64,000 nt of DNA from an uncultured cyanobacterium (GCA_963706595.1 OY970166.1:4192001-4256000); one strand, 5' to 3'. Positions 1 through 64,000 are shown, numbered from the stretch's first letter. Numbers and translations: made by a program. Notes: a model not told the origin generated them from the letters alone.

Positions 1-449
1 ATATCTCTATGAACTAAAGGATAAATTTTACCTTCAACATGAATACCTTGATGAGCGCACTGTAAACCCAAACAAATTTGACGAGCCAGATTCAAAAAAT
101 TAGGCAAAGGCATGGGAATTAAATCTTTTAAACTCTTGCCATTCAGATATTCCATAACATAGAAAGGTTTCCCAGTTTCACTTACACCATAATCATGCGC
201 CCTGACTATATGTAGGCTTTTCTGACTCAATGCTGCACTCATCAAGGCTTCATGAATAAAATCCTGTTTCATTTTGGGACTGGAAACAGTTTGAGCCAGG
301 AATTTGACCGCCACGGGGATTCCACCTAGCAAAATATCCTCGGCTAAGAAGACTTCACCCATTCCCCCTTTACCAATTAAACCCTTGAGTTGATAACGTT
401 TAGCCAGTAACCCTGTATTTTTTGAAGAAGTAAATGCACCTTGAACCAC
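1..449 (-). CDS. Ser/Thr protein kinase, N-terminal part (runs off window start); tandem paralogue of 529..2127
   Basis: Not in ORF track. Manual translation from GTG at 449 (AGAGG upstream): MVQGAFTSSKNTGLLAKRYQLKGLIGKGGMGEVFLAED...VAVKFL...PFYVMEYL...LVHRD; Gly-loop, VAVK and HRD present. Confidence 0.9.
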   Translation of the reverse strand, partial: MVQGAFTSSKNTGLLAKRYQLKGLIGKGGMGEVFLAEDILLGGIPVAVKFLAQTVSSPKMKQDFIHEALMSAALSQKSLHIVRAHDYGVSETGKPFYVMEYLNGKSLKDLIPMPLPNFLNLARQICLGLQCAHQGIHVEGKIYPLVHRD

Positions 450-528
450 TTTTTAAACCTCTTTTTTTTGCAAATTTTAATAATTTAATTAAAATTAAAA
501 ATTTCCCTCTAAGCTCTTTGTAATGGGT

Positions 529-2127
529 TCAATTACCCGCTAAATTTTGCAAAATTTTATTAAATAAATTTGCTGCCCAAGTTTTAAAATCTTGTTTGGT
601 TATTGAGGGATTGATGGCTATCTTGTTTAATAGTTGAAATTTAAATTTTTTGTATTCTGTTTTTAACAAAGTTTTAGCTTGGCTAGAGGAAATAAACTCA
701 TTTGACTTTTGACTCAGCATGAGCCAATCGGTAAGTTGCTGACGCTGGCTAGCAGTTAAAGTCAAAGTCATGACATGGGCGCAACGGCTCGGTTCTTCCA
801 TTGCAAAAAATAACAAATGATAGTAGCCTGTATCTGCTAAAGTTCTGACTATCTTCTGTCCACGATCATCTTGAATGTCTAAGAAATAAGATAGCCAGCG
901 TGCCAAAGAAGACTGAGTATCATATAGTACGGTTATCCACAACAGCATCGGGTAGATATTCATTTTGGCAATAAATTCAGTTTTATGACTTTTATCAAGT
1001 AATTGGGTAATTTCTTTTTGGGGTAACATTGCCCAAAAAGTTGGTAATAAACTTTGATGGCTATGTAACAAATGAGGAAAACCAATGGGAGCGATTGGTT
1101 TATGTTTAGGCCAAGTTTTCTGCCAACACTCTTTTTCTGATAGTGAAGTGAGAGGTACTAATTGTACAGATGAAGAATTTTGCTGAACATTGCTATTATT
1201 GCCAGTTTGACTATTAACTATGTCTAATTTAACCTGTTTTAAAACTGCTAATATTTTACTAATATTTGCGGGGCGATCGCTAACTTCTTTTGCTAAACAA
1301 CTCAAGACTAAATTTTGTAATTTTAGTGGTATTTTTACCTGTGAGTTCACTTGTTCAAATGCTAGTGGTGTTTGAAAGTGATGAGCCTGATACCAACTAC
1401 CAAAGGAGTTACTTTGGGTTTTAAATGGATGTTTACCTGTGAGCATCTCAAACATCAAAACTCCCAAACTATAAATATCTGAGCGTACATCTAGTAGTTT
1501 ACGTCCTTCCATGTGTTCTGGGGAAGAGTAAGGTAAACTACCAATAAAAGAATCAGTAAGTGTTATCCCACTGCGCTCAGTTAAAAACTTGGCAATCCCA
1601 AAGTCGAGAATTCGCACATTTTCGCCTTGTTTGACATCTTCAAGAATAAATATATTTTCTGGTTTAATATCTCGATGTACAATCGGATAAATTTCACCTT
1701 TGAGACTGATACCTTGATGAGCGTACTGTAGACCTAAACAAATTTGATAACAAATATATAAAAATTTTCCTATTGTCAGTGGCTGCTGTTTAATGATTGT
1801 CTTCAAATTTTTCCCTTGAAGATATTCCATAACATAAAAGGGAGTTTGATCATCTGTCACGCCATAACTGAAAATACGAACAATATTTTTACTTTTACGG
1901 CCAAGTTGAGCGCCAATAAAAATTTCTCTAGCAAAGCGTTGGGACATTTTTTGAGTTTCTAGACTCATTATGAGAATTTTTACCGCAACTTGCATCCGCC
2001 CTTTCGATAAATCTTCTGCTAGGTAAACTCTACCCATTCCCCCTTTACCAATCAAGTCTTTTATTAAATAGCGATTGTTTAAAAATTTTCCAATATAAAT
2101 ATCAATTTCGGTTTCTGGCTTGAGCAT
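529..2127 (-). CDS. Hanks-type Ser/Thr protein kinase with C-terminal domain of unknown function
   Basis: GKGGMG, VAVK, HRDIKPEN, DFG, SPE motifs. Confidence 0.93.
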   Translation of the reverse strand: MLKPETEIDIYIGKFLNNRYLIKDLIGKGGMGRVYLAEDLSKGRMQVAVKILIMSLETQKMSQRFAREIFIGAQLGRKSKNIVRIFSYGVTDDQTPFYVMEYLQGKNLKTIIKQQPLTIGKFLYICYQICLGLQYAHQGISLKGEIYPIVHRDIKPENIFILEDVKQGENVRILDFGIAKFLTERSGITLTDSFIGSLPYSSPEHMEGRKLLDVRSDIYSLGVLMFEMLTGKHPFKTQSNSFGSWYQAHHFQTPLAFEQVNSQVKIPLKLQNLVLSCLAKEVSDRPANISKILAVLKQVKLDIVNSQTGNNSNVQQNSSSVQLVPLTSLSEKECWQKTWPKHKPIAPIGFPHLLHSHQSLLPTFWAMLPQKEITQLLDKSHKTEFIAKMNIYPMLLWITVLYDTQSSLARWLSYFLDIQDDRGQKIVRTLADTGYYHLLFFAMEEPSRCAHVMTLTLTASQRQQLTDWLMLSQKSNEFISSSQAKTLLKTEYKKFKFQLLNKIAINPSITKQDFKTWAANLFNKILQNLAGN

Positions 2128-2489
2128 ATTGGGAAAATTTACGGTATTAATAATTGATTAATCCGGCTCTTGCGAGATGCTACGCGTTAGCGGATCTGAT
2201 CCCGTAGCCATGCTCGTCAAAGCTTGACGCTTTAGCCCTACGCGCAGCGTCTCCGTTAGTAGAAGAATGCAGAGAGAAGAAAGAAATAAATAATATTTAA
2301 CTGAACTGTATTCTCTTAAATATTATGTAGCATATTCCTTGAAAAAACCACATAAGAAAATTCACTGAACCTATATATAAGCTAAGATAATTAACCTACA
2401 GATAACAGTGAATTCACGGTAATCGAGCGACTATAACAGAATAAATTTAAAATATAATTTTTCTCATTATAATCGGTTGTGATGAATTT

Positions 2490-3719
2490 TTAACGCCTAA
2501 AAATGGGAATTAACCGACGTAAAAATCTGATTGTGGGTGATTCTATTTTGAGTTTAAAAGCTAAAATTTGCTGACGTTGCACTGAATTAAAATTGTTGTC
2601 ACTAATCAGGATTAATGAGCGTTGTCCATCCGGTAAGCTAGGTCCAAGGGTTAAACCTTCGATATTGTCTAATAATATATCCAGTTTGTTGAATAATACA
2701 CTCAAAGCTCTCAAATCTAAGAGCAGTTTTTTCTTGACTGGTTTGATTTTCTGGAAGTCAACTGCTAAAAGGCTATCGATTTTCTGAATCTCATCAGCAC
2801 CTGCTAAGGAAACTTGAAAAAGCGAAACAGCAAATCCCAAGCCCGTAAAAGAGCGTTCTATACTGAGAAAATTTCCTTGATTATCTAAAGCTAGTAAGTC
2901 AGGTAAGCCACTAGCAAACCTCCCACCGAGATTAAAGATTTCTGGGACTGGTTCAGTTTTGTACAAAAATTCTTTTTCTGGTAATTTTGTGAGCAGATTG
3001 TATTGTAAAATTCGGCAATAACTGCCAAGTTTGGGTTTAGCTGCTGCTCCATCTTGAATTAAAGCATTTTCTGTGGCTGTGAACAAACGCTGATTGTCTG
3101 GTGTAATGCTGAGGCTTTCAAAGGCTAAGTTGTTGCGAATACCCAGTTTACGGTTTTTATCTGGCAAAAACTTATTTGGTACAGGTAATGTTGTGAGTAG
3201 TTGACCATTGGCAAGGGAGAATTCTTGAATAAAAGGATTAATTAATTTTTTGACATCGCCTTCAGAGGAGATGAAAACAGTATCTTTGTTGGTTAAAGCA
3301 ATTCCTTCTGTATCGGTTTCGTCAGCAGGAAAGGGTTGATTATCTTTATTTAAAAGAGTAGTTACACCCACAGGAACAACATCGCTATTTTTTAAGCTCC
3401 CTTTGCTCAAGTCTATTTTTAGGGTGTAAAATCGAGCCGGAGCTTTTTGTCCCCGGTCATCAGAAATAGCATAATAAAGGTTTTTTTTGGCATCGTAGGT
3501 GATTCCTGATAATCCGCCAATTTCTGTATTTTGAAAAGTTGATTTTTGAGGTAAAGTAGCTGCGCCAATAAACTCAATTTTGCTAATTTCAGTAGCATTT
3601 GTATAGGAATTTGTCAAGAAGAAGCTGATAATTACAATGGCAATACTAATGTAAATAATTCGGGGAAAAAGTAAAATTTTTTTGATGCGCTTGATCTTCA
3701 TTTTCATATTGTTGAGCAA
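2490..3719 (-). CDS. Esterase-like activity of phytase family protein, exported (start may be slightly downstream)
   Basis: N-terminal hydrophobic signal; GGLSGI, AISDDRG, DTEGI, NLAFESL, DNIEGL, SDNNF motifs. Confidence 0.85.
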   Translation of the reverse strand: MLNNMKMKIKRIKKILLFPRIIYISIAIVIISFFLTNSYTNATEISKIEFIGAATLPQKSTFQNTEIGGLSGITYDAKKNLYYAISDDRGQKAPARFYTLKIDLSKGSLKNSDVVPVGVTTLLNKDNQPFPADETDTEGIALTNKDTVFISSEGDVKKLINPFIQEFSLANGQLLTTLPVPNKFLPDKNRKLGIRNNLAFESLSITPDNQRLFTATENALIQDGAAAKPKLGSYCRILQYNLLTKLPEKEFLYKTEPVPEIFNLGGRFASGLPDLLALDNQGNFLSIERSFTGLGFAVSLFQVSLAGADEIQKIDSLLAVDFQKIKPVKKKLLLDLRALSVLFNKLDILLDNIEGLTLGPSLPDGQRSLILISDNNFNSVQRQQILAFKLKIESPTIRFLRRLIPIFRR

Positions 3720-3794
3720 TTGTCCTGAGTTCTGGGAAATCCCGCCCCTAACCGTCAGTGAAGAGGGGGATTTAGGTGGATTTTAAAACTAGCG

Positions 3795-3991
3795 TATAGC
3801 GGTTATTAGTTAAGTGAGATACAAGAACCCCACCCCTCACCCCTCCCCGCAAGCGAGGAGGGGAACAAGATTTAAGCGGAAATCTTGTTTTTAGGACTGG
3901 AAACTGTCTTTAATCCAGGATGTGTGTACACCGTAGCCCCGCAAGCGAGGAGGGGGCTATGATGTACTTCATTGAAGTGCATACCGCTATA
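3795..3991. mobile_element. MITE-like element (TATAGCGGT...ACCGCTATA) with an internal insertion
   Basis: Same termini and core as 25943..26044 and 49441..49546, plus an extra segment ending GTGTGTACACCGTAG. Confidence 0.75.
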
Positions 3992-4529
3992 GGTAGGAAC
4001 GATGCTGTCTGCGGCGTTTTTTCGCAAGTTTGCTGAAGAATAGAGAAAAATTGTTTCTACTCTGTTGATTAGACATTGTAGAGTCTACACTGGTTTGTTT
4101 GCTTCTTCTCCAATGGTCGAGGGAGTAAATATTAAAGCTGTGTCCAGCAAGTAAAATAAATAGCACTAGAGCGTAACTCAGCATTGATGTAGCCGCACCC
4201 CAATTTTGGACTGAGGTAACGCCCATTTTTAAGATAATCATCAGGATAAATGTGGCTATGAGGGCGCTGCGAGTTGCTAACCCGATGGTGATTAATACTC
4301 CCACGATTAACTCTACTGGGGGAACGAGGTAGGAGTTAATTCTGACGAGAAATTCGGGAAAATAAGAATCTTTTAGTTGCTCCACTATACCTTCCGCAAA
4401 TCCGGGGATATCGAAGATGCGGGTAAATCCATGATTAAAGTAGTTTACACCGATGAGGATTCGCAGCAATAAATAAGCGATCGCTATATCTTGTGGTTTG
4501 AGGCTAATGTAATTTTTCTGATCATTCAT
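3987..4529 (-). CDS. DoxX family membrane protein
   Basis: LLLRILIG..YFNHG, ELIVGVLITIGLATR, YSLD pattern; four hydrophobic segments. Confidence 0.85.
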   Translation of the reverse strand: MNDQKNYISLKPQDIAIAYLLLRILIGVNYFNHGFTRIFDIPGFAEGIVEQLKDSYFPEFLVRINSYLVPPVELIVGVLITIGLATRSALIATFILMIILKMGVTSVQNWGAATSMLSYALVLFILLAGHSFNIYSLDHWRRSKQTSVDSTMSNQQSRNNFSLFFSKLAKKRRRQHRSYL

Positions 4530-4589
4530 CGCTTTAATTCCAACTATGATTAACGGCGAATTGCATATTTTGATTGCTTTGTCAAGGGT

Positions 4590-5852
4590 TCAAATGGGCA
4601 GAATTAAGCGAACAGCGCGATCGCCTAATAAATAAGTATAAACCCAAGTAAGCAAAACTATTAATCGACTGCGGAATCCAGGTAAATATACTAAGTGAAC
4701 GCCTAACCACATCAGCCATGCGAAAAAGCCTGTAAATGCAAAGTTACCAATTTTGCCGACACCAGAATAACAGCCAATAATTGCTAATCTACCTTTGTTG
4801 AAATAACTAAAGGGTTTTGGTGATTTACCTCGCAGCTGTTGTTGAATATTTCGGGCGACAGCGACACCTTGCTGAAGTGCTTCTGGCGCAACTCCAGCTA
4901 ATGGTTTACCGTTCTGCTCCATATAAGCTAAATCCCCAATCGCATAGACGTTGGGTTGTTCTAGGAGTTGTAAGGTGGGATGAACTAAAAATTTTTCTTT
5001 TTTGGCTGTGGATATCTGCTCTGATGTTTGGGGAGAGTTGGCTTCTAACCCCGCAGTCCAAATCACTGTGGCTGTGGGAATTATTTCGTTGTTTTGCAGA
5101 TATACAGATGCTTTTGTGACTTGGCTAACTCGCGTTTGCAGGTATATTTCTACTCCCAATTGACGGAGTTTATTGTAAGTATAAACTCCCAGTTTTTTTG
5201 GTAGTTCGGCTAATAGGCGATCGCCTGATTGGATGACAATTATTCTCACTTGCTGTAAATCGAGCGTGGGATAATCTCGGCGAAATTTACCGCGCAGCAT
5301 TTCGCTTAACGCCCCAGCCATTTCTACACCTGTCGCACCACCCCCGACAATGGTAAATGTTAGCAGGTGTTGGCGTAGCAGTGGATCAAATTCCTGACTA
5401 GCTAATTCCAAACAAGTAAGAATCCGGTGACGTAATCTGACAGCTTCCTCCAAAGTTCTCATGGGGAAAGCATATTCTGACGCGCCCGTAACACCTAAAT
5501 ACTGAGTTTGGCTACCAGTAGCAAGGACAAGAAAATCATAGGCGATCGCACAACGATCTGTCTCCACAATTTGGGCGGAAAAATCAATGCGCTGCACCTC
5601 AGCCCATAAAAACCGAGTTTTGGGCTTGTCTTGGTGTCGTTTCCGAGAAAATCGCCGCACAATCGTGCGAATAGGGTAAGCAATATACTCTGGTTCTAAC
5701 TGACTTGTCGCTACCTGATACAGTAGTGGTACAAAGGTGTGATAATTATGGCGATCAATTAAACAGACATCTGCTCCAGAATTAGCTAAAGATTGAGCAG
5801 TTTGCAATCCACCAAATCCAGCGCCAACTATGACAATGCGGGGAGTTCTCAA
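4590..5852 (-). CDS. Type II NADH dehydrogenase-like NAD(P)/FAD oxidoreductase
   Basis: Two Rossmann motifs (GAGFGG, GGGATG), PLLYQVA, YAIGD, FSYFNKGRLA. Confidence 0.9.
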   Translation of the reverse strand: MRTPRIVIVGAGFGGLQTAQSLANSGADVCLIDRHNYHTFVPLLYQVATSQLEPEYIAYPIRTIVRRFSRKRHQDKPKTRFLWAEVQRIDFSAQIVETDRCAIAYDFLVLATGSQTQYLGVTGASEYAFPMRTLEEAVRLRHRILTCLELASQEFDPLLRQHLLTFTIVGGGATGVEMAGALSEMLRGKFRRDYPTLDLQQVRIIVIQSGDRLLAELPKKLGVYTYNKLRQLGVEIYLQTRVSQVTKASVYLQNNEIIPTATVIWTAGLEANSPQTSEQISTAKKEKFLVHPTLQLLEQPNVYAIGDLAYMEQNGKPLAGVAPEALQQGVAVARNIQQQLRGKSPKPFSYFNKGRLAIIGCYSGVGKIGNFAFTGFFAWLMWLGVHLVYLPGFRSRLIVLLTWVYTYLLGDRAVRLILPI

Positions 5853-5983
5853 ATTTCCTCTCCTAATTTAGCTAGTTGGTTAAGTTTATATAAACTATAT
5901 TAATTTTTATCTCAATACAAAAAATATTACAATCTACGATAAGTAGAACATTTTACCTGCCAACATTTTAGCCTTGTCAGTCC

Positions 5984-6306
5984 AGTAGTGGCGTGACAAG
6001 GCTAAAATGTTGCAATAGATTTTTGATAAAATTGGGATAAATCAATGTTTTCTGCTTTTTTCCTAATGCACTACTTTAAGCTTGCCACGCTAGTAGTGGC
6101 GTGACAAGGCTAAAATGTTGCAATAGATTTTTGAGAAAATCGAGATAAATCAATGTTGTCTGCTTTTTCCTAATGCCCCATTTTAAGCTTGCCACGCCAG
6201 TAGTGGCGTGACAAGGCTAAAATGTTGCAATAGATTTTTGATAAAATTGGGATAAATCAATGTTTTCTGCTTTTTTCCTAATGCACTACTTTAAGCTTGC
6301 CACGCT
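5984..6306. repeat. Three head-to-tail copies of a 107-108 bp unit with imperfect terminal inverted repeats
   Basis: Units start at 5984, 6092 and 6199 (AGTAGTGGCGTGACAAGGCTAAAATG...AAGCTTGCCACGC); inverted partial copy at 5961-5979. Confidence 0.92.
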
Positions 6307-6307
6307 A

Positions 6308-6386
6308 GTAGGGTGTGTTATCACGAAGTGTAACGCACCGTCTTTCAGGTCTTGGTGCGTTAGGCTAAAGCCATAACACACCCTAC
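6308..6386. repeat. GTAG/CTAC-bounded REP-like doublet
   Basis: GTAGGGTGTGTTA...TAACGCACC / GGTGCGTTA...TAACACACCCTAC; relatives at 14018-14114 and 24921-24952. Confidence 0.8.
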
Positions 6387-6472
6387 ATATACTTAGATTT
6401 TTTCAATAATCAAATCGGATTCCTATGGAAGAAAATGGTAATAGAACAAAGGTTTCAATTTTTGACACCTAA

Positions 6473-6623
6473 GAGGATGTTTTAAAAGTATGGGGCGAAT
6501 ATAATTCGCTACTACACAAGCAAAGTCCGCCTTCGCGGACTAATGAAAAATTAACCCACGTAGGTGGGTTTCGTCTGTGTAGCTGCGACTTCTAGTCGCC
6601 AGGGTTATTTTTTTAACATCCTC
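6473..6623. repeat. MITE-like element (GAGGATGTT...AACATCCTC) flanked by TAA
   Basis: Terminal inverted repeat; the same left end recurs near 10239. Confidence 0.6.
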
Positions 6624-6654
6624 TAAGAATCGTTCATTTTACATTTGTAGTATT

Positions 6655-7080
6655 ATGTACAGTTATTCAAATTTAAGCTCAATACTATCCTGCTTATCAT
6701 CTTTAACTCTTGCAGAGCTAAAATTTATTCAAGAAAATATAAATGTGATTATTACCGAGAAAAATATAGTAAATAATCAGCAAAATATAAAATTACATAA
6801 ATATAAGAGTATTTTAGATTCATCTTTAACCACATTGGTTCGTAGCACTTTACCATCTCAAGATAATTTTACTTTTCTTTCTAATTTATATATCAATCGA
6901 GAAGCTACGGATAATTTAGGTTTAGTTCTAGAACAATTCAAACTCCCTCTAAATCAAAAGTATTCCTCTACTCAAAAACCTGCTCGTCCTTTAGGTGTAT
7001 GGAAAGGGAAGGTAAGAATGTCTGATGATTTCGATGAGTCATCAAGCGATATTCTTTCTGAATTTGGTATAGCATTTTAA
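6655..7080 (+). CDS. Hypothetical protein with DUF2281-like (antitoxin-associated) C-terminal motif
   Basis: C-terminal RPLGVWKGKVRMSDDFDE motif. Confidence 0.6.
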   Translation: MYSYSNLSSILSCLSSLTLAELKFIQENINVIITEKNIVNNQQNIKLHKYKSILDSSLTTLVRSTLPSQDNFTFLSNLYINREATDNLGLVLEQFKLPLNQKYSSTQKPARPLGVWKGKVRMSDDFDESSSDILSEFGIAF

Positions 7081-7109
7081 CCCATACCAGTTTTGCTCAA
7101 GTTGAAATA

Positions 7110-8612
7110 TTAAAAAAGTCGCCAACTAGATTCATTTTCCACAAATTGCACCAGCCAATCCTTCACACTACGAGTAGCGCGACAATCATCTTCATTGTAA
7201 CTTTGAATAATTTCTAGCAAAGTGCGATCGCCTGTTTCCAGCCACTTATCATACCAGTAAATACACTTAGCACCACTAGCTTCCTTTTCCCGCCACTCAA
7301 AGCCCAACCAGCGAGCAATGGCTTTCAGGGCGTAGCTTTCGATAGGTAAGGCGACACTTTGAGTTAATTGTTCATATACATCCACGAAGCGATTTAATAC
7401 AGGACGCACGGAAGAATTGGGAGTGCGGTAAAGTTTCGCCAAGCGTTTCACCGTATCCAATTCATACACACAAAAATGATAAATTGGGGCTTCAGGATAT
7501 TGCCAAACTAAATCTAAAAATTGCTGCCAAATTAATGCTTCGTCTTCTGGTTTTTCAGCGAGAAAAGAATAAAATTTTTCGGTATTGGCTTGCTTATCAA
7601 CTACCAAAATTCCTAAAAGATAATCTAAATCCAAATCTGGCTGTGCTTCAATATCAAAATAAAGCTCCACAGGAGCCGTAAATGTAATATCCTCTGTTCG
7701 TAAGGAATGAGGTAAAAGAAACGGACGTTTTTGCAGTACAGATTGGGCTTGTATAATCAGCTTAGGTGCTACTAAGCTGGTGAAACCAGGAAGGTTTTCT
7801 AGAATCAGAGGGTTAGTATGAGCCAGAGATTCCACAGTGTTGATAGATAAAGCCTGGAGTTGGTTGTAGCGAACAGGTGTAACTCCTGGTAATAAAGAAA
7901 GGTGTTGCTGTGATTGCGCGATCGCATAACATTGATTATACCAATGGCAAAGATTGCACTTCTGGCGGGAAATAAAAACTTCTGGTGGTTCTGGTAACTC
8001 TAAGGCTTGGATAAACTCCCACAAAATGCTCTGCATTTTTGGTATCCATTTGGATAAATCTACTGTATAGTCCCTGTCTTTGGTACGCAAAACCAGCCAA
8101 GCTATTTCCGGCGTAATATCCTGAACCTTTGCCAATACATCAGCGTGAAACGCCGCCACCACCTGATATTCTTGCTTAGGACGCTTACCCAATTCGATAT
8201 TTGCCGGCACATACATCCAATCGCCAAAACAAGATTTTCCTGGCTGTTTTACCAGCAAATCGGGACGACTGATCACAGTGTATTCCAGAGATGGCGAGAA
8301 ATTTTGATTTTCCGGGTCGGCTAAATCGTCAACATTGGCTAACAGCACTCCGCGATAAATGTATTCCACCCCACTCTGCATTAATTCTAAAGTGGCTGCT
8401 TGACCTGCGTCCCAGTCCCCCCGTGGGTAATCTGGTTTGTGATAATAACTTAACTCTGCCAAAATACTCTGACGATGAGCGATTTTATCTTGTTGTAACT
8501 TAACTAGCAACTCATTGGGAGCTTGACGCTGAGGTTTATCGCCGTGAGTATCTAAGACAGGTCGGCGTTTACAGCGTTGATATTGCAGTAGGTGTTCGGC
8601 ATTGATTAACAT
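7110..8612 (-). CDS. TM0106 family RecB-like nuclease with C-terminal RNase H-like domain
   Basis: RPDLL PD-(D/E)xK-like region, C..C.W...C cluster, YFDIE and YNEDDC motifs. Confidence 0.85.
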   Translation of the reverse strand: MLINAEHLLQYQRCKRRPVLDTHGDKPQRQAPNELLVKLQQDKIAHRQSILAELSYYHKPDYPRGDWDAGQAATLELMQSGVEYIYRGVLLANVDDLADPENQNFSPSLEYTVISRPDLLVKQPGKSCFGDWMYVPANIELGKRPKQEYQVVAAFHADVLAKVQDITPEIAWLVLRTKDRDYTVDLSKWIPKMQSILWEFIQALELPEPPEVFISRQKCNLCHWYNQCYAIAQSQQHLSLLPGVTPVRYNQLQALSINTVESLAHTNPLILENLPGFTSLVAPKLIIQAQSVLQKRPFLLPHSLRTEDITFTAPVELYFDIEAQPDLDLDYLLGILVVDKQANTEKFYSFLAEKPEDEALIWQQFLDLVWQYPEAPIYHFCVYELDTVKRLAKLYRTPNSSVRPVLNRFVDVYEQLTQSVALPIESYALKAIARWLGFEWREKEASGAKCIYWYDKWLETGDRTLLEIIQSYNEDDCRATRSVKDWLVQFVENESSWRLF

Positions 8613-8656
8613 TCCTTTAAGTTAACAAGAATTAGCGAAATCTGGTCTAAAAAATC

Positions 8657-8790
<134 letters not shown>

Positions 8791-8873
8791 AGCGTCTGCG
8801 TTTTGACTTGTTCCTGATTCAGTGGCAAAGTGTGAAAATGTCAGAATGGGAAAATTGTTATTTTCAAGGTTTT

Positions 8874-10058
8874 ATGACTAATATTTCGACTGCACAGACT
8901 AAATTAGATCAACATCGGTCACAATTTCCGGCTTTAGCAAATAAGATTTATTTTAATTATGGTGGGCAAGGTCCGATGGCTCAAGGGGCGATGAATGCCA
9001 TTACTCAAACTTTAGCTGACATCCAACAAGCTGGACCTTTTGGGAATGAAGCCTACGCCAAGGTTTCTCAAGCAAAGGAAAGTCTCAGAGATGCGATCGC
9101 CTCCCAGTTGCAAGCACCACCAGAAACCATTACGCTAACAGAAGATGTCACTGTTGGCTGCAATATTGCCATCTGGGGTATTGACTGGCGCGCTGGTGAT
9201 CATCTTCTACTCTCAGACTGCGAACACCCCGGAGTAATTGCTGCATCCCAGGAAATCGCCCGCAGATTTGCTGTAGAAGTTACCACCTGTCCCCTCCAGG
9301 AAACTTTAAATACTGGCGATCCCGTTTCTGTGATTGCTCAACACTTACGCCCCAATACTCGCCTAGTAATTTTAAGTCATGTCTTCTGGAACACCGGACA
9401 AGTTTTACCCCTTGACAAAATTGTAGAAGTATGCAGAGCGAATAATTCTTTGGTTTTAGTGGATGCTGCCCAGTCTGTGGGTTTATTACCTTTAAATTTA
9501 ACCGCATTGGGGGCAGATTTTTATGCCTTCACAGGTCACAAATGGTTATGTGGTCCGGCGGGTGTGGGTGGTTTATATGTCCGTCCCCAAGTTAGAGAGA
9601 ATTTGCAACCGACATTTATCGGCTTGCGTGGTATTGTGGTCGATAGTCAAGCTCAACCTGTGAATTGGCAACCCGATGGACGAAGATATGAAGTATCGAC
9701 ATCAGCGACTTCATTATATGCTGGTTTAACACAGGCGATCGCCATCCATCAGCAATGGGGAACCCCAGAAGCACGTTATCAGCAAATCTGCCATAACAGT
9801 GAGTATCTCTGGCGGAAATTAAATACACTATCCAATGTCCAATGTCTGCGAACTTCCCCACCCGAAAGCGGTATAGTTTCCTTCCAACTTACCCAGCCAC
9901 AATCGCCAGAGCATTTCAAATTGGTACAATTCTTAGAATCACAAAAAATATTAACGCGTACAATTGCTAATCCTGATTGTATCCGCGCCACTGTTCATTA
10001 TTTGACTTTAGAATCCGAAATTGACCAATTAGTTGAGAGTGTACAAAGGTTTGCTTAG
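8874..10058 (+). CDS. Class V PLP enzyme, cystine/cysteine C-S lyase (C-DES type)
   Basis: YFNYGGQGP, EHP, VDAAQSVG, TGHKWLCGP (PLP lysine); ATG at 8874 preferred over the track start 8808. Confidence 0.85.
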   Translation: MTNISTAQTKLDQHRSQFPALANKIYFNYGGQGPMAQGAMNAITQTLADIQQAGPFGNEAYAKVSQAKESLRDAIASQLQAPPETITLTEDVTVGCNIAIWGIDWRAGDHLLLSDCEHPGVIAASQEIARRFAVEVTTCPLQETLNTGDPVSVIAQHLRPNTRLVILSHVFWNTGQVLPLDKIVEVCRANNSLVLVDAAQSVGLLPLNLTALGADFYAFTGHKWLCGPAGVGGLYVRPQVRENLQPTFIGLRGIVVDSQAQPVNWQPDGRRYEVSTSATSLYAGLTQAIAIHQQWGTPEARYQQICHNSEYLWRKLNTLSNVQCLRTSPPESGIVSFQLTQPQSPEHFKLVQFLESQKILTRTIANPDCIRATVHYLTLESEIDQLVESVQRFA

Positions 10059-10334
10059 ACAGGAATCTCTCCCACTCATTACCAGCATCTGTCTCTAAGG
10101 AATGCGGATTTAATAAAATACACCAACCTCACCCCCAACCCCTCTCCTTACTAAGGAGAGGGGAGACTTTGACGCAACTTTTTAGGCGGGGTGAGGTCAA
10201 AACCCAGAATTTGGATGTTATTTAATTCATGTTCCTAAGAGGATGTTTTAAAAGTTGTAGAGACGTTCCATGGAACGTCTCTACATTCTTTATCGGAGAT
10301 GTCTAAGGATCATCTGAAGTATTTTGTCTGATTG

Positions 10335-10883
10335 TTAAAGCAAAAACGGACGCGCTAGCATAAAACTAGTAATCGATTTAGCATCTACCGCCTCGCCCTG
10401 GAGAATAGCTTTCTCCAATTCTTCGGGAGTCATTAATACAGTTTCGATATCCTCATCTTCATCCTGTTTGGGCGGATTTTCCAACTTTTGCAAATCTCGT
10501 GCCAAAAAAGCATAGATAATTTCATCAGAATAACCCGGAGCCAGGAAAAACTCACCTAGTTTGTCCCACTTTTGAGCGCCATAACCAGTTTCCTCCTCAA
10601 TTTCACGCTGTATTGTCTCCAGAGGATCTTCATTCCGTTCCAAAGTCCCGGCGGGAAACTCCAATATCCGACCTTGAATAGCAAAACGATACTGGCGCAC
10701 CAATACAAGTTTACCTTCGGCGGTAACAGGCACAGCTAAGGCTCCACCAGGGTGACGAATACATTCCCAATCCCCTTCTGCTTTATTCGGCAAACGCAGG
10801 CGATTGACTTCAAAATCAAACTTGCGTCCTTTATAAAGCAAGCATTGTTTCAGTAGCTGTGGTAATTCTCTACCTAATGGCAT
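10335..10883 (-). CDS. NUDIX hydrolase (ADP-ribose pyrophosphatase-like)
   Basis: Nudix box G.....E.......REIEEETG; RQYR, EFPAG. Confidence 0.92.
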   Translation of the reverse strand: MPLGRELPQLLKQCLLYKGRKFDFEVNRLRLPNKAEGDWECIRHPGGALAVPVTAEGKLVLVRQYRFAIQGRILEFPAGTLERNEDPLETIQREIEEETGYGAQKWDKLGEFFLAPGYSDEIIYAFLARDLQKLENPPKQDEDEDIETVLMTPEELEKAILQGEAVDAKSITSFMLARPFLL

Positions 10884-10968
10884 AGTAAATTTTTGTTATA
10901 GGTACACAGGTATATAAACATTGTTCCATTAGTAGAAACAGTGTTTTTTAGGTTTATGGTTGGCAAAT

Positions 10969-11487
10969 TTAAGGGCTAGTAAATAAATGTACATCAGAAC
11001 AGTCTACCTCTTTGACTAAATCTTTAATCACACGTTGGGAAATTGGCTCTACCCAATCTGGGGCAATTTCTGCCAATGGGATTAAAACAAAAGCCCGCTC
11101 TCCCATTCGGGGGTGAGGAATTTGGAGGTTGGGTGTATCTATGATTAAGTCATCATATAACAACAAATCTAAATCCAGCGATCGCGGACCCCAACGTTCC
11201 TGACGCACTCGCCCAAACTGCTGTTCCGTTGCCAGTAAAGTCTCTAATAATAAAAGTGGTGACATTTCTACTTGTAATATAGCGCAACCATTTAAATAAT
11301 CTGGCTGCGGTGGTCCTACAGCTTTAGTTCGATACCAACTGGATTTCGCTAGTAGCTTAATTCCTGGAGTTTGGGCTAATGTCTCTATGGCTGCTTCTAG
11401 AATTTGATATGAATCGCCCATATTACCACCCAGAGCGATCGCACTAGCTTGACCAGATACCTTAAATGAACTTGCTGGTTTGAACAA
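10969..11487 (-). CDS. folK: 2-amino-4-hydroxy-6-hydroxymethyldihydropteridine diphosphokinase
   Basis: IALGGNMG, QPDYLN, RWGPRSLDLDLL, IPHPRM.ERAFVLIPL. Confidence 0.95.
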   Translation of the reverse strand: MFKPASSFKVSGQASAIALGGNMGDSYQILEAAIETLAQTPGIKLLAKSSWYRTKAVGPPQPDYLNGCAILQVEMSPLLLLETLLATEQQFGRVRQERWGPRSLDLDLLLYDDLIIDTPNLQIPHPRMGERAFVLIPLAEIAPDWVEPISQRVIKDLVKEVDCSDVHLFTSP

Positions 11488-11709
11488 TTAGTTAAAACTG
11501 GTGTATGAATCCTGACAAGAAAATTAACGAACAGGGAAGGAATATTTTTATGTAATACTGAATTAAGTTAATTATTTATAGGGTATTATACTAACACAAA
11601 CGTGGTGCGCTAACCCCAATAATTTTACATCATGGATAGGTTTCAGGTACTTTAAGAGAGGACTGATGTGGGAAAGCTCACCTCCTAGTTCAAGCAAAGA
11701 TCAACCAAT

Positions 11710-14010
11710 TTGAGCGACTCTGACCAGGAGCAACCGCCATTGATCCCTGGTAATCATTACGAGAACAAGGAAGCCACAAATGAGAGCTTATCACCCACAA
11801 GGTTTATGAAAACAAGGCAGTTCTGGAATCAAATAAATAGTGTCTCATCGGGGATCACTAGTATATTTAGCAGCCGAGATCGACCGTTTTATCGTCGGCT
11901 TTGGTTTTGGGCAACGCTAGGTATAGGTAGTAGCTTATGTGGTACAGTTATTGGCCTGCACTACTTAATTAGCATCATCGATCAAAGCTTGCCAGATAAA
12001 TCGCAACTACAAGTAGTCCGCCGAGCCAAAACCCTGACCATCAAAGCCGTTGATGGCAGCATCCTACAACAACAAGGTGAAGCCACCAGAGAACGACTGA
12101 GGGTAGAGGAAATACCTGAGCAACTCAAACAAGCTTTTATCGCCTCAGAAGACCGAAGATTTCAAAATCATCATGGTATTGACCCACAAGGAATTCTCAG
12201 AGCAGCTCTGAAGAACTTGCGATCGCAGACTGTAGCAGAAGGTGGTAGTACCATCACCCAACAGCTAGCGCGAATTCTTTTCCTGCAACAAGAGCAGACA
12301 ATCTGGCGCAAACTCAAAGAAGTCCGTCTAGCTCATCAACTAGAACAAGAATTGACCAAAAACCAGATTATCGAGCGTTACCTAAATTTGGTATATTTAG
12401 GATCTGGAGCTTATGGTGTAGGAGATGCTGCCTGGGTCTACTTCAGTAAAACGGTAGATCAACTCACCCTAGCCGAAGCAGCAATGATTGCTGGATTAGC
12501 TCCCGCCCCAAGTTTATACTCCCCCATACAAAATCCCACAGTTGCTATACAGAGGCGAAACATAGTACTGCAACGGATGTATGAAGATGAATTAATTACA
12601 GCCGCCGAAAAGCAAGCCTCATCACAGGAAACCCTAAACCTCAACAGCAGCTTTCCCAAACGCCTAGAAGTAGAATCTCCCTACTTTGCCAGTTACGTCC
12701 TCCAAGAATTACCCAAATATGTTTCCCCCGAAATCCTCAAACAAGGGGGTTTAATAGTTGAAACTACCCTAAATCCCACTTGGCAGCAAGCCGCAGAAGC
12801 AGCAGTTGCCAAAACCTTGAAAAATCAAGGTCGCTGGCAGAACTTCACCCAAGCGTCTTTAGTCGCCATAGACCCCCGCAACGGTGAAATTCAGGCCATG
12901 GTGGGAGGAAAAGACTTTAGTAAAAATCAGTTTAATCGAGTTACCCAGGCACAACGTCAGCCAGGATCGACATTTAAGGGATTTCTCTATGCCGCAGCCA
13001 TAGCCACTGGTAAAAGCCCTTACGACACCTACCTAGATGCACCTTTTGTAGTCGATGGTTACGAACCACAAAACTTTGGGAAAACCTTTCGTGGCTCCAT
13101 GAGCATACGAAATGCCCTCACCCGTTCCACTAATGTAATTGCGGTGAAAGTTTTGCTTGATGTAGGCTTTAAGCCAATTATTAATACCGCCCACAACTTG
13201 GGAATTAAATCCGAACTGCAACCGACCTATTCTTTAGCTCTTGGTTCCCATGAAGTCAATTTACTGGAATTAACCAACGCTTATGGTAGCTTTGCTACGC
13301 AAGGATTATACATAGAAGCTCATGGCATTCGCCGCATCCTCAACCGTCAAGGACAAGTCATTTGGTCAAATGATTTCCAGCATCAACGGGTTCTTGACCC
13401 CACAAGTGCCGGCATTATGACCTGGATGCTACGCCAAGTAGTAGAAGCCGGTACTGGCGGTCCTGCACAATTAAAGAATAGGCCTGTAGCTGGGAAAACC
13501 GGAACTTCCGATGAAGCCCGCGACTTGTGGTTTATTGGCTACATTCCCCAAATAGTCACAGGCGTTTGGTTAGGCAATGATAACAACCGCCCCACTTCAG
13601 GAGACAGTGCTAGTGCTGCTTACACCTGGAGGGAATTTATGGCAAAAGCAGTAGAGGGAATGCCTATAGAAAAGTTTCCCGAAAGACCAAAACTCCAAGG
13701 TCGCGTAGGTAGCATTAAAGCACAGCCCATCAAACCGAAATCAATACAGCATCGTTCTCTTTCCACTACTGCAAATCAGCCAAGTCCCACCACAGCTAAC
13801 GTTACCCGCTCATCTAGAAGGTCTAGAAGACGTTCACAGCCACAGGTCACAAATACACCCGCCAGTGTATCTTCACCGAGACGGCGTAGAAGAGTACAAT
13901 CAAATCCTACGCCACCCGCCACAACTAAACGGCCTAGTAGTTCAATTCCTTCAACACCCCCACCTTCGTGGCGGGAAAGACTTAGACCCGGCTCAAATTC
14001 TTCGGATTGA
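11710..14010 (+). CDS. Class A penicillin-binding protein (transglycosylase/transpeptidase); true start uncertain
   Basis: SEDRRF..HHGID, GGSTITQQ, RKLKE; S..K (GSTFK), S.N, KTGT; basic disordered tail. Confidence 0.92.
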   Translation: MSDSDQEQPPLIPGNHYENKEATNESLSPTRFMKTRQFWNQINSVSSGITSIFSSRDRPFYRRLWFWATLGIGSSLCGTVIGLHYLISIIDQSLPDKSQLQVVRRAKTLTIKAVDGSILQQQGEATRERLRVEEIPEQLKQAFIASEDRRFQNHHGIDPQGILRAALKNLRSQTVAEGGSTITQQLARILFLQQEQTIWRKLKEVRLAHQLEQELTKNQIIERYLNLVYLGSGAYGVGDAAWVYFSKTVDQLTLAEAAMIAGLAPAPSLYSPIQNPTVAIQRRNIVLQRMYEDELITAAEKQASSQETLNLNSSFPKRLEVESPYFASYVLQELPKYVSPEILKQGGLIVETTLNPTWQQAAEAAVAKTLKNQGRWQNFTQASLVAIDPRNGEIQAMVGGKDFSKNQFNRVTQAQRQPGSTFKGFLYAAAIATGKSPYDTYLDAPFVVDGYEPQNFGKTFRGSMSIRNALTRSTNVIAVKVLLDVGFKPIINTAHNLGIKSELQPTYSLALGSHEVNLLELTNAYGSFATQGLYIEAHGIRRILNRQGQVIWSNDFQHQRVLDPTSAGIMTWMLRQVVEAGTGGPAQLKNRPVAGKTGTSDEARDLWFIGYIPQIVTGVWLGNDNNRPTSGDSASAAYTWREFMAKAVEGMPIEKFPERPKLQGRVGSIKAQPIKPKSIQHRSLSTTANQPSPTTANVTRSSRRSRRRSQPQVTNTPASVSSPRRRRRVQSNPTPPATTKRPSSSIPSTPPPSWRERLRPGSNSSD

Positions 14011-14017
14011 CTTGTTC

Positions 14018-14114
14018 GTAGGGTGTGTTATGCCGTAGGCTAACGCACCTTGAATTGCTGACATTGAAGCCGAAGTTTTAACGGTGCGTTGCGCTACGCG
14101 ACAACACACCCTAC
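14018..14114. repeat. GTAG/CTAC-bounded REP-like doublet
   Basis: GTAGGGTGTGTTA...ACAACACACCCTAC. Confidence 0.8.
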
Positions 14115-14183
14115 ATTAAAAGTTCTTAATATAACTTGAAATACTAGTGCCGACTTACTTACCTACTTAGATGAAATATAATA

Positions 14184-14320
14184 TATAGGACTCCTATCTG
14201 ATTTTTATTGGCGCGGCATAAAACAAAAAGGTTATTCCCCACTCCCCACTCCCCACTCCCTACGCAAATAAATATGGCTACGCCACGCTACGCAAACAGA
14301 AATCAAACCTGATTACTATA
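14184..14320. repeat. TATAG-bounded MITE-like element carrying an STRR array
   Basis: TATAGGACTCCTATCTGATTT...(CCCCACT)n...AAATCAAACCTGATTACTATA; related to 47259-47438. Confidence 0.65.
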
Positions 14321-14335
14321 TATTCGCAGTTCCCT

Positions 14336-15730
14336 TTAGTTTTTCTGAATTCCATAACACAAACGACCAATTAACCAATTATTATCTTCACTATTATTTG
14401 ATTTTCCAGACTGTAGTATTTCTGTTCTATTTTTCAATCCAATGAAAAACTCCTCTATACCCTGAGTCTTTGTCCCATCTTGTTCATTACTTCTTGCTTC
14501 CCAGTCCCACTCTTTCCACCAAATAGGCGTTTGTAACCTTTGAGCAAAAATATCAAATTTAAACTTATAAACACCCGATTCGGGAAACTTGTTAGGCTCA
14601 ATTAATGCCGAGAAATTTAATTTATTTTCCTGAATCTGCCAATCTTGTAATTGAAAAGCAGTATTAATATCTGAACTATTCATAACTTTGAATTTTTTTT
14701 CAAATTCATCAAATTTTTCCACATCGACTTTTGAATTAATCAAACTTTTGTCAGTATCAATAAGCAAACTATATTTAGCCGCATAAAAAGGGAGAGTATA
14801 ATTAATTGTCAAACTTTCCTCTTGTCGATTGTCTATTTGCAAAAGTTCACCAGGATAATTATCTTTAGTAACAGAAACTCCATTTTTAACCAAAGAAACA
14901 GGTCGGTTCACACCTGGAACTGTTATTGTTGGTAAAGTTTCTAGACTTGAGACACCATTAATTATATTTTCTGGATGAAAAATCATCAAATTACTATTAA
15001 CCATCAATTGTTGTGAATCATTCTTTTTTAAATAATCAAAATAATACTGAATATCACGATATGGACCAACAAACAGAACGTAAAATGGTCTGAATTTCTC
15101 CGGTTCTTTTCCAGAAGAATACGCAAAAGTTTTGAGTTTATTTAGCTCTTGTACATATACAGTCCCATTAAACTCACTTTTTATCGCCCAAATTCCCACT
15201 GCATAATCCTTTCTATCTAGGTTAAAATAAATATCTTGGATTTTTTTGGTTAGCCTAGTCACATCACCGCTATTTTGCTCTAAATCCGTAACTATAACCG
15301 TCATTCTTTCCTCATCTTTTTTGGGAGGAATAATCGCAGCATCAATGGGGCTAGATACAGCTTTAAATTTTGTATTACTACCATCATAAAATACAGGCGC
15401 TCCGGCATAACTATAATATTCACCTCCTGTAATTTTTTGGTTTGGATTATCCAGACGATAGTATTCAACTGGTAATTTACCTATTAATTCAAAGGCATTT
15501 CTAATACTATTTAAAGCTTTCACATAATTAGTCTTTCCATCTCTCACATACCCCAGCATTGAGCCACTACCATCAACATAAATTCCTACATTGAGATTGT
15601 CAGATTTAGAAAGATTACTTTGATTGAATGCCGGAATTTCACAGGTTAATTTATCCTTAACTGCCACTGGATTGCAAGCTGTTAAAACAGTTATTACAAA
15701 TCCTAAAAAAAACCATCTAAATTGCATCAT
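14336..15730 (-). CDS. Predicted lipoprotein with vWA/MIDAS-like domain
   Basis: ATG at 15730 with AGGAA upstream; lipobox VLTAC; IYVDGSGSM (DxSxS) and VIVTD. Confidence 0.75.
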   Translation of the reverse strand: MMQFRWFFLGFVITVLTACNPVAVKDKLTCEIPAFNQSNLSKSDNLNVGIYVDGSGSMLGYVRDGKTNYVKALNSIRNAFELIGKLPVEYYRLDNPNQKITGGEYYSYAGAPVFYDGSNTKFKAVSSPIDAAIIPPKKDEERMTVIVTDLEQNSGDVTRLTKKIQDIYFNLDRKDYAVGIWAIKSEFNGTVYVQELNKLKTFAYSSGKEPEKFRPFYVLFVGPYRDIQYYFDYLKKNDSQQLMVNSNLMIFHPENIINGVSSLETLPTITVPGVNRPVSLVKNGVSVTKDNYPGELLQIDNRQEESLTINYTLPFYAAKYSLLIDTDKSLINSKVDVEKFDEFEKKFKVMNSSDINTAFQLQDWQIQENKLNFSALIEPNKFPESGVYKFKFDIFAQRLQTPIWWKEWDWEARSNEQDGTKTQGIEEFFIGLKNRTEILQSGKSNNSEDNNWLIGRLCYGIQKN

Positions 15731-16095
15731 TTTGTTTCCTGAAGAAATTGAGAACTTATGAATCAGAAGGGACAAGCAAGAAACCAGGAGAAAAAACCCC
15801 TAAATAAATTCAGAGTTTTCCCACGAAAATGCCTTTTTGCTATCACTATGTGTCCTGAAAATTTTTCTTAACTTTATTAATAATTAAATTTTAAAGGATT
15901 TAAGCCTGTGGAAAGAAGTCAAAAAATATTTCTTTCCTTTAGCTCCTGCCTTGATTGGGTAAAGATTTTTAAGTAAATGTACGGTAGTTTTAATTCTTAT
16001 AAAAAAAGGATGATAAAAGTATATCAAAAAATACTAGCGATAGCTTTAAGCACGATGTTAAGACTCTGGATACAGAACAACAATAAGGAGAGCTA

Positions 16096-16569
16096 ATGAA
16101 GCCGTGGGAAATAATTAGGATCATCATTTTTAACGTTATTGGTGCTGCACTAATGTTTTTGGGGCAGCGTCTCATCTATGAAAATCAAATCATACCCATT
16201 CAAAAAGTCCCCCTTGATACTTGGCTTGGTGCTGACTATACCACAGCCGCACTGATCATGTTTGGAGTTTGTCTGTTGTCCACGATGATTTGGTGTCTCA
16301 TTGCCGCAGTCAGTAAGTTTACTGATAGTAGAAATGCTGGGAGTTGGATGTTGTTTTGGTGGTTGTTAGGACTTTTACCCATAGCCAGCATTGGTTTTAC
16401 AGTGTTTTACATTAACCGCAGCGACGAAGCCCAGTTTTCGCTGATGGGATTTTTCCTTTTAGATGCTATCTGGCTGTATTGGTTCAGCACCGCCACTAGT
16501 TCTCCTGAAGCCGTGAAATATATTCCACCAGGAGCTTTTTTTATCCGTCATAAGCTGATGGGAGATTAA
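16096..16569 (+). CDS. Hypothetical integral membrane protein (about 4 TM helices)
   Basis: AAGGAG RBS; four hydrophobic segments; 3 bp before the tubulin-like gene. Confidence 0.8.
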   Translation: MKPWEIIRIIIFNVIGAALMFLGQRLIYENQIIPIQKVPLDTWLGADYTTAALIMFGVCLLSTMIWCLIAAVSKFTDSRNAGSWMLFWWLLGLLPIASIGFTVFYINRSDEAQFSLMGFFLLDAIWLYWFSTATSSPEAVKYIPPGAFFIRHKLMGD

Positions 16570-16572
16570 TAA

Positions 16573-18072
16573 ATGTCAATTTATGTGATTGGAATTGGTG
16601 GTACTGGCGCTAAGTGCATTGAAGCTGTAATTCAATTAGCATCCATAGGACTTTTTGGCGAAGAAACCCTGAATTTATTGTTTGTTGATGCTGATGAAAA
16701 TAATGGTAATTTAGAACGGGCATTAAAAAGCCTAAAAATTTATCAAGATTGCCAAAATTTAGGTCTTGCTGATAAACATCCCTGGATGAAAACCAAAATT
16801 GAGTCCTTTGGTTTATGGTCGCCTTTTGCCAACACCAGCGTCAATAAAAACCTTAGCTCATTCTTTGAATATAATATTCTCAAAGATGATGAATCAGCAT
16901 TAGGAAATTTATTTGATGTTCTTTATACTTCAGAAGAACGCGATGCTAATTTAGACGTGGGTTTTCGTGGTCGCCCTGCTATTGGTGCGGCGGTGATGAG
17001 TCAGGTAAAACTTGATTCTTTAGACCATGACTCATGGGGACAACTAATGAGTCAACTGCAAAAAGACACTGGAGGAGGTAAACGCCCCAAAGTATTTTTA
17101 TGTGGCTCAATTTTTGGTGGTACAGGGGCTTCAGGATTACCAACTATTGGCCGTTTAATTCATAATAAGTTGGAAACTCTGCAAATTAGAACTAAAGTTG
17201 ATATTGGTTGCTTATTTGTTTTACCTTATTTTGGTTTTACTCCTACTTTGGGAGAAAATGCAGAAACAGTCTATGCTCGTTCTGAACAATTTTTATTAAA
17301 CACAGAAGCAGCACTGCGTTATTATGGCAGTCAAGCCCAAGACAGTTTTGACACTGTATATCTGTTGGGAAATCAAAACTTATCTCCAGTTAAAGTTTTT
17401 AGTGTTGGTAAAAATACTCAACGCAATGACCCCCATTTTATTGAACTCTATGCGGCATTAGCAGCACGGCAATTTTTATTGAATACAACTTCCGAACAAA
17501 AAAAAGTGGTGTTGATGAATCGGGAGAATTTGAGAAATCTGATTTGGAAAGATATTCCCGACCAAAAAGCAGTTAACTCAGAGTTAGTTAATGCCACTCG
17601 TTTTGCTTTTATGTGGTTATCTAATATTGCCCCAGCGTTAGCGGAAGCTAAGAAAATTGGTGTGAAAAGCTTCCAAAAAGGTAATAGTTGGTTTGTGAAA
17701 TTCTTTCCTGACCGCATTGTTTTTCGCAACAATCAAAGACAAGAAATAGATTTTAATGATCCAGAACAGCAAAATGCTATAGAAACAATTACTGTCTGGT
17801 GTCAAGATTATTTACGTTGGCTGTCATTAGTTCATCAATGTGCTGGTGAAAATATTCAATTATTCAATGCTCAACATTTCAGTAATAGTAAGCTGAATCC
17901 TCAGCATTTATCAGATTTAATTAGTGGCTTAGGTGACAGTCGAGATCAAAACCAGAAATCTCAGGACACAGTACAAAAACTCAAAGAACGTTTGCATCCT
18001 CCAGCTATCAGTCTGCCCAATCAAGGCATATTGGGACTGTCTAAAGCTTTATATCTTGTTTGTCGGTTGTAG
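16573..18072 (+). CDS. Divergent tubulin/FtsZ-superfamily GTPase (Tubulin_2/FtsZ-like type)
   Basis: YVIGIGGTGAK, FVDAD, GFRGRPAIG, SIFGGTGASG (variant of the GGGTGSG signature), LPYF. Confidence 0.85.
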   Translation: MSIYVIGIGGTGAKCIEAVIQLASIGLFGEETLNLLFVDADENNGNLERALKSLKIYQDCQNLGLADKHPWMKTKIESFGLWSPFANTSVNKNLSSFFEYNILKDDESALGNLFDVLYTSEERDANLDVGFRGRPAIGAAVMSQVKLDSLDHDSWGQLMSQLQKDTGGGKRPKVFLCGSIFGGTGASGLPTIGRLIHNKLETLQIRTKVDIGCLFVLPYFGFTPTLGENAETVYARSEQFLLNTEAALRYYGSQAQDSFDTVYLLGNQNLSPVKVFSVGKNTQRNDPHFIELYAALAARQFLLNTTSEQKKVVLMNRENLRNLIWKDIPDQKAVNSELVNATRFAFMWLSNIAPALAEAKKIGVKSFQKGNSWFVKFFPDRIVFRNNQRQEIDFNDPEQQNAIETITVWCQDYLRWLSLVHQCAGENIQLFNAQHFSNSKLNPQHLSDLISGLGDSRDQNQKSQDTVQKLKERLHPPAISLPNQGILGLSKALYLVCRL

Positions 18073-18086
18073 AAGGAAAGTTAATT

Positions 18087-21000
18087 ATGACCAGTGCATA
18101 TACTACCAATCAATCTGCTTTGTTGCTACCCAAACTCAAAGATGATTGTGATGTCAAGTCTGGGAATCCCGGGATTTGGGATTCTCAAGCCCCAAAAGCT
18201 TTTAATGATGTCGCCTCCAGCTTAGATTACAAAGCACCGGGAGAAGTTAAAAGTGTTAGTTCTGTTCCCACGATTTGGGCGCGTCCTTTATCAATGGAAA
18301 TGGCATTACACAATGATGCTTATCCGATTCGGGAACAAATGATCATTCAATGGCAAGGAATGTTAGCGGCTTTAGCATTAGCAGAAGTACGCGGTTTTCC
18401 GATTAAAGCGGAACTTTTGGAACTGGGAACGAAAAAGGATAGTCACGTTTTTGCCCGTTCTCTGTATGAACTTTTACCTGATCCAGTTAACACCCTTTAT
18501 ACGTTCAATAATAATAAACATCCTTGGGAAGATTTATATGTCTTTACTTGGAAGAATCAACCTATAGGGATGAGTTCTCCTAGTACCTTGGTTGTACCTT
18601 CAGAAGAAGGCATCTGGGACGGTTTACCTTGGTGGGATAGTAATATATTACAGTTGCGATCGCCTCATAATTACCTTAACGACACAGAAAAAGCCCAACT
18701 AGCATTTTGGTTAGATAACCTCCGCAGAGAAATTAGAAGATATAACGGTCAAAGTAAAGCAATTGACCGCATTGTTGGCTTAGTCAATGGCTTTATTAAC
18801 AGCTTAGGTGTGACAACTACACCTAACTTTCAATTTAGTGATAATCCTGCCTACTTTGAAGTAGAAATCAACCGAGGCGCGTTAACTGCACTCAATTTAC
18901 CTGTTAAAGTTGAGTCTAGGGAATCTAATGTGAGGATTGTTCCCAGTTTAGTTAAACCAAATGTTCCCCCACTACTGATAATTGATCCCGCCATTGCGAC
19001 CGCTTGGAATGAACCACCGCAGAACATTTGCGTTTATGAAGGTAAAAATTTAGCAGCTTTTCGTCCTGAAGATTTAGAAACCTGGAACCGGAGTAGAAAA
19101 GTAATCTGTCTGGAATCGAAAGATTTATTTTTACCAGACTTGAAATTTATTGATCAAGAAGGAATTTTACCAGGGGCTTTACTTCCCGAAGGAACTCAAA
19201 GCTTGGTCTTTAAAAATAGGAATATTACCCCTTTAATTCCTTTGAATCCGATTTTGTTAAATTACTTCACCCCAGAAGATTTAACCAAAAAGATTAAACT
19301 CCAACTGGTTAATAATGGTGCTGGCGGTTCACAAGTTCGGGTAAGTTTAACCTTACCTTTATATGGTGTTAAAGGTGGTAAAGTACCGCAAAACTTCTTT
19401 TTAGTTAAAGACTATCCTTTGCTAGAAGAAAACATCATTTACCAAGTACCTGTTTTAGAGGTATGGCCTGACTTCCGTGCTGAAGGTTGGAAAGAATATT
19501 ACGGCTTTTACTACGATGCTGAATATGGGGAAGAAACATTTCAAGTCAGTTTCCCCAATGCGAAAGATATTCATATTTTTAAAGAACGTAAAGGTTCTTA
19601 TCAAACAGTACAGCTAGAGGAATTTCCAGCATTTATTGAGTGTAAAGACATTTATACCAATACTGTTGGATTAATCCTATTAGCTACTCCAGAAGAAATT
19701 TCTCCAGTCGGAAACTGGGTAGTTGGTGTTGACTTTGGAACTTCTTTTACTAACGTATATGTCAACAAAAATGATAAAGTTACAGAAAGACTAAATCTAG
19801 AAAATCTGCATCGTAAAATTACTTACGTGTTGGTGGAAACTAGATTTCCAGTATTGTTTGAATACTTTATTCCCGAAAGCTTTATTCCCATAGATAAACC
19901 TTTCCCCATGTCTACTGTATTAACAAGGAAAGGCAGCAAAAATGCCAATGAAGACCAATTAAATCCAATTTTTGATGGTCGGCTGTATATTCCTGCTCGT
20001 AATCGCTTTGAGCCTCAACAGACATGGATTAGAACCAATCTTAAATGGGACACTATTAACTTAACCGATAATCAACTTTTTCTCAAACACCTGGCGCTAC
20101 ATATTACTGCGATCGCAGCTAAAAATGGCGTAAAAAATATTCAATGGTCTTTATCATTTCCATCTGCTTTCTCAGCAAAACAAGAACAAAATTATGCCAA
20201 GAATTGGCAGAAAATAACCAAAGAAATAGAAGCTAAGTCAAGTATTAAACACCAGAGTCCCGCCAAAGATGACCCCACTTATTTCCGTACAGAAAGTTTA
20301 GCATTTGCTCAATACTTTGCTGAATACGAAGATGAAAATCTTGTCAATACAACTTGTATTGATATGGGTGGTGGAACATCAGATATTTCCATTTGGCAGG
20401 ATGATGAGCTAGTTCATCAATGTTCAGTTGAATTAGCAGGTCGTGATTTATTCTCTCAATTCATTAAAATTAATCTTAATTTTCTCAAGAAGTTAGATAT
20501 CAATCCTGATGAGTGGAAAACACTGAACAAAGAAGAAGCTTTCAATGCCAAACTCGATGTATGGATGCGTCTAGAAGCCGCTAATTGGTTAGAGAAAAAA
20601 CGAGATTTATTAGAAGAAGATAAAGACTTTCAAGGACTGCTGCGTTTAATGGCAATAGGTGTATCTGGCTTATACTTTTATGTTGGTCAGATTCTTTCTG
20701 TTCTACACAAAGAGGATAAATATACTCTTGATGAAATTACTCCAGTGTATATAGGTGGTAATGGTTCGCGTTTGTTGCATTGGTTGGCTGAAGGTGGTGA
20801 ATTTGATAAAAATTCAGAAATTAATGGTTTATTAAGTCGAATGATGAGTGTAGCTTCTGGTTTTACTGATACAGAAGAACTCACACGCCTAAGTCAAAAT
20901 CCCAAAGATGAAGCTGCTTGCGGTCTAGTTTTGAAAGATAAAAAACTCAAAGGGTTAAATAAAAAGGAAAAAGATCATGTAATTGCCGGCGAAGATTGTG

Positions 21001-21362
21001 AAATTGATGGTCAAATCTTTAGTTGGCAAGATCGGTTACAAATTAAAGCAAAAACAATTTCTAAATATCAAATTCCTGAACTAACTCAGCTAAGATTATT
21101 TCTTGATGCTTTCCATGCTAGTTTAGAAGACTTAGGAATTGATGGCATTAAACCTCTAGAAGGTTATGAATTTGAAAAAGAATATCCAGATGATCCAGAC
21201 CCTGACTATAATCAAAAACTATGGAAAGCTACAGCTAGGGAGTTAAAAGATTCTTTAAATTCTATTAAAGGTGATGTTGAAAATATCCGTGAAGAACCAC
21301 CATTCATTCTAGCGTTAAAAGCATTGCTCAAAGTTTTAGCTAAGAATTGGGCTGGTAAATAA
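18087..21362 (+). CDS. Large protein with C-terminal actin/Hsp70-fold ATPase domain
   Basis: ATG at 18087 after AAGGAA; VGVDFGTSFT (phosphate 1), LSFPSAF, TESLAFA (connect), IDMGGGTSD (phosphate 2), IGGNGSR (adenosine), PKDEAACG. Confidence 0.8.
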   Translation: MTSAYTTNQSALLLPKLKDDCDVKSGNPGIWDSQAPKAFNDVASSLDYKAPGEVKSVSSVPTIWARPLSMEMALHNDAYPIREQMIIQWQGMLAALALAEVRGFPIKAELLELGTKKDSHVFARSLYELLPDPVNTLYTFNNNKHPWEDLYVFTWKNQPIGMSSPSTLVVPSEEGIWDGLPWWDSNILQLRSPHNYLNDTEKAQLAFWLDNLRREIRRYNGQSKAIDRIVGLVNGFINSLGVTTTPNFQFSDNPAYFEVEINRGALTALNLPVKVESRESNVRIVPSLVKPNVPPLLIIDPAIATAWNEPPQNICVYEGKNLAAFRPEDLETWNRSRKVICLESKDLFLPDLKFIDQEGILPGALLPEGTQSLVFKNRNITPLIPLNPILLNYFTPEDLTKKIKLQLVNNGAGGSQVRVSLTLPLYGVKGGKVPQNFFLVKDYPLLEENIIYQVPVLEVWPDFRAEGWKEYYGFYYDAEYGEETFQVSFPNAKDIHIFKERKGSYQTVQLEEFPAFIECKDIYTNTVGLILLATPEEISPVGNWVVGVDFGTSFTNVYVNKNDKVTERLNLENLHRKITYVLVETRFPVLFEYFIPESFIPIDKPFPMSTVLTRKGSKNANEDQLNPIFDGRLYIPARNRFEPQQTWIRTNLKWDTINLTDNQLFLKHLALHITAIAAKNGVKNIQWSLSFPSAFSAKQEQNYAKNWQKITKEIEAKSSIKHQSPAKDDPTYFRTESLAFAQYFAEYEDENLVNTTCIDMGGGTSDISIWQDDELVHQCSVELAGRDLFSQFIKINLNFLKKLDINPDEWKTLNKEEAFNAKLDVWMRLEAANWLEKKRDLLEEDKDFQGLLRLMAIGVSGLYFYVGQILSVLHKEDKYTLDEITPVYIGGNGSRLLHWLAEGGEFDKNSEINGLLSRMMSVASGFTDTEELTRLSQNPKDEAACGLVLKDKKLKGLNKKEKDHVIAGEDCEIDGQIFSWQDRLQIKAKTISKYQIPELTQLRLFLDAFHASLEDLGIDGIKPLEGYEFEKEYPDDPDPDYNQKLWKATARELKDSLNSIKGDVENIREEPPFILALKALLKVLAKNWAGK

Positions 21363-21446
21363 AACACTTGCTTTAAAAGTGGGCGATATATTCATATTCG
21401 CCCAAATTATATTAAAGTCAGTAAATCAACTATAAGGAGGTTAAAA

Positions 21447-22259
21447 ATGGAAAAAAATTCTAATAAATGTCCAGTTTGTCACACTGAATTTAGTGAGCAG
21501 GAAAAAAGAGAAATAGTAATAAACAATATAAATAAAATAAATAACTTTAAGATAAATTGTGAAAAACTAAACGAAGAAAATAAAAACTTGAGAATTCACA
21601 TAGAGGAATTAAACCAAAAAATACAAGAACTTCAAGAACAATTAATCAAGTATGACAGTCCTGATGATTCAGTAGTTCAATATAATGATGTAGAAATACA
21701 AGAACTTCTACAGAAATTAAAACATCCACTGGTTATTGAGGCTATTAAAAACATAATTCATAATCATGTTGAAAGCCAAGATAATTCAATATCTAATCAA
21801 GTTGGAGAAGATCTCAAAAATCAAAATGTAGATGAAATAATAACTGATGATGTAGAAAATAATTCTCCTGAGTCTGATACAGCTATAACATTACACGAAC
21901 AGGAATTAGTCAAGAATTATCAAGATTCAAATTTCGATTTTCAGCAATTTATAATTAGGGTCTCTGAACCAGAGCAAAGTCAAACTAATCGTTGGGGTGG
22001 TAGTAAAGAAGCAACAAGTTTTAAATATAATCGCCAAGGTAATTATTGGATAGTCAATATGGATAATGGTTTGTATATCGTGCCTCAAAAAAAGTTTAAG
22101 ATTAATGAATATAGCCAAGAAACATTAACCTCAACTTTTGATTGTCGTAACTATCAACCAGGAAAATCAGAAGATTTTGTTTTAATAAAACCTGGGAAAG
22201 TAATTGCTATAAGCGCAGAGGAATGGCAATTAGTAGAACGTGGTATCCTACACTTTTAA
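21447..22259 (+). CDS. Coiled-coil protein with one copy of the locus-specific GNYW/KP/ERG domain
   Basis: AAGGAGG RBS; CPVC at N-terminus, heptad region, C-terminal GNYWIV...LIKPGKV...WQLVERGILHF. Confidence 0.8.
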   Translation: MEKNSNKCPVCHTEFSEQEKREIVINNINKINNFKINCEKLNEENKNLRIHIEELNQKIQELQEQLIKYDSPDDSVVQYNDVEIQELLQKLKHPLVIEAIKNIIHNHVESQDNSISNQVGEDLKNQNVDEIITDDVENNSPESDTAITLHEQELVKNYQDSNFDFQQFIIRVSEPEQSQTNRWGGSKEATSFKYNRQGNYWIVNMDNGLYIVPQKKFKINEYSQETLTSTFDCRNYQPGKSEDFVLIKPGKVIAISAEEWQLVERGILHF

Positions 22260-22269
22260 TCATTACATT

Positions 22270-23718
22270 ATGTTAAAAAGCAATTACATCAAATCTCTCC
22301 CTGTAGTTTTACTAATATCTCTGATGGTTGGGTGTGAACGTCCTCCCTTGGATTCCCAAAATAGTAATCCTACAGTTAAAATCAGTACATCTCCAATTGT
22401 TCAAGAGAAACCAGATAATTTAAATGCAGTTTTATCTGCATACAGTGAATTTAAGAACTCAATCACTAAGCTTAATTCTGAACTGAAAAATTTTGTAGTA
22501 GGGAATTTACAGCCAGACCAAGTAAATTTTAGCGAACCTAACAAAAAGCTAATTAAATTACAGGAATCTATTTTAGCTTTAAAAATACAGCTTAATGGCA
22601 TAAGTAATAATTCCGATATTAATCAATCTATTGATGATATAAATACAACAATTACAGATATTCAGAGAGTAATTAAACCAATAGAAAAAGGATTAAATTC
22701 TGCTGTTGTGCGTGAAGTTCAACAATTAATAGACCTGCAAAAAAATACAGGAATAGCTCCTACAGGTATTTTTAAAACCACTACACAGGAACAACTCGAA
22801 AAATTCCTTGTGCTAAGACTTGGAAATTTAGACCAGCAATTTAAAGAAATTGATAACCTTATTCAAAAAACAGAAAATATTTCCATTAATAACAATATTA
22901 TTAATCCTGATAGTCCAATTATCGCAAATTCTACGGCGGAAAATCAGGACGAAATTCTGATATCTAAATCAGCACTTGATAATATTTATAACCGGCTGAA
23001 TCTGACTGTGACTATTACCAGTTGTGGGTTTATTATCCTAGCTGGATTATTCGCATGGTTGATGTATAGGCTAAATCTCGTCGAAACCAGACTAAAATCT
23101 AGTAATTCCTCAAAAAATGAAACTCAATTAGGGAATATTAAAAATTATATTGAGAGCGAATTTACACAGATTGAACAGTATTTACAAAGTTTAGATACTA
23201 GGTTCAAAAATTTAGAAATATCTTCTCAAAATTATAGTTCACCAAATTATAAAGGTGAAAATAATCAATCCTATACTTCACAAAGTAACACAGCAACAAA
23301 TCATCCACAACCTAAAGTAGTAAATATTTCTCATTCTCAATCATCTACATCGAATAAAGAAACTCAGATAGTGACATTATATAATAATCAGCCTCGTTCT
23401 CTATCTGCAAATGCAATTACTGTGGCAGAAACTGATCACACAGTTGAACAACGTCGTATGGGTAGAACTGTTGCACCTATTTTAGAGGAAAATCAGCTAG
23501 GTAATTATTGGATAATTCAAGAAGGTCATAACGAATATCTTGTACCTAAAGGAAGTATTAAAATTAATGAATATAACTATGAAACAATATCAAGCTGTTT
23601 TGAATGTTTAGCATATAATCCAAATTATTCCAGTAATTTTATATTGTTAAAACTAGCAATAGTTTCATCTATAGGACAAAATTGGCAATTAATAGAACCA
23701 GGTGAATTACAATTTTAA
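22270..23718 (+). CDS. Predicted lipoprotein with helical region, internal TM helix and C-terminal GNYW domain
   Basis: ATG at 22270; lipobox LMVGC; TM ITSCGFIILAGLFAWLMY; GNYWII...WQLIEPGELQF. Confidence 0.8.
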   Translation: MLKSNYIKSLPVVLLISLMVGCERPPLDSQNSNPTVKISTSPIVQEKPDNLNAVLSAYSEFKNSITKLNSELKNFVVGNLQPDQVNFSEPNKKLIKLQESILALKIQLNGISNNSDINQSIDDINTTITDIQRVIKPIEKGLNSAVVREVQQLIDLQKNTGIAPTGIFKTTTQEQLEKFLVLRLGNLDQQFKEIDNLIQKTENISINNNIINPDSPIIANSTAENQDEILISKSALDNIYNRLNLTVTITSCGFIILAGLFAWLMYRLNLVETRLKSSNSSKNETQLGNIKNYIESEFTQIEQYLQSLDTRFKNLEISSQNYSSPNYKGENNQSYTSQSNTATNHPQPKVVNISHSQSSTSNKETQIVTLYNNQPRSLSANAITVAETDHTVEQRRMGRTVAPILEENQLGNYWIIQEGHNEYLVPKGSIKINEYNYETISSCFECLAYNPNYSSNFILLKLAIVSSIGQNWQLIEPGELQF

Positions 23719-23732
23719 TCAACACAAATTAC

Positions 23733-24848
23733 ATGGAAATGCAAAATATTGAAAAGGTGGATTTTTCGGAAAATGAATTAATTATATTATATAATTATAT
23801 TCCCCGTCTAATTGAAAAATCTGCAATATTAGTTAATTTATCTCCTAGTTACTATACAAACGGTAAGCAGGAAATATTGCTGACAGAAGATACAAAAGGA
23901 AATTACTGGGTTATTGCAACTGATTATGATATTTATTGGCTGTTTCCCATTGCGACACTCAAGGGTAAATTTAACCACCATGTCAATGAAGCATTAAATC
24001 TATTATTTGAGTTTAAAAATTACGAAAATTCAGAAAATCGTGAATTTACGCTGAAAAAACCAGCTAAAGTTTATCCTGCGATTAGTCGGGAAGGTTGGAT
24101 ACTAGAATCAACAGGTTTTCTGGATTTTACTAATTTACGGTTATTATCTATTGAAACATCAAATGGCAACAGCAATAAAATACCATTAATACAGGAAAAT
24201 TCAACTTTACAGCTATCACAAAAAGAATTTGAGGAATATAGAAGTAAAGTTGAGGCGGAAATTAATCTATTAAAAATGCAAGTTCAACAGTTGACGGAAG
24301 CGCGAGAACAATTTAAAACCGAAATTAAAGAAATTAAGGATAGGTATTTTAGTTTAGAAACTCAACTACCAGCGACAGCAGAACACAATAGTTCTAGTAA
24401 TCATCAGGTTGAGAATACTCAAGAGGTAAAAATATCAAATCAGGATAATTCAATTAATATATCTACAGAATTAAATCTCACTTCTGAAGAATTACGAATT
24501 GTTGAAACATATAATTATAATCCTGTGATAATTTCACAGCAAGCGAAGCAAGTTTCTGAAACTACAACTAGTATTGAAAAGCGTAGTCAGGGTATTAATG
24601 ATACAGTTGTTTTAGAAAAACAATCTCAAGGTCATTACTGGTTGGTTGGTAAAGAGACATTATATTTAATGCCTAGACGAGGTTTCAAGATAAATCGCTC
24701 AACTGTAGATACTTTTAAAGCTTTATTTCAATTTCGAGGAAGTAAAGTTCCAAGTAAGTTTAAGTTAATCAAACCTGCTCAGGTAGCTATGATAATTAAT
24801 TCACAAACTTGGCAACTAACCGAGCGGGGAATTATTGAATTTGAATAA
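23733..24848 (+). CDS. Protein with two GNYW domains separated by a coiled coil
   Basis: GNYWVI...KKPAKV...WILESTGFLDF and GHYWLV...IKPAQV...WQLTERGIIEF. Confidence 0.82.
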   Translation: MEMQNIEKVDFSENELIILYNYIPRLIEKSAILVNLSPSYYTNGKQEILLTEDTKGNYWVIATDYDIYWLFPIATLKGKFNHHVNEALNLLFEFKNYENSENREFTLKKPAKVYPAISREGWILESTGFLDFTNLRLLSIETSNGNSNKIPLIQENSTLQLSQKEFEEYRSKVEAEINLLKMQVQQLTEAREQFKTEIKEIKDRYFSLETQLPATAEHNSSSNHQVENTQEVKISNQDNSINISTELNLTSEELRIVETYNYNPVIISQQAKQVSETTTSIEKRSQGINDTVVLEKQSQGHYWLVGKETLYLMPRRGFKINRSTVDTFKALFQFRGSKVPSKFKLIKPAQVAMIINSQTWQLTERGIIEFE

Positions 24849-25191
24849 GCTTAAGTAAGTTGTTGAGAAAAATTTAATGTATATAAAAAGATATTAGCTG
24901 TTGCACTGTAAATTGGTGAAGGTGCGTTGCGCTTCGCGACAACACACCCTACTTAATTTGTCTTTAGATTGTCAGAAGTATTCGTGCTTACCTACTTATT
25001 TATATGAAGTATAATTTACGAAGTCTCAAACCTAAAACAGAAAAGCTGTTAGATAAACTCAAGGAACTGAAACTTCAACTGCAAGATTTATTTTTACCTA
25101 AAATAGGGGGGAAATGTGTACACAACCTATATTTATAGTAGAATTAAAGGCTTTATTGACTATTTTATCACAAAGGTGGGATTAATAACTA

Positions 25192-25926
25192 ATGTCTACA
25201 ATAAAGTTTGATGAACTTGTCCGCAGTTTTAATAATTTGAGACAACTTTGTTATCAGAATTTTGCCGTTAGAATAACTAATATAGAAGATTATCTATCTA
25301 CACTTACTGACCGAGTTATAGAGGGAAAGGTGATAGTTAATGGTAATTTTGAGGCAGAAAAAGTTAGCCGTGTGAATATTTCTGAGTCTCAGTTGGTGCA
25401 AGTTTATAATGATGTTCCTCAAGTTTTAGGGAAAAATTCTGTTGTTTTGGAATTAACTGCTAAAAGTTATCGTAATCTTCAACATGGTGAACCAATTTTC
25501 CTGGAAAATGATGAGAATGGTAAATATTGGATGATTACAACTGATATAGATCGGTTTTTTGTTGTGCCAAGTATGAATGTTAAATCAAATATACACAAAT
25601 TAAGAACTGTCAAAATGTTGTTTGATTTCTCTGGTGATGAGCCGTCAGCAGATAGTGATTTTATATTAATTGAACCTGCAAAAGTTTCTAGTCAAGCCAG
25701 TGGTAAGGAATGGAAACTAAAAGAAAGGGGGATTTTGGAATTTAAGAATGCTTTTTTGCCGAATCAAAATTTTCAAACAAATGTGGAAGATTCTAATTTA
25801 GAAATAAAAAAAATTGCTCAACAGTTAGATGATTTAAAAATTCAGTTCTATGAGTCGCAGCAAGAAAGAATAAAATTACAGTTGCAAGTTGAAGAAATAG
25901 CGAATAAGTTAAAATGGTTAGATTAA
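25192..25926 (+). CDS. Protein with one GNYW domain and C-terminal coiled coil
   Basis: GKYWMI...IEPAKV...WKLKERGILEF followed by heptad repeats. Confidence 0.8.
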   Translation: MSTIKFDELVRSFNNLRQLCYQNFAVRITNIEDYLSTLTDRVIEGKVIVNGNFEAEKVSRVNISESQLVQVYNDVPQVLGKNSVVLELTAKSYRNLQHGEPIFLENDENGKYWMITTDIDRFFVVPSMNVKSNIHKLRTVKMLFDFSGDEPSADSDFILIEPAKVSSQASGKEWKLKERGILEFKNAFLPNQNFQTNVEDSNLEIKKIAQQLDDLKIQFYESQQERIKLQLQVEEIANKLKWLD

Positions 25927-25942
25927 TTTAGTTTTAATAAGC

Positions 25943-26044
25943 TATAGCGGTTATCAGTTAAGTGAGATGAACCCCACCCCCAACCCCCTCCCCGCAAGCG
26001 AGGAGGGGGCTATGATGTACTTCATTGAAGTGGATACCGCTATA
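25943..26044. mobile_element. ~102-bp MITE-like element
   Basis: TATAGCGGT...ACCGCTATA terminal inverted repeat; near-identical copy at 49441..49546. Confidence 0.8.
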
Positions 26045-26303
26045 ATCTCTATTTAATATCAATGTCAATGTCGCATGAATGAATATTTGTAATGGAGAAG
26101 GTCGCCAAGTGAAGAGGTTCAGAAATGATTTAGGACTGCTATAGGTTAGGTTGAGCAATGCAAAACCCAAAGTTGGCGAGGATGTTGGATTTCCCAAAGC
26201 CTCAACTCAACCTACTTTAATTATAAGTTGTAATTTAAATATGCGTTTTCGGTGAACTGTCGTAGAGAGCTTGTATACAATGTTTCTAGATTCGGTGGCA
26301 TTT

Positions 26304-28940
26304 TTACAATTTTAATTGTTCGTTTTGGAGAATTTCTGTGGCTTTTTCAGCCGTAAGTGGTCTGTAGAACAGAAAACCCTGGACATCCTCACAGTTGATG
26401 GATGCTAAAAAATCGAGTTCTTCTTGCTTTTCTACTCCTTCGGCGGTTAATCTTAATCCTAAACTCCTGCCTAAAGTGACGATCGCCTGGACAATATGAG
26501 CAACTTTCGCATCCTTTGTCAACCCGTGGATGAAAGACCTGTCAATTTTTAAATTGTGAAATGGTAACAGTTGTAGGCGCGAGAGTGAGGAATGACCAGT
26601 ACCAAAGTCATCAATGGAAATATGAACGCCCATTTGTTCTAAACTTTGCAACACTGTTCTAGTAAAATCTAAATCTTCAATAGCTGTAGTTTCTGTAATT
26701 TCTAATTCTAAAAAGTTGGGGTCTAAACCTGTCTGTTCTAAAATTTTAGCTACTGTCTCTACTAGTTTAGGTTGGCGGAACTGTTGAGGAGATAAATTGA
26801 CAGCAATAGTCAGAGGAGGAAATCCAGCTTTTTGCCAAGCTTTATTCTGAATACAGGCTGTCCGTAATACCCATTCGCCAATCTGGACTATTAATCCATT
26901 GGCTTCAGCCAGGGGAATGAAAACATTGGGCGCGACTAGTCCCAAATCAGGATGCTGCCAACGTAACAGCGCCTCCATACCAGTAATTTTTTTGCTATTA
27001 ATGTTGATCTTAGGTTGATAATATATCGTTAATTCTTGCTTTTCTAGGGCATGGCGCAAGCTTTTTTCTAAAGTTAGAAGTTCAGGATTTTTGGTATTTA
27101 GGGTATTGGTGTAGAACTGGTAGTTATTTCTGCCTTCATCTTTGGCATAATATAAGGCGGTATCTGCGTGCTGAATTAAAGTTTCGGCATCAGAGTTATG
27201 TTCATCAAGTAAGGCAATGCCGAGGCTGGCACTCACATAAAGTTCATGTCCATCCAGATAAAATACATCTTCTAAGGCTTTTAAAATTCTCTGTGCTACC
27301 TGTGAAACTTCTTCAAGATAATTCACGCGAGTTAGTAGGATAGTAAATTCATCACCCCCCCAACGGGCAAGAGTATCCCCGCTTCGGAGAGAGTTTTTCA
27401 ATCTTTCTGCCACATGTTGTAACAATCGATCTCCCAATGTATGACCCAATGTGTCATTGATGATTTTGAAACGATCCAAATCAAGAAACATCACAGCTAA
27501 ACTTTCCTGATTACGAACCGCGTTGGGTACGGCTTTTTCCAGCAGCTCATTAAATAACAACCGATTGGGTAATCCAGTGAGGAAATCATGAAGAGCCTGG
27601 AAGCGGATTTTGCCTTCGACCTGCTGACGCTGCCAAGCACCACTAATACTAGCTGCCATTGTCAAAAGTGTAGATTCTTCATGCTTTGACCAAAGGCGCT
27701 CTGTTGAACAATCTGCCAAGCCCAGATAACCCCAAAATTTTGCCTCTAGCCGCAAAGGTACTAGTAGCAGAGATTTTATACCGTCTCTGGAGAGTAATTC
27801 TCGCTCGCTGGGAGGAAATTCTTTTGTGAGTCCGTTAATAGATTCTCCACTAGAGAGAACAGCATACCAACGTCCTAATTCAGCAGATTGATAAGACTGA
27901 TTCTGCCAGTCTTGAAGAGAAGATTCAGTGTTGATGTTTGTCCATTCAAACTGGAGGCTAACTGCCATTTCCCCTGTTACTGAATGAAGATGATTACTAA
28001 AGACATAGACACGATCTACCTTGGCAGCTTTCCCCAACACAGCCAGAGCTTTGTGAATAGCGATTTCGTAGTTCATTTCTACTAGTAAATAATTGGCTGC
28101 TTCGGCAACTGCCTGTAGCAAGCGATCGCGTTGCTGGAGTTCGGCTTGGGCTTGTTTTTGCTCAGTAATATCCCTAGCAATAAAAGTTCTAATTAAGTCA
28201 CTTTCTGGCAGAAAATGTACTGATTGCTCAAAGATTTTTTGACCAACCTGCACTTCCCGGACAAAAGGATTTTTCTGGCGATTAGCAACTGCATTGAGTA
28301 ATCCTGTGAGGATAGGATGTTGTTTGCCCATTTGCTTGAGTTTGGGAAACTCCATAGATGCAGCTGGATTGAGATAAGTCACCCTCTCCTTGAGATCCAT
28401 CTCAATAATCGGATTGGGGATAAGTTCTGGGAAAGAAGCTAGGCGAGCTAAAGCTGTATTATTAGCTCCGTCAGAGCCAGGATCAATAATTAGAGTTTGA
28501 AAAGGATTGAGGGTGTTGACTTGGTTAGTCAGAAAATCAGACAGGTCTTCGGCTTCACAAGAGGCAAAAAATTCTGTTTCAGATAGGTTAGAAACAGCAT
28601 AATATTTAGCCTGAGCTTGATGGTCACCAAACACAATCACATCTCCATGCTTGAGGTTATGAGAGAAGGATTTATTCCCATTTACTAATAAGCCATTAGT
28701 ACTACCCTGTCCTGTGAAGTTACCATCTATAATCCAAAAGCCATATTGGTCAGTTTCTGGAAGAGTTACCCGTAATAAAATTGCATGTTGTCTAGATACT
28801 GAACGTGAACGCAGGACAATAGAGTTTTCACGATGCCGTCCTAAAGAATAAATAGCCTCGTGAAGGGGGATAGTCTGCCGTCCTCGCAAGTCTTGGATAA
28901 CTAACAAGTGGCGTATTTTTTCCCGCTCATTTCCTGACAT
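26304..28940 (-). CDS. FHA-PAS-GAF-GGDEF-EAL c-di-GMP signalling protein
   Basis: LGRH...VSRQHA...STNG (FHA); RWGGDEF; EALLRW, ELEITE, DDFGTG. Confidence 0.93.
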   Translation of the reverse strand: MSGNEREKIRHLLVIQDLRGRQTIPLHEAIYSLGRHRENSIVLRSRSVSRQHAILLRVTLPETDQYGFWIIDGNFTGQGSTNGLLVNGNKSFSHNLKHGDVIVFGDHQAQAKYYAVSNLSETEFFASCEAEDLSDFLTNQVNTLNPFQTLIIDPGSDGANNTALARLASFPELIPNPIIEMDLKERVTYLNPAASMEFPKLKQMGKQHPILTGLLNAVANRQKNPFVREVQVGQKIFEQSVHFLPESDLIRTFIARDITEQKQAQAELQQRDRLLQAVAEAANYLLVEMNYEIAIHKALAVLGKAAKVDRVYVFSNHLHSVTGEMAVSLQFEWTNINTESSLQDWQNQSYQSAELGRWYAVLSSGESINGLTKEFPPSERELLSRDGIKSLLLVPLRLEAKFWGYLGLADCSTERLWSKHEESTLLTMAASISGAWQRQQVEGKIRFQALHDFLTGLPNRLLFNELLEKAVPNAVRNQESLAVMFLDLDRFKIINDTLGHTLGDRLLQHVAERLKNSLRSGDTLARWGGDEFTILLTRVNYLEEVSQVAQRILKALEDVFYLDGHELYVSASLGIALLDEHNSDAETLIQHADTALYYAKDEGRNNYQFYTNTLNTKNPELLTLEKSLRHALEKQELTIYYQPKININSKKITGMEALLRWQHPDLGLVAPNVFIPLAEANGLIVQIGEWVLRTACIQNKAWQKAGFPPLTIAVNLSPQQFRQPKLVETVAKILEQTGLDPNFLELEITETTAIEDLDFTRTVLQSLEQMGVHISIDDFGTGHSSLSRLQLLPFHNLKIDRSFIHGLTKDAKVAHIVQAIVTLGRSLGLRLTAEGVEKQEELDFLASINCEDVQGFLFYRPLTAEKATEILQNEQLKL

Positions 28941-29349
28941 TGCTCATCCTTAAATTTTTATATCTGAGAATTTTTTCGGAAAAAACACTGGTCAATCGAT
29001 TGTGGATTTTGGACTGATCCTGACCAGCAGGGTAAGGGGCTTGGGGATTTTGGATAATAGAATTGCTTCACTCACAGGGGGGAGGTACTGAGGTTCTTTA
29101 GTTTCCAAAGGTGGGGCAAGTGGCGTTGAGGCATGAAAAAAAATCTACAATTGGCACGGTCAATTTAACCTGAATTTTCAGTCTCTGTTTTCTGAAAAAA
29201 CTCTGGTGGTATCTATCTTACATTTGGACAGAGGACTCCCTCTACATCCTATCGGATTAGCGGTGAGATGAATGGCGGTCAAAAAAAAACTAACGCCATA
29301 GAGTTTCCTGTTTTGGTTGATTTTAGTTGTTCAACTTATTATTTTAGTT

Positions 29350-29704
29350 GCTAAACAATCAATTCCTTACTCTGAAAGCTGCTCCATAAAAAAGGGCGAT
29401 TAAAACTACCAAAGCTAAAAACTTTAAAGCAAGTATTTCTAGAAATATGAGCAGAAAAATCAAATATGGCACTGTTTCTCAAAGAAGCACAGATAAGTCT
29501 TTTGCAGCAATATTGTTTGAGATAGAAGAATTCAAAACTAATAATCAAGGGAAAATAGCAGGGATTGATTTAGGCGTAAGTAGTTTAGTAACTGGATTTG
29601 ATGGAAAGAACTGCTACAAAGGTAAAGCAGTTCAGGTAGTAGCCAGAGTTTACGAGAGCATATCTCATATCAGACCAGATTTGTTTCATGAAAAATTAGT
29701 ATAA
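29350..29704 (+). pseudogene. tnpB: Degraded IS200/IS605-family TnpB remnant
   Basis: Fragments LKLPKLKTLK, GKIAGIDLGVSSL (RuvC-I-like) and KAVQVVARVYESISHIRPDLFH; broken frame, internal deletion, no Zn finger. Confidence 0.7.
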
Positions 29705-29898
29705 TTTAGCAACTATCTTAAGAATGGACTTTTGGAAATCAAGCACTGCGACTGAAAAACACCGCAGCTAGCACAATTAAACTTAACAACACTAAAGGCA
29801 CCCATAGATTAGGTATATCTGATAAATTCATTACACATTTCTGTTAACAGTCCTGATCAGCGATAATTCCTTTATACATGAACCCGCACGGAGAATAG

Positions 29899-32427
29899 AT
29901 GATGACATCTCCAGAAACGGTTATATGGCTACAAGAACGCACACCTTTAGGAATTCTCTCACCTGGGGTGCTAGATGCGATCGCTCAAGTCATTGAGGAA
30001 AAATTTTTCCCAGCCGGAAGTAGTTTAGTTAGTGAAGGTACTGCCCCAGAAGCACTTTACATTCTGCAACAAGGGCAACTCGAAAGCAAGACCAGCAATC
30101 AAAATAACCCCGCCTTAGCCTGTGGTCTTCTACCTGGGGCAATTGTTCAACTCAAGGAATTACTCTTAGATGAGTTAACCCCAAGCACAATTACCACTAT
30201 AACTGAATGTCAGTTCTGGGTGATATCTGCTGCTCAATTTCGCGCATTAGTTGCCCAATACCCAGAAATCGCTCAGGCTTTTTCTCGTTTACTAGCTCAA
30301 GAATTAGCCGAGGTGACATCTGCACTTGGCTATGAACAAGAACGGGCTGTAGCCTTACGACCATATTTAGTTACCAAAGCCCAACGAGGAATTGTCGGTA
30401 CAAGTCGCTATGCTGTGCGTCTGCGTGAGCAAATTAGAACAGCAGCAAGCACAGGTGAATCTGTAGAAATTTTTGGGGAACCTGGCTTAGAAAAAGACAA
30501 TATAGCCGCCCTAATTCACTACGGTTCACCGAAAAGGCGAGAAGCGATTATTAAGGTCAATTGTGGAATTCTCCAAACGAGCGGCATGGATTTATTCGGT
30601 CGCGCTGGTGGTAAGCCCGGACTGTTAGAATGGCTAGGGTCAGGCACTATTGTTTTTAACAACATCCAAGAATTGCCTCCAGAATTATTACCGTCTGTAG
30701 CACAGTTACTAAAAACAGGCAAATATACTCCCGTGACTCGTTCGGGAGAACCAGCTGCCCAACCTCGCCCCTGTAAAGCCCGTGTGATCATTGTTTCCGA
30801 AAAAACACAATCGGACATTGAACAGTGCGTTGGTTGTGTGATTAAAGTGCCGCCGCTACGGGTACGGAAAACAGATATTCAAGCCCAAGTAGAATATTAC
30901 ACCAGTCTTTATATTCGCGGGAAGGGTCTTTCTAAACCGAAAATTACCCCAGAAGCTTTGCGGCGCTTACAGTCTTACGATTTTCCCGGTAATCTCAAAG
31001 AATTAAAAAATCTTGTGGAACGGGCGATTGTGCAGGTAGGTGATGGACGGGAGTTAACAGAAGAAATATTTTGGTCAGCCCAAACGCAGAAAAAACAATT
31101 ACGTTTGAATCTGTTGAATGCTTATCCTGGGTTGCGGAAATTTCTGCGGAGTCCTTGGTGGCCAGACCGGATTAATTATGGTTTTACTTTCGCCGCGTTT
31201 GCTGTGATGATCGCCATTTTATTTATGGGACCGCAAACACGCGATCGCAATTTCATTTTAAACTTCTTTTGGGCTTGGTGGTGGCCTTTCTTTCTCTTTC
31301 TCTTCCCTTTCTTAGGTCGGATCTGGTGTTCTGTCTGTCCTTTTATGATCTACGGCGAAATTACCCAAAAACTTTCCCTCTGGCTGTTTCCGAGACAACT
31401 CAAAGGCTGGCCGAGACAACAAGCTGAAAAATGGGGCGGATGGTTCATTTTTGGACTATTTACCCTAATTTTCCTCTGGGAAGAACTCTGGGATTTACAA
31501 AATACTGCCTACCTTTCCGCTTGTTTACTACTGTTAATTACAGCTGGGGCGATGATTTTCTCAGCCATTTTTGAACGGCGGTTTTGGTGTCGGTATCTTT
31601 GCCCCATTGGCGGAATGAATGGTTTATTTGCTAAACTCTCGATGACGGAACTCCGGGCGCAGCAAGGTATCTGTTCGGCTTCTTGCAATACTTATCAGTG
31701 TTACAAAGGTGGTCCCGAAAAGGGCGAAGGAATGGAAACTAATGGCTGTCCGGTATATTCCCACCCCGCACAGTTACAAGATAATCGCGACTGTGTATTG
31801 TGTATGACTTGTCTCAAAGCTTGTCCCCATCGTTCCGTTGAGTTCAATTTACGTCCCCCGGCGATTGAACTGTGGACAACTCATACACCCCACAGCTATG
31901 AAGTGGCGTTGTTGTTTTTGCTATTGGGTGGAGTGTATCTGCATCGCTTACCAGAGTTACAGTCTTGGTTAGGTTTAGAAATCGATTTAAGTTTGTTTTG
32001 GCAGCATTTGGGATTATCTCTGCTAATTTTGCTCATCCCCACGGCTGTAATTTTTGGGGCTTACGGCTTGATGCAGTTAACTAAATTTGGGCGTAAACCT
32101 CGACCATTTCTGGAACTTACTTATGGTTATTTACCACTGGTGCTGGGGGGTAACTTAGCTCATTATTTGCGTTTGGGTTTGGGTGAAGCTGGGCGAATTT
32201 TACCTGTGACTTTGGCTACTTTTGGTTTAAATGGGGAACAATTACCAATTTTAGTAGCACATCCGGCTGTGATTGACTTTTTGCAAGGTGCTACTTTGAT
32301 TTTATCAGTGTTATTGACGATTATTTTAACCCAAAAAATCGCTCGTCAGCCTATAAGATCGCTCTTTTGGCAGCATCTCGCCGCTATTGGTTTGGGAGTT
32401 AGTATGTGGGCAATTATTGTTTCTTAA
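29899..32427 (+). CDS. cNMP-binding / sigma54-activator-like AAA / membrane 4Fe-4S (NapH/FixG-like) fusion protein
   Basis: N-terminal cNMP-like domain; GEPGLEKD, YDFPGNLKEL; GRIWCSVCP, RFWCRYLCP, CVLCMTCLKACP; many TM helices. Confidence 0.85.
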   Translation: MMTSPETVIWLQERTPLGILSPGVLDAIAQVIEEKFFPAGSSLVSEGTAPEALYILQQGQLESKTSNQNNPALACGLLPGAIVQLKELLLDELTPSTITTITECQFWVISAAQFRALVAQYPEIAQAFSRLLAQELAEVTSALGYEQERAVALRPYLVTKAQRGIVGTSRYAVRLREQIRTAASTGESVEIFGEPGLEKDNIAALIHYGSPKRREAIIKVNCGILQTSGMDLFGRAGGKPGLLEWLGSGTIVFNNIQELPPELLPSVAQLLKTGKYTPVTRSGEPAAQPRPCKARVIIVSEKTQSDIEQCVGCVIKVPPLRVRKTDIQAQVEYYTSLYIRGKGLSKPKITPEALRRLQSYDFPGNLKELKNLVERAIVQVGDGRELTEEIFWSAQTQKKQLRLNLLNAYPGLRKFLRSPWWPDRINYGFTFAAFAVMIAILFMGPQTRDRNFILNFFWAWWWPFFLFLFPFLGRIWCSVCPFMIYGEITQKLSLWLFPRQLKGWPRQQAEKWGGWFIFGLFTLIFLWEELWDLQNTAYLSACLLLLITAGAMIFSAIFERRFWCRYLCPIGGMNGLFAKLSMTELRAQQGICSASCNTYQCYKGGPEKGEGMETNGCPVYSHPAQLQDNRDCVLCMTCLKACPHRSVEFNLRPPAIELWTTHTPHSYEVALLFLLLGGVYLHRLPELQSWLGLEIDLSLFWQHLGLSLLILLIPTAVIFGAYGLMQLTKFGRKPRPFLELTYGYLPLVLGGNLAHYLRLGLGEAGRILPVTLATFGLNGEQLPILVAHPAVIDFLQGATLILSVLLTIILTQKIARQPIRSLFWQHLAAIGLGVSMWAIIVS

Positions 32428-32643
32428 ATAAAGCATAAAATAAAACTCCCACTCCTGCGCCCTCTCCTTACTAAGGAGAGGGTTGGGGTGAGGTTTCAAC
32501 AGCTTTCGTTGTTGCTATATTTTTAGGATCGGGACGGGAAAAATTGAGATGTTGTTATAAAAGCTGATATATATTTGTTGGTCAGTGTTAAATCAACAAT
32601 TGTCCAATTAAGAGCAATGTCTTTTTTGGACAAAAGTTAAATC

Positions 32644-32820
32644 TTAGAGGATACCCCAGAAGTGAAGGAAACCTTCACCAGAGAACACTTCAATTAAAGC
32701 TGCGGCTACAAAGCCGATCATTGCCAAACGACCGTTCCAATGTTCTGTTTGAGTGGTGAATCCCCACTTCCAAGCGTTGCGGCTCTCTGTAGCTGTGGTG
32801 GTAGCGGTTGTGCTTTTCAT
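32644..32820 (-). CDS. hli: High-light-inducible protein (Hlip/Scp), 58 aa
   Basis: Below ORF-track cutoff. [58 protein letters not shown]; ExxNGRxAM chlorophyll-binding motif. Confidence 0.93.
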
Positions 32821-32872
32821 GGTTAATACTCTCGGTAGGAGTTAGTACAGGTTTTTGTTTCCCCTATTAAGC

Positions 32873-32901
32873 AATGTAACAGAGATTTTAAAAAATGTAA
32901 C
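32873..32901 (-). promoter_or_regulatory. HLR1-like (RpaB) direct-repeat half-sites upstream of hli
   Basis: Two GTTACATT on the minus strand 21 bp apart, with a degenerate TTTAAAAT between them. Confidence 0.5.
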
Positions 32902-33040
32902 AAACAATTGCAAAAGAATTTTAAATACTTTCCATAGAAATCCTCGCTAATTGGCAAACACAAATATTGGCTCTGATCCCCGACAAAATTGAATTCGCCG
33001 GGGATCATTGAGGTGTCCAGTTATTGAGGATTTTTATAAT

Positions 33041-33952
33041 TTAATCTCTGTCTGTCTCTTCTTGATTACTGACTCTCTCGGCTATCCTCAACTTTGCCGA
33101 ACGCGATCGCGGATTACTCGCCAATTCTTCCTCTTCAGCAGTAATTGGCTTTTTTGTCAATACTTTTACTAAAGGAGAATTACGCAAACCATGCTTCACC
33201 GGGCGGTCTTCCAAACTATGAAAACTGATAATGGCAATGCGTCCCCCAGGAACCAAGGCGTTAGGTGCTTGATCTAAAAAGGTTTCTAAAGACTTTAACT
33301 CATCATTGACCACAATTCGCAAAGCTTGAAAAACCCTTGTAGCTGGATGAATGCGACCATAACGATATTGACGGGGGACAGAATAGGCGATCGCCTCAGC
33401 CAATTCTGTAGTAGTTTCAAATGGTCGTTTTTCGACAATCCGTCTCGCAATCCGCCGTGATAGTCGTTCCTCACCGTATTTAAAGAAAATATCTGCTAAT
33501 TCCTTCTCATCCCACTCATTAATCACATCAGCCGCCGTCAAAGACTGTTGCTGATTCATTCGCATATCCAGATTTGCCGCGTGGCGAAAGCTAAAACCCC
33601 GTTCTGGCTGGTCTAAATGGTAAGAACTTACACCCAAATCAGCCAGGATACCATCGAAAGTGTTAGGACTATATTTATAATCGCAAAAATTGCTGTGAAT
33701 AAACTCTACCCTGTCACCAAACTCAGCTAAATGCTTTTGCGCCGCCTCTAAAGCATCCTCATCTTGGTCAATAGCCGTTAGCCGCACATCGGTTGCAGCT
33801 TCTAAAATCAAGCGACTGTGACCACCACCGCCTACAGTTGCATCAAGATAATGTCCGCCAGGACGTACCGCCAACCCCTCAACGACCTCCTGGCTTAAAA
33901 CTGGCACATGAAGAAATTCAGCGCCTACAATTCCTTGGATCTCAAGCTCCAT
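33041..33952 (-). CDS. rsmH: 16S rRNA m4C1402 methyltransferase
   Basis: [57 protein letters not shown]. Confidence 0.97.
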
Positions 33953-34172
33953 ATAATAGTTGAAGAAGTGAAACAAAATGAAACAGCAAGTAAAATCTCT
34001 TTGCTGCCACTCCTCTCCAACATACTCCTGTATGGGTGATAGATGTAGAAGCTTCTGTGGCGACTGCTCAAAAATATTTCCCTTACCTGATTTTGGCAGA
34101 CACGATTAATCGAGTCTGGTTGGCATTATGCGGCTCAAGTTAAAATTTTCATAACTGGAGAACAAGGAACTT

Positions 34173-35357
34173 ATGGCAAGATTAGAAACCCGCACCGAAC
34201 CTATGGTGCTGAATATGGGGCCACATCACCCCTCAATGCACGGGGTTTTGCGGTTAATTGTCACATTGGATGGCGAAGATGTCGTTGATTGTGAACCGGT
34301 AATTGGCTATTTGCACCGGGGAATGGAAAAAATTGCCGAAAACCGGACTACTGTCATGTACGTCCCCTACGTGAGTCGGTGGGACTACGCCGCCGGGATG
34401 TTTAACGAAGCAGTCACCGTTAACGCCCCGGAACAATTAGCAGGTGTAACCGTTCCCAAACGCGCCAGCTACATTCGCGTGATTATGCTGGAATTGAACC
34501 GAATTGCTAACCACTTACTCTGGTTTGGTCCCTTTCTCGCTGACGTAGGCGCGCAAACTCCCTTCTTCTACCAATTTAGAGAACGGGAAATGATTTATGA
34601 TTTGTGGGAAGCTGCCACAGGCTACCGGATGGTAAACCATAATTATTTCCGTGTGGGTGGCGTAGCAGTTGATTTACCCTATGGTTGGGTAGATAAATGT
34701 TTAGATTTCTGCGACTACTTATTACCCAAAGTTGACGAGTACGAACGTCTGGTAACAGATAACCCCATCTTCCGCCGTCGTGTTGAAGGTATTGGCACGA
34801 TTTCCCGTGAACAAGCAATTAACTGGGGATTATCTGGTCCCATGTTACGCGCCTCTGGGGTGAAATGGGATTTGCGGAAAGTTGACCATTACGAATGTTA
34901 CGACGATTTCGATTGGGACGTACAGTGGGAAACCGCCGGTGATTGCTTCGCCCGTTACGTAGTGCGGATGCGGGAAATGCGCGAATCTGTGAAAATTATT
35001 CGCCAAGCAATTAAAGGACTACCAGGAGGTCCCTACGAAAACCTCGAAGCCAAGCGGATGGCGGCGGGGAAAAAATCCGAATGGGATGCCTTTGACTACC
35101 AATACATCGCGAAAAAAGTTTCACCTACCTTTAAAATGCCCAAAGGTGAAATCTATTCCCGTGTGGAAAGCGGTAAAGGTGAACTAGGAATTTATCTAGT
35201 TGGCGATGACAACGGTTTCCCTTGGCGTTGGAAAATTCGCCCGGCTGATTTCAACAATCTGCAAATTGTCCCCGAATTACTAAAAGGGATGAAGGTTGCA
35301 GATATTGTCGTGATTCTCGGCAGTGTTGACGTAATTATGGGATCTGTAGATAGATAA
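34173..35357 (+). CDS. ndhH: NAD(P)H-quinone oxidoreductase subunit H
   Basis: [28 protein letters not shown]-terminal DVIMGSVDR. Confidence 0.98.
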
Positions 35358-35814
35358 GAGAGGGAGTAGGGAGTGGGGAGTGGGGAGTGGAGACTGTATC
35401 AAATACTTCTCTGTTTCTCACTCATCTCCCTCCTCAGATACTGACAAAAAAAAGAAACACCCAATAATCTAACAAAATAAACCTCTGATTTCTCGATTTT
35501 ATGGAAAAACGAACCGCCTTCTCTTACGAGACGCTACGCGTTAAGCGTAGCTATGCCGTAGGCTTTACGCGCAGCGTATGCCCCCAGGGCTTTAGACGCA
35601 AAGAACGCCAAGGTAAGAGGGTTTAATAGGTTTTTTACATCAGTTTTCTATGTTTTTACCAAGTTGGGATGCTCCCCAACCTAACCTACGAATATGTTAT
35701 TTATTCAGAGTAATAAAAGAGCCGTAATTTCTTAAGAATCCCCAATACTCCAGTAAAAGACACTCAAACTATTAATATGAAAAACGTTAGCCTATTCAAA
35801 CCCAGTAACTAACC

Positions 35815-37377
35815 GTGCCATCCATGCCTCTGTCGCGCATAGTCACGCTAATTGTTGGTTTAATTGTCATTTTGGCATTAAGCCTGTGGCTGATTGACTC
35901 TCTCTCTCGGCTTTACTGGCAGTTGTCTTATTCTCCACTGCTGGGCAATTTGCTGTTGCTGTTGCTGGTTTTATTAATTGGGGGCTTGGTTGCAGCTTTT
36001 GTTTATTATTTATTCATCCTGCAATCAGGGGAAAAAAAATCGCGCCGCCAACGCCGAAGAGTTACAGCCGCAGAAATTCCCGCCGCTAAATCTGATGCAG
36101 CTTCCACAACTCTGCAAGCTGTGAAGCAACAGGTAGCCCAAATTCAAGATGAAGTCGCCCGACAAGCTTTATTAAGTAAATCACGGGAAATTGAAGTCAA
36201 TCTGGCACGGGGTGAAATTCAAGTGGTTGTATTTGGCACAGGAAGCGCTGGTAAAACTTCCCTCGTTAATGCCATTATGGGGCGCATGGTGGGTCAAGTG
36301 AATGCGCCAATGGGAACTACCCAAGTGGGGGAAACCTATTGTTTGCGGTTGAAGGGTTTAGAACGGAAGATTTTAATTACAGATACGCCAGGGATTTTAG
36401 AAGCCGGGGTGGCGGGAACCGAACGGGAACAATTAGCGAGAGAATTGGCAACTTCCGCCGATTTACTGCTGTTTGTGGTGGATAATGACTTGCGCCGTTC
36501 TGAATATGAACCACTACGCAGTTTAGCCGAAATTGGCAAGCGATCGCTCCTCGTTCTCAACAAAACAGATTTATATACAGATGAGGATACAGAATCAATT
36601 CTCGCCCGGTTGCGTCAACGAGTCAAGGGATTTATTGCGCCGAATGATGTGGTGGCGATCGCCGGGAATCCCCAACCTGCACAGCTAGAAACTGGCGAAA
36701 TCTTCCATCCAGAACCAGATATAATTCCCCTTTTGCGGCGCATGGCTGCCATTTTACGGGCTGAAGGTGAAGATTTGGTCGCAGATAACATTCTCCTGCA
36801 ATCGCTACGGTTAGGAGAAGAAGCCCGAAATCTGATTGATATTCAGCGTCGTCGTCAAGCTGACAAAATAGTTGATCGCTTTCAATGGATTGGTGCTGGT
36901 GTGGTATCGGTTACGCCTCTCCCAGTTGTGGATTTATTAGCAACCGCCGCCGTTAATGCTCAAATGGTAGTAGAAATTGGGAGAATATACGGTTGTGAAT
37001 TGAACATGGAACGTGGGAAAGAATTAGCTCTTTCTTTAGGCAAAACCATCGCTAGTTTAGGTATAGTTAAAGGCGCAATTCAACTAATATCTACTGCTTT
37101 GCAATTTCACGTAGCTACCTTTGTCATTGGTAGGGCAATTCAAGGTGTGACAGTAGCTTATTTAACGCGTATTGCTGGTAAAAGTTTTATTGAATACTTT
37201 CGCCATGACCAAGATTGGGGTGATGGTGGTATGACCGAGGTAGTAAAAGAACAGTTTAAACTCAATCGTCGGGATGAATTTATTAAGACTTTTGTCCAAG
37301 AGGCGATCGCCCGCGTGGTAAAACCTTTAACAAATAACTCTGAAGTGATTGAACAGGAAGAAGAAGCCAAAAATTAA
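35815..37377 (+). CDS. Membrane-anchored Era-like GTPase with DUF697 (YcjF-like) domain
   Basis: Two N-terminal TMs; GTGSAGKTS, DTPG, NKTD; PLPVVDLL. Confidence 0.85.
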   Translation: MPSMPLSRIVTLIVGLIVILALSLWLIDSLSRLYWQLSYSPLLGNLLLLLLVLLIGGLVAAFVYYLFILQSGEKKSRRQRRRVTAAEIPAAKSDAASTTLQAVKQQVAQIQDEVARQALLSKSREIEVNLARGEIQVVVFGTGSAGKTSLVNAIMGRMVGQVNAPMGTTQVGETYCLRLKGLERKILITDTPGILEAGVAGTEREQLARELATSADLLLFVVDNDLRRSEYEPLRSLAEIGKRSLLVLNKTDLYTDEDTESILARLRQRVKGFIAPNDVVAIAGNPQPAQLETGEIFHPEPDIIPLLRRMAAILRAEGEDLVADNILLQSLRLGEEARNLIDIQRRRQADKIVDRFQWIGAGVVSVTPLPVVDLLATAAVNAQMVVEIGRIYGCELNMERGKELALSLGKTIASLGIVKGAIQLISTALQFHVATFVIGRAIQGVTVAYLTRIAGKSFIEYFRHDQDWGDGGMTEVVKEQFKLNRRDEFIKTFVQEAIARVVKPLTNNSEVIEQEEEAKN

Positions 37378-37523
37378 CATAAAAATTGGATTTTTTAGCT
37401 CAATTCCTGTCAATAACTAACTTGCTTTTTAGAAAGTGACGCTGCAATAATATATTTTCCAGGCTTCCGGAAAAACTGGTGAAATCAGGAAACCTATATA
37501 AGGACTTATTCAGTAACTAGCTC

Positions 37524-39281
37524 ATGAACCATCACATGATCGGTCGAGTAATACAAGCACGTTACAAAATTCTTCAGAGCTTAGGTGCAGGGGTATTTGG
37601 ACATACATACATTGCTGTAGATATGGATAACCCAGAAAACTCTAAATGTGTGATTAAAAACCTCATATCTAACAGTTTCCCCCCCAGCTACTTAGACACC
37701 TTAAAGTTATGCTTTCTCACAGAAACAGCAACTCTCCACAGTCTGGGAAGCCATTCCCAAATTCCCCAATTAATCACCTGCTTTCAAGAAAATGAGCAAT
37801 CCTATCTAGTACAAGAGTTTATAGAAGGACACTCATTGAGTGAAGAATTACCCATCAACCAATATTGGCGATGTGTTTGGAGTGAGATAGAAGTTGTGGA
37901 ATTGTTAGAAGATGTCTTGGGGATTTTAGAATTTGTTCACTCCCAAGGCGTTATCCATGGCGATATTAAACCAGAAAACTTAATTAGACGTAGTGTTGAT
38001 AACAAGTTAGTTTTAATTGACTTCGGTTCCATTCAGTCAGTTAGTTTGGGCTTAGATGGGGAATTGCCTATTTATGAAATTCCTGTCACCTCCCTGGGAT
38101 ACATACCGCCAGAGCAATTTATTGGTCAAACACAGCCTAACAGTGATATTTATGCTTTGGGTATGATTGCCATTCAAGCTTTAACAGGGCGAGAACCACT
38201 GCAATTAAAAGTAAATCCTCAAACTAAAGAGATGATCTGGCGGACTCCAGATATATTAGTTAATGATTATTTAGCTGCTATTCTTAGTCAAATGATTTGC
38301 TATGATTACCAAGACCGCTTTCAGTCTGCGGGTGAGGTACTGCATATACTCAAACAAATAGTGGGGGAAAGTGGAATTCAGCCCGTTGCTGAAATACAAC
38401 AGGATGTAGATCAACAGACAACAGTAGAAAGTGACGATACACATCAAGGATTTAAAGGTAAATTATCTTCACTACTGACAGGAATGAAAGTCGGCTTTGC
38501 GGCTAATTCTTTATTGATGGGATTGGGAGTATATTCGATCATGAATAATTCTCCAGGATATTCAGAAACAGAAACTTTATATAAAGCCACAGAAGAATAT
38601 CAAACTGGAGATTTACAAAAAGCCCTGGCTTTAGTTAAATCAATTCCTGCTTACAGTAATGTTTATCCAGAGGCTCAAGCAACAATTGAAGAATGGCAGC
38701 AGCAATGGCAATTTGCCGCCAAACAATATCAAATAGCTGAACAAGCTTTAAATGATGGTCGATGGTCGGATGTATTAGATGTTGCTCCAAAAGTACCAGA
38801 TATTTTATATTGGCAATCGAAAGTAGATAAACTGGTGCAAAAAAGCAAACTCAACATTGAAATACAAACATACAAGTTGTTAGCACAAGCTTACGAAAAA
38901 GCTGCAAATAGAGAATTTTCAAATGCTATAGAATATCTGCGTCAAATTCCTCCAGAAAGTTCTGCTGGTGCCTTAGTTCAAGAAAAATTGGCTGAATACA
39001 ATAAAAAGCGGCAAATTAGAGCAGCTTATTTTTTACATAATGCTAATATCAAAGCATCTATTGGTGACTTTAATGGGGCTGTCAAAATTCTTCGCAAAGT
39101 GCCTAAAAATACTCCTGTTTACGCTCAAGCTCAGATTAAACTAAATGAATATACTCAAGAACAGCAACTACAAATTAAAAATAGAAATTTGGCGTTAAAT
39201 TCCTTTGATGCTCAAAAATTAACGCATAAAAATGAAAATTTTCATTCAGAAAATCATCTGCAAGAGGTGAATATTCGTTAG
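37524..39281 (+). CDS. Ser/Thr kinase-like protein (non-RD) with TM and helical-repeat C-terminus
   Basis: LGAGVFG, CVIK, HGDIKPEN, DFG, GYIPPEQ. Confidence 0.85.
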   Translation: MNHHMIGRVIQARYKILQSLGAGVFGHTYIAVDMDNPENSKCVIKNLISNSFPPSYLDTLKLCFLTETATLHSLGSHSQIPQLITCFQENEQSYLVQEFIEGHSLSEELPINQYWRCVWSEIEVVELLEDVLGILEFVHSQGVIHGDIKPENLIRRSVDNKLVLIDFGSIQSVSLGLDGELPIYEIPVTSLGYIPPEQFIGQTQPNSDIYALGMIAIQALTGREPLQLKVNPQTKEMIWRTPDILVNDYLAAILSQMICYDYQDRFQSAGEVLHILKQIVGESGIQPVAEIQQDVDQQTTVESDDTHQGFKGKLSSLLTGMKVGFAANSLLMGLGVYSIMNNSPGYSETETLYKATEEYQTGDLQKALALVKSIPAYSNVYPEAQATIEEWQQQWQFAAKQYQIAEQALNDGRWSDVLDVAPKVPDILYWQSKVDKLVQKSKLNIEIQTYKLLAQAYEKAANREFSNAIEYLRQIPPESSAGALVQEKLAEYNKKRQIRAAYFLHNANIKASIGDFNGAVKILRKVPKNTPVYAQAQIKLNEYTQEQQLQIKNRNLALNSFDAQKLTHKNENFHSENHLQEVNIR

Positions 39282-39386
39282 TGGGGAGTGGGGAGTGGGG
39301 AGTGGGGAGTGGGGAAAAGAGGAACGGGTGCAGGGGGCAGGGGAGAAGAAGAACGGTTGTTAAGTAACCGGAATTTTATCTGGGGA

Positions 39387-41510
39387 TTAGTTTTCAGAAT
39401 TGCGAATAGTTGGGACAATTATAGAGTCTGGTTTTTTAACGGATAATTCGCTTTGGGCTTGGTTACGGGCGTTAATTGCTTCTCGATAATTTGGCTGGTA
39501 CTTTATGGCTTGGTCATAAGATTTGATTGCTTCTGGATATCGTTGCAAATTCAATAAAGCATTGCCTCTGCTGTACCAACTTTCCGCATGATTGGTTTTA
39601 TAACGAACGGCTTTGTCGTAAGATGCGATCGCCTGCTGATATTTCTGTAAAATATATTGAGAATTACCTAAATTATACCAAATTTGATAATCATTTGCTT
39701 TAATCGCGGCGGCTTTAGTATAAGACTCTATCGCTTCTTCATAGCGTTGGCTTTGATGCAATGCCCAACCCCGACTATACCATGATTGATAATCATTGGG
39801 TTTATATTTAATTGCTTGATTATAAGATTCAATTGCTTGGGGATAGCGTTGTAAAGTAATTAAAATATTACTGCGAGAAAACCAAGCTGGGTAAAAATTT
39901 GGTCTGTATTGTACTGCTTTATCATAAGCTGCCAAAGCATGATCAAATCGATTTAAATTATAGAAAGCATTGCCGAGACTATACCAAGCTTGCCCATAGT
40001 CTGGCTTAAATTCAATCGCTGTTTCGTAAGCGGTAATGGCATCATCATATTGCTTTAATTTATGAAATGCTAACCCCTTACTATACCAAGCTTGATAATA
40101 ATTAGGTTGAAATTCTAGAGCTTTGTCATAAGCTTGAATGGCATTATTATATTGCTGCAAAATACTGAAAACTTCTCCTTTAGCATTCCAGACATCTGGA
40201 GAATTATCATCTAATTGTAACGCTTTATCAAAAGCAGCGATCGCTTCGGGATAGCGTTGTAAATTTCGCAGGACAAAACCTCGACCACTCCATGCTTCTA
40301 CATAGTCTGGCTGAATTTGAATGGCTTGGTCATAAGCGGTCAACGCCTCCTCATATTTTTTTAATTCCGACAGAGTTTTACCTTGTCCACTCCATCCCGG
40401 AACATAATCTGGACTAATATTTACTGCCTCTTGATAAGCGGCTAGGGCATCTTGATAGCGCTGTAATTCAAACAGTGTACTTCCTTGTTGCGATAGTGCG
40501 ATCGCATTATTAGCATTAATACTATTAACAACAAATACAGATCCTATACCACTAACTCCAATTAAAAATATTGCTGATGAAAGCTTAATAAATATATCTT
40601 TTTTGTATTTATTAAATTTAAAACTTTTCCGTAGTGGGTCGGGTTGGAGTGGCAAGGCAGGACTCACAACTATAGTCCCAGATGATGGTGGCATTAATTC
40701 TTGCAACTTTTGCAATGCCACAGTTGCCGAAGCGTAACGTTGTCGGAAATCATAACGCACCATTGTATCGATAAATTCCGCCAATTCTGGGGACACACTC
40801 GCCTGATTTTGCCAGATAATTTCATTAGAATCAATATCAATTTCTAGCTGGTTGGGTGATAATCCTGTCAGGGCTTGAATGGCAATTATTCCCACAGCAT
40901 AGATATCACTGCTAAACTTTGGTGTACCCTGGGCTTGTTCTCCGGGTAAATATCCCGGAGTTCCAATAGCAACAGTGGATTTAGTTTGTCCTCCAGGGCT
41001 AATTATCTGAGTAACGATTTGCTTAACTGCCCCAAAGTCAATTAAAACTAACTTGCCATCTTCCTCGCGTCTGAGTAAATTTCGCGGGTTAACATCGCGG
41101 TGAATTACCTTCTCTTGGTGAACAAATTCTAAAATTGACAAAATTTCTTGAACAAGAGAAATCACCTCTTCTGGACTGAAGATTTTTCCTGCTGCTAACT
41201 CCGTACTGAGGTCATGACCGGCGATGAATTCCTGTACCAAATAGAATTCCGCATTTTCTTCAAAGTACGCCAACAATTGGGGGATCTGGTCATGAATCCC
41301 TAATTTATACAGAACTTGCGCTTCTGTATCGAATAAACGTCTAGCTGTCTCCAAGTTTAAGGGGTCAGTGGCTTGGGGTTTGAGTTTCTTGACAACACAC
41401 TGAGGTAATCCCGGCAAGTGAGTATCACAAGCCACAAAAGTTTCACCAAATCCCCCATCTCCCAAGTGGCTAATAATTTGGTATCTTCCAACAAGTGTGT
41501 TTCCCAGCAT
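39387..41510 (-). CDS. Ser/Thr kinase with TM and TPR repeats
   Basis: GDGGFG, CVVK, HRDVNPRN, DFG, GTPGY; about ten W..RG..L..L.RY.EA...YD.A TPRs. Confidence 0.93.
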   Translation of the reverse strand: MLGNTLVGRYQIISHLGDGGFGETFVACDTHLPGLPQCVVKKLKPQATDPLNLETARRLFDTEAQVLYKLGIHDQIPQLLAYFEENAEFYLVQEFIAGHDLSTELAAGKIFSPEEVISLVQEILSILEFVHQEKVIHRDVNPRNLLRREEDGKLVLIDFGAVKQIVTQIISPGGQTKSTVAIGTPGYLPGEQAQGTPKFSSDIYAVGIIAIQALTGLSPNQLEIDIDSNEIIWQNQASVSPELAEFIDTMVRYDFRQRYASATVALQKLQELMPPSSGTIVVSPALPLQPDPLRKSFKFNKYKKDIFIKLSSAIFLIGVSGIGSVFVVNSINANNAIALSQQGSTLFELQRYQDALAAYQEAVNISPDYVPGWSGQGKTLSELKKYEEALTAYDQAIQIQPDYVEAWSGRGFVLRNLQRYPEAIAAFDKALQLDDNSPDVWNAKGEVFSILQQYNNAIQAYDKALEFQPNYYQAWYSKGLAFHKLKQYDDAITAYETAIEFKPDYGQAWYSLGNAFYNLNRFDHALAAYDKAVQYRPNFYPAWFSRSNILITLQRYPQAIESYNQAIKYKPNDYQSWYSRGWALHQSQRYEEAIESYTKAAAIKANDYQIWYNLGNSQYILQKYQQAIASYDKAVRYKTNHAESWYSRGNALLNLQRYPEAIKSYDQAIKYQPNYREAINARNQAQSELSVKKPDSIIVPTIRNSEN

Positions 41511-41663
41511 CTCGTTTGCCTACTTGAGTGCATTGTTACCTGATTCCAATCTTGCCACAAATTAATTGAAATAGGGGATGGGGCGAAGAGGCAGGGGCGC
41601 AGGGCGCAGGGCGCAGAGGGGGGCGGGATGAAGAAGAAAATTTATGGAAAATTCAAAATCTAT

Positions 41664-42380
41664 ATGATTCCTATTACTGATAATATTCGCCTGCGTCATC
41701 AACCAATTATTATTTATTGGCTGATAGGGATTAATATGGCTATATTCTTATGGCAACTTAAACTCGAAGTAAATGGGGAATTAGGATATTTCATTAATAG
41801 TTGGGGTTTGATTCCCGCCCAGATTACGAGTGCAATTGTCAATGCCATCTACTTTAATCCAGCCGCTTGGGTAGTGGTTTTTTGGCGTTCATCTGCCCTA
41901 TTTTTGGGCATATTTCTCCACGGTAGTTTTAGTCAAATTTTAGGCAATTCGTTATTTTTATGGGTGTTTGGTAAAACTGTCGAAAACGTGATTGGACATG
42001 GACGTTTTCTGGGATTGTATTTGGGTGCGGGGATGCTGACAGGAATAGCCCAGATTATTTTAGAACCGAGTTTGACCATACCATTAATTGGAGCTAATGG
42101 TGCGATCGCGGCGATTTTAGGCGCTTATGTATGCAGGTTTCCTAAAGTTAAAATCGACACAATTCTCCCCCTGCTAATTGTCTACATTCCCCTTGAGATT
42201 CCCGCCTATTTATATCTATTTTGGTGGTTTATCCAACAATTATTTTACGGCATTGGCAGCTTAAACATTCCTCCCTCTGGTGTCAATTCAGGGAGTTTAG
42301 CATACTGGGCGCAATTGCTGGCATTATTGATTGGTGCGGTATTTATGCGATTTCAACAACCATCCCAGAATAAAAGTTAG
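41664..42380 (+). CDS. Rhomboid-family membrane protein lacking catalytic residues
   Basis: Rhomboid pattern (FLHG..., GN..FLWVFG..VE...G, IGA.GAIAAILGAY...FP), but GANG for GASG and AYWAQ for AYWAH. Confidence 0.8.
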   Translation: MIPITDNIRLRHQPIIIYWLIGINMAIFLWQLKLEVNGELGYFINSWGLIPAQITSAIVNAIYFNPAAWVVVFWRSSALFLGIFLHGSFSQILGNSLFLWVFGKTVENVIGHGRFLGLYLGAGMLTGIAQIILEPSLTIPLIGANGAIAAILGAYVCRFPKVKIDTILPLLIVYIPLEIPAYLYLFWWFIQQLFYGIGSLNIPPSGVNSGSLAYWAQLLALLIGAVFMRFQQPSQNKS

Positions 42381-42395
42381 TAACCTTGACGATAT

Positions 42396-42428
42396 AGATC
42401 CCCGACTTCTTTGAGAAGTCGGGGATCT
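42396..42428. repeat. Palindromic dispersed repeat AGATCCCCGACTTCT-nnn-AGAAGTCGGGGATCT; may terminate the convergent genes
   Basis: Perfect 15-bp stem; second copy at 57334-57366. Confidence 0.8.
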
Positions 42429-42458
42429 GGATATTACGTTGTTTAAGTTTGAGCTACT

Positions 42459-42511
42459 TAACTGATAACTGATAACTGATAACTGTTAACTGTTAACTGT
42501 TAACTGTTAAC
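42459..42511. repeat. Heptamer tandem repeat TAACTG(A/T), about 7 units
   Basis: Direct reading; overlaps the TetR stop codon. Confidence 0.9.
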
Positions 42512-43105
42512 CGCAATACCACGCACAAAAATATCTACACAAGTTTCAATATAATCCTCACAACTGTAGCTATTTTGGTGATATTTTACAGTCCGGCATA
42601 ACATTCCGGCTAATAGCATCCCTGTAAACATATCAACAGCCGGCAACGGATGAAGATCAAGTCTAACAGTGCCTCGTTTCTGACTAGATTGCAAGTAAGC
42701 AACCAATTTTTCACCCAAAGGCTGGGCAGCTTCTTGAATTATTTGCCTAGCGGCTTCAGGATGACGTTTAGCTTCCCCAATGAAAGTCCGAATCAAATCT
42801 TCGTGTGCTTCCAGCATGGCATTATAAAGCTGGGCATACTTTTTTAAATCAACGCCAAGATTCTGTGTCCAAGCTTCGGGGTGGGCGAGGGCTTCTGTTT
42901 GCAGGGCGGAAGCATTTTCAATTACTGCCCTGAGCAGTTGTTCTTTGCTAGCAAAGTGGCGAAATAAAGTCACCTCATTCACTCTGGCGACACGAGCTAT
43001 TTCACGAGTAGTTGCACCTTGAACACCTAAACTAGCAAATACCTGTGAGGCAGCTTCTATCAAACGTGTACGGGTAAGAGCGGATGAGCGGATAGTTCTA
43101 TTCAT
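42500..43105 (-). CDS. TetR/AcrR family transcriptional regulator
   Basis: ATTREIARVARVNEVTLFRHFASKEQL helix-turn-helix. Confidence 0.93.
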   Translation of the reverse strand: MNRTIRSSALTRTRLIEAASQVFASLGVQGATTREIARVARVNEVTLFRHFASKEQLLRAVIENASALQTEALAHPEAWTQNLGVDLKKYAQLYNAMLEAHEDLIRTFIGEAKRHPEAARQIIQEAAQPLGEKLVAYLQSSQKRGTVRLDLHPLPAVDMFTGMLLAGMLCRTVKYHQNSYSCEDYIETCVDIFVRGIAVNS

Positions 43106-43210
43106 TTTGCTGGCAAATACTTGCTTAAACAGTATTACATTTTGTTAAATTTGTTGCAAAAACAGTAAAACAAGTTCACTCAGTTTTACTAATCTTAAAG
43201 CATATCTTGA

Positions 43211-43702
43211 TCAAGCAGGAGTTAAATTTTTACTCATTTTGGTAACTGGAACAACTATGCCCGTTCTGAGCTGATGAGGCGCTCTTTTTATCGGAGTAAA
43301 TCCCAGTCGAAAATAAAATCCTTCCGCATAAAGACTGGCAGTTGTAATTACTTTATCTATACCTTGATTAGCCGCTTCCTGACAAAAATGTGTAACTAAA
43401 GCGCGTCCTATGCCTTTACCTTGATAATAAGGATGCACATATAGTGCAATCAGTTCATCAACCATGAAACTAGTAAAACCTGTAATCATCTGATTCTCCA
43501 CCGCCACCCAGAAAATTTCGGCTTGCATATAATGCAAAATATTTTCACCATTAGGCTTGTCGCGATAATTACGCCAAGCCAATAGCTGTTTTCGGGTGTA
43601 AAAAGTTGTGGGAAGAGCTTTGATGGCTGCAATATGAATTGCACTCATCACCCACGCGTCTTTTTCCTGTGCGAGTCGCAGAAATATATTTTGGTCGCTC
43701 AT
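43211..43702 (-). CDS. GNAT family acetyltransferase
   Basis: LYVHPYYQGKGIGRAL, A..FY..LGF. Confidence 0.9.
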   Translation of the reverse strand: MSDQNIFLRLAQEKDAWVMSAIHIAAIKALPTTFYTRKQLLAWRNYRDKPNGENILHYMQAEIFWVAVENQMITGFTSFMVDELIALYVHPYYQGKGIGRALVTHFCQEAANQGIDKVITTASLYAEGFYFRLGFTPIKRAPHQLRTGIVVPVTKMSKNLTPA

Positions 43703-43792
43703 AATACAGCAGTTTTAATGTATGAAACTAACTTGCTCTCCTGCTGTATGTTAGCAATTTCCAGCCCCAGGCCTAAAGCCTGTGGGCTGATC

Positions 43793-44764
43793 CTATTTTT
43801 CTTTCTCCTTCTCCTTTTCAGCCTCTGGGGAAGGCTTTTTGAGAACTGGTTTGGGCGGATTAATACTGGGCTTAGGATTATCCTTTTTGGCTGGTTGCGG
43901 GAGTGTCGCTTTATTCTTCTGAGACTCTTGCAGGGCGGTAGCTTTATCCTTTTTAGATGCTTTGAGAAATCTAGGTGCAGTTTCTTGGGGTGGAGCTAAT
44001 AGTGCCACAAAACCGAAGACATTACGCCCAGGCAAAAATTTGGCTTTCAGGGAGACAAAAACCGGATGTCCTTGGTCTTCTTTTTCAGCTTTGGGATTAA
44101 ATCTGAAGGGTCTAACTGGTGCGTCCTTCCAGAATAAAGGCAAATGACTAGCCTTCATAAATTTCACCTTTCTCGTTGGCTCGGCCTGCTTAATATATTC
44201 AAGTCGTTCACGAGTAAAATTGCGGAAAACGGAAATGCAAGGAGTTTGACAAACGGGAATAAATTGCCAAAGTCCTGAGAATTTAAACTCGTTGTCTTCT
44301 AACTCTGCTGAAACTGTCTGTTGTTCTCTCCCTCTGTCAAAACCAACTAGCTGAAAAGTCATACTATGTGGTTGATCTTTACGCGGAAAATGAACTGCTT
44401 TAGGATAAACTACTAGCCTAAAAGTCTTGTTACCAGTAGTTTCTATTTCTTTAGTGAGAGCGTCAAATACTTTGCGTTTTTGGGGAATATAGAAAAGCGG
44501 ATATTCTAAATTACCAATGGTAACTGTGTTTTTACCATCTTCATTTAAGTTTACATCCCCAACTATTACCCCAATAGCTTGAAATATTGCTCCCGATTCT
44601 TCAATCTCTTCCTGAGTTTCAGTATCAATATTTACTTCTTCAGGTTCAGGTGGGGTTTGAAGTTGAGTTTCAGCCTCATTTGGCTCATTGGGGGTAGGTT
44701 CAGTAGATGACATAGTGGTTAGTTTTTTTGTTCGAGCAATAATTCTTTGAGATACAGGCGACAT
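43793..44764 (-). CDS. Hypothetical protein (start possibly 44713)
   Basis: Long ORF with acidic N-terminus, globular core (FQAIGVI, GLWQFIPVC) and basic tail; no function recognised. Confidence 0.75.
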   Translation of the reverse strand: MSPVSQRIIARTKKLTTMSSTEPTPNEPNEAETQLQTPPEPEEVNIDTETQEEIEESGAIFQAIGVIVGDVNLNEDGKNTVTIGNLEYPLFYIPQKRKVFDALTKEIETTGNKTFRLVVYPKAVHFPRKDQPHSMTFQLVGFDRGREQQTVSAELEDNEFKFSGLWQFIPVCQTPCISVFRNFTRERLEYIKQAEPTRKVKFMKASHLPLFWKDAPVRPFRFNPKAEKEDQGHPVFVSLKAKFLPGRNVFGFVALLAPPQETAPRFLKASKKDKATALQESQKNKATLPQPAKKDNPKPSINPPKPVLKKPSPEAEKEKEKEK

Positions 44765-45115
44765 TTGAGAGACTGAAAAAATCCCATAGGTACATACGAA
44801 ACAATGTTACATACAAGTTGCTAAACTACGCTTGGTAGGGAAGTAGTGACTGATAGAACAATTCTACCCAGGCAAAAGCTAGCCCATGCTAACACCAACC
44901 AACTACCTTTAATAACGCTCTCTCCCTGTGAGGATTATAGCTAGTACAGGTCGGCAGAAATAGCACAACCCTTTGAAATCACTGAAAAGCCTATTTTATA
45001 AGACTTTTGTACGGGCGGATTGCAATCAGCCTCTCCTGACTTCACGGCGGTACGAGGTAACTTACTCAGTCAATTATTTTAAAGCTTATCCTTAGTAATT
45101 ACGATAGTATGCACC

Positions 45116-46168
45116 ATGACCAATTACTTTCGCGCTAATATCGATGCCATGGCCAGCTATGTCCCCGGTGAACAGCCCCAAGGTGGGATACAGATCATTA
45201 AACTCAATAGTAACGAAAATCCCTATCCTCCCTCGCCTGCGGTGCTAGCTGTGCTGAAGAATATTGAAGGGGAGTGGTTACGACGGTATCCAGAACCGTT
45301 AGGGGGAGAATTCCGGCGAGCTGCAAGTAAAGTTTTGGGCGTTCCTAGTGATTGGATCATTGTCGGTAATGGCAGTGATGAAGTTTTGAATTTAGTGATT
45401 CGAGCTTGCACTGAACCTGGAAGAAAGGTAGTTTACCCGATACCAACTTATGTATTATATGTGACTTTGAGCCAAATGCAGGCGGCGGAAGTTGTGGAGA
45501 TTCCTTATGGAGAAGATTACAAATTACCCGTGGAGGAAATCATCGCCGCTAATGGGTCTGTAACATTCATTGCGTCGCCTAATAGTCCTTCAGGTCATGT
45601 AGTACCAATCACCGATTTACGACAACTCGCAAGCCGTTTATCTGGGGTTTTAGTGATTGATGAAGCTTATGTAGATTTTGCTGAGGAAAATGCTCTGGCT
45701 TTGGTGAAGGAATACGAGAACGTGATTGTAATTCGCACACTTTCCAAGGGTTACTCATTGGCTGGATTACGCCTGGGCTTTGGTGTGGCTCATCCCAAGT
45801 TGCTGCATGGATTGTTTAAGGTTAAGGATAGTTATAACATTGATGCGATCGCCTGTGCTTTAGGAACAGCTGCCATTACTGATCAAGATTATAAAAATGC
45901 TTGTGCAGACAAGGTGAAAGCATCACGGACGCAACTAGCCACAGACTTAAAAAAATTAAATTTCCAGGTTTGGGATTCCCAGACTAACTTTTTGTTGGTA
46001 CAGCCTCCCCAAGAAAATGCCGAATATCTCTATCAACAACTGAAAGAACGCCAAATTTTAGTCCGCTACTTCCCACAGCCAGGACTCGATAATAAATTAC
46101 GCATCACGGTTGGCACAGATGCCCAAAATCAAGTTTTAATAGAAACACTGAGTCAAATTTGCTCGTAG
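45116..46168 (+). CDS. hisC: Histidinol-phosphate aminotransferase
   Basis: KLNSNENPY, GNGSDE, SPNSPSG, DEAYVDF, RTLSKGYSLAGLRLG. Confidence 0.93.
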   Translation: MTNYFRANIDAMASYVPGEQPQGGIQIIKLNSNENPYPPSPAVLAVLKNIEGEWLRRYPEPLGGEFRRAASKVLGVPSDWIIVGNGSDEVLNLVIRACTEPGRKVVYPIPTYVLYVTLSQMQAAEVVEIPYGEDYKLPVEEIIAANGSVTFIASPNSPSGHVVPITDLRQLASRLSGVLVIDEAYVDFAEENALALVKEYENVIVIRTLSKGYSLAGLRLGFGVAHPKLLHGLFKVKDSYNIDAIACALGTAAITDQDYKNACADKVKASRTQLATDLKKLNFQVWDSQTNFLLVQPPQENAEYLYQQLKERQILVRYFPQPGLDNKLRITVGTDAQNQVLIETLSQICS

Positions 46169-46182
46169 TCAGGACTTTAGTC

Positions 46183-47259
46183 CTATCTTTTAAAATACTC
46201 AATTACAGCATGAGCGATCGCTTCATTCCCGTCTTTAGCCAGAGGTTGAGATTGCTTTGGAAGCTGTGGCGTTTCATGCAGAAAATCCCAATCACCTGCA
46301 AAAAATTCCTTCGGCGTAAGAATTTGATGTTGATTGTAATTAACAATACCTTCTAACAGCAAATTAGCTTCAGCAAAATCATCTCGCGGAATCGTCACCA
46401 GAGGGATATCAAGTTTTGTGGCTTCCGAAAAAGTGCTGTAACCAGGTTTAGAAACCACACGCCCACAAATCGGCATAAAATCCACAGGACGGTATTTTTT
46501 GTCGCTAATTTTACAGACATTAGGTAACTCAGGGGCAGATTTATCAAAGATAATAAATTGCCAATCGGGAAAATGCCGTAAATTTTCGTAAGGTATTTGT
46601 TGTACACCCAAACCGCCGAAGGTGAGTAAAATTGTTTTTTCTTTAGGCGCAGTTATCCCCCAAGTAGCCCGGAGTTGATCAGCAGAGTAAAGCGGAGTAC
46701 CACCAGTTAAACCGACATTTGTAATATTATTGAAGGCTGACATCGGTTCGTGAAAAGGCAAACGAAACAGTTTATCTGACTTGGAATAACATTCACTAAT
46801 CCAATCAGCAATAGCCATAAATTCGTCTCCCCAATCTCGGTAGATCAAGTCCCAACCAAAATTACTGATCATCCAACAGGGAATATTTGCCGTTTTGCCA
46901 AATAAAGGCGCTAAAAATGGAATATCTGCCAAGATTAAATCCACCCGATTTTGCCGGATAAAATTGACTTCTGAGGCAATTAGGGAATTTTGCTGCTTTT
47001 GAATTTCCCGCAACTTGGCTAAAGTCGCAGGTTTATCCATTGTCAAACTATCTGCCTGCACCACACCCAAATCAAAAGCGCGGGGACGATGAATAAAATC
47101 GCCTTCTATGTAGCACTCTAGCAACCATCGGGGGGCAGTTGTCACCATAATCAGCAAAACTTCTGGACATAACTTTTGAATTGTTGATGCTAGTGATGCT
47201 GTGCGAGTAGCATGACCAAAGCCGTGATTAGTGATTGCTACGTATAAAATTGGGCGCAT
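46183..47259 (-). CDS. GT-B fold glycosyltransferase-like protein
   Basis: Start MRPILY at 47259 (track extension is STRR-derived); HGFGHATR, LTFGG, SKPGYSTFSE. Confidence 0.8.
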   Translation of the reverse strand: MRPILYVAITNHGFGHATRTASLASTIQKLCPEVLLIMVTTAPRWLLECYIEGDFIHRPRAFDLGVVQADSLTMDKPATLAKLREIQKQQNSLIASEVNFIRQNRVDLILADIPFLAPLFGKTANIPCWMISNFGWDLIYRDWGDEFMAIADWISECYSKSDKLFRLPFHEPMSAFNNITNVGLTGGTPLYSADQLRATWGITAPKEKTILLTFGGLGVQQIPYENLRHFPDWQFIIFDKSAPELPNVCKISDKKYRPVDFMPICGRVVSKPGYSTFSEATKLDIPLVTIPRDDFAEANLLLEGIVNYNQHQILTPKEFFAGDWDFLHETPQLPKQSQPLAKDGNEAIAHAVIEYFKR

Positions 47260-47438
47260 ATAGTAATCCGCGTTGATTTTTGATAGCTTGCGTAAGTGGG
47301 GAGTGGGGAGTGGGGAATGGGGAGTGGGGAGTGGGGAATGGGGAGTGGGGAGTGGGGAGTGGGGAGTGGGAAACAGCTTTTTGAGTTGTAAGCGCAAAGC
47401 GCAGGCTACGCCAACAGAAATCAAATAAAACTCCTATA
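47259..47438. repeat. TATAG-bounded MITE-like element containing an STRR array (about 47296-47370)
   Basis: TATAGTAATCC..TTGATTT ... AAATCAAATAAAACTCCTATA. Confidence 0.7.
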
Positions 47439-47469
47439 TTAATTTGTAATTCGGACTAGGAATGCATGG

Positions 47470-48123
47470 TCAAGAATTTGGTTCGCGATTAATCCAAATC
47501 CCCCTCAAACCAGCTGCTTTAGCTCCTTGATAATCCTCTACAATGCTGTCACCAATGTGCCACGCTGCTTCAGGTGGACAGTTATGTTTTGCTAAAGCGA
47601 TCGCAAAAATTTTGGGATCAGGTTTAGCCGCACGGGCTTGAGTTGAAATAGTGACTGAGTTAAAATAACTGCTCAATTCTAAACTTTGTAATACTGAGAA
47701 AATTCGGGAGTCGAAATTAGACAGTATTCCGAGTTCGATACCCTGTCGTCGCCAGTCTATCAAAGATGACAAAACATCAGGATAAACGAACCAAGGTTCA
47801 GCCGTGCCAAAGTGGATATAGAGTTCACTAAAAAAACTAGAAAAATCAGCAAATTGTTCGATAACACCGGCGCTTTCAAAAGTATTCAGGGTTATTTTCC
47901 GCCACCATTCAAACTCTTGTTGGGGAAGATCATGTAACTCTGCATTGGGAAATACCGGTGGTGCTGCGGCTTTAAAGCTTTGCAGAAAGGTTGTATTTAA
48001 TATTTCTGCTGAAGCTTCAACATCAAATTCCTTGGCTATTTGACTATAAACTTCGCCCACGCTGCCTTTTACGCCGAAGAGTGTGCCAACAGCATCTAAA
48101 AGAATAACTTTCGGTCGTTCCAT
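47470..48123 (-). CDS. HAD family hydrolase (REG-2-like)
   Basis: LLDAVGTL, LSNFD, KPDPKIF, HIGDS..EDY. Confidence 0.92.
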   Translation of the reverse strand: MERPKVILLDAVGTLFGVKGSVGEVYSQIAKEFDVEASAEILNTTFLQSFKAAAPPVFPNAELHDLPQQEFEWWRKITLNTFESAGVIEQFADFSSFFSELYIHFGTAEPWFVYPDVLSSLIDWRRQGIELGILSNFDSRIFSVLQSLELSSYFNSVTISTQARAAKPDPKIFAIALAKHNCPPEAAWHIGDSIVEDYQGAKAAGLRGIWINREPNS

Positions 48124-48181
48124 CAAACCTTGTATAATTAATTGTAAATGTGGGGTTTTAGATTTGGTAAAATGCCAAAAT

Positions 48182-49375
48182 CTAATCAGAAAGTGTATCT
48201 ATAATAGGACGAACTAGCCAATTAAAACCAACTTTGAGTTGATGATCTAAAGTTGGCATCCGATAGAGATAAGCTAGACGACGGGCAAGGTATGCTAAGG
48301 AACCATCTAATTTCACACCTAAACCTGTGAGGGTGGCGTTATCTATCCCTAATGCCATCATTTCACCTAACTGCTGGTAACGGAATGGTAGTAAGGGGCG
48401 ATCGCTCAGTGAAGCCCAGATATTCCACGCAGTATAATCAGCTTGTTGGAAAGCAACTTGGGCTGTAGCTGGAACTTGTTGACCTTCAGCATCAACACAG
48501 TCGGCTAAATCTCCCAAGGCAAAAATTTCTGGATGTTCTAGAACTTGTAAAGTGGGTGTAGTGGTGATTTGACCACGCTGATTTTGTTTTAAAGCCAGTG
48601 TCTTGACTACAGGCGCAACTCTGGTTCCTACAGTCCAAATGACTAAATCTACAGGAATTGTATCAACCTGATTTTTGTATTCTAGGGAGATGGTATCCTG
48701 TCCTATGGATTCAACTTTGGTTTCTAAATCTAGAAATACTTTTTTTGCTTCTAAAGCTTTTTTAGCAGCTTCGCGGTTAAATTCTGGGGAAGTGCGTAAA
48801 ATTTGATCACCAATTTCAATTAGGCGGAAACGTCCCTTTTCTCCAAGTCTGTCTGCTAATTTACAGGCTAATTCTACACCACTGTAACCAGCGCCCACAA
48901 TGGCGACGCGAATTTTATCTGCATTGGATTCTTCGAGAACTCGCAGACGTTCTTCTAAACGATAGGCATCTGTAATATTGCGGAAAGGGTAAGCGTGGGA
49001 GGTAGCACCGGGAACCATATCTAATGGTGTTTCTCCACCCAAAGCCAATACTAAGCGATCGTAGGCGATTTCTGGACCATCTTGTAAATATACCCGTTGT
49101 TGTTCGGTGTCAATTCCAGCGACAACAGCTTGACAAAAACGCACACCTGTGTTTTGTAGAAGTTCTTCAAACGGTGGGGCGATTTCCCAGGTTTGCAGTT
49201 CCCCGGTGAGTAATTCGTAGAGTAAAGGTGCAAAAATAAAGCGATCGCTTTGATCAACTAAGACAATTTCGGGCTTTTGGTCATTTTCCCAAGGTAACTG
49301 GCTTAAGCGCAGGGCGGTATATAGACCACCAAAACCTCCGCCGAGGATACATATTCTAGGAGTTTGTTGAGTCAT
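48182..49375 (-). CDS. ndbB: Type II NAD(P)H dehydrogenase, NdbB/NDC1-like (candidate demethylphylloquinone reductase)
   Basis: RICILGGGFGGLYTALRL, PLLYELL, GAGYSGVELA, PATAQVAFQQA. Confidence 0.75.
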   Translation of the reverse strand: MTQQTPRICILGGGFGGLYTALRLSQLPWENDQKPEIVLVDQSDRFIFAPLLYELLTGELQTWEIAPPFEELLQNTGVRFCQAVVAGIDTEQQRVYLQDGPEIAYDRLVLALGGETPLDMVPGATSHAYPFRNITDAYRLEERLRVLEESNADKIRVAIVGAGYSGVELACKLADRLGEKGRFRLIEIGDQILRTSPEFNREAAKKALEAKKVFLDLETKVESIGQDTISLEYKNQVDTIPVDLVIWTVGTRVAPVVKTLALKQNQRGQITTTPTLQVLEHPEIFALGDLADCVDAEGQQVPATAQVAFQQADYTAWNIWASLSDRPLLPFRYQQLGEMMALGIDNATLTGLGVKLDGSLAYLARRLAYLYRMPTLDHQLKVGFNWLVRPIIDTLSD

Positions 49376-49440
49376 CGATTTTATAGGAAAGTCAATCCCA
49401 GCATGGCAACTACCTTCAGTGTAATGAATTTCTTTGCTTC

Positions 49441-49546
49441 TATAGCTGTTATCAGTTAAGTGAGATAGAAGAACCCCACCCCCAACCCCCTCCCCGCAAG
49501 CGAGGAGGGGGCTATGATGTTCTTCATTGAAGTTCGTACCGCTATA
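49441..49546. mobile_element. ~106-bp MITE-like element, same family as 25943..26044
   Basis: Near identity by eye, including termini. Confidence 0.8.
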
Positions 49547-49592
49547 TTGCCATTAGTCGATAATCTCTATATGTATGTTAAGTGGTTTCGGT

Positions 49593-49642
49593 GCGATCGC
49601 ATCCCTCGTCGTAGGCATCGCATCCCTCATCGTAGGCATCGC
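49593..49642. repeat. Two 21-bp tandem units appended to a HIP1 site
   Basis: GCGATCGC-ATCCCTCGTCGTAGGCATCGC-ATCCCTCATCGTAGGCATCGC. Confidence 0.85.
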
Positions 49643-49663
49643 ATCTATTTTTTTTCTCTGCAT

Positions 49664-49933
49664 TTATGGGAAGTAGCGATAAATATCCTGACGGTGAAGC
49701 ACACGTACAAAGGTAACTATATCTCCTGTAACCGTGAAACCTATACGGTAGTCTCCTACGCGAATACGATATGCACTATCAGCATCTTTAAGTTTTTTCA
49801 GACTGCTGAACTCATCCAAACTGGAATATCCAGGAATCTCCTCAAACACCAGAGATTTAATTGACTCAAACACCGGAGTGCTTTTCAACGCCTTCAGGTC
49901 TTTGATAAACGTAGGCATATACTCACAGTTCAT
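49664..49933 (-). CDS. RelE/ParE family toxin
   Basis: F.KDLK.L, KKLK, YRIRVGDYRIGF, RVLHRQDIYRYFP. Confidence 0.9.
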   Translation of the reverse strand: MNCEYMPTFIKDLKALKSTPVFESIKSLVFEEIPGYSSLDEFSSLKKLKDADSAYRIRVGDYRIGFTVTGDIVTFVRVLHRQDIYRYFP

Positions 49934-50133
49934 TGCTGTTCAAGTTCCGCCAAAGCCTCATTCATACTTAGAGGAATTTCGCCCTTAACTGTTTGCATAG
50001 CTTGGTAAAGTCCTTCGTCTTCAATAGCTTCTAATAGACGCTGATATTCTTCAAAATTGAGGACTACCTTGAGAACTTGACCTTGTTTATTTGTGATTAA
50101 CTCTTGAACAAAAGGATATTCTTCAGCTTTCAT
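49930..50133 (-). CDS. Putative cognate antitoxin
   Basis: Small acidic ORF (VVLNFEEYQRLLEAIED) with ATGA overlap onto the toxin start. Confidence 0.8.
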   Translation of the reverse strand: MKAEEYPFVQELITNKQGQVLKVVLNFEEYQRLLEAIEDEGLYQAMQTVKGEIPLSMNEALAELEQQ

Positions 50134-50264
50134 AGAATCATTACCTTCTACTATAAAGCGATCATTGCCTGACACCCTACATTAAAACTCAGTTCTGCAC
50201 GAGGTGCATATTGACTTTTCACGGGATCTTGAAAACCCCGCTTCCATTCCTCTCCCCTGCAAGG

Positions 50265-50632
50265 CTACAGTGTACACACAAGTGATAGCACTACCAATCC
50301 TCGAATATTACCCCACCCTAACCCTCCCCTTGGAAAGGGGAGGGAACTAGATTTTCCGGTTTCCCCCCTTTCCAAGGCAGGGCTGTTTCATTCCCTCAAA
50401 GGCTTATTATGTCAAGGGATATTTAAAGCGATCGCTCTAAATATCCTGAGAAAAATTTGAATTTTTTGGATTGAAATGTAGGTTTTCCATGACTTCTGTC
50501 CCAAAAATTATCCCTAATGATATTGACAAATCCTCCCTCCTGATGGAATGAAACAGCCCTGCTTTCCAAGGGGGGATTAAGGGGGGTAAAAACCGGATGT
50601 GAAAGTAACGACGATTTGTGTATACACCGTAG
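50265..50632. mobile_element. MITE A with 10-bp target duplication
   Basis: Ends CTACAGTGTACACACAA / TTGTGTATACACCGTAG; CCCTGCAAGG at both 50255-50264 and 50633-50642. Confidence 0.85.
50378..50561. mobile_element. MITE B (184 bp) nested inside MITE A
   Basis: Perfect 17-bp TIR CAGGGCTGTTTCATTCC / GGAATGAAACAGCCCTG; CTTTCCAAGG at 50368-50377 and 50562-50571. Confidence 0.9.
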
Positions 50633-50731
50633 CCCTGCAAGGAGAGAAGCTTTAAATTTTCCCCCTTCCCTGGTAGGGAAGGGGGTTAGGGGGTTAGGTT
50701 TCGCGTTAGCTTTTCCACATAACGTGAAAAG

Positions 50732-53700
50732 TCAGGGCGCATCCCCCACTTCCCACTCGCCACTTCCGCAAACCCTCGGCGCATCAGGATGACTAATCAA
50801 ATAACCCTTCAGCCAACTGCAACCCTGCGCTAGTAAATCATCAAGATCCAAATTCCACAGTTTGATCGTCTTATCCCAACTGGCGGAGGCTAAAGTTTTG
50901 CCGTCGGGGCTGAACACCACACTATTGACCGATGCGCCATGACCTTCTAGGGTAGAAATCAGTTTACCTGTGTCCCGATGCCACAGTTTGATCGTCTGGT
51001 CAGCACTGGCGGAGGTTAAGGTTTTGCCGTCCGGGCTGAACACCACACTCCTGACCCAATCGCCATGACCTTCTAGGGTAGAAATCAGTTTACCTGTGTC
51101 CCGATGCCACAGTTTGATCGTCTTGTCAGCACTGGCGGAGGCTAAAGTTTTGCCGTCCGGGCTGAACACCACACTAATGACCCTTTCGCCATGACCTTCT
51201 AGGGTAGAAATCAGTTTACCTGTGTCCCGATGCCACAGTTTGATCGTCTTGTCAGCACTGGCGGAGGCTAAAGTTTTGCCGTCGGGGCTGAACACCACAC
51301 TATTGACCGATTCGCCATGACCTTCTAGGGTAGAAATCAGTTTACCTGTGTCCCGATGCCACAGTTTGATCGTCTTGTCAGCACTGGCGGAGGCTAAAGT
51401 TTTGCCGTCGGGGCTGAACACCACACTATTGACCGATTCGCCATGACCTTCTAGGGTAGAAATCAGTTTACCTGTGTCCCGATGCCACAGTTTGATCGTC
51501 TTGTCATCACTGGCGGAGGCTAAAGTTTTGCCGTCGGGGCTGAACACCACACTATTGACCCAATCGACATGACCTTCTAGGGTAGAAATCAGTTTACCTG
51601 TGTCCCGATGCCACAGTTTGATCGTTTTATCCCAACTGGCGGAGGCTAAAGTTTTGCCGTCGGGGCTGAACACCACACTAATGACCCTTTCGCCATGACC
51701 TTCTAAGCGATTTATTTCTCGAATATTGAGCAGAATAGTCTGCAAACTAAACAAAGGGCTATAGGCAGGATAATCTGCTAAAGATTTTTTATCCTTGACT
51801 AAAGTTTTGAGTTTTTCCGCACTCTGCACTGCTAACAGCAATGCCTCAATTTCTCTTGAAGGTCTAAACTCCCGCAAGGCATTTGTGCCTTCTTGTTCCA
51901 GTTGCGTACCTATCTGGGCAGTTTCACGTTCTCTTTCTGCTATATCTAAACCTGCAATAGCATTTTGACGCTGCTTTTCTGCACTATCACGTTGTCTTTG
52001 AGCAGTTAGCGCCTGTTGTTGTGCCGTCTGTTGCTGTGAAATTGCTTGCTGTGCCTGTGTCTGCGCTTGTTGGTACTGTGTGTTAGCTGCAGCTACTGCC
52101 TTATTTGCTTTATCTAAAGTTTGCTGTGATTCTTTTATCTTGTTCTCAGCAATCGTTAAATTCTTGTCTGCTAAAGATTTTTGTTTTAATATCCTGCTAT
52201 TTTCTGTCTTAGTTTCTTCAGTTGCTGCTTGAGCTTGTTTTAAATCTTCCTTAGCCGCATCTGCTTCTTTTGTAGCTGTTTTTGCTATTGCGAGAGCATT
52301 TCTAGATATTTTAATACTATATTGAGTGACGAGAAAAGATGCAACTGCCCCTACCAATGTCACACTCAGTATAAAAGAACCAATACGAATGCTTCGATTA
52401 GCTTTACGGTTCGCCTCTGCTAAAACCTGCTTTGCTTCTTCCTCAACTTCCAGACTTTTCTGGAGGTCACGTTTTTCTAATTCCTGACTAGCATCCAAAA
52501 ATCGGTCATCAACATCAGTCAAACCTTTACCAATTCGCCAAACCAAAGCCTCTTGTAACGCCTTTCCCCGCAACAACCGCGATTCATCTTGAAAATCAGC
52601 CGCCACCCAAGCATTAAAAGCATCAGAATAAGGACGCAACTTAGCTAAAATCTTCTCACACCACTCTTGCTGAAACACCTCTGCATAGATGCGGTTATAA
52701 ATTCGCAACTTCCCATCCCGCCGCACCACCAACCCAGTTAACCGCAGCACCTTTTGGTCATCACTATCATCAGCAACTATCTCACCCTGCTGCATAATTT
52801 GCTGACACAACCCCAACAACCGCCCAGTTCGCTGTTCCCCACTCAGCATGATTCTATCTCGAATCGTCTTCAAATGTTCCGGCTCATCCTGCCCTTCCCA
52901 ATTCTCAATAATCCGCTTTCTGACAACTGCTTCCACTAACTGCTCAATTTGGGATTTTTGCTGATTTTTTGATTCTTGTGGGGGTGAAGAAGACGCGATA
53001 AATGGGGCAGAAGAAGACGCGATAAATGGGGCAGAAGAAGACGCGATAAATCGCGTCTCTACAAGGTGTTCTTCGATTAATAGGTTACAAACTTTCTGCG
53101 TCAAAAACGGTTGTCCTCCCGTCCACGCTAACACTGTTGCTATTACGTCCTGGGGATTACCAAACTTTGTCAAACCCTGGGCTAAAGGTTCTGCTTCATC
53201 TAATTCAAAACCGGTTAAATCAATAGCTTGTCCAATATTAAAAGGTGTGCGTCCTTTATCTTGAATCAAATCGGAAGGAGTGGACACCCCAATCAAGGCA
53301 AAGGTGAGACGGTTATATTCAGGATTATCAGCCCGGCGGTTATAGCAGTCTCGAATTACTGCAAAAAAATCATCCAGGTTAAAAGTCAAGCTAAGAATAC
53401 TATCAATTTCGTCAATAAAAATAACTATATTGGCTGTGATTTCTTTTAATAAAACTGTTTCAATAAATTTACTAAAACGCTGCACAGGTGAAAGCAACTC
53501 GTTCTGACTCCACCAACTTTCTAAATCAAAAGCAGTATAAATCTTAAAATATCCCACTAAGGTATCAATCACCCCGGCATACCATTGTTCTGGCGTAATA
53601 TCTGCCGTCCCCACTGAGGTAATATCAACTACAGCACAAGCCAACCCCTCATTCTGCAACTGTTGCATCACCCGCACCCGCAAGCTAGATTTCCCCATTT

Positions 53701-53833
53701 GGCGCGAGTTGAGGACATAACAAAATTTTCCAGCTTTCAAGCCTGCATACAAATCATCATCAGCTTGCCGTTTGACATAAGTTGGTGCATCTTGGGGTAA
53801 GCTACCCCCGACTTGATACTGGTACTGGGTCAT
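50732..53833 (-). CDS. AAA_35-type P-loop NTPase - TM - coiled coil - 7x WD40 protein
   Basis: Start [12 protein letters not shown] at 53833; [46 protein letters not shown]; seven 42-aa WD repeats. Confidence 0.9.
50855..51706 (-). repeat. Seven near-identical 126-bp WD40-coding repeats
   Basis: [42 protein letters not shown] repeated; DNA near-identical. Confidence 0.95.
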
Positions 53834-53976
53834 AAATGGGTGTAGGGGTGTAATTGAAGAAACCCCTCTCCAAACCTCTCCCCCCACAGGGAGAGAGGCT
53901 TTGATTCTTGCTCCCCTTCCCTTGTAGGGAAGGGATTGGGGGTTAGGTTTGAGAATGTTGTTAACTGTTAACTGAT

Positions 53977-55578
53977 TCATAGTTCGAGGCGATCGCAAAA
54001 GTATTTCCGGTATAAATTACATAAAGGCATAATTTTATTTCCTTGAAATTTGACTAACCCCATACTGCGGAGTTTAAAGGCTTCTATGGTTCCCACATTC
54101 ACCGCCTCATCAGCTAAAACTACTTGCTTCAGCGCTGCTAATAATTCTTCATCCTCCTGCAAATTCAGCAAATGGCGGCGCAAATGGTCATTATAGGGGC
54201 CGGCTTCTGTGGGTGCGACTTGTTCTAGCTTGTCTAATGTCGTCCTCTCCCGTGCAATTTGATAAAGCGCCATTCGCACTAAATAAGGATGTCCACCCAC
54301 AAGCATAATTAACTGTTGCACTTGGGAATTAGACCAACTTAATCCATGACGCTGGACTAAATCTTGCACCTGTTCTTGATTTAACTCTGGTAACTCCACA
54401 GGTAAACCCACATTAAAGGGCGACTGATTAATATTCAAAGGCACGTACACTTCCTTAGAATGCACAATAATTAACCTGAGTTTTTTCCAATCTGGGTCAT
54501 TTTTAGCCCGTTCATGCCAAGCCCGTAGCAAACCAAAGAAATCCGTGGCTATTGTGGGATGCTTAAAAATTTCATCTACTTCATCTAAACCCAAAACAAT
54601 CGGCTTGTCTATCTCCTGGAGTAAATACCTCTGAAAGTAATTTGTACACTTGTTTTTACTACCCAAAACCCCTTTCCAATAGTCGTCTAGCTTTTCTGGT
54701 AAATTCAAGCTATCGGTGACACTGGCGCAGAACCACTGCAAAAACATATCCAAGCTGCTGAGATATTCCGCATCGGCTGATTGAAAATTTAAAGATGCAG
54801 GTTTATAACCTTGCTTGCTACCATAATCCAGAACCCTTGACATTAAGGAGCTTTTACCCATCTGTCTGGGGGCTTTAATCCGAATTAATGCCCCATCCCG
54901 GAGAATTTCTTCATAGCAGTCAGTTTCAACAGGCGATCGCTTGATGTAAAATGGAGATTCCAAAGGTACTTGTCCTTCAGGATTTTCTAAAGCGATCGCT
55001 GAATTAATGGGAACGCACTTGGCTGATTTGCTTTTCAGTACAGGGGTTGCCGATTCAGGAATGCTTTCTAAATCAATCGCCGTACAGCCAAACTCATAAG
55101 CATCTTCATAATCTCTCCCAGCCCCTAAAGCATCATAAAAGCCCACAGCAAACTTAATTGCGGCTTTATCCCCAAAAGCCTGATTCATCCCCACTACACA
55201 GTCAATGTGTTGAAAAATCGCCTCAGCTTGCACCTCGCTATAGCAAGCATTTAACAACACACATTCTATGTTGTCCTGAAATAATTTAAACAGCCTCGCC
55301 AGTGCATCTGTATTTACTAGCTGTGCATCCCCTGTCTTACTTTCCAAAACCAAACCTTGTTCCCCAGCACCATGTCCAGAAAAGTGGACTATCTGAGGCT
55401 GATAATCTAAAAGACTACGGCGCAAATCATCGGGACGCACAGCCCATTTAGAAATAATTGTAAACTGATCTCGACATTGAGAACGTTCTAAACCTGCCTG
55501 AATTTCTCTAACCTCTTCATCCAAGCGCAGTCGGCTGGTATTTGTGGGATTGGCTGATAAAATCAGGATTTTTTTCAC
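53977..55578 (-). CDS. CHAT (caspase-like) protease domain fused to AAA_35-type NTPase
   Basis: ILSANP, VHFSGHG (His), LLNACYS (Cys); [22 protein letters not shown]. Confidence 0.88.
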
Positions 55579-55806
55579 AACAGAGAATAAAAGTAGATTA
55601 ACCCAGGGTTTTCACCTAAATATAGTCTACTACAGCCAATATTCCCAAAACACGCTTAGTTATAAAGAAATTAATCAGGCGATCGCTCTCATTTTCAAGT
55701 AATATGATCTTTGAAGATGAATGAAGAAATGGGTAATCAGAAATCCTACAGAATTCTGAAATTAATCTGTTAACAGTGACAAATAATTAGTGAATTTACA
55801 AAAAAA

Positions 55807-55878
55807 AGCGGGTGATGGGACTCGAACCCACGACGTTCACCATGGGAAGATGACATTCTACCACTGAATTACACCCGC
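55807..55878 (-). tRNA. tRNA-Gly(CCC)
   Basis: GCGGGTGTAATTCAGTGGTAGAATGTCATCTTCCCATGGTGAACGTCGTGGGTTCGAGTCCCATCACCCGCT folds as a cloverleaf; anticodon loop TTCCCAT; CCA not encoded. Confidence 0.95.
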
Positions 55879-56378
55879 AAATAATGGTTAACTTAACCAA
55901 GCCATCAACTATAATAGCACTATATTGGCAGATAATAACTTACAAAATGATTTTTTGGTCATATCCAGCAGACTGATTACCAGAACCTCAGCTACAAGTT
56001 AGCCTGGGTGGCGGGTTTAAATCCTCACCATACCCTTGATAACTGTTCACTGTTCACTTAATTCACACCTGTAACCTGCTACTTCTATAAATTGAGAGAC
56101 TATGGACTATGATTGTGAGCAAGACATAAAGGTGGCTACCAACCACACTAGTACAAGTCGGCGTAAATAAACAGACTATTCAAGAGGAATGAAAAGCCTA
56201 GAAGATAAGACTTTTGTACGGGCGTATTGCAATACTACCCTACTGATAAACGCCTGGCGGTACTAGTACCTAAGCTACATCTGATAAATCTGCATTGTCT
56301 GCAATTCCAGCAATAGCAAACCTGACCATGCAATTTTGACAACTCTACATAAAAATTTTATTTATCTGAGTCACCAAT

Positions 56379-57254
56379 ATGTTCAATGTCACTGAAATTT
56401 TAATTGATGCCTTTGTTAACCAAATTCGAGAAGGCTACCGTCGCACGTACGGCTGCTTAAAAAATGATTATCAAGATATTATCGCTTGGGCTGGTAATAT
56501 GGCGTTGGAAAATATTGCCAATAGCGATGCCCTATATCACAATGTGGAACATTCTGTCTTAGTTGCGATTGTGGGTCAAGAAATTCTACGGGGTAAACAC
56601 ATCCGAGAAGGTGGTGTCTCTAGTGAAGATTGGCTGCATTTTATCATTTCCTTGGTGTGTCATGATATTGGCTATGTTAAAGGCGTTTGCCGAGAAGACA
56701 AAGAGTCTATAAATTTATATTCCACAGGTCAAGATGACAAAATGATTTCTCTGCATCCAGGGGCTTCTGATGCTGCTCTGACACCCTATCATGTTGATAG
56801 AGCGAAACTCTTCATTGATGAGCGTTTTGGTGGTCACAAGTTAATTGATGCGGAAGTTATTAAAACTAATATTGAGTTGACGCGGTTTCCTGTCCCTGTG
56901 GCGGAGGATCATCAAGATACCATTAGCTTTGCAGGCTTAGTACGTGCGGCTGATTTGATTGGACAATTAAGCGACCCACGTTATTTAAAGAAAATTACTT
57001 CTTTATTCTACGAGTTTCAAGAAACTGGGATAAATGAAGTTTTGGGTTACAAAACACCTGCCGATTTACGCAAAAACTACGCTAAATTTTACTGGAATGG
57101 CGTTTATCCTTATATTAAAGATGGATTACATTACTTGTCCCTGACTCAGCAGGGTAAACAAATTATGGCGAATCTCTACTCAAATGTTTTTGTTGTAGAA
57201 CATGAAAAGAGCCAAGAAGAAAATTTATATTTACTAGAACAACAACATAGTTAG
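56379..57254 (+). CDS. HD-domain metalloprotein (Npun_R2479-like family)
   Basis: YHNVEH, CHDIGY, YHVDR, AADLIGQ. Confidence 0.85.
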   Translation: MFNVTEILIDAFVNQIREGYRRTYGCLKNDYQDIIAWAGNMALENIANSDALYHNVEHSVLVAIVGQEILRGKHIREGGVSSEDWLHFIISLVCHDIGYVKGVCREDKESINLYSTGQDDKMISLHPGASDAALTPYHVDRAKLFIDERFGGHKLIDAEVIKTNIELTRFPVPVAEDHQDTISFAGLVRAADLIGQLSDPRYLKKITSLFYEFQETGINEVLGYKTPADLRKNYAKFYWNGVYPYIKDGLHYLSLTQQGKQIMANLYSNVFVVEHEKSQEENLYLLEQQHS

Positions 57255-57455
57255 ATATAGTAATCCGCTTTGATTTTTCAACTTACTTGCGTAGGTGGGG
57301 AGTGGGGAGTGGGGAGTGGGAAACAATATATCCAGATCCCCGACTTCTCTAAGAAGTCGGGGATCTATATCGACCTACTTATCTCCGACAAAGAATGTAG
57401 AGAAGCTGCATGAAACGTCTCTACAAGCGTTTACCGAAGGCAAAGGAAAAATAAC

Positions 57456-58577
57456 ATGAATTGGTGGCAAAGACTTCAGAAAAATCCTTTGGCGCGATTG
57501 GGGGCAATTGTGCTGTTAATTTTCTATGTGGCGGTAATTGCTGCTGATTTCGTCGCTCCTTATAATCCTCTTGCTTCACAGCCAAATGGTTCACTGCTAC
57601 CACCAACTCAAATTTATTGGTTTTCACAATCAGGGACTAAGCAATTCATTGGACCTCATGTATATCCCACAACTCAAGGAGATACTAACTTGGAAACAGG
57701 CGATCGCCTATTAATTGTAGACTTGGAAAAGCCTACACCTCTACGTTTGTTTGTCTCCGGTCCTGAGTATCGGCTGTTTCAGTTGCGTTTACCACTACCG
57801 CCCAACTGGGATGAAGTCACTATTTCCCCTGGTATTCCTCTAAATTGGCACTTGTTTGGGACAGCAGGTGCAGCCTATATGAATATCTTAGGTACTGACG
57901 ACCAAGGGCGCGACCAATTCAGCCGTCTGTTACATGGTGGTCGCATTAGTATGTTTATTGGCATTATCGGGGTGATGATTACCTTTCCCCTGGGTCTGAT
58001 AATTGGCGGAATTTCTGGCTATTTCGGCGGTTGGACTGATAGCGTAATTATGCGTGTTGCCGAAGTGCTAATGACTTTCCCTGGAATTTATCTATTGGTG
58101 ACTTTGGGCGCAGTTTTACCACCAGGTTTAACCAGTACCCAGCGCTTTTTATTAATTGTCGTGATTACTTCGGTGATTAGTTGGGCGGGGTTAGCGCGGG
58201 TAATTCGGGGACAGGTGCTATCGATAAAAGAGCGAGAATTTGTCCAAGCAGCCAAAGCAATGGGTGGTAAGCCAATTTACATTATTATTCGTCATATTTT
58301 GCAGCAAACTGCCACCTATGTGATTATTTCCGCAACATTGGCTGTTCCTGGTTTTATTGGTGCGGAAGCTGTCTTAAGTCTGATTGGTTTGGGAATTCAA
58401 CAACCTGATCCTTCTTGGGGAAATATGCTTTCTTTAGCCAGCAATGCTTCAATTGTAGTGTTGCAACCTTGGTTAATTTGGCCGCCTGCGGCGTTAATTA
58501 TTCTCACAGTGCTGTCTTTTAATTTACTCGGTGACGGTTTGAGAGATGCTCTTGATCCCCGCAGTTTGCGAAGATAG
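57456..58577 (+). CDS. Peptide/nickel ABC transporter permease (DppC/OppC-like)
   Basis: LGTDDQGRD, EFVQAAKAMG (EAA loop), PSWG.ML, GDGLRDALDP. Confidence 0.93.
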   Translation: MNWWQRLQKNPLARLGAIVLLIFYVAVIAADFVAPYNPLASQPNGSLLPPTQIYWFSQSGTKQFIGPHVYPTTQGDTNLETGDRLLIVDLEKPTPLRLFVSGPEYRLFQLRLPLPPNWDEVTISPGIPLNWHLFGTAGAAYMNILGTDDQGRDQFSRLLHGGRISMFIGIIGVMITFPLGLIIGGISGYFGGWTDSVIMRVAEVLMTFPGIYLLVTLGAVLPPGLTSTQRFLLIVVITSVISWAGLARVIRGQVLSIKEREFVQAAKAMGGKPIYIIIRHILQQTATYVIISATLAVPGFIGAEAVLSLIGLGIQQPDPSWGNMLSLASNASIVVLQPWLIWPPAALIILTVLSFNLLGDGLRDALDPRSLRR

Positions 58578-58789
58578 GTTTGATGAGGCTTGCTATAGTC
58601 ATTGAACCCCACCCCCAACCCCTCCCCGCAAGCGAGGAGGGGAGTTAAGTATAGTTTTTGTAGAAAATGGGGTTGTTTTATTTTTTTGGCATTGAGTGTG
58701 GGCAAAAATAACAGAGGAGATGAGGAGCAAATTTTCCAACTTACTCTTCATCTCCTGTATAAAATTTGTGATTTTTGCTGGTGCTGTGG

Positions 58790-60010
58790 TTAAGGAGCCA
58801 AAGCGTTACCGCGAATCAGACTACCAATAGTTTTGGCAGTAATTTTTAGTTGGGTGAAGGGGTTGGCGGGGACAACTGTTTTATATAGATAGCTATCAAA
58901 TGTGAGCTTCTGCACATCCAGGTCATCGCACATTTCCACAAAGGCTTCGCGGGTAGCGTCGGAACGGTAGAACACGGTTTGCAAAATGTCAAGCACTTTG
59001 TAGGTGAGTCCGTATTTTTTATCCCAGCGCTTCAAGTAAATCTTCAGGTCTTTTTCTGTGGGAATACTTGCACCACTGTTGGACATTTCCACGATGGTTT
59101 CAGCACACATCCGCCCTGACTTAGCTGCAAAGTAAATACCTTCACCAGAGGACTTGGTGACGTAACCAGCCGCATCTCCTACTAACGCAATCCGACCGAC
59201 AACACGACGGGGACGGGGATGTTCAGGGATGGGGTGAGCTTCGACTTTGATGATTTTACCGCCTGCTAGCTTTTCGGAAGCACGGGCGCGGATACCAGCT
59301 TGTAACTGTTTGATGCTGGCTTTATTGACTTGCATTGTGCCAGTACCGACGGCTACGTGGTCGTATTTGGGGAAAACCCAGGCGTAGAAGTCTGTAGAAA
59401 CGTCATTGCCGACATACATTTCGGCTAAGTCGTTATAGTAGTCCATTTTATCCTGGGGTAAGCGGATTCGCTCTTGGAAGGCGATCGCATAGTTATAATC
59501 CCCAGCATCCATTTCTTTAGCAATGCGAGAATTAGCCCCATCCGCCCCAATTACTAAATCTACTTTTAAAGTTTTAGTAATACCTTGTGAACCACCTTCT
59601 GTATGGTCAACGTAGTGGATTGTATAAGGGCTGGTGTTATTTGTGGGTATATCGAGTTTATGAACAGTGGCGTTAATTAAATTTGCCCCTAGTTTTGCCG
59701 CCCGATCTCGCAGGAAACCATCCAGCACTTCCCGACGGCACATTCCTATATATTCGTCTTCTTTTACTATATTGATATTAACCTCACGATTGGAAGGTGA
59801 AATCATTTTCATCTTCCGCACCCGGCGGTCAATAATCTCTGGTGGTAGGTCAAATTCATCCACCATACACAGAGGAATAGCACCCCCGCAGGGCTTGGCA
59901 TTATCTAGCTTCCGCTCAAACAAGTAAGTCTCAATTCCTGCTTTCGCCAGCGTTTCCGCAGCAGATGAACCAGCAGGGCCTGACCCAACAACAGCAACCC
60001 GTAGTGTCAA
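58790..60010 (-). CDS. chlP: Geranylgeranyl reductase
   Basis: GSGPAG, KPCGGAIPLCM, GADGANSR, GDAAGYVTKSSGEGIYFA. Confidence 0.97.
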   Translation of the reverse strand: MTLRVAVVGSGPAGSSAAETLAKAGIETYLFERKLDNAKPCGGAIPLCMVDEFDLPPEIIDRRVRKMKMISPSNREVNINIVKEDEYIGMCRREVLDGFLRDRAAKLGANLINATVHKLDIPTNNTSPYTIHYVDHTEGGSQGITKTLKVDLVIGADGANSRIAKEMDAGDYNYAIAFQERIRLPQDKMDYYNDLAEMYVGNDVSTDFYAWVFPKYDHVAVGTGTMQVNKASIKQLQAGIRARASEKLAGGKIIKVEAHPIPEHPRPRRVVGRIALVGDAAGYVTKSSGEGIYFAAKSGRMCAETIVEMSNSGASIPTEKDLKIYLKRWDKKYGLTYKVLDILQTVFYRSDATREAFVEMCDDLDVQKLTFDSYLYKTVVPANPFTQLKITAKTIGSLIRGNALAP

Positions 60011-60213
60011 AGGTCTTCTCCCAATAGTTGATAAAAACGTTTAACCCAAGCATCCTATCACGGAGTTTTGCTTGATTTCCCGGTCTTGTTTCAGATTTTG
60101 CCTGAAATGCAATATTCCTTAATATTTCGCTACAAAAAGAGGGGGGTAGAGCATCGAAAATCGGGACTTGTCAATGGGAATCATAAGGTATTACCTAGCA
60201 TTTACTGGCTCCT

Positions 60214-60702
60214 ATGCAGATTTCTTCATTCAACTCGTTGACTAGACAAGTCGGTGCGATCGCAATTACTGGATATCAAAAACATATTTCCCCCCATAAA
60301 GGTTTTGCTTGCGCTCATCGAGTCTTGTATGGGGGTGAATCTTGCTCCCAGTATTTCAAGCGGGTGATTATTCAGGGTGGTTTCAGCGCTGCACTCATTC
60401 AGTCTCGTGAACGATTTCAAGCCTGTAAGCAAGCTAATTATATTTTGCGCGCACAAGCCGAGAAACCTGAACCAGAACCACCAAACCCCCAATCACCGCA
60501 GAAAAATCCTAGTAATAATTTGGACTGTAATGACTATCTAAATGGTATTGAGTGTGGCGGTAATTGTGTTGAGATGATGACTACTAGCCCTGATTGTAGT
60601 GCGGTTGATTGCAGTGGGGCTGACTGTGCTAGCCCTGATTGTAGTGCAGTTGATTGCAGTGGTGCTGACTGTAGCTTTCTCGATTGTGGCAGTTGTGGCT
60701 AA
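60214..60702 (+). CDS. YidD-like protein with Cys/Asp-rich repetitive tail
   Basis: I.GYQKHISPHKGFACAHR....SCSQY YidD-like N-terminus; 11 Cys in the last ~60 aa. Confidence 0.75.
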   Translation: MQISSFNSLTRQVGAIAITGYQKHISPHKGFACAHRVLYGGESCSQYFKRVIIQGGFSAALIQSRERFQACKQANYILRAQAEKPEPEPPNPQSPQKNPSNNLDCNDYLNGIECGGNCVEMMTTSPDCSAVDCSGADCASPDCSAVDCSGADCSFLDCGSCG

Positions 60703-60805
60703 AATGTCTAATTCAAATTAACCGAAAGGATCTTATCTGTGATATATGTAAAACACGGTAATCCTAGCAATAAGCCGTAGATTGAATTGTAGAGGTACAG
60801 CAGCA

Positions 60806-61823
60806 GTGGGCATAGTAGTTGAGAATGTATCTAAAAATTTCGGGAGCTTTCAAGCGGTTGATGAGGTTGATCTCGAAATCAAGAGTGGTTCACTGGTGGC
60901 CTTATTGGGGCCATCAGGATCTGGTAAATCCACTTTGCTACGGTTAATTGCGGGGTTGGAAATGCCAGATAGGGGCAAAATCTTGCTGACTGGTAAGGAT
61001 GCTACATATCAAAGTGTGCAAGAGCGAAATATTGGATTTGTGTTTCAGCACTATGCCCTGTTTAAACATTTGAATGTGCGCCAGAATATTGGTTTTGGTT
61101 TAGAAATTCGTAAAGCACCAGCGAAAAAGATTAAGGGCCAGGGTAGATCAATTGCTAGAATTAATCCAATTGACTGGATTAGGCGATCGCTATCCATCCC
61201 AACTTTCCGGGGGTCAAAGACAAAGAGTAGCATTAGCCAGGGCGCTGGCTGTAGAACCTAAAGTATTATTACTAGATGAACCATTTGGCGCACTTGATGC
61301 TAAAGTCCGCAAGGATTTGCGGGCTTGGTTACGCCGCCTCCATGATGAGGTTCATGTTACCACTGTTTTCGTTACCCACGACCAAGAAGAAGCGATGGAA
61401 GTTGCCGACGAAGTAGTGGTGATGAATAAAGGGCGGGTAGAACAGGTGGGAACACCAGCCGAAATTTACGACAATCCCGCAACGGCATTTGTGATGAGCT
61501 TCATTGGCCCGGTAAATGTCTTATCCAACACCTCAAAGATTTTCCAAAGTAGCGGCTTTGATTCGCCAAATAGTCAAGTATTTTTACGTCCCCAAGATGT
61601 GCAGATTGAAAGACAGGCTAATGGGACTACTGCACCAGCTACAGTGACGCGGTTAATACATTTGGGCTGGGAAATTCAGCTAGAATTAACTTTAGATGAT
61701 GGGCAAGTGGTAGCAGCGCATTTAACACGCGATCGCTTTAATGAGTTACAGTTAGAACCGCAAGACCGGGTGTATGTGAAGCCCAAAGATGCGAGGTCTT
61801 TTCCCCTGTACTATTCAATTTAA
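60806..61823 (+). pseudogene. cysA: Sulfate/thiosulfate ABC transporter ATPase split by a +1 frameshift (real or sequencing error)
   Basis: GTG start [18 protein letters not shown] and FVFQHYALF in one frame; [23 protein letters not shown] and TOBE in the next; extra G in GGG at 61135-61137. Confidence 0.85.
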
Positions 61824-61844
61824 ATGCAGTATAGAGATACTTTG

Positions 61845-61878
61845 AAAACCCCAATTTCTTGAAGAAATTGGGGTTTTT
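61845..61878 (+). terminator. Hairpin plus T-run downstream of cysA (may belong to the palindromic repeat family)
   Basis: AAAACCCCAATTTCTT-G-AAGAAATTGGGGTTTTT. Confidence 0.6.
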
Positions 61879-63313
61879 GAGTTTGAAGAATTACTGAGTA
61901 TGGCTATAAAAAAGTGCTGAGTGCTGTCAAGCCCTGCGGGCATAGAGCTAGGTGCTAAGTGCCGAGTATAAACCCAATCGCTGGACTTTTAAGACAACCG
62001 CTACAGATGGGTTTATTTTTTCAATTGGTAGTGCTTAAAACATCAATTTTACGACTTTCCTCGAATTAGATAACTTAGTCGCTCAATGCTGCAAATGTTT
62101 TTTGTTTCACACCAAGGTAGGTAGCCTCTGGGGCGGCTTAGACGACGTTTCCCAAGCTAGGTAGCGCCAAGGAATAAATACAGAAAACCAGAGTATGGAT
62201 TAAATACATGAAAACTACTGTAAAACTCAAAAATCAAGTTATTTTTTTACATAAATATTCTCAGTTCTAAGTGTATACATATAAAACGCAGATTTGCAGA
62301 TAAATTTACAGCCTGGAAGTGAGAAATTTTTCTACACTATATTTTCATTGTTTATTCCTGATAGTATTGTCACCCCCTGTAAAAATAATAAATTACATAA
62401 GTCAGATAACAGGCTGAATTTAAAAGATACATGAAGACAATACTAATCACCAAACAAGTTTTTTGTTATTCAATATATGCCAAAAAACTTTAGAGAACCT
62501 CAAAAATGCAAATAGACAGCCTTTTACAGAGTATTAGCGTGACTAAGCTCAAGGATCTTGAGAAAGATATTTTGTAATTTAAAAGACAAGAAAGTAATGG
62601 TTATTACTCTAGTATTAGTAGCTGTGAAATGCCTTCTTAGATGACTAAAGCTCATGTATTTATAGGAAAAAGCCGATGTTAGCCATATTTCATTCTTGAT
62701 TGTTAATGTACTAGAAAGCACAAAATGTAATTAGCATCACTACTGTTAATAATGTCAATTTTTTACCTAGTTCAAGAAGTTAATCCGATATTTTTAGCTG
62801 GGAGGAGAATAAAAGAGGTATTGCATCTAATACCAGACAATACAGTATAAAAAAAGCCCTTTTAAGCAATAGTCAAAATTCACAAATAGCAACTGATGGA
62901 GGATAATGCTCTAACAGATGGAGAGTAAAATTTAAAACTATGTGGTCAAGAATTATTTGTCATTGACTATGAATATTTTGGTACATACCGAGTGTAATTG
63001 TAGAGCCACTACATTACAAAAGTCGCCAAAATTGTAGGCGGTTGGTACAGATAAAACCTTGTAACTTAGACTTTGAACTAATTTCCCTCTGGTTTTGGGC
63101 TTAATACCTCAAAAACTCATGGCTCAGTGCAGTGGTTTAATTGATTACCTTAGTAATCTCTGAAAACTTAATTTTTGGGAGCAATAAATTTGCCCAAAAA
63201 CCCTGAAAACACAACAAAATGAATGTTAATTTTCACCAGATCAGTTTGATCTAAATATTGGTATCAAAATTTTAGTAATATTTAGCACCTGAAACCCAAA
63301 TAGAGGAAAAAAG

Positions 63314-63991
63314 ATGAAGATAATTGCTCACTTGGCTAGCGCATTAATTCTACAAATCTTGGCATTGGCTGCAATGTCTCATATTTCCCCGCAGGAGGCG
63401 ATCGCTGCTCCTCAACAGCAAACAACCCAGAGAATTTGCTCTTTAGATCCAGTTGCAGATTTATTACCGCCACCACCAAGTAAACAAAGTAATTCTTTAC
63501 TGGCTTATCTGACTCAAGAAGGTTTTATCCAAACTGAAGAAGGTGCTTGGGTATGTTATGTGAATGACCCCAAAAAACCGGAGCGATTCTATACCCTGTT
63601 TAAGGTTCAGGAGGTTGATGGCAAGCTGGTAGGAAGTTCTTTTTTAGAGAATGAAAATTTAATTGCTGAACAAGAAAGTCGGACTGTTGACTTTTTCATG
63701 ACCCTGGTTAAGCATCATACGAATACCAGTCTAGAGAACCGTCAAAGTGTACAGAGGTATTTAGAAAGTTTCGTTTCCCTGGTGAAGGAAAAGAAGATAG
63801 AAGCTTCGAGCCGTGGGTTTCTTTTTGACCAACCCAACCGAGCCTTAGTTCTGTACCACGCCATCTCTACAGGAGAACTCAAAGGTACGGCAATCACAAT
63901 TAATATTCAATCACCTCATAACTTGAGTGCTGAATCTGTGAGCAGTGGAATAAAAACATCTTTGAGGGAGAGGTTAAAACGTAATCGCTAA
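63314..63991 (+). CDS. Hypothetical exported protein
   Basis: GAGGA RBS; signal-peptide-like N-terminus ending AIAA; no family recognised. Confidence 0.75.
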   Translation: MKIIAHLASALILQILALAAMSHISPQEAIAAPQQQTTQRICSLDPVADLLPPPPSKQSNSLLAYLTQEGFIQTEEGAWVCYVNDPKKPERFYTLFKVQEVDGKLVGSSFLENENLIAEQESRTVDFFMTLVKHHTNTSLENRQSVQRYLESFVSLVKEKKIEASSRGFLFDQPNRALVLYHAISTGELKGTAITINIQSPHNLSAESVSSGIKTSLRERLKRNR

Positions 63992-64000
63992 ATGATCCCG

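Follow-up and report, generated by a model that had tools for sequence, protein, structure and literature searches.

An apparently mobile gene module pairing a divergent tubulin-like protein with an actin/Hsp70-like ATPase in a cyanobacterium: a candidate trans-envelope NTPase switch

Our analysis concerned a run of eight genes in an uncultured cyanobacterium that encode, side by side, a protein resembling tubulin (Tub), a large ATPase (Act), a putative lipoprotein, a membrane protein with four hydrophobic segments (4-TM) and four related proteins (CC1-CC4). Do these genes form one system, and if so, what might it do? Coordinates (Table 1) are positions in the window, the whole 64,000-nt stretch of DNA that was analysed, with features on the + or - strand as listed. 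The layout described in the sequence-only reading was recovered in full: all eight ORFs are present, the gaps of 3, 14, 84, 10, 14 and 343 bp are reproduced with ATG starts at 18087 and 22270, and the quoted motifs IGIGGTG, GFRGRPAIG, SIFGGTGASG and VDGSGSM occur in the translations. As also stated there, the block lies between housekeeping genes in this window (the flanking genes encode HPPK, a class A PBP and an FHA-GAF-GGDEF-EAL protein), and dispersed repeats, of a family with 65-88 copies genome-wide, are found at both borders and inside the 343-bp gap. The five protein families of the block are single-copy in this genome and all are confined to the block. Promoters are presumed in the divergent intergenic region; a promoter scan did no better than shuffled sequence (41 found vs 47.6 expected).

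Table 1. Features of the gene block and its borders, in window coordinates.
Feature	Position	Strand	Details
Left border: dispersed repeat copies	14015..14323	.	14015-14114 and 14180-14323
Inverted repeat pair, left border	14018-14054 / 14078-14114		within 14015-14114
Lipoprotein gene	14336..15775	-	479-aa ORF; likely start ATG 15730
Divergent intergenic region, lipoprotein/4-TM genes	15776..16095	.	presumed promoters
4-TM gene	16096..16569	+	157 aa, four hydrophobic segments
Tubulin-like gene (Tub)	16573..18072	+	499 aa
Large ATPase gene (Act)	18087..21362	+	1091 aa; ORF opens at TTG 18060
CC1 paralogue	21447..22259	+	N-terminal CxxC, coiled-coil-like region, C-terminal 125-aa domain
CC2 paralogue	22270..23718	+	ORF opens at GTG 22240
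CC3 paralogue	23733..24848	+	two copies of the 125-aa domain around a coiled-coil-like region
Dispersed repeat copy in the 343-bp gap	24911..24999	.	core 24919-24952
CC4 paralogue	25192..25926	+	125-aa domain central, coiled-coil-like C-terminus
Right border: dispersed repeat copies	25943..26143	.	25943-26044 and 26094-26143

A survey of the neighbourhoods of 80 related loci, with testable loci as the denominator for each gene, showed that these genes co-occur as one module across cyanobacteria. The Act gene follows the Tub gene in 68/68 testable loci, the 4-TM gene lies directly upstream of Tub in 76 of the 80, genes for the 125-aa domain shared by the paralogues are found downstream in 62/64, with a CC2-type paralogue present in 57/64, and a lipoprotein gene was located close by in 54 of 68 testable loci and not found in the other 14. 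Gene order is still kept at loci where Act is only 29-36% identical, and in these divergent versions the lipoprotein gene lies immediately upstream and reads in the same direction. The arrangement, with its order kept in 80 loci down to this level of Act identity, is far beyond chance. The paralogues are its most variable part, numbering from 1 to 6 genes per locus and being 58-63% identical to their nearest relative, versus 75-86% for the core proteins. The flanking genes differ from locus to locus, and the compared neighbourhoods held no conserved family beside these five and no P-loop GTPase.

The block also comes and goes as a unit. It is wholly absent from a genome of the same genus (G318), where the flanking genes lie ~75 bp apart and homology with the window stops at ~14003 and restarts at ~26296. 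Act was detected in 33 genomes out of 401 sampled from the phylum; the 2 other species of the genus in that sample yielded none. The module is plasmid-borne in several strains; one 47.5-kb mobilisable plasmid, which encodes its own ParA, carries it complete. A homologous cluster is present in Prevotella. These observations are best explained if the block is a self-contained accessory module able to move between genomes. Defence genes flank it in only 3 of the scanned loci and in the Prevotella locus, as a raw count.

The description of Tub as tubulin-like was borne out by the Pfam family Tubulin_2 (PF13809), for which the protein scores 32.3 bits and so exceeds the cut-off of 27 (E 8.3e-8), the match spanning Tub residues 165-320 only; a six-frame scan of the genome gave 24.3 bits, below the cut-off. 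Most of the 1394 Tub relatives found carry PF13809 in precomputed annotation. The loops T1 (GIGGTGAK), T3 (GFRGRPAIG) and T4 (FGGTGASG) show little or no variation across 16 sequences, and T3 and T4 align to the motifs of the canonical FtsZ encoded elsewhere in this genome, with an overall hhalign probability of only 0.4%. Judged by its sequence, Tub is a divergent member of the tubulin/FtsZ superfamily, of the Pfam Tubulin_2 type. In the available part of the survey by Makarova and Koonin (2010, PMC2875224), FtsZl1 (Tubulin_2) proteins are ~900-1200 aa long and have a coiled-coil domain, their cyanobacterial neighbours include a COG2304 vWA protein, family B7 and a MotB/OmpA-like protein, with kinases and a GTPase also listed, and the function of the FtsZl1-vWA clusters is predicted only. 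Tub, at 499 aa, has no coiled-coil match in a Pfam search and keeps different company, and membership in the FtsZl1 family was therefore rejected. The family list given there has only the 1090-aa Tery_1707 for Trichodesmium, and the Trichodesmium homologue of Tub is missing from it. As far as that source describes them, FtsZl1 clusters resemble the present block in setting a divergent, non-division tubulin beside a secreted or membrane DxSxS protein and other membrane proteins. The block differs in that its 499-aa Tub is paired with an ASKHA ATPase of 1091 aa, with the 4-TM protein and with a domain family that is new.

Act has the actin/Hsp70 fold that had been suggested for it: residues 541-955, followed by a helical C-terminus, model as an ASKHA ATPase domain (pLDDT 85.4). 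Foldseek returned 391 PDB hits for the model at E ≤ 1e-3 with probability 1.00, headed by MamK, BiP, DnaK and MreB, and VIA matched 123 chains at Z ≥ 8, with MreB best (Z 18.4, rmsd 3.8, 287 residues, covering Act model residues 543-950), FtsA at Z 16.3 and PilM at Z 15.7; BeeR and ParM are also among the structural matches. In 67 sequences, D, F, G, T and S of the phosphate-1 motif (VGVDFGTSFTN), C, D, G, G, D, I, S and W of phosphate-2 (CIDxGGGTSDISIW) and G and N of the adenosine motif (VYIGGNGS) are invariant, and the remaining motif positions show conservation in 90% or more. The core of phosphate-2, DxGGGTxD, is of the Hsp70/MreB/FtsA type. Pfam does not place Act in the Hsp70, FtsA or MreB families proper, as it stays below the curated cut-offs (FtsA 17.8 vs 31.8 bits, MreB_Mbl 14.3 vs 27, HSP70 not listed), and the best E in a PDB profile search was 0.2.

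The N-terminal arm of Act, residues 1-68, is conserved yet unstructured, and structure prediction suggests a partner for it. When Tub was modelled with Act residues 1-400, the complex scored 0.88, 0.89 and 0.88 and the best of 3 controls 0.00; 116 of 157 solved complexes attain this level, compared with 2 of 215 mismatched pairs, a calibration that is only rough because the prediction used our own alignments. Between runs, contacts agreed to at least 93%, with a partner pLDDT of 80. Act residues 1-68 and 109-174 form the predicted clasp around Tub. The interface is richer in invariant positions on both sides (42/87 vs 87/412 for Tub, 11/79 vs 18/321 for Act), part of it being the GTP-binding loops, which are conserved for reasons of their own. 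Natural Tub-Act fusions of 1554-1680 aa occur in Planktothrix and in a Bacteroidales MAG. Tub and Act thus apparently form one complex, as predicted by modelling.

The signal peptide of the divergently encoded putative lipoprotein ends in the lipobox LTAC, which, read as a pattern, is conserved in 58 orthologues with a nearly invariant Cys column, and C31, D54, S58, D150 and C459 were scored as invariant in the same set; at E ≤ 1e-3 the family comprises 1558 representatives. The MIDAS-like VDG[ST]xSM and VTD are likewise conserved in the 58 orthologues, as motif matches only. The MIDAS motif ascribed to this protein at the outset is present, and the vWA fold found no profile support: there was no Pfam match, a PDB profile search had no match at E ≤ 10, an hhalign comparison with 9 genuine vWA domains from this genome covered 17 columns at a probability of 10%, and 0/35 distant relatives have a Pfam vWA family. 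By its DxSxS...TD motif the protein is at most a candidate for a vWA-like fold. The C-terminal half of the protein is ~230 residues long. In the 4-TM protein, three of the hydrophobic segments are strong and the fourth is weaker, and the C-terminal tail (LYW..TATSSPG..Y.PPGA) is conserved.

The four proteins described as coiled-coil paralogues share a domain of ~125 residues; their coiled-coil character was seen only in family matches below threshold. The domain gave a confident model matching no solved structure, and the GrpE beta-domains among its weak structural matches are at noise level (Z 2.1-2.3). CC1 begins with a zinc-hook-like CxxC region (Rad50_zn_hook E 1.9e-4, below cut-off). CC2 has a signal peptide with a lipobox-like LMVGC, a periplasmic coiled-coil-like region, one TM helix (ORF residues 257-275), a cytoplasmic linker and the 125-aa domain at its C-terminus. 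The link across the inner membrane that had been proposed for this locus finds partial backing in such CC2-type paralogues, which are predicted to span the membrane with a periplasmic part.

How does this module compare with known machines? In the FtsZ-FtsA pair of the bacterial divisome, a tubulin-fold GTPase and an actin-fold ATPase meet at the inner membrane with bitopic coiled-coil and periplasmic partners; the present block would share this layout, and FtsA is among the best structural matches of Act. FtsA binds the C-terminal peptide of FtsZ, whereas the contact predicted here is a long Act N-terminal arm over the GTPase domain of Tub, and the module is accessory and mobile in a genome with a separate FtsZ. 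In PilM-PilN-PilO-PilP, the alignment complex of type IV pili, a cytoplasmic actin-fold protein is docked to bitopic periplasmic coiled-coil proteins and a lipoprotein; here the likeness is one of layout only, PilM matching Act in structure whereas the block has no pilus genes and showed no sequence homology. Kaur, Burroughs, Iyer and Aravind (2020, PMC7159879) described DO-GTPase/GAP1 conflict systems whose components include tubulin together with vWA, or HSP70 together with GrpE; in the available part of that work, the tubulin themes occur in Firmicutes and Actinobacteria and the tubulin and HSP70 themes are separate. As portrayed there, these systems resemble our module in their tubulin and Hsp70-fold proteins, in membrane association and in an NTPase core that stays constant while its partners vary and evolve fast; their vWA component has a putative counterpart in the lipoprotein. 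DO-GTPase and GAP1, by which these systems are defined, were not found in the neighbourhoods of this block, and it is not a member of them. No characterised system was matched: with PADLOC-DB 2.0.0 (library of 2023), 6 of the 8 proteins and every core protein were without a match, the weak, coiled-coil-type exceptions being CC1 to LmuB (E 1.7e-5) and CC3 to DruG (E 0.0044), and a literature search found no description of this gene architecture.

Could the eight genes simply be neighbours? The lipoprotein gene is divergent here and was not found at some testable loci, and CC4 is set apart by a gap holding a repeat, but this reading is contradicted by a gene order retained across 80 loci even where identity falls to 29%, the co-directional lipoprotein gene of the divergent versions, the Tub-Act fusions, the flanks that vary between loci and the presence or absence of the block as a unit, and we give it almost no credence. 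Hardly more credible is a device for DNA or plasmid segregation or DNA handling, by analogy with TubZ/ParM, in which the coiled-coil and zinc-hook proteins would be SMC/Rad50-like tethers. The module does occur on plasmids, ParM-type proteins are among the structural matches of Act and the N-terminus of CC1 weakly resembles the Rad50 zinc hook and LmuB; yet the hook matches are below curated cut-offs, a Pfam search found no DNA-binding domain, the plasmid carrying the module has its own ParA, and a conserved lipoprotein, a 4-TM protein and a bitopic periplasmic protein would be out of place in a partition system.

A chaperone-type system, in which Hsp70-like Act would fold, assemble or disassemble Tub or the paralogues, their shared domain being a client or a co-chaperone such as an exchange factor, is improbable. 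Its attractions are the Hsp70 nucleotide-binding domains among the top structural matches of Act, the Hsp70-compatible phosphate-2 motif, the pairing of HSP70 with GrpE in the GTPase-centred conflict systems of Kaur et al. (2020, PMC7159879, as far as available) and the GrpE matches of the paralogue domain. Against this, the latter are at noise level, no Hsp70 substrate-binding domain was identified in Act, Pfam HSP70 gave no match, and actin-like proteins score equally or higher. More serious, if still unlikely, is an accessory machine of cytoskeletal or membrane-remodelling type, such as Makarova and Koonin suggested for clusters of FtsZl1 with vWA. Tub and/or Act would form filaments along the inner membrane, arranged by the coiled-coil proteins, and would shape or remodel the envelope (vesicles, septa, adhesion sites) with no tie to conflict. 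The filament formers MreB, BeeR, FtsA, ParM and MamK are among the best structural matches of Act, PADLOC matched no core protein, and the flanks in this window are housekeeping genes. FtsZ-FtsA is a precedent for a tubulin-fold/actin-fold pair at the membrane, and both the divisome and pilus alignment complexes typically include bitopic coiled-coil proteins and lipoproteins. However, the module is scarce in the phylum, lacking in the other species of its genus that were sampled and plasmid-borne in several strains, a canonical FtsZ is already encoded elsewhere in the genome, and an Act arm over the nucleotide face of Tub would hinder a canonical protofilament.

We therefore favour an accessory trans-envelope NTPase switch. 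Its core would be a complex of the divergent tubulin/FtsZ-type GTPase Tub with Act, whose C-terminal half is of the actin/Hsp70 ATPase type. The N-terminal arm of Act is predicted to wrap the face of Tub bearing nucleotide loops T3 and T4, so that Act would read or control the GTP state of Tub, in place of free Tub polymerisation. The 4-TM protein, to judge from the coupling of its gene, may hold this pair at the cytoplasmic membrane, together with the coiled-coil-like paralogues, an expandable set in which the non-enzymatic 125-residue domain would be the docking unit. The periplasmic side, on the topology read from the sequences, would consist of the membrane-crossing paralogue and of the lipoprotein with its metal-site-like DxSxS...TD. 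We consider this architecture probable. The original interpretation is thus upheld in part, for the co-occurrence of the genes, the two folds, the predicted pairing of the NTPases, the membrane-spanning paralogue type and the lack of a match to any characterised system, and not for the vWA fold or a place among the FtsZl1 proteins.

The module is most likely an NTP-driven switch or assembly that couples an envelope event to the cytoplasm, and a mobile Tub-Act envelope module acting as such a switch is, on balance, the best overall explanation of the data. What it would serve is less certain: a role in envelope remodelling is rather doubtful, and one in conflict or stress is a reasonable possibility, if short of probable. 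The patchy, mobile distribution of the module, together with an array of paralogues that changes quickly, would favour an accessory role in conflict, defence or stress over housekeeping morphogenesis.

Our analysis showed that the eight open reading frames picked out by the sequence-only reading, whose coordinates agree with our ORF calls (see the table), form a real module: a lipoprotein gene and, on the opposite strand, genes for a 4-TM protein, the tubulin-like GTPase Tub, the protein Act with its C-terminal actin/Hsp70 (ASKHA)-type ATPase domain, and the four paralogues CC1-CC4. If Act and CC2 are taken to start at the ATG codons 18087 and 22270, the plus-strand genes lie 3, 14, 84, 10, 14 and 343 bp apart; the G+C content is 0.29-0.41 in the block versus 0.41-0.47 in the flanks. 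Scanning one genome per species yielded 80 loci, all cyanobacterial by record except one 4-kb Chloroflexaceae MAG contig and two 'uncultured bacterium' MAG contigs, and counts were made only where the DNA sufficed to judge. The genes co-occur with their order kept across these loci: Act follows Tub in 68/68 testable loci, overlapping its end in 8 of them, the 4-TM gene lies directly upstream of Tub in 76 of the 80 (displaced in two, not found in two), 54/68 testable loci have the lipoprotein gene, always divergent in this set, and a gene for the ~125-residue domain common to CC1-CC4 lies downstream of Act in 62/64. The same order is found where Act is only 29-36% identical, the lipoprotein gene there being co-directional and directly upstream. 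The flanking genes are not conserved among loci, no further recurrent partner families were found around them, and all five families are confined to the block in the host genome. ORF clusters of 11-24 loci that had been candidate partners are ~110-aa antisense frames inside Tub, Act or the 4-TM gene and were taken as shadow ORFs. Some genomes have two divergent module copies (loci L007 and L021; L012 and L057; two contigs of genome G392), with Tub ~80% and ~58-60% identical to that of the window, and at least two subfamilies therefore coexist.

Features of the block and its borders, in window positions
Feature	Position	Strand	Remark
Class A penicillin-binding protein (PBP) gene	11710-14010		left neighbour of block
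Lipoprotein ORF	14336-15775	minus	479 aa
4-TM protein ORF	16096-16569	plus	
Tub ORF	16573-18072	plus	
Act ORF	18060/18087-21362	plus	
CC1 ORF	21447-22259	plus	
CC2 ORF	22240/22270-23718	plus	
CC3 ORF	23733-24848	plus	
CC4 ORF	25192-25926	plus	
FHA-GAF-GGDEF-EAL gene	26304-28940	minus	right neighbour of block
Dispersed repeat copies	14015-14114, 14180-14323, 24911-24999, 25943-26044, 26094-26143		several short families

The tubulin-like character of Tub (499 aa) was upheld by a score above the Pfam Tubulin_2 cut-off (32.3 bits versus 27, E 8.3e-8) and by T1, T3 and T4 loop motifs that align with those of the genome's own FtsZ, the canonical gene for which is located elsewhere, outside the block. 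A PDB sequence search with Tub gave no match, and none of 104 pattern matches on viral contigs codes for a Tub relative. Tub ends in a stretch of hydrophobic and basic residues (consensus GLAKALYxLCRL) that is conserved, unlike the poorly conserved linker before it, and that could act as a helix for membrane targeting or as a peptide that binds a partner.

By sequence, Act (1091 aa) gave FtsA and MreB matches that were all sub-threshold, and its best match in the PDB sequence search had an E of 0.2. In structure searches with a model built from 67 orthologues (pLDDT 85.4, pTM 0.73), residues 541-955 resemble actin-like and Hsp70 ATPase domains. Foldseek returned 391 PDB chains at E<=1e-3, headed by MamK, BiP, mortalin, DnaK and MreB, and VIA-align gave a Z of 18.4 for MreB (rmsd 3.8, 287 aligned), followed by BeeR (16.5), FtsA (16.3), ParM (16.2), Ssz1 (16.1) and PilM (15.7). 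The ATPase domain filled the results of both fold searches, which so bear on it rather than on the N-terminal residues 56-540; its three nucleotide-site motifs (phosphate-1, phosphate-2 and adenosine) do not vary. The proposed actin/Hsp70 fold is thus borne out, at the level of the model, for residues 541-955. CorMR of Anabaena, a ParMR-derived system according to the available part of its description, was considered as a related system; it is a structural match of Act, but its layout is unrelated. The Act homologue of Trichodesmium erythraeum IMS101 (L027, 11712-14987) has one in-frame stop, and Act likewise has a single stop in three sampled genomes (TAG in G274 and G059, TAA in G296); the module could be decaying in some lineages, or the stops could be sequencing errors. 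Locus L096, from the same region as L008, has a second, N-terminally truncated Act paralogue (13437-15638; 734 aa, corresponding to Act positions 342-1084) between the third and fourth paralogue genes, the place of the repeat-holding gap of 343 bp in the window.

Tub and Act appear to form a single complex, as suggested independently by their strict adjacency, by complex prediction and by natural fusions. Prediction of Tub with Act residues 1-400 scored 0.88, 0.89 and 0.88, versus 0.00 for the best of three controls, with 260-272 contacts, a partner pLDDT of 80 and at least 93% of the contacts common to the runs. The mark reached was attained by 116/157 solved complexes and 2/215 mismatched pairs, a calibration that is only rough here because our own alignments were used. 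Since PDB sequence searches gave no solved complex similar to Tub-Act, recall of a known structure is unlikely. To the predicted interface Act contributes residues 109-174 and a conserved N-terminal arm (residues 10-68) that has no structure in the model of the monomer; Tub contributes residues 98-144, 180-198, 217-268 and 290-331, among which are loops T3 and T4. Both partners have a higher share of invariant positions at the interface than elsewhere, Tub with 42/87 versus 87/412 (Fisher p 5e-7) and Act with 11/79 versus 18/321 (p 0.014), though some of this excess is to be expected from the general conservation of GTP-binding loops. The predicted geometry suggests that the Act arm caps the nucleotide face of Tub and may control its GTP state. 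A search for fusions among longer proteins found 14 of 1341-1680 aa; in a 1595-aa protein of Planktothrix pseudagardhii, residues 1-445 align to Tub (36% identity, E 2e-79) and residues 505-1577 to Act (35% identity, E 4e-172), and another fusion cluster has a protein from a Bacteroidales MAG.

The sequence-only reading had proposed one machine linking both NTPase folds to periplasmic lipoproteins across the inner membrane, and this was partly supported. The module itself, and with it a predicted and naturally fused Tub-Act pair, stood; the other physical links are putative, as is the vWA label of the lipoprotein. The lipoprotein does have a canonical lipobox, two invariant cysteines and a conserved VDG[ST]xSM...VTD motif, but this motif is its one link to vWA: there was no match to Pfam or in PDB profile and sequence searches, an hhalign comparison with nine true vWA domains from this genome gave 17 aligned columns at a probability of 10%, and none of its 35 distant relatives, whose clusters are nameless, is annotated as Pfam vWA. 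Its family has 1558 representatives at E<=1e-3 (360 at E<=1e-30), and its closest ESM Atlas clusters consist of Bacteroidota proteins without names. In three related Nostocales loci (L005, L006 and L010), a subtilase-like ORF of ~500-520 aa adjoins the lipoprotein gene on its upstream side, probably as common local synteny. In the 4-TM protein (157 aa), three of the hydrophobic segments are strong and the fourth is weaker, and the C-terminal tail is conserved.

The ~125-residue domain of CC1-CC4 is present twice in CC3. The start of CC1 is made up of a CxxC and a coiled-coil-like region; in CC2, a signal peptide with a lipobox-like Cys and a periplasmic region are joined by a single TM helix to a copy of the domain in the cytoplasm. 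We counted 261 copies in 207 ORFs of 64 loci, with 1-6 genes per locus and 1-4 copies per protein; the membrane-spanning type occurs in 57 and the CxxC type in 48 of the 64. The paralogues are 58-63% identical to their nearest relative, versus 75-86% for the core. A domain model from 125 copies (pLDDT 87.5) had no Foldseek match in the PDB at E<=1e-3, and the best VIA-wide hits, RelE/HigB/barnase-like proteins (Z 2.7) and GrpE (2.1-2.3), lie in the noise range and were rejected as identities. The best PDB sequence match was a designed scaffold (E 0.063), and the closest ESM Atlas clusters are unnamed. No known fold is recognised in the modelled domain, and we do not claim a new one. Its near-invariant positions (Y, V, Y, P, F, A, W, G, F) suggest a binding module rather than an enzyme.

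The block is patchily distributed. In a same-genus genome the PBP and GGDEF-EAL genes lie ~75 bp apart, everything from ~14004 to 26295 being absent, and another congeneric genome lacks the block as well. Of the 401 genomes sampled from the phylum, Act was detected in 33 (24/155 genera, 9/45 in the same family, 0/2 other congeneric species). Dispersed repeats lie at both block borders and in the CC3-CC4 gap; a 32-nt core (GGTGCGTTGCGC...) is present in 65-88 copies across the genome, with many counterparts in two genomes of the same genus, and on account of that copy number the repeat at the borders was rejected as marking the block. Gloeothece verrucosa PCC 7822 carries an entire module on its mobilisable plasmid Cy782204 (47.5 kb), the module genes there all annotated as hypothetical save for a 'tubulin-like domain-containing protein', and Picosynechococcus plasmids carry more distant copies. 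The 4.1-kb Chloroflexaceae MAG contig (L064), with a lipoprotein fragment, 4-TM, Tub and Act 63-68% identical to the window module, probably reflects mis-binning of cyanobacterial DNA and not the presence of the module in Chloroflexota. In Prevotella sp. oral taxon 299, a cluster encodes, in order, a lipoprotein, a 147-aa multi-TM protein, a Tub homologue (E 2e-29), an Act homologue (E 1e-20), a coiled-coil-like protein and a zinc-ribbon protein with a TM. Its lipoprotein is homologous to that of the window (hhalign probability 84%, E 7e-6, 177 columns); the 4-TM, 186-aa and 280-aa proteins occupy the same positions, but by hhalign they show no homology to the profiles of the 4-TM protein or the paralogue domain from cyanobacteria. 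McrC and McrB lie just upstream (L104, 3567-6372), and RmuC and a MatE transporter downstream. We found 785 relatives of the Prevotella Act at E<=1e-5, the named ones from Prevotella or Hoylesella, all hypothetical and none with a Pfam family; single Prevotella protein clusters have hundreds of metagenomic members.

With its patchy, plasmid-borne, present-or-absent distribution and its fast-evolving, copy-variable paralogue array, the module is compatible with an accessory role in conflict or stress, in a system with a 'constant core plus variable partners' as described in the available part of Kaur et al. (2020; PMC7159879), although the DO-GTPase and GAP1 genes that define those systems are absent here. 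The anti-phage role suggested earlier found no backing in PADLOC, which matched no core protein. Among 113 of 154 selected flank ORFs, 15 had a PADLOC match at E<=1e-10, mainly to generic enzyme models, and full-length defence matches were limited to four ORFs in three loci (MzaA-like and AbiLi in L004, PbeC in L008, a type I methyltransferase in L060), a raw count from which we claim no enrichment. A serious rival is a role in membrane remodelling, as proposed for the FtsZl1-vWA clusters (Makarova and Koonin, 2010; PMC2875224); in the available part of that article, FtsZl1 proteins are ~1000 aa long with neighbours that differ from those of Tub, and the only Trichodesmium protein listed is Tery_1707, the Trichodesmium homologue of Tub being absent from the list. 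Tubulin_2 proteins serve only as an outgroup in the accessible part of Santana-Molina et al. (2023). Full-text literature searches found no account of the tubulin/actin module architecture.

We tentatively propose, at somewhat less than even odds, that an obligate Tub-Act heterodimer is the heart of an unrecognised class of prokaryotic machine. The N-terminal arm of Act would replace the next tubulin subunit on the nucleotide face of Tub, and the GTP and ATP cycles would be coupled within one membrane-tethered, trans-envelope complex, completed by an expandable set of docking-domain proteins whose fold this proposal takes as new. Such a machine would pass by horizontal transfer between Cyanobacteria and Bacteroidota, among them the Prevotella that are abundant in animal microbiomes.

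The tubulin-like and the actin-like proteins make up the two great families of cytoskeletal proteins driven by nucleotides, and a conserved module with one of each in a single complex would be a new use of both folds. Also part of the module are a confidently modelled domain of 125 residues, for which no structural counterpart was found, and a lipoprotein family that is large (1558 representatives) and unannotated. The question of its function looks open to deletion experiments, since some carriers are plasmid-bearing Picosynechococcus strains, which we take to be amenable to genetic handling. The carriers include bloom-forming and marine cyanobacteria, plasmids and Prevotella, and because these bacteria are very abundant, the role of the module could matter for phage-host ecology or envelope biology.
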